Assembly: GCF_037042905.1 (NCBI RefSeq) | Contig: NC_087250.1 | Span: forward strand, 18,168,001-18,232,000 | From: Lytechinus pictus | Lineage: Eukaryota | Direction of reading: 5' to 3' | Length of the DNA stretch: 64,000 nucleotides | Shown: positions 1-64,000 of the stretch, piece by piece | Layout: the number at the start of each line of letters is the position of its first letter | Numbering within the stretch: the stretch's first letter is position 1 | Made by a program: the position numbers and the translations under genes | Notes under the pieces: generated by a model | What the model saw: the letters and a program-made list of their open reading frames with translations, nothing else | Databases searched by the model: none | Told to the model about the DNA's origin: nothing

Positions 1-99
1 TTCTAGTCTATCTTCTTGTATTTTTTCCTTAATATGATTAAGGGTCGGTGGATCTTTTGTGTTTCTACTATTTTATAAAATCATATACTTCATTAGGAT

Positions 100-3000
100 T
101 ATTATGTGATTCAATAATTGAGCCTCTCCTTTAGTTAAAACTTCCGCGCCTACGTGTATACATTTTTTAAAATCTATATTTGTAATAATATATAGGGAGT
201 TGAAGCATGTTCCCACATTCTTTCCATAAAGTTATTTATCTTATCACATGAAAAAAATATATGATCATTATGTTTCTTCTTCTTTGCTGCAGAATGAACA
301 TAAATTATATGTTGTCATTTTAAATAAACAAATATTTTTGTGTATAGTATATTGTGTAATATCTTATATTGAAATTCTCTGAGTCTACTGTTCAGAGTGG
401 ATTTTCGTGGTCTTGGAAAAATATCAGAAATGTCTTTTTTGTTATATTATATTTTTCTCAAGCTTTTTAAATGCTTGGGGTATATCCGTTTTCATACTTA
501 CAAGAGAAGGCCTATCATATATTCTTTTTGATGTGATGTCTTGCAAGTCAAAACTCCTGCCCTTTAATTGAAAAAATCCAAAATTAACTCACGATCTATG
601 GAACTTTGACCCTCTTTTTTCAGCGAGTCTATCCAAAAATATGGAATATTATTAAAAATTTCGAGTATCTTTTCTATTTCAAAACGATCCAAATCCATTT
701 TTAAAGGTCGACATATATGATGGAGTTTATAAATATTCCTCAAAAACAGCTTTTCATTGTAGTATGATTGTCCTTTCAATCGGATGAACCTATTATTGAA
801 ATGATCTCATTTATTTCATTCCTCTCTTCTTTAAGTAAAAACAATTTCTTATTAAACCATACATCTAACATTTCTGTATAGAATTCCGGCAGTTCAAATC
901 ATATCCAATTCATTGTGAGGTGACTAAAAAAAATAGCAATCCTCCCATACCGTGTGCTTAGTATCTGAAATATTGTTTCCATTTCATTTTTGGCTCTCCC
1001 ATTATAAGTCTTTTAATCCACATAATTCTTTGTGAATAACTGAAAATCTGTCATTGTTTATTTAGATTATGATAATGCTGGTCTTTAGACCAGCATTATC
1101 ATTATATAAATAAATGTCTCTTTTAATTCTTTTACCACCCCGTAAATAAATCTTTACCACCCCATAAATATCCAAAGATCAATGTATTAAAATCCTCTAT
1201 CACCAATGTCGGGACAAATGTAAGAGAAGAAATGTATATCAATTTAGATAGTATACAAATGTTTTGATTAACTGAATTTTGCCCATTAATGTCAAATCCC
1301 TTTGCTTCCACCACATCAAAAATTTCTTTATTCTACTAAGTTATTCTTTGTAAAATTGACTTTCTTTGTCTAATGAAAAATATATACCTAAGATCCTAAC
1401 CATCTGCTCCACTTTACCAAAAGGTAAAATTGGATCTATTTGTTCATGGAGTAACATAATAAAGGTTTTATCTTTATTCATCTTCAAACATGACGTTTCG
1501 GCAAAACATTCGAACAGCATATCTAACTTTTCAATCGACTGAGTGTCTTTTACAAAAAAAAATGTCATACCATCTGCGTATAGAATTTGCTTAACTTCTG
1601 TATTCCCAAAATTAATTCCGTAAATTTATGGATCAAGTCTTTTTCTGTTAGCCAAAATTCCAATACATGAAATAAAGAGACAGGGGGATAACAGATCTCT
1701 TGTCTTACTTCTCTCCCTACATCAAAGTAACCTGTTGAAATACTGCCATTAAAAACACAACTTTCAGCTTTTTCATACAAAGTACTTATCCATATACAAA
1801 ATGTGGGTCCAAAACCAAAAGTTTGCAATACTTTAAATAAAAAACTATGTGAAACCGATTCAAATACCTTTTCAAAATCAATGGCCAATAGATATGCCGA
1901 TATATCATATTTTACCGAGTGAAAGATCATGTCATCTATCACTCTATAAGTCTAATAGCTTCCCCAATATTCCTTCTTTTTAAATATCCTACTTGGTCGG
2001 CATTGATTATGTCATGCAACACCTCCTTTATTCGTGTTGATAGTACCTTCGCCAAAATCTTGTAGTCTACATAACAGTGAGATGTGCCGATATTTTTTAA
2101 TATGTAATGGATCCTATGAATTAAAGTAATAGATGCTTGTCTTTGTGATGGCGAAAGTTCTCCTCTTGTAAAAGGATTATTTAAAACATCAACTAAAACA
2201 TCCCCAATCATCGGCCAGAACACTAAATGAAATTCTACGCTAAGCCCGTCATTACCCGGTGATTTATTCAACTTCATCCCTTTTAAGGCAGCTAAACATT
2301 CACCTTTCGAAATTTTCCCTTCACATGATTTCATCGATTCGTCTGATAATTTTGTTACATCGGAGAAAAAAAATCATCATCTAGGATCTTATCGTCTCTC
2401 TTTGCATATAACATGCTATAAAAGTTCCTTATTTCATTTTTTTAAATTTTATTTTGATCAAAAGTTATTATATCTCTTATTGATATTTTTTGTTGGATTC
2501 CATTAACTGAGTGAAGTACCTGGTATCCCTTTCCCCACTTTCATAAAAAGAAGCTCTCGATCTGATTTGAAGACCTTCGCTCACATTATCATAACATACC
2601 TTTAATTCTGTTTTTTTATTCTCTAATAAATCGATTGCTTGTTTATTAATATTTGTAGTTAATCCCGTTTGAATACCATCAATTTTCATTTTCAAGAAAT
2701 CCCAAAAAATTATCTTATCTTTTGATTTCTTAAGTTTCTTTCAAATTGATAATTTGTTCTTTAATTTGTCGAGTGAAATCACCGTCTGCACATACATGTA
2801 TACTGTTGTTAAATTTCCAATAAGTGCGTTTAGATGTTTGAAATGGCTAAGAGGGTTTATTAAAGATTTGAAATACAACCGCCGGGTGATCTGGCGCTAT
2901 AGACGGGATTATATCACATATTAAAACGAATTCTCTAAACCTTTCTGTAATAAACCAATAAAATTACCTGCTTTGCATAAAGGGGTTAATTTGTCTAAAA

Positions 3001-5666
3001 GTATACTGTCTCTTAACGCCATTAATTTCCCTCCAAATATCAACTAAATTTAAATCATGCACAAAATTATCAAAGTTCTTCTGAAAAGAAGACTGTTTTA
3101 TAAACCTCTCAAAAAAGTTTGGAAATCTGTGTTTGGCCATTAATTTCTCCCTACTCCCAATTTTAAACAATGCATATTTTAAATTATTCGAAAGATAATT
3201 TAATTCTCTTTAAGATGATACCATGCTTGTTATGATCATGCCATTACGAACAGAGCAGGATTCAAAAGTGTTGGATGAGGTCTGAATTGAAAAGCTGCAA
3301 AACGAGCAAAAAGGGTTTGGAAATCTGAGTTTGATCATTTCTTTCTCCCAACTCCCAATATTGCTCAATGCATATTTGATATCATTCAAAAGATCATTTA
3401 ATTCTCTTTAAGATGATACCATGCTTGTTATGATCATGCCATCACGAACAGAGCAGGATTCAAAAGTGTTGGATGAGGTCTGAATTGAAAAGCTGCAAAA
3501 CGAGCAGAAATAATCATGAAGGGTCAATAAAGATCATGGTTCTTTTGTCTGTCAGTAGAAATGAAAATCCATTCAAACCAAGCCCCTGCTTCTGTAGTGA
3601 TGGTTCTGTGAGAACATGGTTTGTGTCGTTGTTTGAAATACCCATGCATGTTTGTTTGTTATGTTTTTGCTTGTACAGATGTGTGTTTGATTCCATGTTA
3701 ATGTTGATGTTAAGGTTCATGAAAACAATTAAAAGAAATTACTGAAAAACTCACTCATCACCACGGAAAAAATAAACAGTGACTTTTAATATTGCGTCAT
3801 TTTGCAACTTTTGAATTTTGAACTTGCACCACATTTCAAGGCACTGCACCTCCATGTGAATGATAATCATATCATATAGGGTATCATTTTAACGATAATT
3901 AAATGATCTATTCATTGATATTAATCATACATTGATATTTACTAAAACCGATGAGGAATTATCGGTCAAAGTAAAAACAAAACCGCTGAGAAACTAATTC
4001 ATTACCACGGAAAAAACAGTGACTTTCAATATTGTGCCATTTTGCAGCTTTTGAATTTTGACCTTGCCCCACATTTCAAGGCACTGCACCTCGATGTGAA
4101 CCATAATCATATCATGTAGGGTGTCATCTTAAAAAGAATTAAATGTTCTAATCATTGATATAAATTACACATTGATATTTACTAACATCGAAGAAGGATT
4201 ATCGATCAAATTCAGATTTCCAAACTTTTTTTGAGGAGTTTATATAAGAAGAATTGTAGGAGCAATTACATTTATTTATTTAGTTATTTCCTCTTTAAGG
4301 ATATACATAGCATAGACAGATTAAGAGTATACCAGAATGCCTACACCTATTTAAAGGCTGAGGAATTTTTTCTTTAATAGAGACTGAAACACAAAGAGAT
4401 TCCAGTGGTAGTGGAAATGAACAATAGGATTAGCTATGTGGCTGACATGTTCATTTCACCGAGGTCATTCAAGAGTCTTCTAGATTTGACTGCTCCTGAA
4501 AGAAGGAGAATGTTCTTTTTTAAAGACAATACCAGAAGCTTCCAGAATAGTGAATACTAGAAACTTCCAGAGTAGTGAATAATTTGTATATGAGCTGGCA
4601 ATCTTTTCAGGGAGAACATCACATTAGATCAGATCAGAACTCAGAGTTTCACGCCAGACTTTATGTCAGAGCAGACTTTGTTTCCACCTGGAATATCTAT
4701 CTTCTGTGTAATTATTTGCACGCCATTAATGAACTGTTTGCAGTTATTTTGAGAGAGGAATTCTCAGTTCCCATCGAGATCATCAACCTGTTTAATGAAC
4801 GCTTTTCAACCCATAGATTGCTGAAATTGACTGTTAATCATCATCAACATCGTCTTCACGGACATTTCAACTCGTTACAATGACTCTTGTTATTCATCGT
4901 GCTTTAACATCTGTTTCATCATTGCCACCATTGTGAACTTTAATTTAAGGAATTTTAGCCAGCCAACTTGGATCTTATCTGGATTATATACTGGACTATC
5001 ATAACTGTGAACTATAATAAGCACTTCAAGAGATGTAAGACAATTATTATTGTTATATTTGTTTGTGTATAGTTAACTATTTCCTGTAATAAAAAAGGGA
5101 AATCAAATTTAAAACGAAATATTCATTGTTATTTGTTGCAGTGTCGTAACAAGACTGAAACTGTCTTTCAAAAATAGTCTAAGTCAATATTCCTTACTAA
5201 ATTAAAATCTCCCCCATAATGAGAGGAACACCTCGATCACGTTTTTTTTTTTTAAAACTGTATTCAAATTGTGTAAGACTGTGTTTCGCTCCATGTTATG
5301 ACCTCGAACAGGGAAGTACACATGAACTGAAGCTAACTTTATATCTTGTAATATACACTCCATAATTATAAACCTTCCGTTTTCGTCAGTCTTTGAATCC
5401 AGAATCTGGATGCCTAACTTGGAGTTGATTAGTACACTGACCCCCCGACTATGACATGTACCATGACTATAGTATACGTTCCTATTCCACCCAGAACCCC
5501 ATACTTCTTGGACTTCCCTTGTACTAAAAGTTTCTTGCAAGACAACTACGTCTGCTTTCTTTTCCTTCAACCAAGTAAAAATTCTTTCTCTTTTTAACTT
5601 ATCTCTTATACCTTTCACATTCAAAGAAAGAAAACTGCAATTAACAGATAAACGATCCAAATCCAT
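100..5666 (-). mobile_element. Degenerate L1/Tx1-clade LINE ORF2 (APE endonuclease + RT), interrupted at 3096-5150
   Basis: FLSLNVKGIR..LQETF, GGDFN, DIWR, KSPGNDG, DYKILAK, IDFEK motifs in collinear order; many frameshifts. Confidence 0.9.
3101..4242. mobile_element. Non-autonomous TIR DNA transposon (TA-flanked) with duplicated subterminal blocks
   Basis: Left end taaacctctcaaaaaagtttggaaatctg matches the reverse complement of right end cagatttccaaactttttttgaggagttta. Internal ~197-bp and ~245-bp tandem duplications. Confidence 0.75.
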
Positions 5667-6599
5667 TGAGGAAAAAAAAATAAGGAATGACAGATATTAT
5701 ATTCCTCAAAATATTCCAGTAATGCTGAGACGAAGCTTGTTTCGAAAAGAGCCCTTTTGAGTAGGGTTTTGGAAGATTATGTACGACAAGAGAGATCAAA
5801 TATCGCACAGATGTAGAGACTGATAGCTTGACGCGCTCCACCCCCCTCCCTTCCCGTTCATATCTTAAAGTCCCCCCCCCCCCTCCAAAAAAAAAAAAAA
5901 AATAAATAAGCTCATTAACTAAGGCACTTGTCTGTCTTTGAAGAATTAAACAAAGCATTAAATAAGGAGAAAAATTATTTTTTACCTATCTTTTGTACCT
6001 ATTATCGTTCATCTATTTACATATTTACTATTGTACTATCTAGTTTTAATCAAATGACGAAACTACGCTCATAAAACAAAACCAAAATTCAAAGCTGTCA
6101 GTCAAGAATATTCATTGAGAAAACATCACAAGGAATGTTCGCCGACCTATTTTGTAACCTAACTTCAGTTAAGAAAACAATGCCCTTCGAATAACAAGCC
6201 TTTCCGTTCTTGTCTTTTATGAAACCATCAATAAAATGAAATAAAAATGCATAGAGCTATCTTTAAACAGCCAGGGCAAATTATTTCCTATGTTGGTCTA
6301 ATATGACTATTATTACAATACAATAACACTGGTCAAAAAACACTATCAAAACATATCCCTTGAAACTTGTTAATTACCTTCAAAGATAGCATCAAACCAG
6401 AATTTTACCATACCAAAAAACCCAGCACTGGCTTTTAAATGCAAATAGTATCAATTAAAGTATCCATGGAGCTTTAGCGGTCAAAGCAATTAAGTGTCAA
6501 CCAGAATGGGATACCTTCTGAAGTAAACACAAAGTGTTGTGAAAGAGGGTGTTGTGATGTGAAAATACACACGATACGATACGATCTACAATGGTCGAG

Positions 6600-9122
6600 T
6601 GGTTAATCGCAAGATACCAATCGCAAGATACCAATACTGCATATCGCAAGATACCAATACTGCATATAATATATTCATTAAAAATTTAACCACACAGTTA
6701 GCTAGACACGTACCATTAGTCAATAAATGTTATAATTATAAAAAGAGTCCAAGACTTCCTTGGATATCGAAATCAATATTACGGTCAATAAATCGTAAAA
6801 ACAATTTATACTATGCCGACAAAATAAATCGTTCAGAGAAGTCGCATCGCAAATACACTATGTATAAATATACCCTCACAAAAAATTTGCGCAGCGAAAA
6901 ACGAAAATACTTCACAAACCAATTAATTCGTTTCAAGCATGATATAAGATAAACATTGAAAACTATAAACATTGCCTTAAATAAGTATAGCGTAAAATCG
7001 AACATAAAACACAATGATATCGAAATTCATGATTCTTTTCGGATAACTGACATATTCAATCAATATTTTTCACAGATCGGAAAAAAATCTTGCCGCCAAT
7101 ATACCATTAACACAAAAGAAATTTTACCGATTTTACTCACCGACCAAATCCTAATTTTTTTCTATTACCAGTACATCATGCAATAATAGATACAGTGAAT
7201 GACTTTAAAAACAAAAAGAGTTGTGGTCATGATGGTATTGATAATATTTTATTAAAGAATGTCATAGAATATATTGTTGATCCATTAGTACACATATTTA
7301 ATCTTTCCTTAATTAATGGCATCGTGCCTGACAATATGAAAATATCTAAGGTAATACCAGTGTCCAAAAAAGGAGATAAGAATAATGTATGTAACTTGCT
7401 TACTCTATCGAAGGTTCTAGAAAGAGTGATATATACAAGACTATTAGATTTTTTGAATAAATATAATATAAGTTATGACTTTCAATTTGGATTTCGCCAA
7501 AATCATAGTACATCTCATGCTACTCTTTCATTTGTTGAAAAAATCACAAAAGCTATTGATAACTTTGAACATACAGTAGGTGTTGTTCTGGACCTCCCCA
7601 AGGCCTTTGACACTATAAATCATGAAATACTACTAAACAAACTTGAAAATTACGGAATCCGTGGAAAGGCCATGGAGTGGTTCAGGAATTACCAAATAAA
7701 CCGTTAACAGTTTGTTATAAACATAAATGAACGAAATTCTTAAAGGGCAATTGGGGTGTTCCTCAAGGTAGCATACTGGGCCCACTTTTATTTTCGATCT
7801 ATATAAATGACATCCACAATTCTTCTACAATGTTATCTTATAGTCTTTTTGCAGATGATTCAAATGTACTTTATTCTCATCCTAATCCCGATATTTTAGT
7901 CAATATATTGAACATTGAACTGGAGAAGCTAGTACAATGGATAAGATCTAATAAATTGTCAATCAATGTACAAAAAACGAAATGTATGCTTTTCAGCAAT
8001 TCTTTAGATAAATTACCACACGATATTAAATTGGACAACGCTGACATTGAAGTGGTCGCTTCAACAATTTTATTTTAGGTCTGATAGTAGACAACAATTT
8101 ATCTTGGAAAACACACATTGATTCTATATGCCGTACAATTTCACGTAATATTGGTGTTATAAATAAGGTTAAGTTTTTTCTTCCAACTTCCTCCCTAAAA
8201 ATGCTTTATTCAACATTAATTTTACCTTATCTAAACTACGGGATAATTGTCTGGGGAAATACACATACATCATATCTAGAAATAATATTACTTTTACAGA
8301 AAAAGGCATTGCGTGTTATTTTTAATATGTCCTGGAGATCCCATACAGACCAATTGTTTATTGACAATAAAATCTCAAAAGTAAAAACATTATATCAATA
8401 TAGCTTGGGTCAATTTAAATTAAATAATTAAATAATAATATGCTACCATCAATCTTTGATTCTTCATTTAACAAAAAAACAAAACTATTCATAAATACAA
8501 ATTTCATTTTCCTCTACCCCGGACAATTCTTGCCAAATTTATCTTTACTTTCGAAGGCCCTCGACTTTGGGGCACTCTTAATAATACTATCAAAGGTCCC
8601 CCAAGTCTAAATTCTTTTAACTTTAAGTTGAAAAAGTTTCTCCAAGATACTCGTTAGTTTATTTAACTCTTCATCACTCATACATTACATTTTTCATATA
8701 TACTCAGCACTACGAACTGTGAAATATGATATTTTTCGTTTTCCTGTTGATCCGTAATATTCGCTGTGAGTGCCGGGGCAAGAATCAGGAGACCATTGAT
8801 CTCGCTTTTATTCTCTCATTTTCTATTTCTTTATTTTTTCTTTTTTTTTCTTTTAAACTATTCATTCAAATAGATTTAAGCTCAAATTTCTACCATGTTG
8901 TATTTGTGTTTTGTTTACATTGTTCATACGAATATGTAATAGGAGGCTGCATTCCACAATCTTCGCTTTTTAGCAGCTTCCTCCGTTTCCGACCTGTTTT
9001 CTTAATTATCACACATAATAAGTTTCTTTGTTTTATTGATTACAATTATATCACGATGTATGTAACAAAACTTATCGTAAATGATTGTTGGAAATGGAAA
9101 AATAAATGAAATGAAATGAAAT
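6600..9122 (+). mobile_element. 5'-truncated degenerate CR1/L2-type LINE
   Basis: PWISKSI, QFGFR..HST, DL.KAFDTINH, GVPQGSILGP, LFADD; 3' end aataaa(tgaaa)n. Confidence 0.92.
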
Positions 9123-9164
9123 TATGACAAGGACGCTGACAATGGATATCACGAATGGGTTATA

Positions 9165-9983
9165 CAGTGCGTCCCACAAAAAACGAAACCAAGATTTATC
9201 GATGATTTATCAGAACTTAATCACAAATAAAATAGACAAATGACCTACCATTGTAAAGCTTAGAATCTCCTCTTTCATCTGATATTACTTAAATTATTTC
9301 TCATTCACGTATGACTGAGCAAAAACAATTTGAACAGGGGATACAAAAAAGTCACTTAGCGGGCTGTATTTGGGTTTCAAAGACAAAACCACATTTTCAA
9401 AAAGTTCAATATCTGCTGTTTAATTTGATACCTCAATTACAGAAAATGGTAAAGAAATAAAAAATTCTGGTTATTTGAAATAAGGCTTGAATTTCAATAA
9501 TTTCATAAAATGAAGATGTTTTACAGGCTAGCGTTCAGCCTCACTCGACACTCCGTTTTGTTGACGATCAGCCATCCATGCATTAAGTCTTTTGTTAACC
9601 GTGCGATAGCTTCTGTGGGAAACCGGTGAAAACACGTTTATTTATTGAAATTATGGAAATACAAGCACTGTTTCGAGGGAACATATCCTTTTCACTTGAC
9701 CATTTTCTGTGATTAAGGTATCAAATAAAAGAGCAGATATTGAACTTTTCAGGCATGTGGTTTTCTTTTTGAAATTCAGATACCCCCTGCCAAATGAGTT
9801 TTTGGTATCCTATCTTCAAATTGTTTTGCTCACTCATGCGTGAATGAGGAATAATCTAAGTATTTTCTGATGAAAGAAGAGATTCTAAGCTTTACATTGA
9901 TAGGTCATCTGTCTATTTTATTTGTGATTAAGTTATGATAAATCATCGCTAAATCTCGGTTTCGTTTTTTGTGGGACGCACTG
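9165..9983. mobile_element. Tc1/mariner-type MITE, 819 bp, long TIRs, TA TSD
   Basis: TA|CAGTGCGTCCCACAAAAAACGAAACC ... GGTTTCGTTTTTTGTGGGACGCACTG|TA; second copy at 51807-54667. Confidence 0.92.
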
Positions 9984-10683
9984 TATACTGACGGTACAAA
10001 ACAGTGACAACAAATATTTATACTCACCTGACACTTGCACTAACGATGCCACACGGTAGAAACAAGTAGATGTATACTAATCACATGTTCGGTAGATACT
10101 TCTAGTTGTAGACCATGGCGGCTGTTTGGGAGCAGCCAAGTGTTTAGGTTTATATAACTCTATGGGAGCAGCTGGGTTGCGTTCGTCCACACTCGTTGGC
10201 GTCTCGGGGGTCTTCTCTCACTGAAATCTATCTCCAATATCTGGCTGATCCCAACCAGGCGCAGGCACCAACTTGTGTGCACAGTGTGCGTGATGTGCGA
10301 CGCACGCACGTTGCAGGCAATACGGGAGCATACATGTATATCAAGGCTGCTTCCAATCAGAGCGCTCCTCACATTGAATTGAATTGGTATGGTTTATTGA
10401 AAAAAAAATCGAACAGGCAGCTCGCAGGCTGAAAATGTTCAATTTACAAGCAAAAAATCAACAGAGATGGTATAATTATACAATGGTGAGAGATAAAACA
10501 TTAATTTAATTTACATTGATAAAATGTCAAATGCAATTGGTAGAAATGACAATAAATTGATTTTCGTCTATTGTGTTTGAAATCAAAACACCGAAACAAA
10601 CAAACATGGCTAAATGAACAACAGTGAACAAAAGCAGAAAATGAGTGGTGTAGTTGAAGCAAAGGCCAAGTGATTGAAATTAA

Positions 10684-11267
10684 AGGAGAATGAAACTCTT
10701 GGAGCAAGTTAGCTTTTGTGAAAGCAGAAAAATCAAAGAATGAGATCAACAAAAGTTTGAGTAAAATAGGACTAGCAATATAAGAGTTATGAGCATTTGA
10801 ATGTCGAGATCACTAATGCTATGGAGATCCTCCCATTGGCAATGCGACCAAGATCTATGATGTCACAGATGAACAACTCTCCCCCTTTGGACACTGAAAA
10901 TATACCTTAAAACATCTCCTTTTGCTCATTCTAATCATATGACAAACGATTCATCAATGATATAATGTTGTGAAACCTCTGTACGTGTCCTCTCATAAAG
11001 AGAACACCTCACATTGTGATAGACTCTATAAAAGTGAGAATATAAGTGAAATAAGTACTTAAGTAATGAGGGAGTTGTACGTGTGTGACATCACAGATCT
11101 TGGTCGCATTGCCAATGGGAGGATCTACATGGCATTAGTGATCTCAATATTCAAATGCTCATAACTTTCTTATTATTCATTCAATCTTCCTTAAACTTTC
11201 AACAATGTGTTTCTTTGATTTTTCTCTTTGATATGGATTCAGCTGGTTTCAAGGGTTTCATTCTCCT
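10684..11267. mobile_element. Kolobok-type MITE, 584 bp, TTAA TSD
   Basis: TTAA|AGGAGAATGAAAC...GTTTCATTCTCCT|TTAA; internal inverted repeat; near-identical copy at 53607-54190. Confidence 0.9.
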
Positions 11268-11637
11268 TTAAAGTAAATCTGTTGTGTAGATAAAGACAGA
11301 ATTAATGTTACTTCAAGTTGAAATAATATCAAAAGAAACAGTAAATGTCAGTATGCAGCAAAGTGTCCATGTTAAAGGGAATTTGATAAATACATATTTT
11401 AACAGTTTCGAAATATTGCAAATTAATTTACAGATGAATAGGATTGAATACAGGGTAATAATTACCAACAGAATTCAACAGAATATATTTTCAAATAATT
11501 ACTGGATGAATTATTAAAGTGATTGATATGTGACATTACATACGTGTCAATTATTGCACAAATATATATATAAAACATTACGGAGAGAGGGATAGAAAGT
11601 TAAACACAACAAATAGAGTGGAAAGCATTAATTAATT

Positions 11638-13580
11638 TCATTGTTCAAACAACATAAGTTTCAAGAGGTTCAAAGGTTTGTGTTGGGTAGTCTTAGACGC
11701 AGATGATATTGTCGACGAACGGTAACGGCCCATCCTGCACAGTGGGGTATCCAAGTGGTGAGAATAACGTAGACACCGAGAGGACACTCCACTGCGCAGG
11801 AGCGGAACGAAATCTCGATGCCTAGGGGAGGTCAACAAACCCTTGGAAAAGGTAAGCAGCAACTGTTCGTGACGCTCGGACAGGCGACTGATACCAAGTA
11901 TACTCAAAGCGTGTTCATAGGAGACATATTGATCTCTCAGGATGATACGACATACACGCTTTTGGATCTTTTCGATGTCATTAGCTTGATTCGTCGTTAT
12001 GCTTGTAGACCACAATGGGTATGCATATTCTAATATTGGATGAATGTAAGTGGAATATATATTCACTAAGTCGTGCATCGAGACTGACGCTTTCTGCAGA
12101 CGACATATCATGAATATTTTCCTTCCAGCTCTCGAGATCATGTCCGATATATGGCTATCCCATGTGAGATTTGATTGAAGAAGAACCCCAAGCAGTTCGT
12201 ATACTCCAGCTGCTGATTTTTCAGGAGTAGATTTGGAGGATTGGATCTGTTTTTTGAGAAGTCAATAGACATGGCTTTACTTTTTCTGCACATGAAATTT
12301 CATGTCATTCTCCGTACTCCAACACGTTAATTTCTCAAGATGATCTTGTAACGTCGAAGCGCCAGAAGTGGGGCGAATCTCAAGAATGGTCAAATCGTCC
12401 ACATATTTCCACCGTTGATCAGTATTCATGGCAGCGTCATTTACCAGTGTAAGGAAAATCAAAGGACCCAGTTTGGTCCCTTGAACTCCGCAGGTCAAAG
12501 GCAATTCTTCGGAGATGGATGAAGCGATTCTGACTGCCAGGGTTCGCTCACTCAAGAAATTACAATGGTTGATAAAGTTGCTCCATCAACGCCATACTTG
12601 ACGTGTTTATGTATCACCGCATTATGGTTGACACGGCCGAAGGCTTTTGAAAAATATATGGTGCAGGGCGTAGCACAACGACCAGGCTTGTCTAAACCAC
12701 GGTGGATTGTGTGCTGCACTCAACCCAGGTGAGGTAAATGGGTACCGGTAGGAAGTAATTCCTTAAAAAGCTGTGTGCGCCATGAACGCCTAGCTTAGCC
12801 GGGTAAAATAGGAGCGCCTTGAGCACCTAACAAGGTGGATATGTGCGCAATATAAGTACTCTATATTGTTATGATTGTTATTATTATGATTCAAGAGACT
12901 CACTAAGTAGTGAGTGGTTGAACTTCCCCTCACGTTGCCAAACTGACGCCGATCCAGATGAGGTGTAAGGTCTCTAATCAGGAACTGCGAAAGAAAACTT
13001 TCGAAAACACGTGCCAGTATTGGGGTAATCGAAATAGGTCTCAAGTCAGAGCAGCTGGTGGCTTTATACGACTTTGGTATCGGTGTTACAACAGAAGACT
13101 TCCAACGAGACGGAAAAGGTACCCTGGTCTAAAGGACCAGAGAGTTCGAAGGCAAATTCTTTTATCAGCTGTATGGGGATATCATCCGGATGAATAGCTT
13201 TGGAAGATTCAGCCTTTGGAGCATCTCAAAGATCTTTTATCTTTGGACTTTAGGTGGTGGTCTTTTAGTGGGTAGAAAGGCCGGACAAGACGAAAGATCC
13301 AAGGCAGGCAATTCCCAGCAAATATTCGCAAAGAAATTATTGATGTGTTTCGCCTGTTCAGAGGAGGTTGTGCCAAATTCCTGGGGAAAACTGAACCAAA
13401 GAAGACTGCGTGTTCAAGCCTGCGAGAGAGCGAAGTTGTCTGTGCCATTTACCACTATTGGATGTTTTCATCGGCGCAATCTTCCTCTCGTAATAAAGAG
13501 ACTTTCGCTTCTTTATCTCACGTTGAATCTCATTCCACATACACATATCACACACAGACTTAATATACATGAACATAGAT
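11638..13580 (-). mobile_element. Degenerate CR1/L2-type LINE RT region
   Basis: RPISITP, QFG...STTH, GVQGTKLGP, KYVDD, PILEYA.P.W, IEKIQKR. Confidence 0.9.
12712..12888 (+). mobile_element. 5'-truncated CORE-type SINE inserted in a LINE
   Basis: ctcaacccaggtgaggtaaatgggtacc core and (tta)n tail; related to 46763-46930 and 62420-62693. Confidence 0.75.
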
Positions 13581-13898
13581 CAGTACATAGACTCATGGGC
13601 GGAAATCCCAGGGGGGACGTGCCCCCCCTACTCAAAATTGTAGGGGGGACACACTATCAAATGTCCCCCTATTATATTTGGTCTTTTATGGTAAGAAATA
13701 CACCATTCAAAATCGAAATAAAACATTATTTTGGGACGAGCCGAGGTGGCCTTTTTTTTTGCCTATCAAATTTAAAATTTATTCTCGTCGAAATTACCTT
13801 AAATCTTTGGTGATAACCATTTTTTTTTTTTTTGGGGGGGGGCATGTCAAATTTTCCATTGTTGCCAACTTGTGAAAAATATGAATTAAACTCTCTTG

Positions 13899-14830
13899 CT
13901 ATATTATGTTGTTGTCATCAGTGATTGTATTGTTTGATTTTATTTTTGTAATTGTAGAACTCTTTTTCTTATTGTTTAATGCACCTTTGATGATTTTCCA
14001 TGTGTTCTTCATATCATTTTTGTATAAATCGAGTTGAGAAGTGTAATATTTTTTTTTTCGCAATACGAAGTAAAGATGTAAGAGTGTTTTTATATGAAGT
14101 GCACTTGTAGCGAGATGTATCACTTGGTTTAGTTATGTATTTATAATAGAGGTGGTTCTTGCGGTTGATGGATCTCAAAAGTGATTTAGTAATCCAAGGG
14201 TGGATATGGATCTTTTTTATAATTTGATCTTCTGTTAGTTGTAAGGGGAACATGGGTATCTAGAGAAGAGGTTAGTATGGTAATAAAAAAGTTGTATGCG
14301 TGGTCAGCGTCCGAGGAGTCATATACAGTAGACCAGTCTGTTGTGTCTAAATTATTAATCAAATTGGTTATGTTGTCGTCAGTTATCTTTTGAAATATAG
14401 ATTTAAATTTTTCTTTATTGACACTTTTATTCGTAGATAATTTGGCAAAAATTTGAAAGTGATCAGAGATGTCACTAAGAATAATACCAGCTTTATGATT
14501 TTGTCGAATTGTATTACTTAAAATGTTGTCTATTATAGTTGCTGAGTTATTCGTCACTCTTGTCGGCTTAGTAATAAGGGGCAAAAAAGAATGTGATAGA
14601 AACATTTCAAGAAACTCTTGCGAGGTGCTATTAGAGTTGCAATTTATTAACTTGATATTGAAGTCACCCATAGAAAAACAATCTTTATTTTTCAAAAGGG
14701 GATTTAGTATAATTTCATTCAGGGTTTCTAAAAGGGCATTGGCATTTGAATGTGGAGGTCTATAAAATACACCTAGCATAAAGTTTTTACCCCTCTCACA
14801 AATATTCTTTTCATAGAAAACGGTATGATC
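13899..14830 (-). mobile_element. CR1/L2 LINE endonuclease fragment
   Basis: GVFYRPP, MGDFNI, PTRVT...IIDNI, DISDH, PWITKSL. Confidence 0.88.
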
Positions 14831-15714
14831 TGTTGTGTAGGATGGTGGACTCAGGATTTTCCAAGGAGGGGGGGGGGCACATTTTTTTCCAAGAAATTTT
14901 GACAAGCAAAAAAAAAGATTTCCGGCAAAAATTACAAATATTTTAGATGACTCAAAATGGGGAAGCACATTTACGTAATAATGACGAATTTACATTACAA
15001 ATGTTAGGCTCTCAAAAGGGGACTACGGCCCGGATGCGCGTTTCTGTTTTACATCCTGGCGAAGGCAATCTCCGCAAAAATCGCTACAGAGCGACTAGTG
15101 AAGAGTCTACACACGTCACTGGTTTCTCCCCACACCACAACTCTGGCTGTGGCTACACGGCCGCGGCACTCATGAATTAAATCCGAACCATGCTTTTGCA
15201 ATGGCGTTTGTATACACAAGGAGGTGAAAACCTACAATTCGGGCAATAGCTAAAGTAATTTAGTACTATTAATCTTGTCTTATCATTGTTATCATTGTTT
15301 GTCTTATCATATAATGATAAGACAATAATAATAACAATACAAAGCGAATGAGAATCTCCGAGAATCTACAGCATGTAGAAGTTGTTTCCACTTTAAGCAA
15401 TAAACCTAACGTGATTCTGTAAATCAATATAGCAATGGAAAATAATATTCAGATCGAGAAATTTACATTTGAGACCCGTGGTTTTCTTGACAGTTGAGGA
15501 AAACTTCAGCTATGCAAATATTTAGATCGACAGATTTGAACGGGGAGCGAGGTTGGATGGAGGGAAAAGGCGAGTTGGACTCAGGGGAGAGATTGCGAGA
15601 GGGAGGTTGAAGGAAAAAAAAACAGTAAGGGGGGTGACACTAGAAAGAAAGGAACAGAGATTGAGATGGAGGAGGGGGGTTAGTGAGGACATTATTTTTT
15701 TTATCATTAGGCCT

Positions 15715-16780
15715 ATTTACTTCCGTTTTATTTCAGCAGGGTAGCCCTTTCAGTTACAAAACTGCTCTACCAAAAGGCCCTGCACAATAAAAAAGACAAA
15801 TACATATAAATAACAATTTACACACAAAAAACTTCAAACTGAATACTTAACTACAAATATTTACTCAAGTAAAATCACATAAAATTAGAATTAAAAAACT
15901 TAAATCACATACAAGCATTAAGTTTAAATTAAATATAAAATAACACAACTATAATATTTACATTAAATCAAAGTTAACACTGCTTTTTAAAAGTCGGAGT
16001 TAAGAGTTAAAATTGTTTCTTAAATTTGGGAAAATATGTTATAGTTTCCATATTCTGGGGTAAACTGTTCCATGGATTTGAACCATAAAAATGCAAAGAT
16101 TTCTTGTAATACTCTGTTCGAGGTGTTTTGATTTTTAATGGGCAAGAATGTGCATCGAGTTTGAAAGTTAATATCACGATAAACAATAATTTCCTTTGAA
16201 TATGTTGGAACTAAATCATTAATTAATGTAAAAATGATGAGGTAGATCTGATACTGTTGTCTTTGTACAATGGTTTGCAAGCCTTGGGTGCGAAGAACAT
16301 TGGAAGGTATTGAAAAATCAGCATTAAAAATCAAACGAGCATACTTGTTTTGGAGTTTTTGTATTTTCTTAATATTGCACTTACTAGTTCTGCCCCAAAT
16401 AACGATACCGTAATCAATATGTGGCAAGATTAATGCATTATATAACATGATTAAAATATTTTGCGGAATATTGTGTTTTATCTGTCTGATACAACCAATT
16501 ATTCTTGAAATCTTCGTAAATACTTTTACAATATGTTTGTTCCATGAAAAACAATCATCAAGAACAACACCTAAATATTTGAATTCATGAACCTGCTCGA
16601 TAATTTCTTTTTTATATTTTATAATCAAATTAGCATTTTAACTTTCCTTTTTGACCCAATCAACATACTTTTGCATTTATTTGAATTCAATTCTAAGCTA
16701 TTACATTCTACCCAGTTACATATCTTGGTAAATTCTTTTTGGAGTAATTTATTCAGAATTGTTTATTACGCGAGTCCGTT
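15715..16780 (-). mobile_element. CR1/L2 LINE 3' fragment
   Basis: FKYLGVVLD...W..HI, YNALILPHIDYG..IWG, QKLQNK. Confidence 0.85.
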
Positions 16781-17155
16781 CATTCATGTTTCATAAATAA
16801 ACAGAGAGTGCAAGAAAGAGTGAGGGGGAAAGAACTTGGCTATCATAGTGAAAGATGGATGGGGCGACGAGGACATTGCGGCGAGTCAGTTCATTCATGA
16901 TTCATAAAGAAACAGAGAGCGTGTGTGAAGACAGAGAGAGGAAGGGAGATTGCACGAGAGAGGCGGAGAGAGAGAAATCGAAACTTGAGAAAGCGTCAGG
17001 GAGAGTGCTCGTCCATTCGTTCATGTACAAATTCATGAAGCTTGAGAACGATCGCAAAGTCCATCAAGCGCCTGCGCACTTCAGTTTTTTTTAGCTCAAC
17101 TTATGAATAATTAATGCACCATAGCGTTCCCATGTACGAAAAAAAATATTCGCGA

Positions 17156-17557
17156 CCCGGGGGGGGGGGGGCAGTCAAATATATTGCTGTACACACCTGT
17201 GACCAAGTAATTTCCAAACACCCCCTAAACGAGTTTTTCGCTGTATGCAAAATAACCCCCTTAACAATTTTTTGCGGGCTTTATTTACACATTTTGGCCC
17301 CTAAACAAGTTGTCCCCGAAATATGACCTCGGGGAAAAAAGCTTGGGGGAAAAACATATTCTAAATACGTTTGGCTAGTCTTTAAAAATAAAGCTTTGGG
17401 GGAAAAACATACCTTAAATACGTCTGACCCCGCGACTGACCATTGATCAGTTTTTAAAAACCACCCTTTTTCTTGAAAATCGGTGTTTTGATACCCTTAA
17501 CGAGTCCACGCGTGTTTACAGCAATATATTTGACTGCCCCCCCCCCCCCCTTCTGGG
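17156..17557. mobile_element. MITE with poly-G/poly-C TIRs
   Basis: cccggg(g)n-cagtcaaatatattgctgt ... acagcaatatatttgactg-(c)n; no clear TSD. Confidence 0.75.
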
Positions 17558-17989
17558 TTCCCAGGGCCATGGGGCAGGGCGAAAAAGACTGTGAAATTTG
17601 ATTTCTATTATCTGACTTGTAATTGTTTATACAAAACACGGGCGGTCGGGCGCGCACACACTTGATTCGACATAAAACCTAGAAGTTTCAAGGCTAACCA
17701 CACCCATGTCCCTCCCTGCTATCGAGTAGTGTGTTAATATGGTTATCACGTATCGCGCGCGACCACGTCTGTATCGGAGCGCCGGAGCTTGATTGAGTCG
17801 CGTTATAAGAGGGACGTTATTGGAATATGTGAGACTATGTAAATGATTTGCAATTGTCGGATGTGATAATTATGTACATTATAACATATATGAAAAAATA
17901 CAAAGGGAACCTGATTTCGTGGGGGTGCTGCCTATGGAAAATAATACACGCAGCACCCCCAGCACCCCCGCTTCCCAGGTCCCTGTTTT

Positions 17990-19267
17990 AATGTCCGTTT
18001 TATGGTGTGAATATAACTTGCAGCTTGCGCTATGCGCTCGCATTATTTGATTTGCCAAATTAAATAACAAACTACTTAACCCCCCCCCCCCTTTATGACA
18101 GTTTACCAAAAATTTCGTCTCACGATTTGCACTCGCATTTTTGTTTAAAATATATCAACTAACAAATCCTATTCATGATTGCAAAGGTGCTTAAAATATC
18201 AAGTTTTCAGGCGTCTGTGTCAACACATTTCACTCACTCATTAGGCTTATTACATTAATAAATATAATAATAAAATTTTTATGAATTCTTAATGAATAAA
18301 TTATCCCTTTTCAGGAAAGAATATCGACAATACCACAATTTCATATGTTTCATATCGTGCTTAGGAAAAGGAATAAGAAAGTTGTCATCATTTTCATATG
18401 ATGACAAAATGTCCTTAGACCTAGAATGTCCAGGTCCTAGGTCAAAATAATAATGAAGATACCAGCTCGCGCTTCACACTCGCATCATTTATTAAATGTT
18501 TTCCACATTCACTTCACACTTTCCCTACACAATACTTTAGATAGTGCTCAAATTCACAATTTCATACAGGAATGTCAAGTATTTTCCGCTCGCGCTTCGC
18601 GCTCGCATTATTGATTTTCGTGATAAAAATATCAGAATGCCCAGATTCTGTTTAACTCTAAAACACGCGCACAACATTGAGATAAGCAGCTTCATCTTTA
18701 TTCAAAACGTGCTAAAATTATCTAGTTTCAGGTAAGATCGCGCTTTGCGCTCGCATAATTAATGTAGGAAGAAACCAAATTACCCATCTTTTTTCATGAT
18801 TTACAAAACATGATTAGAGTGCCCCATTTTTAGGTCTCATTTTTTTTCCGCTCGCGCTTTGCGCTCGCATCAATTGTTTGGTTTTATACCTATACCGTTA
18901 ATGATTAAAAAAAAGTGCTAAGAATTTCATTTTTTTAGGTAAGAATGTCAAAAGAAATTTCTGCTCGCGCTTCGCGCTCGCAGTAATTATCTAGTTACAT
19001 ACGGATCTTATTCAGGTTCACAAACATTGCCCAGAATAGTCAATTTTCAGGTTAAAATATATACATGCAATTCCATAAAATTTCAGCTTGCGCTTTGCGC
19101 TCACACTATTTAAATAGGGCTTATAAGATAATTATACTTTTTATGTTCTTTTATAAGAATAAAGCGTAGAAATGACTGTTAGGACATCAACTTTGAGCGG
19201 CCGATCTGGGTAAATATTGGTGAAAAAATTCGGGCCCCCCTATTGGTGAGAGCTGGATCTGCCCATG
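17990..19267. repeat. Array of spaced GCTCGCGCTTCGCGCTCGCAT motifs (probable hAT-MITE interior)
   Basis: About 8 degenerate copies, mostly ~100-150 bp apart; the same motif occurs inverted within the hAT element at 20144-20809. Confidence 0.7.
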
Positions 19268-19802
19268 CCATCTGCAAATCTTTAGGAAACCCAGAATTCG
19301 ATTATAATTTGTATGTCACCGTAGCATAAGATCATTCGTTTTGGAAATCTTCGCAGTGGCGTAGTATACGGGGGCCGTTTTATGGTCTAAATATTATCAT
19401 TTTCATATCACGCTGCTCGGTCGCATTATTTGATTTGCATAGGCTTACTTCTTTATAAATTCTTACAAACCGTCCTTAAAATGCACCTTAAACAAATTGA
19501 ATACTATCATGATTGCCAATTTGTATAGAAAAAACACTGTATTTGATTATGTCATATTGTTTACAATTTAGTAATTTTGGTATTTAATTTCCTTATTTAA
19601 TGTTTAATTGCTTTCACTCAAGAAAAATACAGACAAAAACACCTAGTAATTTTACCATTTAAGGCCTAAATGGTAAAATTACAAGGTGTTTTTGTATGTA
19701 TTATAAGTTATAAAGCCACATCTTAATCTGGAATGTGCACCAATTGTTTCATAATTTTTAGCTTCTTGTTAGTTGAATTGTTTTAAAATAACAGTTTATA
19801 GG

Positions 19803-19975
19803 TCCGGGGGTAATTGTCCGGGGGATTATTGTCCTCGGGGGTTATTGTCCAGGGGGTAATTGTCCGTGGGGTAGTTGTCCTCTGGGGTAATTGTCCGGGG
19901 GTAGTTGTCCGGGGGGTAATTGTCTTCGGGGGGTAATTGTCCGGGGGTAGTTGTCCGGGGGGGGGGAATTGTCCT
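19803..19975 (+). repeat. G-rich minisatellite (CCGGGGGTAATTGT)n, ~11 units of 14-17 bp
   Basis: Directly visible tandem units. Confidence 0.95.
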
Positions 19976-20143
19976 AGAACCCATCATACGCCATCTACGA
20001 GGAGAATCTGCCAGTCGGGTTATTCCCCGACCGAGTACTGTGTATTCCGCAATCCGTCATAACGGGACGCAACAACAAAGACTCGGCTATCAGTATAACG
20101 ACACTCAAGGACAAGCTCAAGAACGTACTCCTGTACTGTATAG

Positions 20144-20809
20144 CAGGGGCGTCGATCCATTTTTCAGATTGGGGGGGGGGGGCAAAATTATGACTCAACG
20201 TTCCAAAGGCGCTCGATCACACAAACAAACTCACCCCCCCCCCCACACACACATAGGCATATATATATATATATATATATGACTCATGAGAAAGAGACAC
20301 ATATCTCACCAACAAATTAATGCGAGCGCGAAGCGCGAGCGGAAATTTTTTTGCTATACTTTAATTTTGATATCTCGATCTGAAAAAAAATGACAGTTTA
20401 ATGGACGTTTTTAATAAAGAATAAGATATATATCCAACAAAAGATTATTACAAATCGAAGCGGGAGTTCTTTTGAGGTTTAGAGCTGAAAACGGGACATT
20501 GTATTCACCTATTTAATCATGAAAAGTATGGGTTTTCGCTACAGAAATGATGCGAGCGCGAAGCGCGAGCTGAAAATTTTTATATTTCAATCTGAAAGGC
20601 GGACATTTTGAGCATGATTTTAAATAAAGAACGAATTATGTATCTCAATCTCGCTTGCTGATTTCTGTGTAACATTACAATCTTATTTTATTTTTGCACA
20701 TGCGGAATTATTGGGGGGGGCAAAACGATATGTTTGCCCCCCCCAATATTTTCATTGGTGGGGCAATCGCCCCCTGCCCCCCCCCCCCCCCCAAGGATCG
20801 ACGCCTCTG
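20144..20809. mobile_element. hAT-type MITE, 666 bp, 8-bp TSD CTGTATAG
   Basis: CAGGGGCGTCGATCC ... GGATCGACGCCTCTG, flanked by ctgtatag at 20136-20143 and 20810-20817. Confidence 0.92.
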
Positions 20810-21354
20810 CTGTATAGTGATGTTCGGAAGTCTGCTCCAGATTCGAGCCACAATACAGATGCTCTTATAACTATGGAGAGATGGACCACATACAGCAAAA
20901 ATGCCGCTAGGACGGTGCCATAAGATGTCATAACTGTAAAAGATTGGGCCACAAAGCAAAACAATGTGACTTCTTAAACAACTACATGTATTGATGGCGT
21001 GGCCAAGAAAAGAGTGCCGATCTCTGGGCCTCTGACTGTGTTTCCCGTGATTTAAAAAATCACATTTATGATTCTGACTGTCCTGTTCATGTAATTTCAA
21101 ACAACAAAATAACTAATTCAAATATTCAACAAAATGCTATTGTAACTGAACATAATGAAATGGAACATTGCTCTATCAGTCCCAATTTATCTGCTTTACG
21201 CTCATCTACACAAGACGATTTGATGTCAGAAGTTACAACGGCTACTGACCGAAGGTTTGACATTTCGAATAATATATTTGCTACTAAATTTCCCAAATCA
21301 TCGTCTGTATAAAAGTCTGGAATTAGCATTGCCCATCTTAATGTCAGGACTCTA

Positions 21355-21593
21355 CACAGCAAAAACTGTGGTGTTAACCGGTGTACATAGAGGACCACAC
21401 CAGTTATTTTACACCGGTGTTAAATTGGTGGTGTTAGTTTTACACCTATAGGTGTTATTACAACACCTTTGGTTATTACATTTACACTCTTTGGTGTTAT
21501 GTTCAATCCCTAGGGTGTAATTTTAACACTTCAGGGTGTGGTCCTCTATTGACACCAACTGGTGTAAGTTTTAACACCACAGTTTTTACAGTG
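21355..21593. mobile_element. 239-bp MITE with CAC..GTG termini and TA TSD (EnSpm/CACTA-like)
   Basis: CACAGCAAAAACTGTGGTGTTAA ... TTAACACCACAGTTTTTACAGTG; removing it restores LINE ORF2 (LNVRTL-YPNLDQ). Confidence 0.88.
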
Positions 21594-24500
21594 TATATCC
21601 AAACCTAGATCAAGTGAAAATTCTAGTAAATGAACATAATTTCGATGTCTTGGGACTGAATGAGACCCGATTGTGTGACACGATTGATAACCAACAAAAA
21701 CATATTAATGATTACATGGTATATAGAAAAGACAGAAATAGGCAGGGTGGAGGCGTACTTGTATATATAAATGAAAAACGCCTCGAACATACATTAAGAT
21801 CTGATTTAAAGTCAGGAGACCTTGAAATGATTGCTGTTGAAGTGAGACAACCAAAGTCTGCTACGATGATTATACTAGCCTGGTACCGCCCACCTGGCTC
21901 TAGCATGTATTTGTTTGATATTATTGAAAATGTGTGATCCAAGTTGGATGATGAATCTAAGGATATTATCCTAATAGGAGACTTAAATTGTGATCTATTA
22001 GCTTTCCCTCCCAGCTGCTATTCAAAGAGACTAATTGAATTGTCGAATTGTTATTCCTTACGTCAAATAATTGAGACACCAACCAGAGTTGATCAAAAGT
22101 ATCAAACTCTCATTGATGTTATTTATACTTCCAATACTTCTAAAATAGAATAGTGTGGCGTTATACATACCGGGATTAGTGACCATTCACTTGTTTTTGC
22201 TTTATTTGGTAAAAGGCGGTTTAATAAATGTCATCATGCGTACAAGGTGTACAGGAATTATAAAAGATTCAATGGCGACGCATTTCGTGAAGAAGTAGGT
22301 AATACTAATTACAACGATGTGTACAGTTCTTCAACGGTTGATGATTCTGCCAGTTCTTTTATAAATTTGTGTTCGTTATCATGTAATACATTTGCCCCAT
22401 TAAGAAAAAGGATATATATATAAAGGGACAGCCTTCCATGAAATGATACAGATATTCTGGCAATGATTCGTAAAACAGACAGCATGAAAAGAAAAGCAGT
22501 TAAAGATAATCAGGATGAAGATTGGAAAGCATATAAGAAAATGAGGAATTTTGTAACAACAAAACTGAAGTACAAAAAATAGATTTACTTTCAGACAAAA
22601 ATCGAGACTTCGAAAGGCAATGTAAAAGAAACATAGAAAAATCTGAATATGCTTTTGAATAGAAACAATTAATCAAATGAAATACCGTTTATAAAAAGTG
22701 ATGATACTGGTATTTATGATCCTATTCTGATTGCCGGAAAAACTAAATGAACATTTTGTTAATATAGGACCCCAGTTAGCAAATTCAATTATAGAGCCCA
22801 CAGATCATTCCGATCTTACGTATTCTTTCCATCATTTGCCTCAAAATACACATTTTCATTTCACACTGGTTAATGAAAGTGAGGTGTATAGGTATTTCTT
22901 GAATTTACCAAATTATAAAGCTATGGGGTGCGATTTGTTACCCGCTAAATTGATCAAATTAGTTGCCGAATATATAACTCAGCCCTAAACACATATAATA
23001 AACTTGTCTTTTATATTCGGTGAAGTTCCTGAAATGTGGAAAAATGCTATCATGACTGCATTACACAAAGGAGGCTCTAATGAACTTAATAATTTCAGAC
23101 CGATTTATATTTTACCAATCTTATCAAAGATCTTAGAAAGAATAGTTTTTAACCAATTGTACGATTATATTATTCATCTCTTGAATGCTTCCCAATCAGA
23201 CTTTAGGCCCCTTCATTCAACCATGACAACACTGCTTTCAATCACCGATGATTGGTTTAATGAATTTGATAACGGGAATATTTATGTGCTGTCATGCTTG
23301 ATCTGCGCAAAGCGTTTGACCCTGCAAGTCACGAATTGTTAATCGATAAATTATGTCAGTATGGTGTGGATAGAGTGTCAATAAAATGGTTCACGAATTA
23401 TTTAAAAGGAAGAGGGCAGGTTACAAGAGTCAGTGGCCATATATCACAAACTCGCCTTATCCTGGGTGGTATTCCCCAAGGGTCAATATTGGGATCCCTA
23501 CTTTTTATCTTATTTGTTAATGATCTACCGTCCATTTAAAACATTGCAAAGTTAGCTTGTATGCCGATGATACGATGATTTATTGCTCAGGCAAAAGCCC
23601 CACTGAAATATGTTTTAAGATTAATGAAGATCTAGAAAACAAGAAAATTGTTGATTAAGAATCAACTACATTTAAACATCGATAAAACCGAGTACATTGT
23701 ACTAAGTACCAAACAAAGGCTCTGTAAAATTGAAAATGCTATGTTTCAGATACATATTGATAATACTCCATTGCGTAAGGTAGATGAACGTAAATATTTA
23801 GATGTTATTCTTGATTCTAATTTAACATGGCAAAAACATTTAAATTATGTTCAGAAGAAAGTAAATGGTGGTTTATTCATGCTAAAGTCTATAAAGAACT
23901 TCGTCGACGAAAATGATCTGATCATTGTTTATAATTCCCTGATAATGTCACATTTTAACTATTGTGATGCTGTATGGGGTAACTGCGGGTTGATTAATCA
24001 AAAAGTTCTTCAAAAGCTAAAAAATACCTGAAATAGGGCTGCCCGAATAATAAATCGATCTCCATGGTATTCATCTTCCAAAGAAAATTTGAATAAATTA
24101 AAATGGGCAACGCTACAAGAAAACAGAAGTGACAACATTGCTATAATGATGTTTAAGATAATGACAGGACAGGCACCGACATATTTAATTGAAAGATTTT
24201 CATTTTATAGGCATACATAATACACGGTCAGGTCCATTAACTTTAAATATCCCCCAAGCAAAAACCGAATCTGGTAAGAAACTTTTACGTTCAGGGGGGC
24301 TCAATGCTGGAACTCACTACCAATTCAAATGCAACAATCTAATACCACTACCAGTTTCAAAAGGGCTTTAACTAATTTAAGGAAATGAATCACAAAGGGA
24401 TATGTCGGTGGGGGAGGGTATATCTTCTTTTTTTCCTTTTCTTTTTATGTTTTACATGATTTTTTTACCCATTATACCTGTATGCGTTATATCATAGGGA

Positions 24501-24948
24501 TGAGACTTAATAATGACGGGTGTTTGGAAGGGTGTATGGTGTGTATCTGTTTGTGTGTAAGGGTGAGTGTACAGTGCTGTTAGACAGAGTTTTTTTCTCA
24601 ACAATTCAAAATAATCCATTTATAATTATGTATCTGAGTAACATTTCACCCAATGACAATGTTATATTTTCTGTATTATGCATTCATATTGAAGATATTC
24701 TGTATATTTCCAACTTATCATTTGATTACAATTCGTAATTATTTGTATAAACTTACCTTTTTGTATTATCACCTGGTAATAATCACAATTATTATATTTT
24801 ATGTATTATTCATGTATACTAAGATTGGGTGCCTTCTACTTTGTACATTTTATTCATGGCACGGCCCCAGTGCAAATCAGACTCTGTATCTGTTTGGGGT
24901 TTTTACCGTGTGAAAATAAAATGTATTTATCTATCTATCTTTCTATCT

Positions 24949-25275
24949 AGGTCCCCCAAGTCCATCTACCATCCAAATTTGGTTGAAAAGTGACTTACGT
25001 TTGCGGAGTTAGGTGTTATAAGAGACATAACTTGCATGTAAACTTTAACGTTGACCTGCAGTTAACTTTATCGTTGACCTAAAAATGACCTTTGACCTTA
25101 CCATGTGACCTCCGACTGCAGCATAACATGCAGGTCCCTCAAGTCCATCTACCATCCAAGTTTCGTTGAAAAGCGACTTACGGTTGTGGAGTTATGTGTC
25201 ATTAGGTTCGTGACGGACGGACAACGGAAGACATTTGGATCCCTATATCTCTCCTTCACCTCTGGTGGGCGAGAT
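24949..25275. repeat. Interspersed repeat with ~183-bp internal duplication and TGACCTTTGACCT motif
   Basis: aggtccc..aagtccatctaccatccaa at ~24949 and ~25132. Confidence 0.65.
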
Positions 25276-27346
25276 AAAAAAATAAAAGTAATCTAACAAG
25301 CACTTTAAATTACAGAGATCCAAACAAATTCGGACTGACTACAACCTCGGACCACGTTTTCATGTTGAATATAATTAACGATTTAAAAGACCATAGCATA
25401 TAGTTTCAAATTTAATTCATATATTCAATATATTTCAGTTTTAATGGAGTTTTAATTGAGTTGAAAACCCAATCGCATATCTTTAATAATCTCTCTAAGG
25501 ATAATAACAATAAGAAGAATAATGAATCACTGAAAAAAGATGGTACTTCGAAAATGGGAGAAGATTGAGAATAAGAAAAGGAAAGAAAGGAAAAAAAAAA
25601 CGAAAAGGAAGGAGAACAAAAAGTAACGAGTTGATTGCGGTAATAATGAAATATCTGGTCGCCATTATATCCAACAAACAACAACAACAAAATTTTAATA
25701 TAATTCGATTCATCAGAAAGGGGGATAACAAATATGAATCATCAGTTTAATCCAAAATGTCATAGTTATCTGGAAATTACATATAGTGTGAATTAGGCTT
25801 AGGCTTATAACATCTGAATTCCATCTGTGAAAAAAAATGATTTTAATCCCAAATGAATTATTCGTCAGTTGCAGTATGATATATCATTTATCGATGCTTG
25901 CAAATATATCTGTATTCATCTCCTTTTAATCTTCGTGAATATTTTGGTATTGACATAAAAGGAAACGAATTTTTATTTTGGACATAATATCACAGACCCC
26001 AATATTTGATTGAATCACAGCACACTGGTCATGTATACCTTCTGTGACATCATATCATGAGGGGAAGGGAGGATTATTGTAATATATATATATATATATT
26101 ACCCGGGTATATAATGCCCGGGTTCTCCACCATGTTGTGTTGGGATCGTTCATATCTTAGTTGGGAGCATCAATGACCACACAGGAACGTTCGATGTACA
26201 ATTCAATCGAGAAACTTTATTAATCATCCATCTCAAGGAATATTACATGTAGAGTTGAAAAGCGTATGTCAGATCTTCACTCTGTGATAACCTCAACTTA
26301 TCTAACCTCCACCCTTGGGTGTACACTCAATATATATTCAAGCTTTTACATAAATTATAATCCAAGTGTTTGGGTATAGGACAAAAGGGGGGTTTGATTA
26401 TTGGGAAGGGGAAGGCATTTCTTTGTTCTATGATTAGGGGTTGCTTGAACTATTAACAATAAGGGTTTTTATTGGCGTGGATTAAATAATTGAATAAGGG
26501 TTCTGAGAAGGGGGTATGGACATAAAAAGGGATGGTTCTGAGAAGGGGTATTTTACATTATGATGTCTAGGCTATATGTATGTAGTGATTTATACAATCA
26601 CTACATTACAATATATATTTGGCATTCCTTAACTGTAAAATGACTGGCCTATTTGAGATGTAGTGAGGACGGGGGGCATGATGCCCACCCTTCTGATCTC
26701 AGCCGCCGTTCGCACCGAAATTTGGCTACAAGCTAAAAAAAAATTCTGAAAAAAATAATTTTTTAATTATTATGAATAGAATATGCAAATTTATTCATGA
26801 AAAACATTATTTGCATATTTAACACCCTATTTCGCTGCAAATTTACTTTTTTTAAGACGTCATATTTGTAATCTAAATGCCCCCAGCTCTTTTGGGGTTA
26901 AAGGTAAATAATTGGGCCTGAATGTGCTTGCCTGCACATAAAAAAACACGCACAATTAAACATTAAGACGCAGTTCAAATTATTAGTACCTTAATTCAGA
27001 GGGTCATGTCCCATACGTTTACTTTTGCTATTATCACGATACAACCTCACAAAATCATAAAGTTCATGTTTCATAGTAAGCGTTAATTTTCTTCCATTTG
27101 CATCACAAATCGAAATAATGAAATTTATATAAAACATGTAGGCCTATAGCGCTTTTCCATCTTAATTAGATGTTCAAGGCACTTCAGAGCAAATTAAAGA
27201 AATTGAGAATTTTCCATTTGAGACGAAGAAAAGCAAATCATGAAAAAAAAATGGTAGAAAATGGGTTTACAGCATGAATTTGCGGCTTTAACACAATGCA
27301 GTTCAATTCCACAATAAAAGTATCATATTATGTAGGCCAATGAAAC

Positions 27347-27742
27347 GGTTTAGTTTCATTTAGTCCAAAGCCAATTCGTTCGATTGCCAACTCATCTGCT
27401 ATCATTTGGTCTACCATCACTTCGTTCAATATCAACATGGTCTAATTGCCATTTCGTCTAACAACAAGTTTTTCCAATAACCATTTAGTCCATAAACCAT
27501 TTGGTCTAATTAGACTATGTGTTTATTAGGCAAAATGAATGAAAATAAAACGAATATTAGACCGACTTCGAATATTAGACCAACTTATTAGAGGAAATGG
27601 TCATAGACGAACTGGTGATTAGACGAAGTGATGATTGGACCAAATGGTTGTTAGACGAAATGTCGATGGCCAGATTAGACTAAATGAAGGTTGACCATGT
27701 GGTGAGTGGACGAGTTGGCAGTGGACGAATTGGCAATTCACC
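27347..27742. mobile_element. MITE built from short inverted subrepeats, GG..CC ends, 8-bp TSD AATGAAAC
   Basis: aatgaaac at 27339-27346 and 27743-27750; left half gtcta/gtcca repeats, right half tagac/tggac repeats. Confidence 0.7.
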
Positions 27743-29202
27743 AATGAAACTTCAGACATTTCTGGAGAGCGTTACATGAAAAGTTCTGTCAGTAATTGTA
27801 CTCATTAATTACTCTCAACCAATCAGATGCATGGACTTGCAGTAGTTGTTGTTTTTTAATGTTCGGAAGGGGTTTGAGCAGTAGGGATAGGGGGCAGACC
27901 ATGCAAATATAGAGAAATAATTAAAACACACATACACACACCATCGGATGAGTACAAAGGAAACGGATCGCATAATTACTGATGACAAAAATGAAAGAAA
28001 AAATCATAATGAAAATAATAATAACATTATCAAACATTCATAAAAGGGTGAGTTGTTCTTTTTGAAAGCATGGAGGATGAAGGGGGCGTGGTGCTGCTAT
28101 ATGGTGTAACACCATACGCAACGCCCCCATCTTCCCTAGAAATTAGATTTATATGCTGTAATGTATAGATTTGACACAAATTAACCTTCTTTTCTTTTCA
28201 TTGTTTGTTTTTTTGTCGGGCTTGTCATTTTACGGACCAAATGCATTTGGTTGTTACATCTCCTTTTTAAGAATGGTTTCTAGGTCCCTGCCTTTTTCCA
28301 ATATCAACGAAAACCAGTGAATATGGGAAAAATACCTGAACAAACAAACACACACACACAAAACTCTAGTGCCATAATATTTCGATGAAGTAATATTCTG
28401 ATTCGATAAACCATGCATGTACCCTTCGTGCCTATATAGTCTATCTTACGCATGTTAGACTTAGTCAAATTGTAAAGAAGACATGCAGGAACATTATTCT
28501 AGGTCCCTAGGCTGATATGCTAAGGAAATGATAAGGGGGGCTACAGTGATGTATAAAAACAAAAGACTATATCTAAAAAATCAACTCTCGAACGAAACCA
28601 AAAACGACTCCCGCGTTTTACCAAGGATTGCGCTAGAATCAATTCATTGTCATCATATATTTAGAAATACAGACTTTACAGATTTTGTTGTGATGGTCGA
28701 CTTCGCAAAACGTCCAAAAGTCTCGTACAAAATGTAATGATTATTTTGATACCGTTCTAGTGAGCGAATCAATTACAACGTATACATTCCAATTACAGAT
28801 ACAAAAAAAAAACACTAAAATGTTAAAGATGTCCGTAACGTCAGTAAACAACGGCAATTTTTTTTTAATAGAAAATGGTACGTTGTTTAAGCCTGTCACT
28901 CTAACAACAAGTTGTGTAAACTTCTTTTTTGATTGATTGATTGATTCATTCATTTATTTCCACACTTCATAAAAAGAACAATACAGAGTAAAGATGGTAT
29001 TACAAAATACAGTACAATATATTCCGATGCATAAAGAGAACATACACTACACAAAACAATATACCAAAATATGAACAATACTTAAATCAGACAAGAAGCG
29101 AAACAGTATATGTAAATGTGGGGGATCATTTAAAAAGTTAAAAACTTATAACATAATCCCAATTTTGTCAATAAAAGTTTGAGTTTTGCAGAGAAAGACT
29201 AG

Positions 29203-29233
<31 letters not shown>

Positions 29234-29259
29234 TAATTGAGGTAACTTAGTCTAGGAAA

Positions 29260-32200
29260 TTAAAGTTTTTGTAGAAGAAATGTTTTAAGTTTATATTTAA
29301 ATACATTAAGGGATAGAGAACTTTTGACATCTTCAGGGAGACTGTTCCAGAATACAGGACCATTATGAATTATTGACTTTCGGGATAATGATAATTTCCC
29401 ACATGATACACGGTAATCAGATTTTCTTCTAGTATCATAATTGTGAATATCAGAATTTTTACAAAATAAAGAATCAAAATTTATTGGAAGTAATTTCTTA
29501 TAGTATAAATACATAAAGATACCAAGATTGTAACTATATAATTCATACACAGGCAATATTTTAAACTTAAGAAAGAGTGGAGCAGTGTGAGCTCTGAAAC
29601 TAGAATAAGATATCATTCTGATTACTCTTTTTTGTAAAACTAAAGTTCTATCTAATAAATATTTATTTGAAGACCCCCAAACAATAATTCCATAATTGAG
29701 ATATGACAAAATTAAAGTGTTATAAAGCATTAAGAGAATATTTTGTGGGACAAATTCACGTAATCTATTTAAAACACCTATATTTCTAGAAATGAGGGAG
29801 TTTATTTTGTTAACATGACTTTTCCATTTTAAATTATCATCAATGTGAATTCCAAGAAATTTTACACTCTCCACCCTTTCTACTTCAGTATCATTAATAT
29901 ATAATTTAACAGGTTTTTTATCTACATTGTTTCTACTGATGATCATAAAATTTGTTTTCTGAATATTCAAAGCTAAATTATTAACAGAGAACCATTCCTG
30001 TACTTTATTAAGTTCAATATTCATATTTTGTTGTAAATAACCTATGTCACTGTGGCTAAAAAATATATTTGTGTCGTCAGCAAAAAGAACAAATTTTAAT
30101 AAATTAGAACAGAGATGAAGATCATTAACATATATAAGGAAAAGAAGAGGACCGAGGATTGAACCCTGCGGTACGCCTATTGATACTTTCTTGAACGAAG
30201 AATGACATGAATTATAAAGAACACATTGCTTTCTATTACTTAAATAATTGTGTATTAATTTAAGGGAAATACCTCGTATTCCATAAAAAGATAATTTACT
30301 AAGCAATATGTCATGGTTAATACAATCAAACGCCTTTTTTAGATCAATGAACACTCCAAACGTTATTTCGTTATTCTCATAAGCATTTATAATGTCATTT
30401 AAAGAATCTATCAGAGCATGAGATGTACAATGTTTTTCTCTAAAACCAAATTGTTTTTGATAAAGTATATGATTATTGTTAAAATATGTAATTAGCCTAG
30501 TATAAATACATTTCTCCAGCATTTTGGAGAAACATGATAATAAGGAAATTGGTCTATAATTTGAGAAAACATTTTTTGAACCAGATTTATATACAGGAAT
30601 AACTTGTGATATTTTACAACTATCAGGAAATATACCTTCTTGAATACATAAATTGAAAATAAAGCATAATGGTTTACATAAAATATGAATTGTCCTTTTT
30701 ACAACAACATTTTCAACGCCATCAATTCCTGGGGCTTTTCCATTCTGTAAACAATTTGCAATGTTAATAATTTCCTGTTCTGTAATTGGTATGAGAAATA
30801 AAGAACAAGGCAGGGTGTTTTTCAGGTAAAAACTATAATCAATATTACCTCTTGCAATGTTGTTAGTGATAGTATGTCCAATATTGGTAAAATATTCGTT
30901 AAATGCAAGTGCAATGTCATTTTCATTTCTGATTTCTATTTCATTATACCTAAAAACTAAGTTATTATCAGAGGTTTCAGGTTTCTGTTTGTTTAATAAA
31001 CAATTTATAACTTTCCATGTTTTGCAAAGATTGTTTTTTACTTTATTAAATTTAGAGTAATAAAATTCTTGTTCAGTTTTTCTAACAAGACTCACATATT
31101 TATTCTTAAAAGATTTATATTTTGCCTTTTTATTATCCGTAGGTTTCTTTATGAAGTTTGCATACAACCTGTTCTTCTTTCTATACATACGTTTGAGTGT
31201 AATATTAAACCAATCATTCTTTTGTTTTCGGCTTACTATTTCTTTTAATGGAAAACTAATTTCATATATTTCAAGAATAATTTTCATGAATTCATCATAG
31301 AGCAAGCTAGGGTCAGCAATATTGTGACTGTCATAAATACAAGAAAAGTCAAACTCTGATATTCTTTGTAAGAACCTAAGGATGCCATCTTCAGTAATTT
31401 GCCGTTTATGAAATTTTTTACTCGACTTCGTTGGCAACGAATAATCAAAAATAGAAAATATTGGATAATGATCAGAAACATCACAGATAACAGAACCATA
31501 ATAAAGGTTACATGAGTTATTAACAAAAATATTATCAATTAAAGTTGACGAAGTTTGAGTAATCCTGGTGGGTAGACTTATTAGTGGGGAAAAAGAAAAT
31601 GATGACATCATTTCAAGAAATTCATTAACATAATTCAATTGATCAATCTTTTTTATATCAATATTGTAATCACCCAAAAATATACAATGTTTCTGCTCAC
31701 CATTAACCTTTTCAACAATATTGGTAAGAACATTAATAAATTCATTGATTGATTTTTCAGGGGGTCTATAAAATACTCCAATTATGAGGTTTCTACCCAG
31801 GTTAGGAATTTCAATAAAGCAACTTTCACATGTATCACAAAAAATATTAAGATCACATCTGTTTACAAAATCAATACTATTTTTTATACCAAAGCCAACA
31901 CCACCGCCATGTCTTTTATGACGGCCTAATCCGACATATCTATAATCTTTAAAAATATATTCTGGTGCAGTGTTCTCTTTTATCCAGGTTTCAGAAAAAG
32001 CAATTCTCGCTACCCCAAATAGCGATTTCGCCGAGATCCGGGAAAATCCCTGTAACGCGCATTGCATTATGGGATAGCTTTTTCGGTATTACAACTTCCT
32101 GTTCGGAAGTACAATGCACTGTTTTGCCATTCAGTTCAACAGTGCCGTCATGCACAACAACACAACGTCGCTTTCGCTCGGAAAGTTCGTCATCACAACC

Positions 32201-32923
32201 CTCTCTTTCACGAAACAGTTTAACGGCCTTTTCTGCTAAAGTCACTAATTCTGCCCGACGCTTTCCATTGCACGGTATTCCTCTGTCAGTTAAGATTTTT
32301 TTAAGTTCCGAAACTTATTTTTTTATCCATTTTGTGGTCGACTAAAAATTGAACGGAGTGAATGCTGTATATATTTAGCGTCCAGTCTAGTCCGATTGTG
32401 ATGTCAGGCCGGTCGCTAAATGCAAAATATTAAGATATTCATTTTTTGTTTACTTTTTTTATAACCAAATAAAAACATGAATAAAAATTATTTTCACGTG
32501 AAATATATTTTTTATTTTTATTTATAATTCAAATGGAATCAAAACTGACCAAATTTAATAAAAAGTATTATAATCTGTACATATTACGCTGATTGGCATC
32601 GATTTCAGCGTGGTGGAAAACTCAGTATCGCGAACCTCGCGCGAGCATGACTCTGAACCGGAAGTGGTGATGACGACCCGACGGAGTGAAAATTATCTCG
32701 TCTCGCGCATTATGAGATTTTTGTTCCTATTTGGGGTAGCGAGAATTACATCAAATTAATAATGTAATGAATACAATAAAGTCTCTATTTCAGAATAATT
32801 TCTATTCAAGCTTCTACAGTTAAGGTGCATAATAGAAAATTTATTTTGAGAAAACATAGCAAGCTCAGTCCTGAGCTGCTCAGGGGTTAATTGACACTCA
32901 CACTCACTTGTCATCATTTCCAT
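29260..32923 (-). pseudogene. LINE ORF2 (APE endonuclease-reverse transcriptase), disrupted by one stop and one insertion
   Basis: N-terminus MEMM..FSIMHLNCRSL..Y*FDVI (32923-32744) joins AFSETW...GDYN...SDH...DLKKAFD...GVPQGSILGP...LFADD; >900 codons open. Confidence 0.92.
32006..32743. mobile_element. 738-bp non-autonomous DNA transposon, perfect 17-bp TIR, AATT (or AT) TSD
   Basis: AATT|CTCGCTACCCCAAATAG ... CTATTTGGGGTAGCGAG|AATT; removing it restores the ORF2 frame. Confidence 0.9.
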
Positions 32924-33170
32924 TAGAATATTACCTCAGAAGAAGAGAAAAAAAAGGAAGTCAAGAAGGTAAAAATACATGCAAGTAATTAAATCAAAAT
33001 ATGATGGATATATACATATGTACAAACATAAAAATTGCAAAAGCAATGAAAGTTCAAAAGTAGGAGCACTAAATTCCAATAGTCCAGGAACCACAATTAC
33101 ATTAAATTAGACCAGATCATAGTAAAATTCCGCCCAATAGGCTTTGGTTGGTAAGTATGGGAAGAAGTCG

Positions 33171-33900
33171 TCATCTATGCCTGGGCAAGTTGGAGAGGTC
33201 ACTGTCACTTGATATGAGTTTTGTCACTTTCTTTCCATTTTGAGCTTTGATCAGAGCAATGACTTTTCCATCTGTTGTCCATGCTTGTTCTACAGCTTCA
33301 CATCTAAAAGTTGCTTTCAAGAGATCAAGTTTGCTTTTGATGAGGTCCTCCATGATGCTCATTCCTGTGTTTTTCAGTAGTTTTTTATTCTTCATAAGCA
33401 CTTGTCGCGATCGATAGCTCGTGAACTTCACGAGAATGGGACGTGCATGAGCCTTCTTCCTGTCAGGAGGCTTGTTTGTAGACTTCTGCTGTTGTTGAGT
33501 CTCCTCTTGGACTGATGGGGGTTTACCAGTACGATGAGACCGATCTATTTCATTTATGGATAGAGGTATACCCATACGCTTTGCAACATCAAGAACAAGC
33601 TGGTCTGTGTTTTCTCCTTTGTTTTCTTTGATGCCAAATATCCTTAGACTGTTTCGGCGACTATATTGATGAAGTTCCTCATATTTCATTTGATTTGCTA
33701 CAGCTTGATCACTTGTTGACTTGAGTTTTTTCTTGAGACTCACAATTTCTTCATCCTTCTTTTGGAGCTTTGATTCTAACTCCAGAATTTTGCCTTCATT
33801 TTCATCTATCCTCTCTTGCAGTTGAACCAGCTTATTAGAGATTGATTCAGAGACGATGTTTTCAATAAAGTTCAGGAATTTTCTGTCACTAATGATGCCA
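33171..33900 (-). CDS. LINE ORF1 (coiled coil + L1/Tnp22-like RRM), 5'-truncated
   Basis: EELHQYSRRNSLRIFGI, IDRSHR.G, RPILVKF, I.EDL; upstream heptad-rich stretch. Confidence 0.88.
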
Positions 33901-35498
33901 TAATTTGTAATTGCTTAAACTTTTAAACAACTTGCTTAAAACGTTTAAACAGTTGTTTAAAAAGCTTAAACAGTTGCTTAAAAACAATAGTCGTTAGACT
34001 GAAGGGCTTAAAACAACTTGTATATAGTGTAATACATTAGCGTTGTACATATCCATAAACAATGATCCATTGCTTAATTCGTTTCAAGTTATTTGATGCA
34101 TGCACGTTCATTGGATATACAGGCGTAAAAAGAACCCAGTAGGATCATGTTGATAGTTTTAGTATAGAAAGCCATTCACCTTTCTTCTATGGAATACCGA
34201 CTATTTACATTTGAAATCTTCTATCCACCGTAACCGAATATTTCATATATTTTCAATGACTACATTTTCATTGGATATTGTAAATAGCTTTTTGTACGAG
34301 ATGGTTTATATGAGAAAAGTGCTTACCGACCTGTTGTTCTTGTGTTAATATATAATTCAAATATTGATATATCTACGAATTGAACAGAAATATACGATGC
34401 ATAAGTAATAGCAACACCTACCATTTTTACGATAGATTTAATACGTAGGTGGTTCTGCACGTGCTTATATAATTTCTAGAATTGATAATTCCGAAACCCA
34501 GTATTGCGTGAAATAGGCATTCAGAATTATAAACATGTTTCAAGATATTCACACATTGCAGGCTCAGATCTCGGGCGGTGGGGTGGGGGGGGGGGGAAAG
34601 AATCAATGACCTTATAATTAGGTGACAACCTTGTCAATTTCTCAACGGGTTAGCCTTTGGAAATTTGACAAGCAAAAACAAAAAAAAGAAGAAAAAGAAA
34701 ATCTGGTTATCGTCCCTAATTTTTTAAGGTCATTTTGACAAAAATAAATTTGACAAGCAAGGTCATCTCATCCTAATTACATGCTTTATTTCGATTTTGA
34801 AAGATTTGTATTTTTCCATCATAAAATACCAAACATAGTAGGGGACATTTGAAATTATGTCCCCCAACTATTTTGGGTAGGGGGACGCGTCTCCCCCCCC
34901 CCCTGTCCCCCTGAGATTTTCGCCCATGAACATGTAAAATGTGCCACCCCTTTTTAAAAATCCTGGATCCTGAAGCACCCCGTAAAATTTCAACTCTGGA
35001 TCCGCGCCTGCATTGCGTAAAATGTTTACAGTGTTCAACGACACACAAATGAAAACGGGTCCCCGTTATTTACAAAATGAATAATATTCATTTAAAATAC
35101 ACATTGCGGAATGAGTCTGTTTGTGTCAAAGAGAGACAGAGAGGGGGCAGGGGATTTATATTATCTTTCTCTGACTGGAGGAATACAAAAACATATCAAA
35201 TTGAGAACTAAAACCTAAATACATAGGCCTATAACAGCGCAGTAAATGATCACTTTATATTTCCATTTCCATTTCTGCACTGTTAACTTTTAAAATACGT
35301 GTATAGAAAATGTAGACAAACTAAAATGTTACAAAACGAGAAACCAGAAAAAAGACTGGCTTAATCATGTCCATACAATTTACGTACAATTTTGCCAGTG
35401 TTTTTTTCCCGTCAATACAATATCATAAAAATATGATACACATTAATAAATTTGCAGTGGTCATTTCTCTGACCATATACTAGTAGTGTATTCAATAT

Positions 35499-35805
35499 TC
35501 AGGTGATTTCAAGGGAGAAGAATCTATCCCTTAGATCCAATAATTTGGCATCGGTGAGGGCTCCCTTCAGCCTGTCATGTTGCTCTACAACTGCCGTTTC
35601 GGCTCTCCAGTCCATTAGCATTCTGTGGGTTCCTCTGGCGGTAACCTGGCCTTCTAGTCTGTTGAGATCGTGACACCGTTGCTGGGCCCCTGAGGCGACT
35701 TTCAGAGCTTGCATCAGCCTATCAAGATGGTCATCGTTTTCGATTTCGTTGGCGAGATCGTAGAGAACCTTGTCATCCAGCCTTTTTGAACAGGTTGATG
35801 ACGAC
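35499..35805 (-). CDS. Terminal exon encoding a death domain
   Basis: [13 protein letters not shown]...[10 protein letters not shown]...[10 protein letters not shown]...[18 protein letters not shown]; helical death-fold pattern (ML.DW, L..AL); acceptor cacaag. Confidence 0.85.
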
Positions 35806-35973
35806 CTTGTGTGAACATTGAATAGAGCGGGGGGGGAAAATGCAAAAAAAATGTTCCACTTTTTTTATCACGATTATAAAAACACCATACGAGATAGTTT
35901 ACAATGTGAATGTATGCTTGTGCTAGTGTGTTTGTTATGGTTAGGTGTGTGAGGGTTTGTGTCCGTTTGTAAG

Positions 35974-36041
<68 letters not shown>

Positions 36042-36046
36042 ATCTT

Positions 36047-36092
<46 letters not shown>

Positions 36093-38129
36093 TCATACCT
36101 TGGTCAGTTCGGTCTACTACCATCGGTTTCACGCTTTCGGCGATCTTCAGGCAGACTGATGATTTGAGTTGGTTGTGTCTGTGTGCTGCGATGGGTCGTC
36201 ACACCTGATTGGTTTTCTGGGGGGTCTTTGCCGATGTCTGTGGCGGCACTTTGAGATTATTTATGACCTTTTGTTGAGGCACTATTTGTTGTTGGTGATA
36301 ATTATATACTTCTCTTCTAGGCAGAGATTGCAGAGCCCACTCTTTTTTAGGTTAGTGTTCGACTTCTTCTCTATCCCCCACGTTAATTCAAATTTGGTGT
36401 TTGCTTCCTTTAGTTTCCATATATAATTAGAGAGTTGAGTTTCATTTTTGTATTATTCATGCTTCATTGGTTTGATGTGATTCCTGTATCTGTCCTTGAA
36501 AGTACCCCCCCCCCCCCCGCAAGACCATAATAGCATTTTTCCTCGTTTTCGTGTCGGATGTTGGCTTTGTAGACGAGGGCCGTTTCTAAACATCTTCCTT
36601 GCAGTGGGCACTGCGTTTTCATACGACAGTTACATTTCCGCCTCGGCTCCTCCTCTTTAGTCTTGGCTTGTGTGATGACTCTCTGGTTGTGTGATTTCAT
36701 TACTGCATCCTGTTTCTCATGCAGCTGTAGCTTACTTTAAATGTATTTTTATTAAACATTTGGTGCAGTTTGTTACCCTTCGGGAAGTGTTTGTTTATTA
36801 ACTTCAGGAATTTGCCACCCACGTTTGTCTTGACCTCTGCGTTGTAGGGGGGATTGAACCACGTGATTTTCCTTTTCCTATTTACTCTGCTTCGACTAGG
36901 CCCCCTTCTCTTCGTTTGCATTTGTGTTTTTCATACTGAATTTTCGTATCAAAGCCGCTATTTTTCAGGACTTTGTCGTATGGGGGCGCTGCTTCTTTAA
37001 AGATGCATTCATTTGACGATAGACTCGATATTCTTTTTTCTACAGCTAATGGTATCTTCTTGAGTATAGGAGGGGTTGGTTTGAGTTCTTGTGTATGTAT
37101 AGGGGCATGTTGTTTGGTTTCCTGTAGGGCTGGAATGTACTGTTGTTGAGGTCAAGGGTTACGCCCAGGTAGTCGACGGTCTTAAGGTTGGTCTGGACCG
37201 TAATGCGTAAGCCCATCTGGTTGAATAAATTAATTAGGTCTTTCCGTGACCTATCGGCTCTACTGCCCGAGGCTCTCCCGAGTACGACGAGGCCGTCATC
37301 CCGATAAAGGCCTACACTGTGGGTTTTATTTTTTTTTCATTTTTGTCAGCGCGTAGAGCGCTACGAGTTCGCATACCTCGGCTCCATTGTGCGCCCCCAT
37401 CATCTATTCATCATCTTCATCTATTTCGAGAACATTCGTGTCTTGCATGGCCGAATGCAGACCTTTTGGGGTTTTTGAAGGGGGGTGGGGCAAGTTTCAT
37501 AAAATTTTGCCTGGAATAAAAATGGAGCAAAGTGACCAAGCTTGTCATGGATTAAAAAAAATGAAATTGAATATTTATTTAGTACACACGTTAGTGTTTT
37601 TTTCTTTTAAATACTTCTTAATATTTCCTTTAACGTAGATACGGCTATATAATCTAGAAAATAGGGCTTACATACTACATACTTTTGCATACGTCATCAA
37701 ACGAATTACAACTAGAAACATTTAAGCAAAAAAAAGTAAGTGAATATGATTATCGACATGACGTTTATATGATGTTTTTTTACATCATATTCAGTATTAA
37801 TTCATCAAAGTAAAACCCGAAATACAATTTCATAAAGATAAATTATCGTTAATCTGTGTCAAAATAATTAAGCAACATTGTATTTGTTCTCGAAGTGTTT
37901 CACGCACTACTTCTAGGTCCAGGAGATACAATGTACATTATGGATGAGTTGATTTAAGTAGAATGAAAATAGAGGTTATTTTATTAAGTTTCATATTTTA
38001 CAATATTAATACTTACGCGTCAGTTATGTCACCTGCAACATAAAAAATACAATGAATGAAATGATAATAATAGAAAGCAGTTAAGAGACGCTGATCACTA
38101 CGACTTTAGTTCCAGTGTAATAATTATAT

Positions 38130-38171
<42 letters not shown>

Positions 38172-41100
38172 TACATATATATATATAGTATATATATATG
38201 TATATGGAGAGCTTGATTCCAAAAGGAATTTTTTTTAACAAACTTATGTATCTTAGACTTGGGAATCATATGAAATATATCGCATTTGAAAAAAATGGAA
38301 AGGTTGGTAAAAATTAATTGCAAATTTTGCATATTATCTTGATCTCGTTAAGGAAAACAAAGTTTTTGTCTTCATTAATCGCTTCTGATTCAGCGTATTA
38401 AAACAATAATAGGGTAGATGACGAACTCGATGTATTTTTTTGGGGGGAGGGGTTACATGGCTGGGGCTGGGGTGTGGGAATAATGTAGTTGCCATAGTGT
38501 GCTGGTGTGTGTATGGCTTTCAATCTTTGATATTAAGTAGATATGATGACTTAAATTCATGATTTGTTGCAGTCAACTATTAAAGTGATCATTCCTCCGC
38601 AACGATATTCACAATTTATTTACCTCTTATAATGATGATGATAATAGTGGTCATGATAATAATAAAAAATAATAATTAGAAGGGCTTATTAGAATCACTC
38701 GCGTCGTGTTCGAAATCACTCGGGTTTTGGATTTTTTGCATTTTTTTTTTGAGTGCGATCTTTTTTTCTAACGGTATCTGCAATGGGACAATCACGCTGG
38801 GAAAATAAAATGAAATTGAAATTCGAGTTTCGTTTTAAGCTGGAAAGTGCCTTATAAAATGTACTCGACTTCTGTTTTAACATAACAAAAAAGCAATAGT
38901 CCTCCTTTAGGGCTCCGTCTATGGGATTTTAATGTTTAATTTAAATTTTTGTAATACAGGGAAAGCCGTAAAGGAGGAGAAAATAACAGGGATTAACAAG
39001 GCGATTTCGTCGCTAGCCAACTGTCTTTAAAACTGTTTGAGCTTTTAAAATTAATTTAAGATACGATTTTAAAATCGATTTAAAATTATAAGTGTCTAAA
39101 AGTGGCAGAGTGGTTTTGAAGAGGAGGGAAAAGAGGAGTTGATTGAATAATTAGGACAGGATAAATACGATTTTGAAATTGATTTTGAAATCGATTTTAA
39201 AATCAATTTCAAAGTCGATTTAAGTTCAATATTAGATCAGTTTTAGTATCAGTTTTAAAAATCCCATTCACATTTTTACTGATGCTGATGAGAAATTAGT
39301 TTGGTTGTCAGAACTTTATTTGTCCTGCGTCTAAACTGTGTCCGAGGGACTATTTTAATTTCGGAAGGTAGGAGAGGCAAAGAAAAAATAAGACAAATTT
39401 TATTAGAAAGTGACAATTTTAAGAGCAACATTTTAAAACGCCGATCGAAAAGATCGTCTTCACAGCTCATTACGTATATGCATTAAATCACGGATGGCTA
39501 TGCATACCGCTGAAGAAAATACTTTCGGACGGGCTGCGGACTGGCTGGCACTGTAAAACATACGTTGGATCTACCACGGCTCGACTCACGTTAGCTTGCT
39601 CCATGCTACCGATGCACGTCGTGTCCGACCGCGGCCGGGTCCCGCCTTGGGGCCATTGCATGCAGGCATGTCCGCATATGGGAATATCGATGTGGCAGAT
39701 ATGGCAAGTTCCGACTCGGAGTCATCGTTTAAGACACAGTAGAAGTCCGGATATATTCTAAGTTAGTTGAGCCACATGGCTGATTTGCTTGTTTGTTATG
39801 TTAAAACAGTAGTCGCGTACATTTTATTTAAGGCACTTGCCGGCTTAAAACGAAACTCGAATTGATCAATTTCATTTTATTTACCAGCGTGTTTGTACCA
39901 TTGAAGACACCGTTAGAAAAAAAAATCGCACCGATTAAAAAAAACACGACAAAAATCCAATACCCGAGTGATTTTGAACGTGACGCGGCGCGAGTGATTA
40001 TAATAAGCCATTATTAGAAGAGTGATGATGAAAATTATAAAATAATAATAATTTTAAGAGTAATAACTACACTACTGATGACAATACTACAACAACTAAA
40101 ACTATATGTACTACTACTAATAATAATAATGATAATAATGATGATAAAATGATAGTGACTAGAGTAGAAATCGAGTTGCTTACCGAATTTAGCATTGAAG
40201 ACATGGCCATCGTCACAATGCGGCCGGAAATGGAAACTAAAATAAACATCAGAGTTACCGGTCGCTTTCACTAAGAAATTGACGACATTTCTATCCAGCC
40301 TGTAGATTTCGTCTAGTGACACAGCCTTCGTTCATGTATAGAAGCAGAAAGAAATTCAAGTACAAAGGTGCTATGAGCCTAATTACATCAGCAGGGCTTA
40401 ACATATTTGTTCGACCCAACCCATTCGATTTTTTTTCAATTTGATATTGGTGATTGACAAAAGTGTATGAATATGATTCAAAATCTCACACTGATTCTAG
40501 AAATGGTAACTACTGAACTTCCTTTGCCCAAATTGGGGATATATCAATGATTTGGAACTATTTTTTGACTGGCGGAAGAATTGAGGCTATTTTACTGTTT
40601 CAGTTGATGAATTTGATCCCATCATAGTTATCTTCATAAATGGCGATTTATTTTTAAAATGAAGTGGCTACGATACCCTTCTCTGGTCAGATATGGAATG
40701 TCAGATATATATCCTATCCAAAGGTAGTAAACATTCGACCCTCTAATTTCACATTTATTTTTTTTAATTAATTTTTCTTAAGTGCCATTTTAACATACAG
40801 GTCTATGGGGAATGTTTTACGCGCGTGACACTGATAGTTAATACAGGCGAATTCCCTATAGTGGATGGAATACCTGCCCAAACTCCTTAGTAGCAAATAA
40901 TTTCTAACTGACATCAATATGTTTAGTCATCAAGTGGAGAAAAATTGATTTAATGGATTAGCAAGGCTATATCACGTAAAGTTAGTAGGTATGTGTATGT
41001 AAGCCTAGGAATGCATATAGACTGGTCGAGTCAAGGCCTCTTTATGTTCTGATTTATCATTGATTTGTGCTAGTGTATGATCACCTACTTAATATTAGAA

Positions 41101-44100
41101 AGACCTTTACAAATTGCTCATGTTAAACCTGTTCTTTGGAATGGGGTAGAGAGGAGATAGAACTTTGTGAACTTTACTGAAGAGAAGAGTGGTGCCTTCA
41201 AGAAGGTATTTAGTAAGGTTAGGTATCTAATAGTGCTCAACTAAAGAGGGAGGGGGTGGATGTGTGCTCCAATCTTAGTCTAGCCCCCCCCCCCCCCTCT
41301 CTGTAAGCCATGCCATCTATAAAATTATCTTTCTTTCTTTCTTTCTCTCTCTCCCCCCTCTCTCTCTCTCCCTTTCTCTCTCTCTTTCTATCTATTTATG
41401 TATCTCTTCCTTCTTACATTTGATAGGCAATAGGCCTAGGAAGATTTTGATATAACAGTTCAATGCAAATGTACTAAAGTAATATGTTCTCATTTTTTTA
41501 TTGTTTCCTCATGCAATCTCATGTATATCTGGTAATTATGTTTGGGGCAGTTCTGGTATCCTGATATATACATCCATATTGTGAATATAACATGTATGAG
41601 TAACACATTAAAATGGGTCATTGCATAGAAAATAGGCATTTTCAATGCATTTCTTTGTGCTAGTGTGAGTGTACAGACATAAAAGAACAGCAGAGTAGCT
41701 ATTAAAAAAAAATCATAGGTCATATAATATAGGTGCCATGATAGTCCAGGAAAAATAACTGATTTTGGGGGTCAACCGCAAACAAATTGCAATAGAATTC
41801 TTTTTACCACAATGCATTTTCCTAAAGTTCCCAAAATGACATACTAAAAGTCCAGAAAAATCCCAGTAGTGGAAAGACGCATAAATCCAAAATGGCCGCC
41901 AGATTTTCAGAAAAATTGAATTTTCATAAATAGATTTTGACATGAACATTTAATTGCCATAAAATTAGTGTCATATGAAAGAGAAATAAATTTCCTATGA
42001 TTTGTTACTATTTATAGGGGATAAATAAATAGTTTGGCTGAGACTTTTTAGTAGAAAAAATGCATTTTTGTCATTTTTTCACCAAAAAATTTGAAATACA
42101 TGTACATGATTTTACATAAATCTAAGGAAAATGGAGCAATTACCTTTAAAGGCTCCAGAAAATTTTATTGATATACTATTATCATGTGGATGAAATTCTA
42201 AATTGATATCATTCTTTTTAAAAAAAATGTATAAGGTATCAAAGTTGACTACTTAAATTTCACAAATGTCGCGTTTTGTATGCATTTTTATAGACGAACA
42301 TGTATAACGTATTTAGTGTATACAGTACAGTAGTTAAAATTGTATGCGTTTATCTACGTTTTTTTAACCACTTAGTTGAGAATAGGCTTTTCTCTAACAG
42401 CTACATAAAAAGGGCTGGCACATTGACGCCTACCCCTCTCAGGGAGCTGTCAAAGTCACGCCCTCTGGCTATATCATGTTGTACAGTGTGTATCAGAATT
42501 AACTCAACCACATATCATTTCAAATTTGTGAAATTTATTAGCTTTATAGTCGAGGAAAAATTACGGATTTAGGGGGTCAACCACAAACAAATTACAAAAC
42601 AATTTTTTTACCGCAATGCATTTCCTTGAAGTCCCCCAAATTTAATAAATATCATTTATTAATCCAAAATGGCGGCCATTGTAAGAATTTTCAGTAAAGA
42701 TTACTTATAGTAGTACAAACACTTGTCTGATCAAAGCACTTAAAAAAAATTATGATCAAAGCATTTACCTTTCACCAGTGTTATATCTTACCATAGGCTT
42801 CGTCTTAAAATCAGGATGCAAGTCAAATTTGGCCTCTGCTGACCTCTAGAGGTCAACGACCTCAAAATATCAGATATTATGGATCCTCACTTTCCCCCTT
42901 CACTCTTAATGTGACTAATCAAGGGTGACACCAAGATATATTGCATGGTCGCAGTGCTGGAATGGAATTAAAACCATAGGTTGTTTTGAGTTTCCTCAAA
43001 GCATGAGAATTGTGGGGATGAAACAAGCTAACCTTGGTCTTTGGGTTTGAAGACTGGACTCAAGCAAGAACACTACCCTGAGAGAGTTAGTTCTTTTGAA
43101 TTCTTTACCTGCTGGTCTTCATGTTGAAAATGTTGAAATTTACACCCGTTAGTTAGTTACCGTGTTAAGTCGGAAGTCCTCAGTGAATAGCCTGTATATT
43201 ATTTCCAAAGTTAAAAACCAGCCTGGCTAGGAATATATGTTGTTCTATAATGGGACCATCTTTTTGTATAGGATGAGATGCTCAAGTAGCTTGTAGAGAT
43301 ATCAGAATAGGGTGATTTGCCTGTAGCTTTTATGCACATTTGGATCTTTCCCAAGTTTGAGGTATTACTTTAGCCTTCTTCAAAATTTATTTGAGATGGG
43401 ACTGTGTAGCACATTGTTAAACAGGCTGACAAGCCATTCTTAAGTATGGAAGCTTAAGGTGTTCATATAATAATCTCGTCATGTCTACATCTCTCAAGGA
43501 AAAAAAGATAAGAAAAAGAAATCTCGGATCTCGTCATGTCTTCATCCTGTGGGATAGATGGTCCAAGATCTTGTCTTGTATACATCCTGTATGAGACGAT
43601 CAGATGACAAGATATGTGATCTAATCATGTCAACATCTTTTTGAAGAGATGATCAGATCTGTTATCTCGTCATGTCTACATCTTTTAGAAGAGATGATCA
43701 GATGGCAAGATCATGGATCTCGTCATGTCCACATCATGTAAGAGAGATGATCAGATGACAAGATCTGGGATCTCGTCATGTCTACATCTCTTAGGGAAAA
43801 AGATAAGATGACAATATCTTAGATCTGATCATCTTTCCCACAGCATGTAAAAAATGGTGAGATCCAAGATCTTGCCATCTGATCATCTCCCACACAGGAT
43901 GTAGACATGACAAGATCTAAGATATTTTCATCTTATCCTTTTCTCTAAGGGATGTAGACATGACGAGATGATTACATCTGGGTGGCAGATCAAAATGTTT
44001 CATTTACTCAAAGGGGTGTCAGCGAAGCGTACTGCCTTTCCCTTCTCTGTTCCTTCGATTTCATTATCCAGGTGAAGTCTCCATTGGACTGGTCCAATGG

Positions 44101-47100
44101 AAGATATCCACTTTGGTGTAGATTGTACTGGGTTGTTCTATTCAGCAGAAGCTGGATAGTAAACTAGTTACATTTAATATTCTAAATACAGTGACCTTTG
44201 AAAGTTTCAGGTTTAAAGATCACAACTTTTAATATTCGCAAATTTTCTCATGTATCAAGGGACCTTAAAAGTTAAAATTAACTATTCTCACAATCTAACA
44301 ATGTTTATAACGAATTATTATTATTAATCCTTAAGGTCATTGCCTCTAGAGTTCAGCACAGGTCAAATCAGAATTGCAACCGATTTTTAAAATGAAACCT
44401 ATGATAAAATATAACAGTGATAAATGTTTAATGCTTTAATCATATTCTTAGTGTTATGATCAGACCAGTGTTCGTACTACTACGATTAATCATTTTGGAT
44501 CACGTTTGATGCAAATTAAACGCTTTTCCAGCACTTGGATCTTTCTGGACTTTGGTATGTCATTTTGGAGAGTTCATGGAGATGCAATGTGTTGAAAGAA
44601 ATAGTATTGCAATTTTCACACCTTGAGGCCTGTATATCATAAAAAAGTGATGCTTAGCGTCAATGTTCCAAAATATTAAGGTCATTGACCATTTCTAGCT
44701 CTCCAGTGTTCAAAGGTCAAAGTTTATAATCCACCAAATTCTTTCTAAAATATCAGGATACCTCGGAAGTTAATATTGAATAATTTTGTTTTCATTATTA
44801 CTATTTGTGTCATGAGCTAATGATGCAAAGCATCAATTTTCTGATATTTTGAGGTCATTGACCTTAAGGTATTTGACCTCTAGAGTCAGCGGAGGTCAAA
44901 TCGGACTTGCATTATAATATTGAAATGAAGCATATGGTAAGATATAACACTGATAAAGTTCAATGCTTCAATAATAATTTTTTAAAGTGCTATGATCAGA
45001 CCAGTGCTTGTACTAATAATCATTAAAAGTTTTCATGATGGTCGCCATTTTAGATTTATGCAAATTAGACGTCTTTCCACTACATGGATTTTTCTGGACT
45101 TTTAGTATGTCATTTTGGTGACTTCATGAAAATGCATTATGCTGAAATAAAAAGTATTGCAATTTTTCACGAGATGCCTGTTTATCATAAACCACTGAGG
45201 CTAAGTATCAATATTGTAATATGTTAAGGTTATTGACCTTTGCCAGTGCTCCAGGGTCAAAAGTCAACATTTATAATACACAAAATTCTTTCTAAAATAT
45301 CAAGATACCTTGAAAGTCAATATTGAATAATTTTGTTTTCATTATAACCATATTTATTATGTACTAATAATAAAAAAAAAATCACTTTTCTGATGACCTC
45401 TAGAGGTCAGCGGAGGTCAAATTTGACTTGCGTCTTGATTTTAAAATGAAGCCTATGGTAAGATATAACACTGGTGGAAGTTTCATGCTTTTATCATAAT
45501 TTGTGAAAGTGCTATGTTCAGAACAATGTTTGTACTACTATCAATAATCATCAAACATTCTTACGGTAGCCGCCATCTTTGGATTAATGCAAATTAGACA
45601 TCTTTGCACTAAATGGCTTTTTCTGGACTTTTAGTATGTCATTTTGGGGACTTCGTGGAAATGCAATGCAATTTTGTTTGCGGTCAAACCTTATTTTTCC
45701 TGGACTATGAGCCTAATTACATCAGGAGGGCTAAATATATTCGTTCGACCCAACCCGTTCGATTTTTTTTCAATTTGATATTGGTGATTGACAAAAGTGT
45801 ATGAATATGATTCAAAATCTCACACTGATTCTAGAAATGGTAACTACTGAACTTCCTTTGCCCAAATTGGGAAGATATATCAATGATTTGGAACTATTTT
45901 TTGACTGGCGGAAGAATTGAGGCTATTTTACTGTTTCAGTTGATGAGTTTGATCTCATCATAGTTATCTTCATAAATGACGATTTATTTTTAAAATGAAC
46001 TGGCTACGATACCCTTCTCTGGTCAGATATGGAATGCCAGATATATATCCTATCCACAGGTAGTAACCATTCGACCCTCTAATTTCACATTTATTTTTTT
46101 ATTAATTTTTCTTAAGTGCCATTTTAACATACAGGTCTATGGGGAATGTTTTACGCGCGTGACACCCAAAAAATACTAATGTCCAACGAACATAGAGGGC
46201 AGCAACACACAGCAGTGCTGCTGGTGTGTGTCGCTGCCCTCTCTGTTCGTTGATAATACCCTAGTCACATCAACATCAACGAAACTACATCCGAACTGAC
46301 CGATTGTGTGTCATCGAAAAAAAACGTAATAGCTTTGATTGTTGCAGTAGTCGGCTCCAACGGTTTGACTTTTGAATTAATTCTATATAATTTTTATATG
46401 TTATACGCAGATACATTCTAGTCTGCAGGCACAGACCCTGATTGGAACTTTGATCAACAAGTGTGCCCCCACGCAAAGACTAGCACATACAAAACTTGCT
46501 GTTCCAATACCTGAGCGAGAGGGCCTTCAGTACACAATGAGTAGGCTGCAATTCAGAGCCTTTACTCGAGTGAAGGGTTTGCCCAGCAGACTAGATATAT
46601 TTTTAGCATACAAACTACCCTTCTCCCACAAAGGTGACAAAGCACAATGCAGCAACAACAAAAAAGGAAACAAATTCAAAGCAAAACAAAAGAATACAGT
46701 ACTGGGTTTGATTCCCAACCATGCATGGCTTGTTTTCCTTCAGCAAGAAATTTACCTGCATTGTGCTGCACTCAACCCAGGTCAAGTAAAAGGGTACCGT
46801 CAAGAAGTAATTCATCAAAAAAACTGTGAGGATCGGAATCGGTAGACTGGCTTAGCCGGGGTGATAAAAACGCATTTCGACCTAACAAGGTTGATAGGTG
46901 CGCTATACATCCTTTATTATCATTATTATTTTTTTATTTATTACAATATTGTTATGATTGACATTGAACTTTTAGATATTAGACCATGAAGGCCTATCAC
47001 TACTTTGATGATATTTTGTAAACATAAAAAATGTATAAATCACAAATATTCACTGCGCAAAATACAAGAATGAATATGTGCATTACACTTTGTAGTCATT

Positions 47101-50100
47101 CACCTATACTTGGTGATTTGAAGTTCTTGTTATTTGGTTTAAAATGAGGAGTATGTTATCAGCCAGTGATGAAATCCTAAGAATGATATGATTTATGACG
47201 CAGCAGATTTTTTTTCGTTGATTTTCAATTCCATTTACCTTTTCACTTTCAGTCACGTGACCACTGTTTACATCACATTTGATCTTGAGTTCTCCCTTCT
47301 CCCAGAGGACGAATATTTTCTTGGTCGGTGCCATTTTGACGTAACCAAGCTTTTCTTCTTCAGTACCAATTATCTGTTTATCAAAGAAGAAATAGAAGAA
47401 GAAGAAAAGAAGGTGATGATGACGAAGAAGAATAATTCACATTGCCCAAAGGTCTAATAAATATTTTTTAGATTATGTTCTTCAAACTTTTCTAGCTTAT
47501 CTAACTTTTGATTTACATTAACTCAAGATTAAGACAGTTTTGAAAAAAATGACCGTCAACGCAAGTAAAAAAGCAAAAAATCAACTCTTTAATGTTTTCA
47601 ACTTAATATTTTTTTCTGAAAGATAAATACATAAATGAAAAAGTAATTAAATAAATAAATGAATAAATAAATAAATAAATGAATAAGTAAACAAATAAAG
47701 AAGTAAATAGATGAATGAATGAATAAATAAATAAGACAAAATAAAAACTCCAACCATACATTTTGACAATAACATGATAACATTAAAACATAAATTCATA
47801 ACATTGAGCTAGCACAAATATGATAGTTTTTATAATGATTTTGATGATAATATCTCACGTCTTCAAGGCCTGGGGTGTCATTGTACAAACGTAGGTGGCA
47901 GCATTGCGGTTGTAGACGGCTGAGTGATTTGGGAAGGTAGGGCGTCGAAGCGACTTGCTTTCCCAGGAAATAATCCGAAATTACCATGAACAGTTCATAG
48001 ATTGAGAAGTGGTTGATATACACTTCAATTATGTCTTGCCTGACAACGCACCGGGGCATCCCAGTTGGTGATAGCTCTTCCTTGGTGACTAGAATCATGG
48101 AAAATTGATTCATTTGAAATTATCTTGATTTTCATCTTCATCTTGATTTACTGGTTAAGTTATACATGAAAAAATATTGTCTCTATAATAATGGCTGTAT
48201 GATGATTATGATGATGCCGATTATATGTCAAAACAAATGTTATGCATTAGGGTAACAGTAACATTAACAGTGTTTTGTTAATGCCTTTTAGCCTTTATTC
48301 AGATAATATCACATTTTTTTAACATACAAGGGTAATAAATAAAATATACGCAATAAAGTGAAGTACATGTATACAGCAATATAACAAATGAAAATGTATA
48401 CATTATACATTATGATGATGGGTGACGTCCCCATGTTCAATATAACGCCCTCATCTGGTCGTATTCTTTGAGGTAAGGTCAAAACCCACAATGCAATGAA
48501 TGTGATCCTTGTGGCTAGCTATAATCACGTGATGGCATTTTTACCAATCACCGATTTAATCTCTACAACCCGTGTACTATCAAGTTTTATTTACCTTTAT
48601 TATTGAAAAAAAAAAAGATTCATTTGAAATTATTTTATTTTCATCTTCATCACTGGTTAAATCATACATAATAGATATTTGTTGTCTATAATAATAGCTG
48701 CATAATGATTATGATGATGGCGATTATATGAATTTAACTATGTGTCAAAACAAATGTTATGAATTAGGTTAACAGTAACATTAACAGTGGATGACGTCTC
48801 CATGTTCAATATAACGCCCTCATCTGACCGAAATATTTGAGGTAACGTCAAAACCTACAATGCAATGAATGTGATCCTTGCGGCTAGACACGAGCACGTG
48901 ATGGCATTTTGACCAATCACTGATCCAATCTCTAGAAGCTGTGTACTATTAAGTTTTATTTACCTTTATTATTGGACAAAAAATTGATTCATTCGATTTT
49001 TTTTTCATCTTCATCACCGTTAGGTTTATGCATAATAATTATTGTCTCTTTAATAATGGCTGTATACTGATTATGATGATGGCGATTATGTGAATTAGAA
49101 ACTATATTTTAAACAAATGTTGTGAATTAGGGTAACAGTAACATCAACAGTTGGTGACGTCTGAATGGCCAATATAACGCCTTCATCTGATCGTATTCTT
49201 CGAGGTAACGTCAAAACCTACATTGCAATGAATGTGATCCTTGCGGCTTGATCCTTGCGGCTAACTATGATCACGTGATGGAATTTTGACCAATCACTGA
49301 TCCAATCTCTAGAAGCTGTGTACTATTAAGTTTTATTCACCTTTATCGCCCTGCGTGACGTGCATGTTGACCATGACCATAGAGGGATCTGTTAATATTG
49401 CGCAATGGGGGACCACCAACCTCAATGGGGTATCAAAAATGGTCCCCGATGGCTCGAAGATCACACCCGGTGACACAAGTGCCTCATCCTCTGTGATAAG
49501 GGGACTCGATGGCTGTGGTAGAACCTAAAAGAGAGAGAGAGGGGGGATAGAGAATGCTGGCTTTAGGGATCTTAAATAACAGCACCAAATCATTACGGAA
49601 TCTTTATGCAGACTTTTACCGACAAAAAGAGTCTTGTATTCCTAATATGTAATATTTCCTTATTCGCCCTACAAAATCTTGAATGAACCTGTTATCTCTT
49701 ACGTAACATGCAATCGGAAAATAATAAATTGATACATCCAGTAGTTATTATACTCAGGTTGATAATCACTCTACAACAAAAAAGGGCTTAAAACGAGGGC
49801 TATAGAAATTGGGAAGGGGCAGGGGTCCGGTCATTTGTTTGACAAACGTACAAAAAACGTAAAAATGATAATCTGATTGTGAATTTTCGCATGATCAGCC
49901 CCTCCCCTACTTTCCGCCTACGCCCCAAATTTCAAAATTCGTTCCATTGCCCATTGATAAAGTCAGTAAGGAGTGTCGCACTGCGATGAAGAACGCATCG
50001 TAGAACACAGGTAATGTATTGTCAAAAGGACAAATGTCAAATGCTCTTCATGACAAAGCACAACCAAAAGTCTTTAGTCGCTTTGAACTTACGAACAGCT

Positions 50101-53100
50101 TTATGAAACACCCACCAGAGGTCATAGGGGCAGATTTAGAATGGTAACAGAGTTTTTGGTTCAGAATAATGTTAAAGTAATGATTAGGGTTACTTTATTT
50201 AGTTTTGGAGGTTAGAATCTATAATTGGCTCAACGTGCCTATTTTCCATCGGATCAATTATCGCAAGAGCAAATGTCATGGAACATAATCACCCAGCCTA
50301 CCTTCATCGTGATTTTGCATTCCTTTCGTAAAGCAAGGGCTGGGATAAAGAGACTAATACCATGAGCAGGTAGCACAATTGTACCTCCTCGAGATGGATG
50401 GATCATTTGACTAGACATGTCTGGATCTGATAATAAAAGGAATAATTAATGGCCTGTTCATGATCAAGGTTTGTTATTCAATTTACCTTTAATTTCAAGG
50501 ATATTTCTGGAATAAAAACAAAATATTTTCTTTTTTTGACAAAAGACAAAAGTTTTGACACATGTAGGTTGAAATCAATAAGGTATAGCATATTGTACAG
50601 TAAAACCCAACACAAAAGCAACAATTATCACATAGCATAAGATGAACGATTACAGAACATTGACCATACGACACGACGTCAGCGACCACAATAAAAGAAA
50701 ATAGCATTTAAAAATCCGCTAATATATAAACTACAAAGTTTTAGAATCAATAGGATTCATAAGTAGTCAGACACATGAATTATGCAAAAAAACCAATGTT
50801 AAATTCAGAATATTGATTTCCAGATCGTTAAAAATTATTAAGAATAGGAATGAATGGAAGGTGAGGCAGAAGGTGGAGTTGATAGGAATATGGGAAAAAG
50901 ATAAAGGAAATGCATTGAGAGATTCAATATAAAATTACATAAGAGGTAAATAATTATGATAAATGTATAGAAAGAACAACGAGAGCAAGAAGAAGAATAC
51001 GAACGAAAGGAGAAGAAGTGGAAGGGCAAGAAGAATCAAAAGTGGAAGGGCAAGAAGAATCAAAAGTGGAAGAACAATACCATATTAAACGAGAGGAAAC
51101 AAGTAATTGAATGAAAAGACAGCTATAATGGGAAAAAAATAAAAAGTAAATATACATATAGTTAGAGTGTAAGAACAACCCTCTTGTTCCTAAAGTTGAC
51201 AAGTGGAATGTTTTTCCATGACCGGTCAGTCAGTCAATAATTTATATATTAACGTGCAGTCATGTGCGACGACTTCGGCGACGAGTTCGTGTTTCATATT
51301 TCTGGAATGCTCTTACCTCTATTAGACTGTACATCATCAAAGGAAGGTAATCTGCAGTAAGCAATTAATACAAAATTATTTAACTTCTAATATCTTGAAT
51401 TATATTTACCACATCAACTGCATTAAAATCATTTAGAATATTTAAAAGAAAACCTAATTTTTTGATGGACTTCTGATGATAATACATAAGTGAAAAGTAT
51501 TCACAAATTGTGTGCCATTTTAAATTGCAAACTATGTTTTTTTTAAGCTACTCGAACTAATTAAACCCAGAGAATATTGAAAGGACAATTCCATCACAAC
51601 AGAAAATTGGTTTGAATGATAACATATACTCCACACTAGCATAACACTGAATATTTAATCAAAATCGGGATTGAAATAAGGTTTTTTCTTTTAAATTTTC
51701 GCTCGATTAAAAAATAACATTTGTACAATATGCACATACTGGTCGGTATGCAAAAGAGTGGACAGATGATGTCACCCAATTGCTGTTTCCTTTGTATTTC
51801 ACTATACAGTGCGTCCCAGAAAAAACGAAACCGAGATTTAGCGATGATTTATCATAACTTAATCATAAATAAAATAGACAAATGACCTACCAATGTAAAG
51901 CTTAGAATCTCCTCTTTCATCTGGTATTACTTAGATTATTCCTCATTCACGCATGATTGAGCAAAAACAATTCGAAGAAAGGATGCCAAAAACTCATTTG
52001 GCGGGGGTATCTGAATTTCAAAAAGAAAATCACATGACTAAAAAGTTCAATATCTTCTCTTTTCTTTGATACCTAAATCACAAAAAATGGTCAAGTAGTA
52101 AAAAAGTTATGATCCCTCGAAACAATGCTTGTAATTCCATAATTTCATTAAAGTTGAATTAAGAAGGGGGAGAGTTTCCATAAATATAGGTTCTACATAC
52201 AATATATAGTATATATAAGTTGTTCAAACACATAGCATGTCACAATAATCCTCTGCCTTCTCGATATTTTGCTTTGAAAGTCTATGAAATTAGCCACCTG
52301 TCAGAGCCCGAGAGACGAGTGTACAGAAAAGTCACTCGGAGTGTGACGTCACCGGGGGGAATTTAGTATAAGAGGTGCCTGAATGTCATACAGAAATGCT
52401 ATGCAGAGAGAGAAAGATATTTTACAATTTTTTTTCAAAGCAACTCAAATCAAACAAATAGGACTGATATGTACAAATCTTTACTTTCCCTGTATAAAAA
52501 ACAGTATGAATAACCACCATGAACTCTTCAATCATGATGTAAGATAGCAAACAGTGAGTTATTGAATGATATTTTCACTATTTCTCATTTATTTATTACG
52601 ATGTTCAATCAAGTGAGTAGCTGGAAAGTAATTCTGGCGGCTAGCTCAGCGCGCGCTGAACGCATAATACTAGTACACACAACACCCAGGCATTGAGTGT
52701 ACTGTTATGGTCTGGTATGTCGACTTAGTTCATGGCCGTGCAGCGATCCCCTGGCGTTTTTTCTTCTTTTCTTTTGTCTTTGACTCCACTTTTATATCCT
52801 CTGGATCATTTCCACTCACAGCTCATTCCACAGAACAATCTTGAACCAAACGTATAGTATTCTTTCTCGGCCTTCTGAGTTGTTTTCTATATTTAATTAC
52901 GCTAGGGGTCACCGTCACACATACAAACGCAATTCGGAAGTGAGTTGAAGACAGAAAGATATATAGTAATTAGTATACATCTCTATGGTTGAAGACAACA
53001 AGAACGGTACGGTAGCTCGACAGCTAGCTGCGCCGGAGCGGGCGGCCGGTCGGCACAAAGCAATTCCGCAACCAACTGTGTTTTTTTGCAAGAGCCGCGT

Positions 53101-56100
53101 CACACGCGGATAAATATGTCATAATAACACGTCTGCTACGTTATCGACTGGTGAGAAGATCTCGATCAAATTTCATATTATTCACCTTGAAATTATTCCT
53201 TTAGGGTCTATGGTATCATTCTGAGGGAATTGACATATTTGGAATAATAGTACGGCCACAAATATTTTAATCATTTCCTCTTTGCAAGTTCTATGGCTCG
53301 CAGATACAACTTCAACTGCAGTTATTCCATATGAAGGAGTACGTGCATAGTACACAAAACGGCACTGCCTTGTTTACTACACCGGGACCGAATACCCCCC
53401 GGTGACGTCACACTCAAAGAACACCCGTCTCGGTAGGCATTGCAGGAGCGAACTCAGGGAAAATGGGTAGGGATAAATCGTTCAAATTCACTATTTTGAA
53501 AAAGAAAATGGGGGGTCGAATCACCTATTAGTGTTTGGGGGGTTGTAAGGTTGCTATTAATGTAAATATCTCAATATTTGGAATCGTCTTCTTAATTCAA
53601 CTTTAAAGGAGAATGAAACTCTTGGAGCAAGTTAGCTTTTGTGAAAGCAGAAAAATCAAAGAATAAGATCAACAAAAGTTTGAGTAAAATAGGACTAGCA
53701 ATAGAAGAGTTATGAGCATTTGAATGTCGAGATCACTAATGCTATGGAGATCCTCCCATTGGCAATGCGACCAAGATCTATGATGTCACAGATGAACAAC
53801 TCTCCCCTTTTGGACACTGAAAATATACCCCAAAATATCTCGTTTTGCTCATTCTAACCATATGACAAACGATTCATCAATTATATAATGTTGTGAAACC
53901 TCTGAACTTGTCCTCTCATAAAGAGAACACCTCACCTTGTGATAGACTCTATAAAAGTGAGAATATAAGTGAAATAAGTACTAAAATAATGAGGGAGTTG
54001 TACGTGTGTGACATCACAGATCTTGGTCACATTGCCAATGGGAGGATCTACATGGCATTAGTGATCTCAATATTCAAATGCTCATAACTTTCTTATTATT
54101 CATTCAATCTTCCTCAAACTTTCAACAATATGTTTCTTTGATTTATCTCTTTGATATGGATTCAGCTGGTTTCAAGGGTTTCATTCTCCTTTAAATAAAC
54201 GTGTTTTCACCGGTTTCCCGCTGAAGCTATCGCACGGTAACAAAAGACTTAATGCATGGCTGAGCGTCAACAAAACGGAGTGTCGAGTGAGTTTGAACGC
54301 TTGCCTGTAAAACCTCTTCATTTTATGAAATTATTGAAATTCAAGCCTTATTTCAAATAACCAGAACTTTGTTATTTCTTGACCATTTTCTGTAATTGAG
54401 GTATCAAATTAAAGAACAGATATTGAACTTTTTAAAAATGTGGTTTTCTTTTTAAAACCCAGATACGGCCCGCCAAGTGACTTTTTGGTATCCCCTTTTC
54501 AAATTATTTTTGTTCACTCATGCGTGAATGAGAAATAATCTAAGCAATTTCAGATGAAAGAGGATATTCTAAGCTTTAAAATGGTAGGTCATTTGTCTAT
54601 TGTATTTGCGATTAAGTTATGATAAATCATCGATAAATCTCGGTTTCGTTTTTTGTGGGACGCACTGTATAAAGGTTTCATTCCACACTGAGCATGTGGT
54701 ATTACCATTGCTTTAACGATTTTATGGTTCAGTCAAGATGGTCCTCTTTATTAAATCTGTACGATTGAAATATCACACATTTCAAACAATAAAAATATAA
54801 AAGGAAGCGTTAGGGACATCATCGACTCTTTTAGTTACATGTCACTGATTTGTGCGTGTAACCTTTTTATGAAAAATAAGCGAAACATCAAAACATCATA
54901 TAATTTTACATTCGATTGTGATGAAATTTCCAATGTTGTGCTTGTTTGATTTTCCTCTATTGACGTTTTCTTTCTGGGGTGGACTTGATCTTTGAATTGA
55001 AAATACATGTACATCAGAACCCGTTTGTACCGGAAATTTAGTTTTAAGAAAGTATTTGTTCACCTTGCCAATATCATCTGTCTGATCATTTCATCTTTTG
55101 CATAGTGGATTGGTAGGCAACCTGCTTCATCCTTAATATCAATCCTGGCTCCATGTTCTAAGAGATAGAACACCAATGCCTTCTCAGGAGATAACCTGCC
55201 ACTGTAGTATTCTTCGGATACCTGCAACGGATAACCAGCTAAGTTTATGGATAATTATACATACAACCTTCAAATTCCACGTGGTCGTTTTATTATTTAA
55301 AGTAGAACTATATTGAAAATCGTAAAAATGGAGAATCATATATCAAATTAAAGGAGAAAATAAGGAGAACACGATGGTGTAAATCATTTATCATGGAGAC
55401 CGATGGAACTCAGTTAATTGATAGTTTAAAGTTCTCTCTCTGAATGCTTCAAACACGCAGAATTACGTCCGCGAAATTGGGGATTTTTTATGACGTCACT
55501 TTCTGTACGAGAGGCGTGATTGGCTCTCCAACGTGAAGCTCCACTTGCATGCAAAACCTGTTGCGAGGGTACGTTTTCTCCACATTGTCACTGAATACTT
55601 CGATCCCGAAATGAAAGAAAACCCAGAATTTTATCTAGATTTGGATTTTCAAATTGATGATTATGAAGATGAAGAGAATGATGATGAAGTTTCTAGCTCT
55701 AGAAAAACAAAGTGACGTGGATAGAGGTATACATTAGGGGAATTACGCCGGTGATTATGAGTCGGACAATTCAACTTGCATGCCGATTCGCTACCAACAC
55801 ATGCAGCTGATAGCTGCTCGATCCGCGGGTCAAATCCATGAAAATGAATTCCATCACGACCATATCCAGACAGAGTCTCTTTCTTCTATCAAACAACATA
55901 ATGAGAATGAAAATAATGATATAACTGTACTTACAAACAAGTGAATATATCCGAACCTAGGCTGAAGGTAAATCAACTCAAGAAATAACAGCAGACGATA
56001 TGCACCGACGATGAATTTCACGTGGCTGGGAGATTGTCACTCGTTCTGTTAGATAAAATTTCTATCTCATTATTTTGACTAAATTACGAAACTCGGAGAA

Positions 56101-59100
56101 TTAGTATTCTACATAAAAATTAAGTAACACCTGGTACTATTTTTTGAATTACGATAAAACCTTTTTGAAGCAAAGAAAATGAGGTAAATTAAAATTAGAT
56201 ATAAAAGATCATCCGCCTAGCTCGCATTCGATTGTAAACAATCAGCAAGGCGAGCACATAGAGTTGGATAAAGCTACGCTCCAACTCTATGGGCGAGCAA
56301 GCCACTGAACTGAAAATACGTATTTTCAGTTCAGTGGAGCAAGCTGGCCATGTGCTTTTGATTGTTTGTTTACAATCGCATGCGGCTAAGTGGATGATCC
56401 TTTATATCTTATTTTAATTTACCTCAATTTCTTTGCTTCAAAAATATTTTATCGTAATTCAAAAAATAGTACCAGGTGTTACTTAATTTTTATGTAGAAT
56501 ACTAATTCTCCGAGTTTCGTAATTTAGTCAAAATAATGAGATAGAAATTTTATCTAACAGAACGAGTGACAATCTATTCCAGCCACGTGAAATTCATCGT
56601 CGGTGCATATCGTCTGCTGCTATTCCTTGAGTTGATTTACCTTCAGCCTAGGTTCGGATATATTCACTTATTTGTAAGTACAGTTATTTTATTATTTTCC
56701 TTCTCATTATGTTGTTGATAGAGGAAAGAGACTCTGTCTGGATGTGGTCATGCTGCATGGAATTCATTTTCATGGATTTGACCCGCGGTGCAGCTAGCAT
56801 GCAGCTGCATGCGTTGGTAGCGAATCGGCTTGCAAGTTGAATTGTCTTACTCATCATCACCGGCGTAATTCCCTTAATTTACCACCATCCACGTCACTTT
56901 GTTTTTCTAGAGTTAGAAACTTTATCATCATTCTCTTCGTCTTCATAATCATCAATTTGAAAATCCAAATCTAGATAAATTTCTGGGTTTTCTTTCATTT
57001 CATGATCGAAGTATTCAGTGTCAGTGTGGAGAAAACGTACCCTCGCAACAGGTTTTGCATGCAAGTGGAGCTTGACGTGGGAGAGCCAATCACGCCTCTC
57101 GTACAGACAGTGACGTCATCAAATTCGAGTCAATTCAGAGACCGATGCGAGGCATATTTCGGAGAGGCATTTTAGCGCTTTTTAATTGGCGATTTCCACC
57201 TTATGTATTATTTTCATTATTTTTGAATGACCTAATGGTAATCCTCACATCATTACCTTTCCACTGATATATAATAAGGCCATATTCATAATCAATATAT
57301 TTCTCCTTTAAAAAGAAGCATGATAGTATTTAAACCTTATTATTTCTTAAAGTGTTTGGTGTCATGAATGTTTTTGAAAGGCTCAACGACAAATCATGGT
57401 ATGAATGAAATATTAACTTTCTCACAAATTTAATAAAGTTGAAATAGTCTTATATACTTTTTTGTTATATCTTATTTGAATGTAACTTTGCATCGTATTG
57501 TAATTAAGAGTGGATGCAGGGAATGCAATGATGATCGTACTCAGTAGACTTCATGCAATATTCTAAAGTCCTAGCGTACCACTGGAGTAAATGTGGTCTG
57601 AGCATAGGGGAGATCAAAGCAACCTGAAAATAAAAATTTGGGGACACCCCACACCTAAGGCGATGTATACGGGGTACATAACCGTGTACATAACCCTTTT
57701 ATCTTTCAGTTAAAGGCCTCTAAGGATATTTTTTCGATGGCTATAATAATGAATTTGTTGTGTCATAAAGTACTGAATTACAGATGACATCCAAATGCGA
57801 CCGCGCGAGAAATATTGATTTTTTTTTAATGCAGAACTAAGCCAATTCAAGCACTTTGACTGCATTTAAAGATAAATCCAGACATTAACAGTAGTATTAC
57901 CCATTTGATGATATAAGAAAATATCTTGAAAAGTCCGAAAAAGTGGCGGGGGATGTATCCCCCACCCCCCCTGGGATTTGAGCCCATGTAGTGTACACTG
58001 AAAACTGAAGCAAATGCGTCTTTCCAAGACTAACCTTTCTGAGTGTTTCGGTGTATTCAACATTCTGTTTCTTGTGGTAGCATGATCTGATAGCTTTATG
58101 AAGACATGTTTGACCGTCACTAGACTGTACATTGAGATCAAATCCTCTAGCAATCAACTTCTCAATAATGGATGTATATCCGTGTTTCAAAACAAGATGG
58201 AAGACTGTCGAATTCTAGATTGACGGAATATGTAACATAGTAGGACAATCATTATTTTATAAAATGGTATCAAAAGCAGCATCAGTGAAATCTTCATTGT
58301 ATATCAAACTGAAACAATTAACTTTTGAATGGTAATCAAAGTACTCTTTTGTCTGTTCTACTGTTTTCCGATTTTTGCGGAACAAACATGTTCGCATATA
58401 TACATCAATATCTGTACAGATTAAAAAAAGTTCCTTCATTGTCAATTAGATGCAAACTGATCAAACGGCACCTTTTCAGCTATTTATAACTCCGTCAAAG
58501 AACATTAATATAGGATGTATGTATCGCCTACCTTAGCATCCGTGCTGTCAACTAAAAGATCAGCAATATCTCTGTCCCCGAGGGTTATGGATTGATGTAA
58601 GGGTGTCTGGCCGTGAATGTCTTCTGTATCACATTGTGCTCCGCCCGCAAGTAGGACTTTAACAACATCAATGTAACCATTCTGAACGGCAAAATGTAAG
58701 GCAGTTGTCCCTTCCTTGTCGCCCTCATTGACATCACCTCCTTTACTGATCAGATATTTGATAGCTTCAAAATGTCCTAACCTAGCAGCAATGTGTAATT
58801 CAGTCTGACCATCATTATTCCCCTTATTGACCTCAGCTCCTGTACTGATCAGATATTTGATGACGTCAAGATGCCCATTGGAAGCAGCACTGTGTATTGC
58901 AGTCAGACCATCATTATCCTCCTTATTGACCTCAGCTCCCTCACTGATCAGATATTTGATGACGTCAAGATGCCCATTGGAAGCAACACTGTGTAATGCA
59001 GTCCGACCATCATTATCCTCCTTATTGACCTCAGCTCCCTTACTGATCAAATATTTTATGACGTCAATATGACCATTTTGAGCAGCAATTTCTAATGCAG

Positions 59101-59412
59101 CCCGACCAACTTTATCTTCCTTATTGACCTCAGCTCCCTTACTGATCAGAGTTTCAATGACGTCAATTTGAGAATGGAAAGCAGCCCTGTGTAACGCAGT
59201 CCAACCATTATTATCCTCCTTATTGATATCGGCTCCCTCCCTGATCAGATATTCGATGACGTCAGTAAGACCTTTGTTAGCAGCAATATGTAGTGCAGTC
59301 TGACCTTCATTATTATCGTTATTGACTTTAGCTCCCTCACAGATCAGATTTTTGATGACGTCAATATTACCATGTGAAGCAGCCTTGCCTAATGGAGTCC
59401 AATTGGCCATTC
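35499..59412 (-). CDS. Spliced gene: ankyrin repeats-ZU5(HFS)-UPA-death domain protein; 11 exons, 796 aa from ATG 59410 (5' exon(s) not identified)
   Basis: Exons 59412-58532, 58214-58035, 55221-55064, 51351-51317, 50426-50302, 49524-49341, 48088-47859, 47373-47239, 40325-40184, 38032-38017, 35805-35499. All introns are GT-AG, all splice phases match, and the 2393 nt joined sequence has no internal stop. Confidence 0.85.
35975..36086. repeat. (TA)n microsatellite
   Basis: Direct observation. Confidence 0.98.
36090..37320 (-). mobile_element. 5'-truncated Penelope-like retroelement (RT end + GIY-YIG endonuclease + hammerhead)
   Basis: [35 protein letters not shown]...CPL.G.C, VYKA...YYGL. 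Confidence 0.93.
36112..36156 (-). ncRNA. Minimal type I hammerhead ribozyme of the Penelope element
   Basis: Minus strand GUCUGC-CUGAAGA-UCGCCGAAAGCGU-GAAAC-CGAUG-GUA-GUAGAC: conserved core, 6-bp stem I, short stems II and III. Confidence 0.8.
38017..38032 (-). CDS. 16-nt micro-exon (GDITDA)
   Basis: ttttttatgttgcag|GTGACATAACTGACGC|gtaagt; phase 1-2 is what is needed to join the 40184 exon to the death-domain exon. Confidence 0.75.
38133..38204. repeat. (TA)n microsatellite
   Basis: Direct observation. Confidence 0.95.
38682..40010. mobile_element. Mutator-like non-autonomous element, ~1.3 kb
   Basis: GGCTTATTAGAATCACTCGCG ... CGCGAGTGATTATAATAAGCC; ~9-bp TSD taattagaa/ttattagaa (one mismatch). 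Confidence 0.75.
40184..40325 (-). CDS. UPA-like exon ([23 protein letters not shown]...NAKF)
   Basis: 142 nt, phase 0-1; acceptor gaag after a pyrimidine tract, donor gtaagc. Confidence 0.75.
40366..40830. repeat. ~465-bp direct repeat; second copy split as 41731-41741 + 45711-46165
   Basis: Near-identical sequence from gagcctaattacatcag to ttttacgcgcgtgacac. Confidence 0.9.
41742..45707. mobile_element. Academ-like non-autonomous transposon, 3966 bp, TAG..CTA termini, TGA TSD
   Basis: TGA|TAGTCCAGGAAAAATAA ... TTATTTTTCCTGGACTA|TGA; repeated subterminal blocks; central ~65-bp minisatellite at 43470-43975. Confidence 0.85.
46763..46930 (+). mobile_element. Degenerate CORE-type SINE 3' part
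   Basis: tgctgcactcaacccaggt...gggtacc...gcttagccggg...cctaacaagg...(tta)n, as at 12712. Confidence 0.7.
47239..47373 (-). CDS. UPA-like exon ([33 protein letters not shown])
   Basis: 135 nt, phase 0-0, acceptor aaacag and donor gtaaat. Confidence 0.8.
47859..48088 (-). CDS. ZU5/UPA junction exon with HFS motif ([10 protein letters not shown])
   Basis: 230 nt, phase 1-0; CAC TTC TCA at 48011-48003. Confidence 0.85.
48105..49345. repeat. Three tandem ~370-bp units filling one intron
   Basis: Units start at ~48105, ~48615 and ~48983; the first carries an extra ~140 bp. Confidence 0.9.
49341..49524 (-). CDS. ZU5 exon ([29 protein letters not shown])
   Basis: 184 nt, phase 0-1, strong polypyrimidine acceptor; ZU5 signature SP.V...P.G..F..P..L..PHCA. 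Confidence 0.9.
50302..50426 (-). CDS. ZU5 N-terminal exon ([22 protein letters not shown])
   Basis: 125 nt, phase 1-0; ZU5 signature GG.I....G.SL.IP..A. Confidence 0.85.
51317..51351 (-). CDS. 35-nt micro-exon ([11 protein letters not shown]), linker
   Basis: Acceptor ttactgcag and donor gtaaga; phase 2-1 bridges the two neighbouring exons exactly. Confidence 0.8.
52152..53602. mobile_element. Kolobok-type non-autonomous element, 1451 bp, TTAA TSD
   Basis: TTAA|AGTTGAATTAAGAAG ... CTTCTTAATTCAACT|TTAA; subterminal inverted repeat gagtgtgacgtcaccggggg. Confidence 0.88.
53607..54190. mobile_element. Kolobok-type MITE, 584 bp (copy of 10684-11267)
   Basis: Same TIRs, same length, TTAA flanks. 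Confidence 0.9.
55064..55221 (-). CDS. Exon, end of ankyrin region ([52 protein letters not shown])
   Basis: 158 nt, phase 0-2, acceptor ttgcag and donor gtgaac; ankyrin-like LLEHGA.ID.KD..G..PIH. Confidence 0.9.
55352..57307. mobile_element. TTAA-flanked (Kolobok-type) foldback element with ~750-bp inverted arms
   Basis: TTAA|AGGAGAAAATA ... TATTTTCTCCT|TTAA; arms ~55490-56245 and ~56360-57120 are highly similar reverse complements. Confidence 0.9.
58035..58214 (-). CDS. Ankyrin exon ([12 protein letters not shown]...[13 protein letters not shown]...TLRK)
   Basis: 180 nt, phase 0-0, acceptor tctag and donor gttagt; ankyrin motifs present. Confidence 0.9.
58532..59412 (-). CDS. Exon with 9 tandem 33-aa ankyrin repeats
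   Basis: ORF 58505..59410 repeats [26 protein letters not shown] with 99-bp periodicity. Acceptor ctacag|GA and donor AAG|gtaggc. Confidence 0.95.
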
Positions 59413-60023
59413 CTGTAGCTCCGGGAAAAAGAAATGTTTCATCGTTTGATTGTCATAGCTAGCTGTGTGAAACTTTCACTAATTGGTTTTCTGCGTGGTG
59501 CTAAAATTAAACCAGCCTTAAAATGCATAAAATTACAATTTTTGTAAATTATTTGTTTTTGGTTGGATGGATGAATTACTTTTTAGAAAAGAAATACCTC
59601 AGATTATATGAACATCGCAATCATAGGTTATTTTCAAAGGAACTATTAGCACAGTATTACATAACTAGATAAAGGTGCTATGTCAGGTACGATGTCAGAT
59701 GTTACCCCGAGTCATCATGTTTTGGTAGATGGGATGTTTAACGATGTTAGGAGGTAATGTTTACTTCATTTTTCAGAGTAAGAATACAACTCCTATTTTA
59801 GAAACCAAACTTTTTACCCCCCATGTATTCATTCTGTGATTCCATTATGTTTGCCCACAATAATGGATGATTATATTTCTTTTTTTTTTACTTCACTGAT
59901 TGCGCTTCTGATGTACCTCACTTCTATCGCATACATAATAAATAATAGATGATACCTTTACACAGCTTTAGAACTCGAAATGCTTTCCATGTTTTCCCAA
60001 ACTTATTTGGCGCAGCTTTGTAT

Positions 60024-60583
60024 CCGGGGGCACTTCTATTGACGACTGGATACCATGCGCGACCATGGGGTCTCAAAAAGCACCATAAACGCGTATTTTC
60101 CATATTAGTGAAAATGCACCCCTTAACAAGTATTGGCGTGTGAAAACCTACCCTTAACAAGTATTGGAAACAAAACGATACTCTTGGCAAGTATTCCCTG
60201 AATTGACCCCTAAACAAGTACAACGATAGTTTTATTGTTATGTCACTGTCGTCGGTTTGACCATTACCTGATTTGGGTTGAGTACAGCCCCACCTCCCAC
60301 ATCTCGCGCAAAATCATACTCTAAACACGTAGTGTTGAGACTTGGAGCAAAAAGTACATTCTTTAGAAAACATTTTAGTCTTAATTTTTACACCCTCGCA
60401 AATTCGACCCTAAACACGTTGCTTTCCTAGCGAAAATAGATACAATTTTTTCATTATTTTTCTTGACACCCCTATTACGTTACGTAGGTAACGTGCCCTA
60501 TCTTGAAAAATGCATCCTTTTTTACGTGTTTTTTTTTTGGTCGCGCATGGAATCAACTCGTCAATGTAAGTGACCCCCCCGGG
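60024..60583. mobile_element. MITE with CCGGGGG termini and tttgta(t) flanking duplication
   Basis: ccgggggcacttctattgacga..ccatgcgcgacca versus tggtcgcgcatgg..tcgtcaatgtaagtgaccccccggg. Confidence 0.8.
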
Positions 60584-62180
60584 TTTGTATCTCTATCTCC
60601 ATTCCGTTCATGTGATTATGAAAAATTAGGTTACATAAGAACTAAACAAAGAAATTGCAAGAACCTAGCAAAGGCTGCAGGTCTCCATCCATTTCAGCAC
60701 ATGGCAATCGTCTGTCGGAAGTGTAAAAAACAAAAAAAAAAAAAAAAGCCTCTAATTATTGATGCTTTGTAGCTTATAAACATTATACATGTAGAGTGCC
60801 CATGTGTCAATTAGCCCAATCTAGGTCTGTTACAACACAGTAAAAGGAGATGATGGACTATATTTGACATTAAAAAAACATTTTCATCCACATTTTGTCT
60901 CATCGGCAGAAATTTAGTTCGTTCATTCGTTTTAAAGGGGGGGGGGTGATAGTCATAGTCCTATCCTTAGGCTAAATTTTAAGTGTATCTTATTTTTATG
61001 TTTACAACAGGATAGGGTATCTCATAAGACCTTAGCGGTGTGCGAGCGCAAAGTGCGAGGTCAAATTTTTAATATTTCACGTAACCAGTTAGTCCTGAAT
61101 ATTGATTATTGAGCAGTGTTTTGTTGTGATCATCAACAAGATCTTACAGAACAATTAATGGAGGGAAGCGCTATTAGAAATATCTTTCATTTTATTTAGT
61201 TTATTTCATTTTAAACAATATATAAACCAATTAAATTGATAAAATCATAACGAATCAATATCAAACAATATTATTATTGTCATGGATATTTGTCTGTTTA
61301 AGGGGGGGTCACTGTACTGGGTGAAATGAGTCCAACGCCATGTCTTGCTCCTAAAATTTTTAAACTCATTACGCCACCGACCCCCCCCCCCCCCAACTAA
61401 AAAAAAGTCAGTTCCCGTCCCCACCCAACCATGAACAATTATATCAAGATAATCAAATATGGCACTTGAACAATTTATTGACTGTAGATGGCGCTCTTAG
61501 AGAGTCGACATTGATTTTGATGGGTGCGGTGCGAAACGAAATGACAGAGTAATAAGTGTGTTGCAATTTGCTTTAAAAACAGAACCACAGAGCTGAATCC
61601 CACTTTACCCCCTTTTAAAATGACTGAAACAGACAAGCTACTTATCCATAACTGTGTACCTTGATTCTCTAGCTGTCACAGTCTTTCACCACCACACTCA
61701 CCCCGAAACACATGTATGAGAACCCCACCACTTCTACTTCATCACACAGTGTTTCTTCCGTTCAACCATATCGATCCCTCCAACTTTAGGTATCTTTTAC
61801 AAACAGAATCCCTCGCTGAGCTTCGGGTCATTCTCGTAATCTTTATGCATCTCCCATGGATCTATTTGCCACATTTCTCACACCACACTGAGTTTGCTTT
61901 AACCCTCTTTCCACATATGCCGCATGGCCGGGTCTACCTTACAAACACTTCACCCTCCGTCGAACTCACTGTGACATTTGTCTTCCAAAGATTTACCCTC
62001 AGACCCTAACTCTCAATTGCTTTCTTTCATTTCCAAGGCTTCTCCCTTTTAGTCCCTTCATAACGATTGTCTTACTCATAAAAAACCAAGTCATCAGCAT
62101 ACACCTTCCTCATAGAACCTTCTCTAGCTCTCTCTCAAACCACGTCAATCACAATTACAAATATAAACGGCGACAATCTA

Positions 62181-63398
62181 CAGTGCGTGTCAAAAAAAGT
62201 TTACTCTTAGAAATAATGCTAGAAAATCATATATTTGTAATATCCTGAATTTTTTTCCTCATTTAAACATTGGTACAAATCTCTTCAAGCAAACTGATAT
62301 GTCGAAAAATATTTCCGCTTGAGTGAGCAACACTTACTTTTGAAAAGTTCGTGATAAATGATTTGCCCTGAGCTTGGAATATTTATGTCAATTAAAATAG
62401 ACGTTGATCATGAAGAACACATAATAATAATATGCAACATTTATATAGCGCTTAATACAAATGTTTCTAAGCGCTGCATACTATTACCCGTGCTTTAGCA
62501 CGGCTACCCTGATCGGGCACATCGAGCATTCGAGGAATTCCTTCCTATCGGGTACCCATTTACTACACCTGGGTCGAGAGTGGCAAATAAAGATAAACGC
62601 CTTGCCAAAGGACGCTAGTGCTGCGGTGGGTTTGAACCCCAGACCTTGTGGTTCACAGTCCGGAGACTTATCCACTGAGCCACAACACCTCTACATCACA
62701 CAGCGTTTCCTCCGTTCCACCATGGACTTTGCGGCTATGGAGATTGATTTGAAGATACCTTTTATACCTTTTTGGTTTGTTTCCTTTCCCAAAACACTTC
62801 ACAAAGCGCCATTGCGCCCCCCCCCCCCTCCTCTCCCCACACACAGAGGTAGTGGTGATGATTCACATTTTAGGTTGTTTATGCTTGAGAAAAGTGTGAA
62901 GAAACAAATATTTAATGAAATATGACAATGTGTTCCTACTTTAAATGATAAAAACTTAGTGAAATAATGCTGGGATGTCTGAAATAAACATTTGTTTACA
63001 TTCAGTTGTGTTCCCAGATCCAGCTGGCGCCAAAAAGTAAAGGATCGTGTTTACCTAGGGTTAACATGTTAATTTGGGTGACAAAGTTGTTACAAAATAT
63101 TTAAATGTATCTGTTTTATTTCGATTCGCAAAAATGCTAAAGAAATGCATAAGAAATTTACCACACGATCAATTTGTTTTCTCCCTTTTCCTTGACACAG
63201 TGTGAAAATGAGCATTTCTGCGAGCTTTAGAAAATGTACAGTGCTCACTCAAGTGTAACATTCTGTCTAAATTTCTACTTTCATTTGATAGATGAGACCC
63301 AAACCCAAGAATATATGTGAAAAAAATATCCCCATTTATATACATTTTTCATTTCTCAGGACTTTTTAAAAGTGTATTTTTTTTATTTATACGCTCTG
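62181..63398. mobile_element. Tc1/mariner-type MITE with TA TSD, containing a SINE
   Basis: TA|CAGTGCGTGTCAAAAAAAG ... TATACGCTCTG|TA; the flanks rejoin the RTE frame region. Confidence 0.75.
62420..62693 (-). mobile_element. Full-length tRNA-derived CORE-type SINE
   Basis: A box TGGCTCAGTGG, B box GGTTCAAACCC, core gtcctttggcaaggc...cccaggtgtagtaaatgggtacc, (tta)n tail. Confidence 0.85.
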
Positions 63399-63777
63399 TA
63401 AAACATTGACGCACACACACCTTCACCTCAAACTCCTCAGATAACTCAAAACCCACTATGATTCTTTGTTTTCGCTCCTTCACACAAACTCATAACCGAT
63501 AACCGTTACCTCTGGTATACCACTGCTCTTCATTGCCCCGCCCACTCCATCACCATCTTTCGAACTCTATCAAGATTAGTGTTTTAGCCAAAGCCATACT
63601 GTTTCTTCCATTCAGCTCCATATTCATCTTGCAACCTTCTCAAATGAATACTGTATCTAACGTACTTTTCCCTGGCATAACACCAAAGCATATCTCATCC
63701 ACTTCCACCAATATCCGATTTGTTTTGGACCATTTTCACAATTATTAATTGCATGTTCGAATAACTTCACATTCCTA

Positions 63778-63812
63778 TACCACTACACTACTACTACTAC
63801 TACTACTACTAC

Positions 63813-63860
<48 letters not shown>

Positions 63861-63924
63861 TAATAATAATAATAATAATAATTATAATAATAATAATAAT
63901 AATAATTATAATAATAATAATAAT

Positions 63925-63966
<42 letters not shown>
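63778..63966. repeat. (CTA)n/(TAA)n microsatellite
   Basis: Direct observation. Confidence 0.98.
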
Positions 63967-63967
<1 letters not shown>

Positions 63968-64000
63968 TAGTTATATTTATCCAGGTAAGCCACTTCAGTT

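Follow-up and report, generated by a model that had tools for sequence, protein, structure and literature searches.

The hammerhead ribozyme motif on the minus strand at 36112–36156 of the window, the 64,000-nt stretch of Lytechinus pictus DNA analysed here, is most likely the usual tail of a dead Hydra-clade Penelope insertion, an inert passenger that is discarded together with the last intron of its host gene (probability about 0.8). The host gene, the Penelope element and the hammerhead motif all lie on the minus strand. According to this explanation, a Hydra-clade Penelope-like element (PLE) would have entered a (TA)n tract of the last intron after the gene had been duplicated, and only the last 1.3 kb of the element would have been copied, ending in the standard hammerhead of the clade. 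In the element from which it came, cleavage was probably carried out by two copies paired within a tandem transcript, or was aided by the element protein. The window ribozyme stands alone, one change weakens its palindrome, and misfolding in its flanks is predicted. Transcribed with the host intron, it would seldom if ever cut during the seconds to minutes that precede splicing and would leave with the intron, and its decay appears to keep pace with that of the other parts of the dead element.

The hammerhead motif and its family

Reading of the sequence from 36156 to 36112 on the minus strand gave a complete type I hammerhead layout of the Hydra-clade form (U, stem II, U-GAAA and a palindromic stem III). 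Stem I is formed by GUCUGC (36156–36151) and GUAGAC (36117–36112), six pairs including one G·U. The core box CUGAAGA (36144–36150) is intact, each of its positions agreeing in 48–50 of 50 family copies, and is followed by stem II, CGC/GCG with the loop CGAAA (36142–36132), which lies between U36143 and U36131 (U·U; 36131–36143). GAAA occupies 36130–36127, and stem III is ACC/GGU, three pairs with the loop GAU, a palindrome (36119–36127). Hammerhead numbering applied to the sequence puts the predicted cleavage site after GUA, where A17 is 36118, that is, at 36118/36117. The motif, its coordinates, its sense orientation and this cut had all been given correctly by a first-pass annotation, and the distance of about 310 nt that it gave from the ribozyme to the last exon agrees with the 311 nt between the predicted cut and the start of the last coding exon (35805), as placed by exon tiling of the public predicted protein P0004. 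CUGANGA, GAAA and the NUH triplet are present in order, and the three helices have 6, 3 and 3 pairs, with stem I open-ended. The pair expected at positions 10.1–11.1 at the base of stem II, usually G-C, is not formed; U·U stands there in the window motif and family-wide.

Taken alone, the motif is weak sequence evidence. The Rfam hammerhead models, the search that the first-pass annotation had proposed as a check, gave no match at gathering score in the whole window, and no hammerhead was among the 17 Rfam matches at E ≤ 10 within 35800–36500. A loose core pattern had three matches in the window, two of them being this motif, vs 0.79 expected, and 7 of 100 shuffles reached three. The fold of the 45-mer motif was no better than that of shuffles (z = −0.87). 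A relaxed structural scan of both window strands returned 36156–36112 as the sole hammerhead. The motif is lifted above chance by its family of copies and by covariation across sister families. A 34-nt form of it had at least 51 matches at up to three mismatches in the 812-Mb genome, vs none for the reversed control. Among eight hand-picked copies of four families, 92.3% of cells were paired, a value reached by 2 of 500 shuffles in a test that is inflated by the relatedness of the copies, and a G-C pair of the palindrome is swapped to C-G. The identification as a Penelope type I hammerhead, likewise made in the first-pass annotation, is right.

The U·U at the base of stem II was first suspected to be a new variant because the consensus for minimal PLE hammerheads published in 2014 has G-C at 10.1–11.1 (Cervera and de la Peña, 2014, PMC4209133). 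An undescribed core variant was rejected on the basis of File S2 of Craig et al. (2021, PMC8557442), in which 14 of 26 Hydra-clade rows have the U·U layout, including sea cucumber elements with a CGC-starting stem II, and of the axolotl hammerhead described by Cervera and de la Peña (2020, PMC7229834). Damage private to the window copy was also rejected, as the U·U is shared by sister families and by 47–48 of 50 sister copies: in an alignment of 50 motif-covering copies, taken from 48 loci picked by motif likeness so that conservation is inflated, U36143 was present in 47 and U36131 in 48. A looser pattern with the second U fixed and the first position free had 61 matches in several families, with U at the free position in 58 of the matches. 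The sequences and File S2 indicate that U·U is the normal form of the Hydra clade, already in print. The suggestion that it may weaken activity can be kept in part: it may well slow cleavage, as the axolotl precedent indicates (PMC7229834), but it is the usual form of the clade and not a peculiarity of the window copy. No rate for hammerheads with U·U at 10.1/11.1 was found in the literature searched on those positions.

The nearest published relatives in File S2 are Hydra-1/2_aJap from a sea cucumber and Penelope-9/16_HM (PMC8557442). Like the Hydra-clade hammerheads of that file, the window motif has CUGANGA, U, a short CGC-starting stem II and U-GAAA, as well as a stem III palindrome in which four pairs surround a single central base. 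Unlike those rows, the window copy has C changed to U in the palindrome, is part of a dead fragment and lacks a 3′ tail found in many of its sister copies. The sea urchin family to which the window hammerhead belongs is absent from the file, although the hammerhead form itself is known, and the literature searched for sea urchin or Lytechinus together with Penelope and hammerhead ribozyme held no matching paper. The minimal metazoan PLE hammerheads, as far as the available text of PMC4209133 describes them, are similar in being of type I, in lying in the terminal repeat of the element, in having an extra base after the first core box and a palindromic helix III suited to dimers, and in occurring mostly as lone truncated copies. 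In their consensus G10.1-C11.1 is present and helix III is minimal or absent, whereas the window copy has U·U and a helix III of 3 bp.

Two further features of the family were observed. Four of the 50 copies (L008, L016, L031 and L045) have duplications of 5–10 nt inside the stem III palindrome, at the site matching 36126–36123. Such duplications could lengthen the intramolecular stem III and mimic the dimer helix; the core of L008 is broken. In addition, the genome holds two or more other hammerhead families in which stem II has the usual G-C at its base, with 56 matches vs 20 for the control.

The Penelope-like element and its insertion site

The motif lies in a 5′-truncated element at 36090–37400 (minus strand), which comprises the end of a reverse transcriptase (RT), a CxCx5C linker, a GIY-YIG-type endonuclease and a 3′ end, interrupted by frameshifts and stops. 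Comparison with P0010, the open reading frame of a sister family, showed that the element aligns in five pieces and three frames, four of the pieces at 62–79% identity, with three stops in the endonuclease piece, and that the order of RT followed by a C-terminal GIY-YIG-type endonuclease is kept. Comparison with the sister copy L056 showed 68% DNA identity over 1309 nt, and homology to the sister copies spans 37400 to about 36090. Neither an RT nor an endonuclease domain was named in the element by Pfam; both labels are presumed from motif reading. The CxCx5C linker and the endonuclease CxxC and CxH motifs are found in the window element and in P0010. RWR and DKT are present towards the N-terminus of P0010, and the RWK/DKT region has been lost from the window copy by 5′ truncation. 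The element is inserted in (TA)n and bears its hammerhead near the 3′ end. The CxCx5C, CxxC and CxH motifs and the (TA)n target are given as marks of the Hydra clade, and a hammerhead near the 3′ end is likewise found in its elements, in the available part of PMC8557442. By its sequence marks, the window element is a Hydra-clade Penelope-like element. The approximately 80 nt at its 5′ junction (37401–37480, minus strand) resemble neither the sister copies nor the paralogue of the host gene. No intact master copy of the window family was found among at least 11 matches to the RT part.

The sister Hydra-clade family has near-identical copies and an open frame of 736 aa (P0010; L056, 2015–4225). 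At another locus, L055, two hammerheads lie on the same strand 3.95 kb apart (2261 and 6212). With its near-identical copies, its open frame and its double-hammerhead locus, the sister family looks recently active.

The target site is a (TA)n microsatellite at 35975–36090. A paralogous gene, whose last exon is 95% identical, lies 1.4 Mb away and aligns on both sides of the site at 75–89%; in it the TA tract is present and the element is absent, implying that the insertion took place after the duplication or is confined to the window copy. One contig from a DNA run (X1) spans the 5′ junction (37280–38102) with 34 differing letters. The insertion is thus also present on a second, about 4% divergent haplotype, which may belong to a different animal, to a sister species or, as the alternative haplotype, to the same animal. 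No allele free of the element was observed. Because the 5′ junction is found on this second haplotype too, the insertion is not brand new.

Compared with the paralogue, about 430 nt are absent from the host gene near 37613–37621 (L021, 7482–7909), and with them an 81-nt exon (L021, 7663–7743). This exon is also contained in a Lytechinus variegatus protein (P0007) and is absent from P0001 and P0004; the frame is kept. The element was considered as the cause of the missing exon and rejected, as the deletion lies about 140–210 nt from the element's 5′ terminus with paralogue-like DNA between them. From the sequence, the exon deletion looks separate from the element insertion.

The host gene

The host gene (35499–59410, minus strand) has 11 coding exons and encodes a protein of 796 aa with ankyrin repeats, a ZU5 domain, a UPA-like region and a death-fold domain. 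P0004, whose source label is ankyrin-1-like of Lytechinus pictus, is this protein of 796 aa and corresponds to the window sequence without a mismatch over 11 exons, which run from 59410 to 35502. Ankyrin repeats and ZU5 were found in P0004 by Pfam, and the UPA-like region is presumed from the usual architecture. Exact tiling of P0004 places the last intron, GT...AG, at 35806–38016; it is preceded by a 16-nt microexon (38017–38032) that is identical in the paralogue and followed by the last coding exon (35499–35805), which encodes the death-fold domain and ends in a stop codon.

The label 'death-domain exon' in the first-pass annotation is backed only indirectly. The last exon itself was left unnamed by the Pfam and PDB sequence searches, but PF00531 matched 14 of 16 paralogous exons tested at E ≤ 0.1, six of them above the curated cut-off, the 16 being part of 26 matches to the death-fold exon, and the Atlas model of the last exon gave TM values of 0.65–0.86 vs death-domain proteins. 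Of those 26 matches, 16 lie on the window's own contig, a local expansion. The host gene looks chimeric: DNA likeness to the paralogue begins near 50535, just before the ZU5 exons (50535–33906 vs L021, L022 and L024), and in the paralogue P0002 a hydrophobic, membrane-like N-terminus takes the place of the ankyrin repeats. Just downstream of the gene, also on the minus strand, lie an open frame of 942 aa and, before it, a frame of 247 aa (29260–32088 and 33171–33914); the 942-aa frame has what we take to be endonuclease and RT features and presumably belongs to a LINE-type element with an intact second frame.

Possible cleavage by the window copy and the host transcript

The window copy departs from the family majority at one of 45 motif positions, having U36122 in place of the C seen in 44 of 50 copies; a short deletion near 36168, outside the motif, likewise sets it apart. 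This change turns two G-C pairs of the dimer helix into G·U and leaves the monomer stem III unaffected; the dimer duplex was calculated at −8.8 kcal/mol for the window copy vs −11.9 for the copy L017. The relaxed scan detected no second hammerhead on either window strand, nor on the sense strand over a further 20 kb upstream. On its contig, 7.86 Mb separates the window copy from the nearest other member of the family, and among the 51 family copies no same-strand pair lies within 30 kb, all seven close pairs being inverted. Neither the scan nor this spacing revealed a dimer partner within the transcript. The earlier view that the short stem III often requires a dimer holds in that this stem III suits one, but the window copy is alone and its palindrome is weakened. 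In the folding predictions the hammerhead structure took up about 1% of the ensemble when isolated and about 0.01% within 111–171 nt of context; these values are understated, as ViennaRNA omits the tertiary contacts of the core, and are much alike for an unmutated copy.

Published relatives, within the portions of the papers available, are slow or partner-dependent. A single minimal PLE hammerhead showed no detectable cleavage, and dimers showed only little (PMC4209133). A PLE hammerhead of the anole stayed uncut without the element protein, and no RNA-seq read ends were found at its site (PMC11167929). The axolotl retrozyme hammerhead HHR_Amex2 resembles the window motif in being of type I with U·U at the base of helix II and a short helix III; it cleaves slowly alone (22% in 1 h) and much more as a dimer, and its tandem repeats give it a partner and circular RNAs, whereas the window copy is single and dispersed (PMC7229834). 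No cleavage test of any Hydra-clade hammerhead was found in the literature searched. With the axolotl rate (about 0.009 per min) borrowed and a polymerase speed of 1–4 kb/min assumed, the share of transcripts cut would be 0.07–0.3% by the time the acceptor is made, 4% after 5 min and 8% after 10 min. Since related ribozymes are slow or partner-dependent, less than 1% cleavage is to be expected within the seconds preceding formation of the 3′ splice site. Slow intronic ribozymes were reportedly without effect on splicing in work by Fong in 2009, as cited in PMC10919898.

An unlikely alternative is that slow cleavage as a monomer, or cleavage aided by a protein or chaperone, removes a measurable part of the pre-mRNA from a late-spliced last intron, making the insertion a mild, unselected down-allele. 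This would be favoured by the intact core, the 3-bp stem III, a stem I that in folding can possibly be extended beyond a bulge, the ability of U·U hammerheads to cleave (PMC7229834), the protein-assisted cutting known for another PLE (PMC11167929) and an endogenous intronic ribozyme that tunes CPEB3 (PMC10919898); at an assumed 0.1 per min, the share cut would reach 39% in 5 min. It is opposed by the absence of a partner copy, the weakened palindrome, the competing folds in context and the lack of piled read ends at the site in any family copy in three RNA runs of low depth, and also by the distance to the splice site, 311 nt vs 9931 nt for CPEB3, whose ribozyme has a half-life of 2–3 min (PMC10919898). 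The inert passenger reading has points against it as well: the core is fully intact, and stem III (two G-C and one A-U with a 3-nt loop) is stronger than in the minimal motifs that failed as monomers; late splicing of last introns can widen the cleavage window; and the open 736-aa frame of the sister family might in principle supply protein.

The motif has one substitution in 45 positions, compared with 32 in 762 elsewhere in the element after 12 indel columns were dropped (P(≤1) = 0.43, at low power). The sequence comparison thus gives no sign that the host preserves the motif, and its one change goes in the damaging direction. A regulator kept by the host, yielding death-domain-less forms or tuning output, is extremely improbable. 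Its sense orientation just ahead of the last coding exon and the presence of the 5′ junction on a second, divergent haplotype would suit such a role, which is contradicted by the lack of excess conservation, by a change that harms the dimer helix, by a paralogue that manages without the insertion and by the fact that cleavage yields no poly(A) site. None of eight named protein records of the gene and its paralogue is an ankyrin-ZU5 form ending at the last intron; P0008 does end after the microexon, but it is of the paralogue type and element-free. The model behind the first-pass annotation has a counterpart in the CPEB3 ribozyme, a self-cleaving motif in the sense strand of an intron upstream of an exon. 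That ribozyme is HDV-like, conserved and active alone, lies about 10 kb before its exon and has a demonstrated effect on mRNA, in the part of PMC10919898 available, whereas the window motif showed no conservation above its neutral flanks and is absent from the paralogue.

RNA reads matching 36093–38110, a stretch that excludes the last exon, numbered 51 in three runs (5, 9 and 37, with about 6, 6 and 25 in 100 of the respective run read). None of the 51 reached 99% likeness; they derive from other copies, none lies in the unique intron, and they show no joints and no piled ends. For 34600–35960, no RNA run was listed as containing the stretch, a result that is uninformative about expression. 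The predicted model P0004 joins the exons flanking the last intron. The proposal that cleavage severs the pre-mRNA or gives rise to death-domain-less forms is disfavoured by a lone copy with a weakened palindrome, no sign of selection, a predicted model that splices across, and published relatives that are slow or inactive alone (PMC4209133; PMC7229834; PMC11167929). A cut would leave a 5′ piece of pre-mRNA lacking a poly(A) tail, and such pieces are degraded and not translated.

As it most likely stands, the motif is of little import, another dead Penelope tail lodged in an intron. Were it to cleave in vivo, passenger ribozymes of retrotransposons could tax host genes; the same question has been raised for retrozymes, which are depleted from introns in Xenopus according to the available text of a preprint (bioRxiv 10.64898/2026.07.22.740005). 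It would be a long shot that Hydra-clade U·U hammerheads whose stem III has 3 bp work as monomers, or are trans-activated by the protein of the open sister family, and that sense insertions cut host pre-mRNA when the retrotransposon is expressed. If that were true, the insertion would be a natural allele lowering a death-fold adaptor and could be compared with the insertion-free paralogue. A Hydra-clade hammerhead with an intact core and a paralogue free of the insertion make a clean pair for the first biochemistry on the U·U form of the clade.

It is very unlikely that the insertion acts, if at all, through splicing signals. Just past the ribozyme lies AAG/GUAUGA (36101–36093, minus strand), a 5′-splice-site-like word common to sister families and 292 nt before the true acceptor, which could lead to occasional exonisation of the element, and this region holds an intron in other PLEs (PMC8557442). 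At 36099/36098 the three RNA runs, at low depth and from other copies only, showed neither a joint nor a loose end, and the public model uses the upstream donor. In four families (L055–L066), AG/GUA is found about equally far behind the ribozyme; the one in L055 precedes the likely start codon by about 140 nt, at the place of a 5′ intron in other Penelope-like elements.

Follow-up and report, generated by a model that had tools for sequence, protein, structure and literature searches.

Self-cleavage of ZU5 domains has, to our knowledge, been studied so far in a handful of vertebrate proteins. UNC5CL carries a membrane anchor at its N-terminus, ahead of the ZU5 domain, and its cut site reads HFS. 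PIDD1 is reported to cut itself at F445/S446 and at S588 by an N-to-O acyl shift (PMC9162469), and the self-cleavage mechanism of UNC5CL is described as the same as that of PIDD1 and Nup98 (PMC7883297). Self-cleavage of invertebrate ZU5/FIIND fusion proteins in general has already been predicted (PMC8195603), and PMC3482391 mentions expanded ZU5 proteins in sponges, which may bear on the novelty of what follows. In the open literature, subscription journals and supplements aside, no account was found of the cut sites of the sea-urchin family described here or of the fusion that one of its genes represents.

The locus lies in a stretch of 64,000 nucleotides of the Lytechinus pictus genome, referred to here as the window. 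Taken as a whole, it probably represents an intact, spliced gene in which the ankyrin half of a tandem array has been fused to a copied ZU5-UPA-death-domain cassette, and whose protein is likely to cut itself at the HFS motif.

An intact gene carries the HFS motif

The gene was rebuilt from splice signals and reading frame, from an ATG at 59410 to a stop codon at 35499 on the minus strand. It has 11 coding exons, all ten introns are GT-AG, and the frame of 796 residues is free of stops. The product is a letter-for-letter match to P0015, which is RefSeq XP_063957159.1, named 'ankyrin-1-like'. The sequence CACTTCTCA, the reverse complement of window positions 48003-48011, encodes His-Phe-Ser on the minus strand, and in the rebuilt gene H547, F548 and S549 correspond to positions 48011-48003. 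A sequence-only reading of the window had placed an HFS autoproteolysis motif at 48003..48011, some 45 residues past the PHCA strand of a ZU5 domain, and had expected a UPA-death-domain fragment of roughly 250 residues. The rebuilt gene agrees on each point: the codons lie in the intact frame of the RefSeq protein, the spacing from PHCA is exactly 45 residues, and the calculated C-terminal piece from S549 is 248 residues (28.3 kDa), with a predicted N-terminal piece of 548 residues (59.9 kDa). The predicted cut, between F548 and S549, is placed by the codons and by the structural register with NLRP1 described below.

The protein reads ankyrin repeats, ZU5, UPA and death domain from N- to C-terminus, with a single ZU5 domain. 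Residues 1–417 consist of ankyrin repeats, which open the protein, and a short linker, and ZU5 begins at about residue 421 (Pfam ZU5, E 2.9e-13). All exons are on the minus strand. Exon 1 (58532..59410, beginning with the ATG; residues 1–293) encodes about nine regular ankyrin repeats, exon 2 (58035..58214; residues 294–353) atypical ankyrin repeats within a cap region common to the tandem siblings introduced below, and exon 3 (55064..55221; residues 354–406) the last ankyrin-like repeat. Exon 4 (51317..51351), of 35 nt, is the final exon of the ankyrin-array half. The copied cassette opens with exon 5 (50302..50426; residues 418–459), in which ZU5 starts, and continues with the ZU5 core in exon 6 (49341..49524), where PHCA is encoded at 49410-49399. 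Exon 7 (47859..48088; residues 521–597) holds the end of ZU5, HFS, the post-cut strand and the start of UPA. UPA continues in exon 8 (47239..47373; residues 598–642), whose splice to exon 7 (47373/47859) is present in contigs, and ends in exon 9 (40184..40325; residues 643–689). Exon 10 (38017..38032) is a micro-exon of 16 nt that is kept in the donor of the cassette, and exon 11 (35499..35805) encodes the death domain, at about residues 705–795, and the stop codon.

The Pfam search of P0015 matched neither UPA nor Death, and these two domains were assigned from a structure model and profile matches. Pfam Peptidase_S68 (PF10461) did not match the HFS exon, and genome-wide nothing exceeded the cut-off, so this search was without a positive control. 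An open reading frame at 56897-57115 was considered as an extra exon and dropped; the frame is intact without it and it is absent from the RefSeq model. The tripeptide by itself is uninformative, as HFS occurs 24 times across the six frames of the window, although the composition-based expectation within XP_063957159.1 is 0.058. Its occurrence by chance is ruled out by position and conservation, not by counts.

Origin by domain swap

Five tandem sibling genes lie on the same strand at C6:17.82-18.16 Mb, just past the left end of the window, and the ankyrin half of XP_063957159.1 is a sixth copy of this array. The last ankyrin exon of the cap (exon 3) is 94–98% identical between the siblings and the gene under study, and the flanking introns are 78–90% identical. 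In the siblings the ankyrin half leads into a long tail with two ZU5-UPA units, the first reading HCA and the second HLQ or HLE; four death-fold domains lie between the two units, and a death domain closes the tail. None of the ten ZU5 units of the five siblings contains HFS; their sites read HCA, HLQ and HLE, with no Phe-Ser. In the XP_063957159.1 gene this whole tail is replaced by a copied cassette that carries HFS. The donor is LOC129263279, at C6:16.82 Mb, 1.4 Mb away, whose module is 94% identical to that of XP_063957159.1; its N-terminus is hydrophobic rather than ankyrin and is called membrane-anchored. The copied segment occupies 27018..50535 on the minus strand and is an inverted copy of C6:16822631-16834943 (8128 aligned bases, 84% identity). 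Since copying it has been enlarged by insertions, and the donor's linker exon of 81 nt, which is also found in L. variegatus P0012, has been deleted.

The point of fusion is sharply defined. Sibling-like sequence begins at window position 50538 and donor-like sequence stops at 50535, so that the breakpoint lies within 3 bases, at an A-rich junction in intron 4 (50535..50538). The reading frame was preserved because both of the joined introns are in phase 1. Among the proteins retrieved, XP_063957159.1 alone joins the array-type ankyrin cap to a cassette of the LOC129263279 type. In other proteins, 21 ZU5 units follow the same ankyrin cap, and none exceeds 29% identity to the XP_063957159.1 module; the module of the siblings and of the L. 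variegatus ankyrin relative P0193 is a different one, about 26% identical. The gene is almost certainly a recent chimera of an array ankyrin half and a copied ZU5-UPA-DD cassette, and it gained HFS through the domain swap, an unusual origin that had escaped the sequence-only reading. L. variegatus P0012 is 95.2% identical to the chimera's copy and 94.9% to the donor, with a tree node support of 0.63.

Copying could also be imagined in the reverse direction, with the cassette native to the ankyrin gene and copied from there to the membrane-anchored gene, and other members of the family (P0027, P0028, P0053) do combine ankyrin with ZU5(HFS). This direction is nevertheless very improbable. The siblings and P0193 carry the other module, and the change from sibling-like to donor-like sequence occurs at one point within the chimera's own intron. 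The 3.6 kb upstream of the breakpoint in LOC129263279 has no match in the tandem array. The ankyrin gene is identified as the recipient by the former tail still displayed by its siblings, by the linker exon that LOC129263279 and P0012 keep and the chimera has lost, and by this unmatched upstream sequence of the donor.

Contigs and selection

As the region is rich in tandem duplicates and repeats, the fusion might have arisen in the assembly, or in an annotation that linked an ankyrin fragment to a separate cassette gene, and no single contig from runs X1–X4 spans the whole transcript or joins the ankyrin repeats to HFS. The contigs speak against such an artefact all the same. An unspliced X4 contig of 647 bases covers 50399-51045 with 4 other letters and crosses the breakpoint with more than 130 letters on each side. 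The splice of exon 4 to exon 5 (50426/51317), which is possible only in the chimera, is GT-AG and skips 890 bases; X4 and X1 each contribute one contig that contains it, which makes two of four runs and two studies, although the runs are not recorded as RNA and their RNA nature is guessed or unrecorded. The short side of this joint is 28 and 30 letters, below the tool's bar of 31 letters, and the depths are 7 and 4.9. The joint of exons 3 and 4 is absent from the joints listed (15 of 113). Between the chimera and the next gene, nothing left over from a 3' half of the sibling type is listed. An artefact of either kind is hard to credit, and the fusion is taken to be present in the genome.

Expression bears on a further possibility, namely that the fusion produced a duplicate that is young, weakly expressed and without a function of its own, and whose site may cut although nothing depends on the cut. 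The window-type contig in X1 has a depth of 4.9 against 85–129 for the donor, contig depth being a poor measure. At the HFS codons, X4 contains sequence of the window type; in X1–X3 the spliced contigs that cover this exon have the letters of the donor. The chimera has a short ankyrin stack and has lost the donor's linker exon, and the combination of ankyrin repeats with a cassette of the LOC129263279 type was found only in L. pictus.

The coding sequence, however, has been kept. The frame runs through all 11 exons, and every intron is GT-AG, despite divergence of the introns to about 84% identity, and a second annotated version, P0002, is intact as well. Comparison of the cassette with that of the donor over 371 codons, pairwise and taking in six cassette exons with the micro-exon left out, gives a dS of 0.13 and a dN of 0.029 (dN/dS 0.22, p 1e-7). 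The cassette is under purifying selection. When 23 amino-acid changes were polarised, 6 were derived in the copy, 9 in the donor and 8 were unassignable, so that the copy shows no excess of changes over the donor. A duplicate without function is, on this evidence, unlikely, and the chimera is better regarded as an intact gene.

Conservation of the site among homologues

At least 118 ZU5 matches were found in the L. pictus genome. Of the 30 best-ranked paralogous exons, out of 56 matches and with the gene itself counted, 29 carry HFS; the ranking is biased towards HFS-bearing exons, since the motif is part of the query. In an alignment of 92 homologous ZU5 units, drawn from 164 proteins, the position reads HFS in 50, HFT in 5, HFC in 5, SFS in 3, NFS in 2, RFS in 1, HCA in 10 and otherwise in 16. 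HFS is thus a widespread trait of the family, missing from the HCA branch, and is not special to XP_063957159.1.

A set of 80 units was obtained by setting aside 12 close relatives; HFS is found in 39 of these, and HFT and HFC in 5 each. Where Phe is present, the next residue is Ser, Thr or Cys in 54 of 58 units, compared with 4 of 22 units without Phe; the units, those with HCA among them, are related, and the counts do not stand for independent events. Serine, threonine and cysteine are given as the three residues from which an acyl shift can begin (PMC9162469). Read as a pattern and not as a count of events, the restriction after Phe looks like that of a nucleophile rather than one imposed by packing.

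Structural register of the cut site

An AlphaFold model was built, with an alignment of 92 sequences, for P0002, an older RefSeq model that is 94.9% identical to residues 421–796 of XP_063957159.1; the mean pLDDT is 90.4. It comprises ZU5 (1–139), UPA (about 141–270) and a death domain (about 285–375), and the addition of 420 gives the numbering of the full protein. HFS lies in the turn that joins strands 120–127 and 130–136. The best fold match is UNC5B (3g5b, Z 23.5, rmsd 3.0, 265 aligned), followed among those noted by ankyrin-B (4d8o, Z 18.0), rat NLRP1 (7crw_A, Z 15.8) and CARD8 (7jn7_B, Z 15.2). The ESM Atlas gave a structure match to UNC5CL, with a TM of 0.81 over 267 residues. GAIN domains align onto the ZU5 part of the model, a likeness that is expected from the account in PMC3482391. 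Nup98 is absent from the listed matches of the fold searches with this model, and no ZU5 structure of PIDD1 or UNC5CL is among them; neither absence counts against the site.

The cleaved rat NLRP1 chain 7crv_B, which has 142 residues, starts opposite model residue S129, the counterpart of S549 (model 129–273 on chain residues 188–329, Z 10.3, rmsd 3.7). Human NLRP1 (6x6a_G, Z 9.0–9.1) has its residue 1214 opposite model residue 130, and the residue just before it, Ser1213, is reported to be the scissile nucleophile (PMC3210808). In the family profile the position of F548 falls on L137 of the 3g5b sequence, the Leu of 'DQLG', which is UNC5B L677 by offset from the C663/C670 pair. UNC5B L677 has been equated with the scissile Phe of CARD8, F296, in PMC3210808. 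By the same offset H499, the His of PHCA, aligns to UNC5B H624, the counterpart of CARD8 H252 in the numbering of that paper, where H252 is stated to be required for cleavage; H499 is kept in 85 of 85 aligned units. HFS is predicted from the model to occupy the position at which NLRP1 is cut. The sequence-only reading had named, among its checks, conservation of HFS across paralogues and structural alignment with the PIDD1/UNC5CL cleavage site: the first holds for the 29 of 30 exons above, within the bias of that ranking, and the second was passed with NLRP1 (7crv_B, 6x6a_G) and UNC5B as the references for the register.

The superposition of S549 on NLRP1, together with the nucleophile pattern in 54 of 58 units, makes self-cleavage likely, and by analogy with the characterised proteins we predict with considerable confidence that XP_063957159.1 is cleaved in cis at F548/S549. 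The contrary reading would be that HFS is inherited baggage, in the right place and cutting little or not at all, in a protein that works uncut like UNC5B, with ZU5 holding the death domain closed until it is opened by a ligand. The closest fold is indeed the uncut module of UNC5B. The five siblings and many relatives lack the site, and HFS occurs in only 3 of the 21 ZU5 units that follow the same ankyrin cap. Residues beyond the motif are described as necessary for cleavage of CARD8 and PIDD1 (PMC3210808, PMC9162469), and directly after the cut XP_063957159.1 reads IYEL where P0002 reads ICEM, the changes C551Y and M553L being derived. Yet IYE also follows HFS in the S. purpuratus homologue P0007, H499, H547 and F548 are all retained, and a nucleophile-like residue nearly always follows Phe in the family. 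A mostly uncut protein is accordingly regarded as quite unlikely, and cleavage at F548/S549 is the reading carried forward below.

Proposed mechanism

In the scheme proposed here, S549 would attack the F548-S549 bond in cis by an N-to-O acyl shift followed by hydrolysis, by analogy with PIDD1, Nup98 and NLRP1/CARD8. Cleavage would be constitutive and perhaps incomplete. The products would be an ankyrin-ZU5 piece of 60 kDa and a piece of 28 kDa, with Ser as its first residue, followed by a single strand of ZU5, UPA and the death domain. The post-cut strand (residues 550–556) lies within the ZU5 sandwich, since the alignment with ankyrin ZU5 domains extends to model residues 136–139. As this strand completes the sandwich, the pieces would be expected to stay bound rather than separate, and if the protein is cut we hold this to be highly probable. 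The equivalent post-cut strand of NLRP1 is described as holding the cut pieces together (bioRxiv 10.1101/2020.08.13.250241). The N-terminal piece would in this way act as a removable lid held by the post-cut strand. In the weakest step of the scheme, the UPA-death-domain piece would become free to oligomerise once the ankyrin half is engaged or destroyed.

On the output side, the C-terminal domain matches the death domains of PIDD1, RIPK1 and FADD (Z 11–12), the best match being PIDD (2of5_H, Z 12.2), and in the fold search death domains rank ahead of CARDs. Its closest relatives outside the cassette family include the death domains of the DD-NACHT NLRs P0024, P0083, P0090 and P0091. Of all 22 other death-domain matches in the genome, 11 are located upstream of a NACHT exon and no more than 15 kb from it, as are 8 of the 10 best; this is the analyst's reading of two listings, in one of which 56 of 290 candidates were scored. 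No NACHT exon is listed close to the top two matches, and the matches of NLR type are only 31–42% identical. It may be guessed from this resemblance that the chimera and the DD-NACHT NLRs have a death-domain partner in common, and the freed UPA-death-domain piece might then recruit the death-domain partners that these NLRs use, a step that is weakly inferred. That XP_063957159.1 serves in immune or cell-death signalling of the release type is a possibility to which we give somewhat less than an even chance.

A broader and more tentative proposal is that sea urchins run shuffled sensors resembling CARD8 and PIDD1. The self-cleaving cassette would have moved as a unit, by way of a common intron phase, under different inputs, an ankyrin stack in XP_063957159.1 and a membrane-anchored domain in the donor, and the freed fragment would feed the death-domain pathway of the expanded NLRs. 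The XP_063957159.1 gene would then represent a very recent instance, in which a non-cleaving ankyrin receptor became one of the cut-and-release type.

If the sites are active, a single sea-urchin genome would hold dozens of self-cleaving ZU5 proteins beside a branch that lacks the site. The array and its chimera form a natural matched pair, in which a nearly identical ankyrin cap is carried on a cleavable or a non-cleavable tail. With this pair, the contribution of self-cleavage to a death-domain receptor becomes directly testable, as does the question of whether the release of an active fragment in the style of NLRP1/CARD8 predates the vertebrates.

Comparison with known systems

PIDD1 resembles XP_063957159.1 in its repeat-domain N-terminus, a ZU5 domain that ends in His-Phe-Ser, UPA and a C-terminal death domain. 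It differs in having LRRs, two ZU5 domains and two sites, in place of ankyrin repeats, one ZU5 domain and one site. XP_063957159.1 is not a PIDD1 orthologue, as it has neither N-terminal LRRs nor two ZU5 domains. UNC5CL (ZUD) has the same single ZU5-UPA-DD module, but XP_063957159.1 has an ankyrin stack in residues 1–417 where UNC5CL has its anchor; the donor LOC129263279, with its hydrophobic N-terminus, is a closer analogue of UNC5CL than the chimera is. UNC5B gives the best overall fold but reads QLG at the position of the site and has no cut site.

The FIIND of NLRP1 and CARD8 is alike in its ZU5-UPA fold, and its cut site coincides with the position of the serine. It differs in reading SFS, with a distal catalytic His and a CARD, where XP_063957159.1 has HFS and a death domain. 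Pfam FIIND has no match in P0015 and a weak match in 2 of the 92 members of the alignment. A further likeness to CARD8 lies in the output module, which CARD8 has in common with an NLR, just as the death domain of XP_063957159.1 resembles local NLR death domains. Ankyrins 1–3 combine ankyrin repeats with ZU5, UPA and a death domain, but true ankyrins have the order ZU5-ZU5-UPA-DD and no HFS; XP_063957159.1 is not a true ankyrin and the RefSeq name is misleading. Closest in general architecture is the sea-urchin expansion of ANK-ZU5-UPA-DD proteins (RefSeq models), which has the same ankyrin cap and the same exon phase before ZU5 as the chimera.

XP_063957159.1 is likely to work in the manner of PIDD1, UNC5CL and CARD8, with cleavage as a prediction, and is the orthologue of none of them. 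The cleavage chemistry itself would not be new; what is unusual in comparison with these systems is a domain swap that has yielded a pair with one member predicted to be cleavable and one not.

Insertions in the copied segment and in the introns

The 3′ flank of the segment copied from the donor gene LOC129263279 contains a non-LTR retrotransposon (window 29260-33914, minus strand), with a 942-aa open frame comprising an endonuclease and a reverse transcriptase, and a 247-aa frame upstream of it. In the alignment of donor to window, similarity breaks off at 33906 and picks up again at 27235, so the element was inserted after the duplication.

Two adjoining donor stretches, 16828649-16828892 and 16828893-16829126, match window 46168-46413 and 40134-40366 respectively. 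Hence ~5.8 kb has been inserted directly before exon 9 of the window gene, leaving the exon 9 acceptor intact. Intron 10 contains broken frames (window 36285-37336, minus strand) whose motifs resemble those of a Penelope-type retroelement; a Pfam search of these frames gave no match at E 0.01. This stretch has no counterpart in the donor alignment.

The donor gene and the neighbouring sibling

The donor gene (G000:C6:16809600-16832340, in the L. pictus genome) has hydrophobic N-terminal exons, and a tandem-repeat intron immediately precedes the cassette. A poly-C/poly-A run lies at the breakpoint in the donor. A contig from one sequencing run, X1, is spliced across the donor ZU5 exons and carries 264 extra 5′ letters that are absent from the window.

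Ankyrin repeat number differs hugely between genes of the tandem array. In the sibling next to the window gene (G000:C6:18147400-18163700) the ankyrin stretch spans ~16 kb, compared to 879 bases in the window gene, and has stop codons close to its 5′ end.

ZU5 units elsewhere

A large cluster of ZU5 exons bearing MDHFSW is found at G000:C8:39.87-42.34 Mb. The small contig C37 holds nearly identical copies, which may represent a second haplotype.

The stored protein P0116, of NF-kB type, carries a ZU5, a UPA and a death domain, in that order, after its Rel homology domains, and HFT occupies the ZU5 position aligned with the HFS of the window gene; P0116 might release its Rel part through self-cleavage. 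P0076, a 2645-aa NACHT protein, has three ZU5 units besides its death domains, and all three read NFS or SFS at that position. If it comes from an invertebrate, P0076 would be a non-vertebrate NLR arranged like NLRP1.
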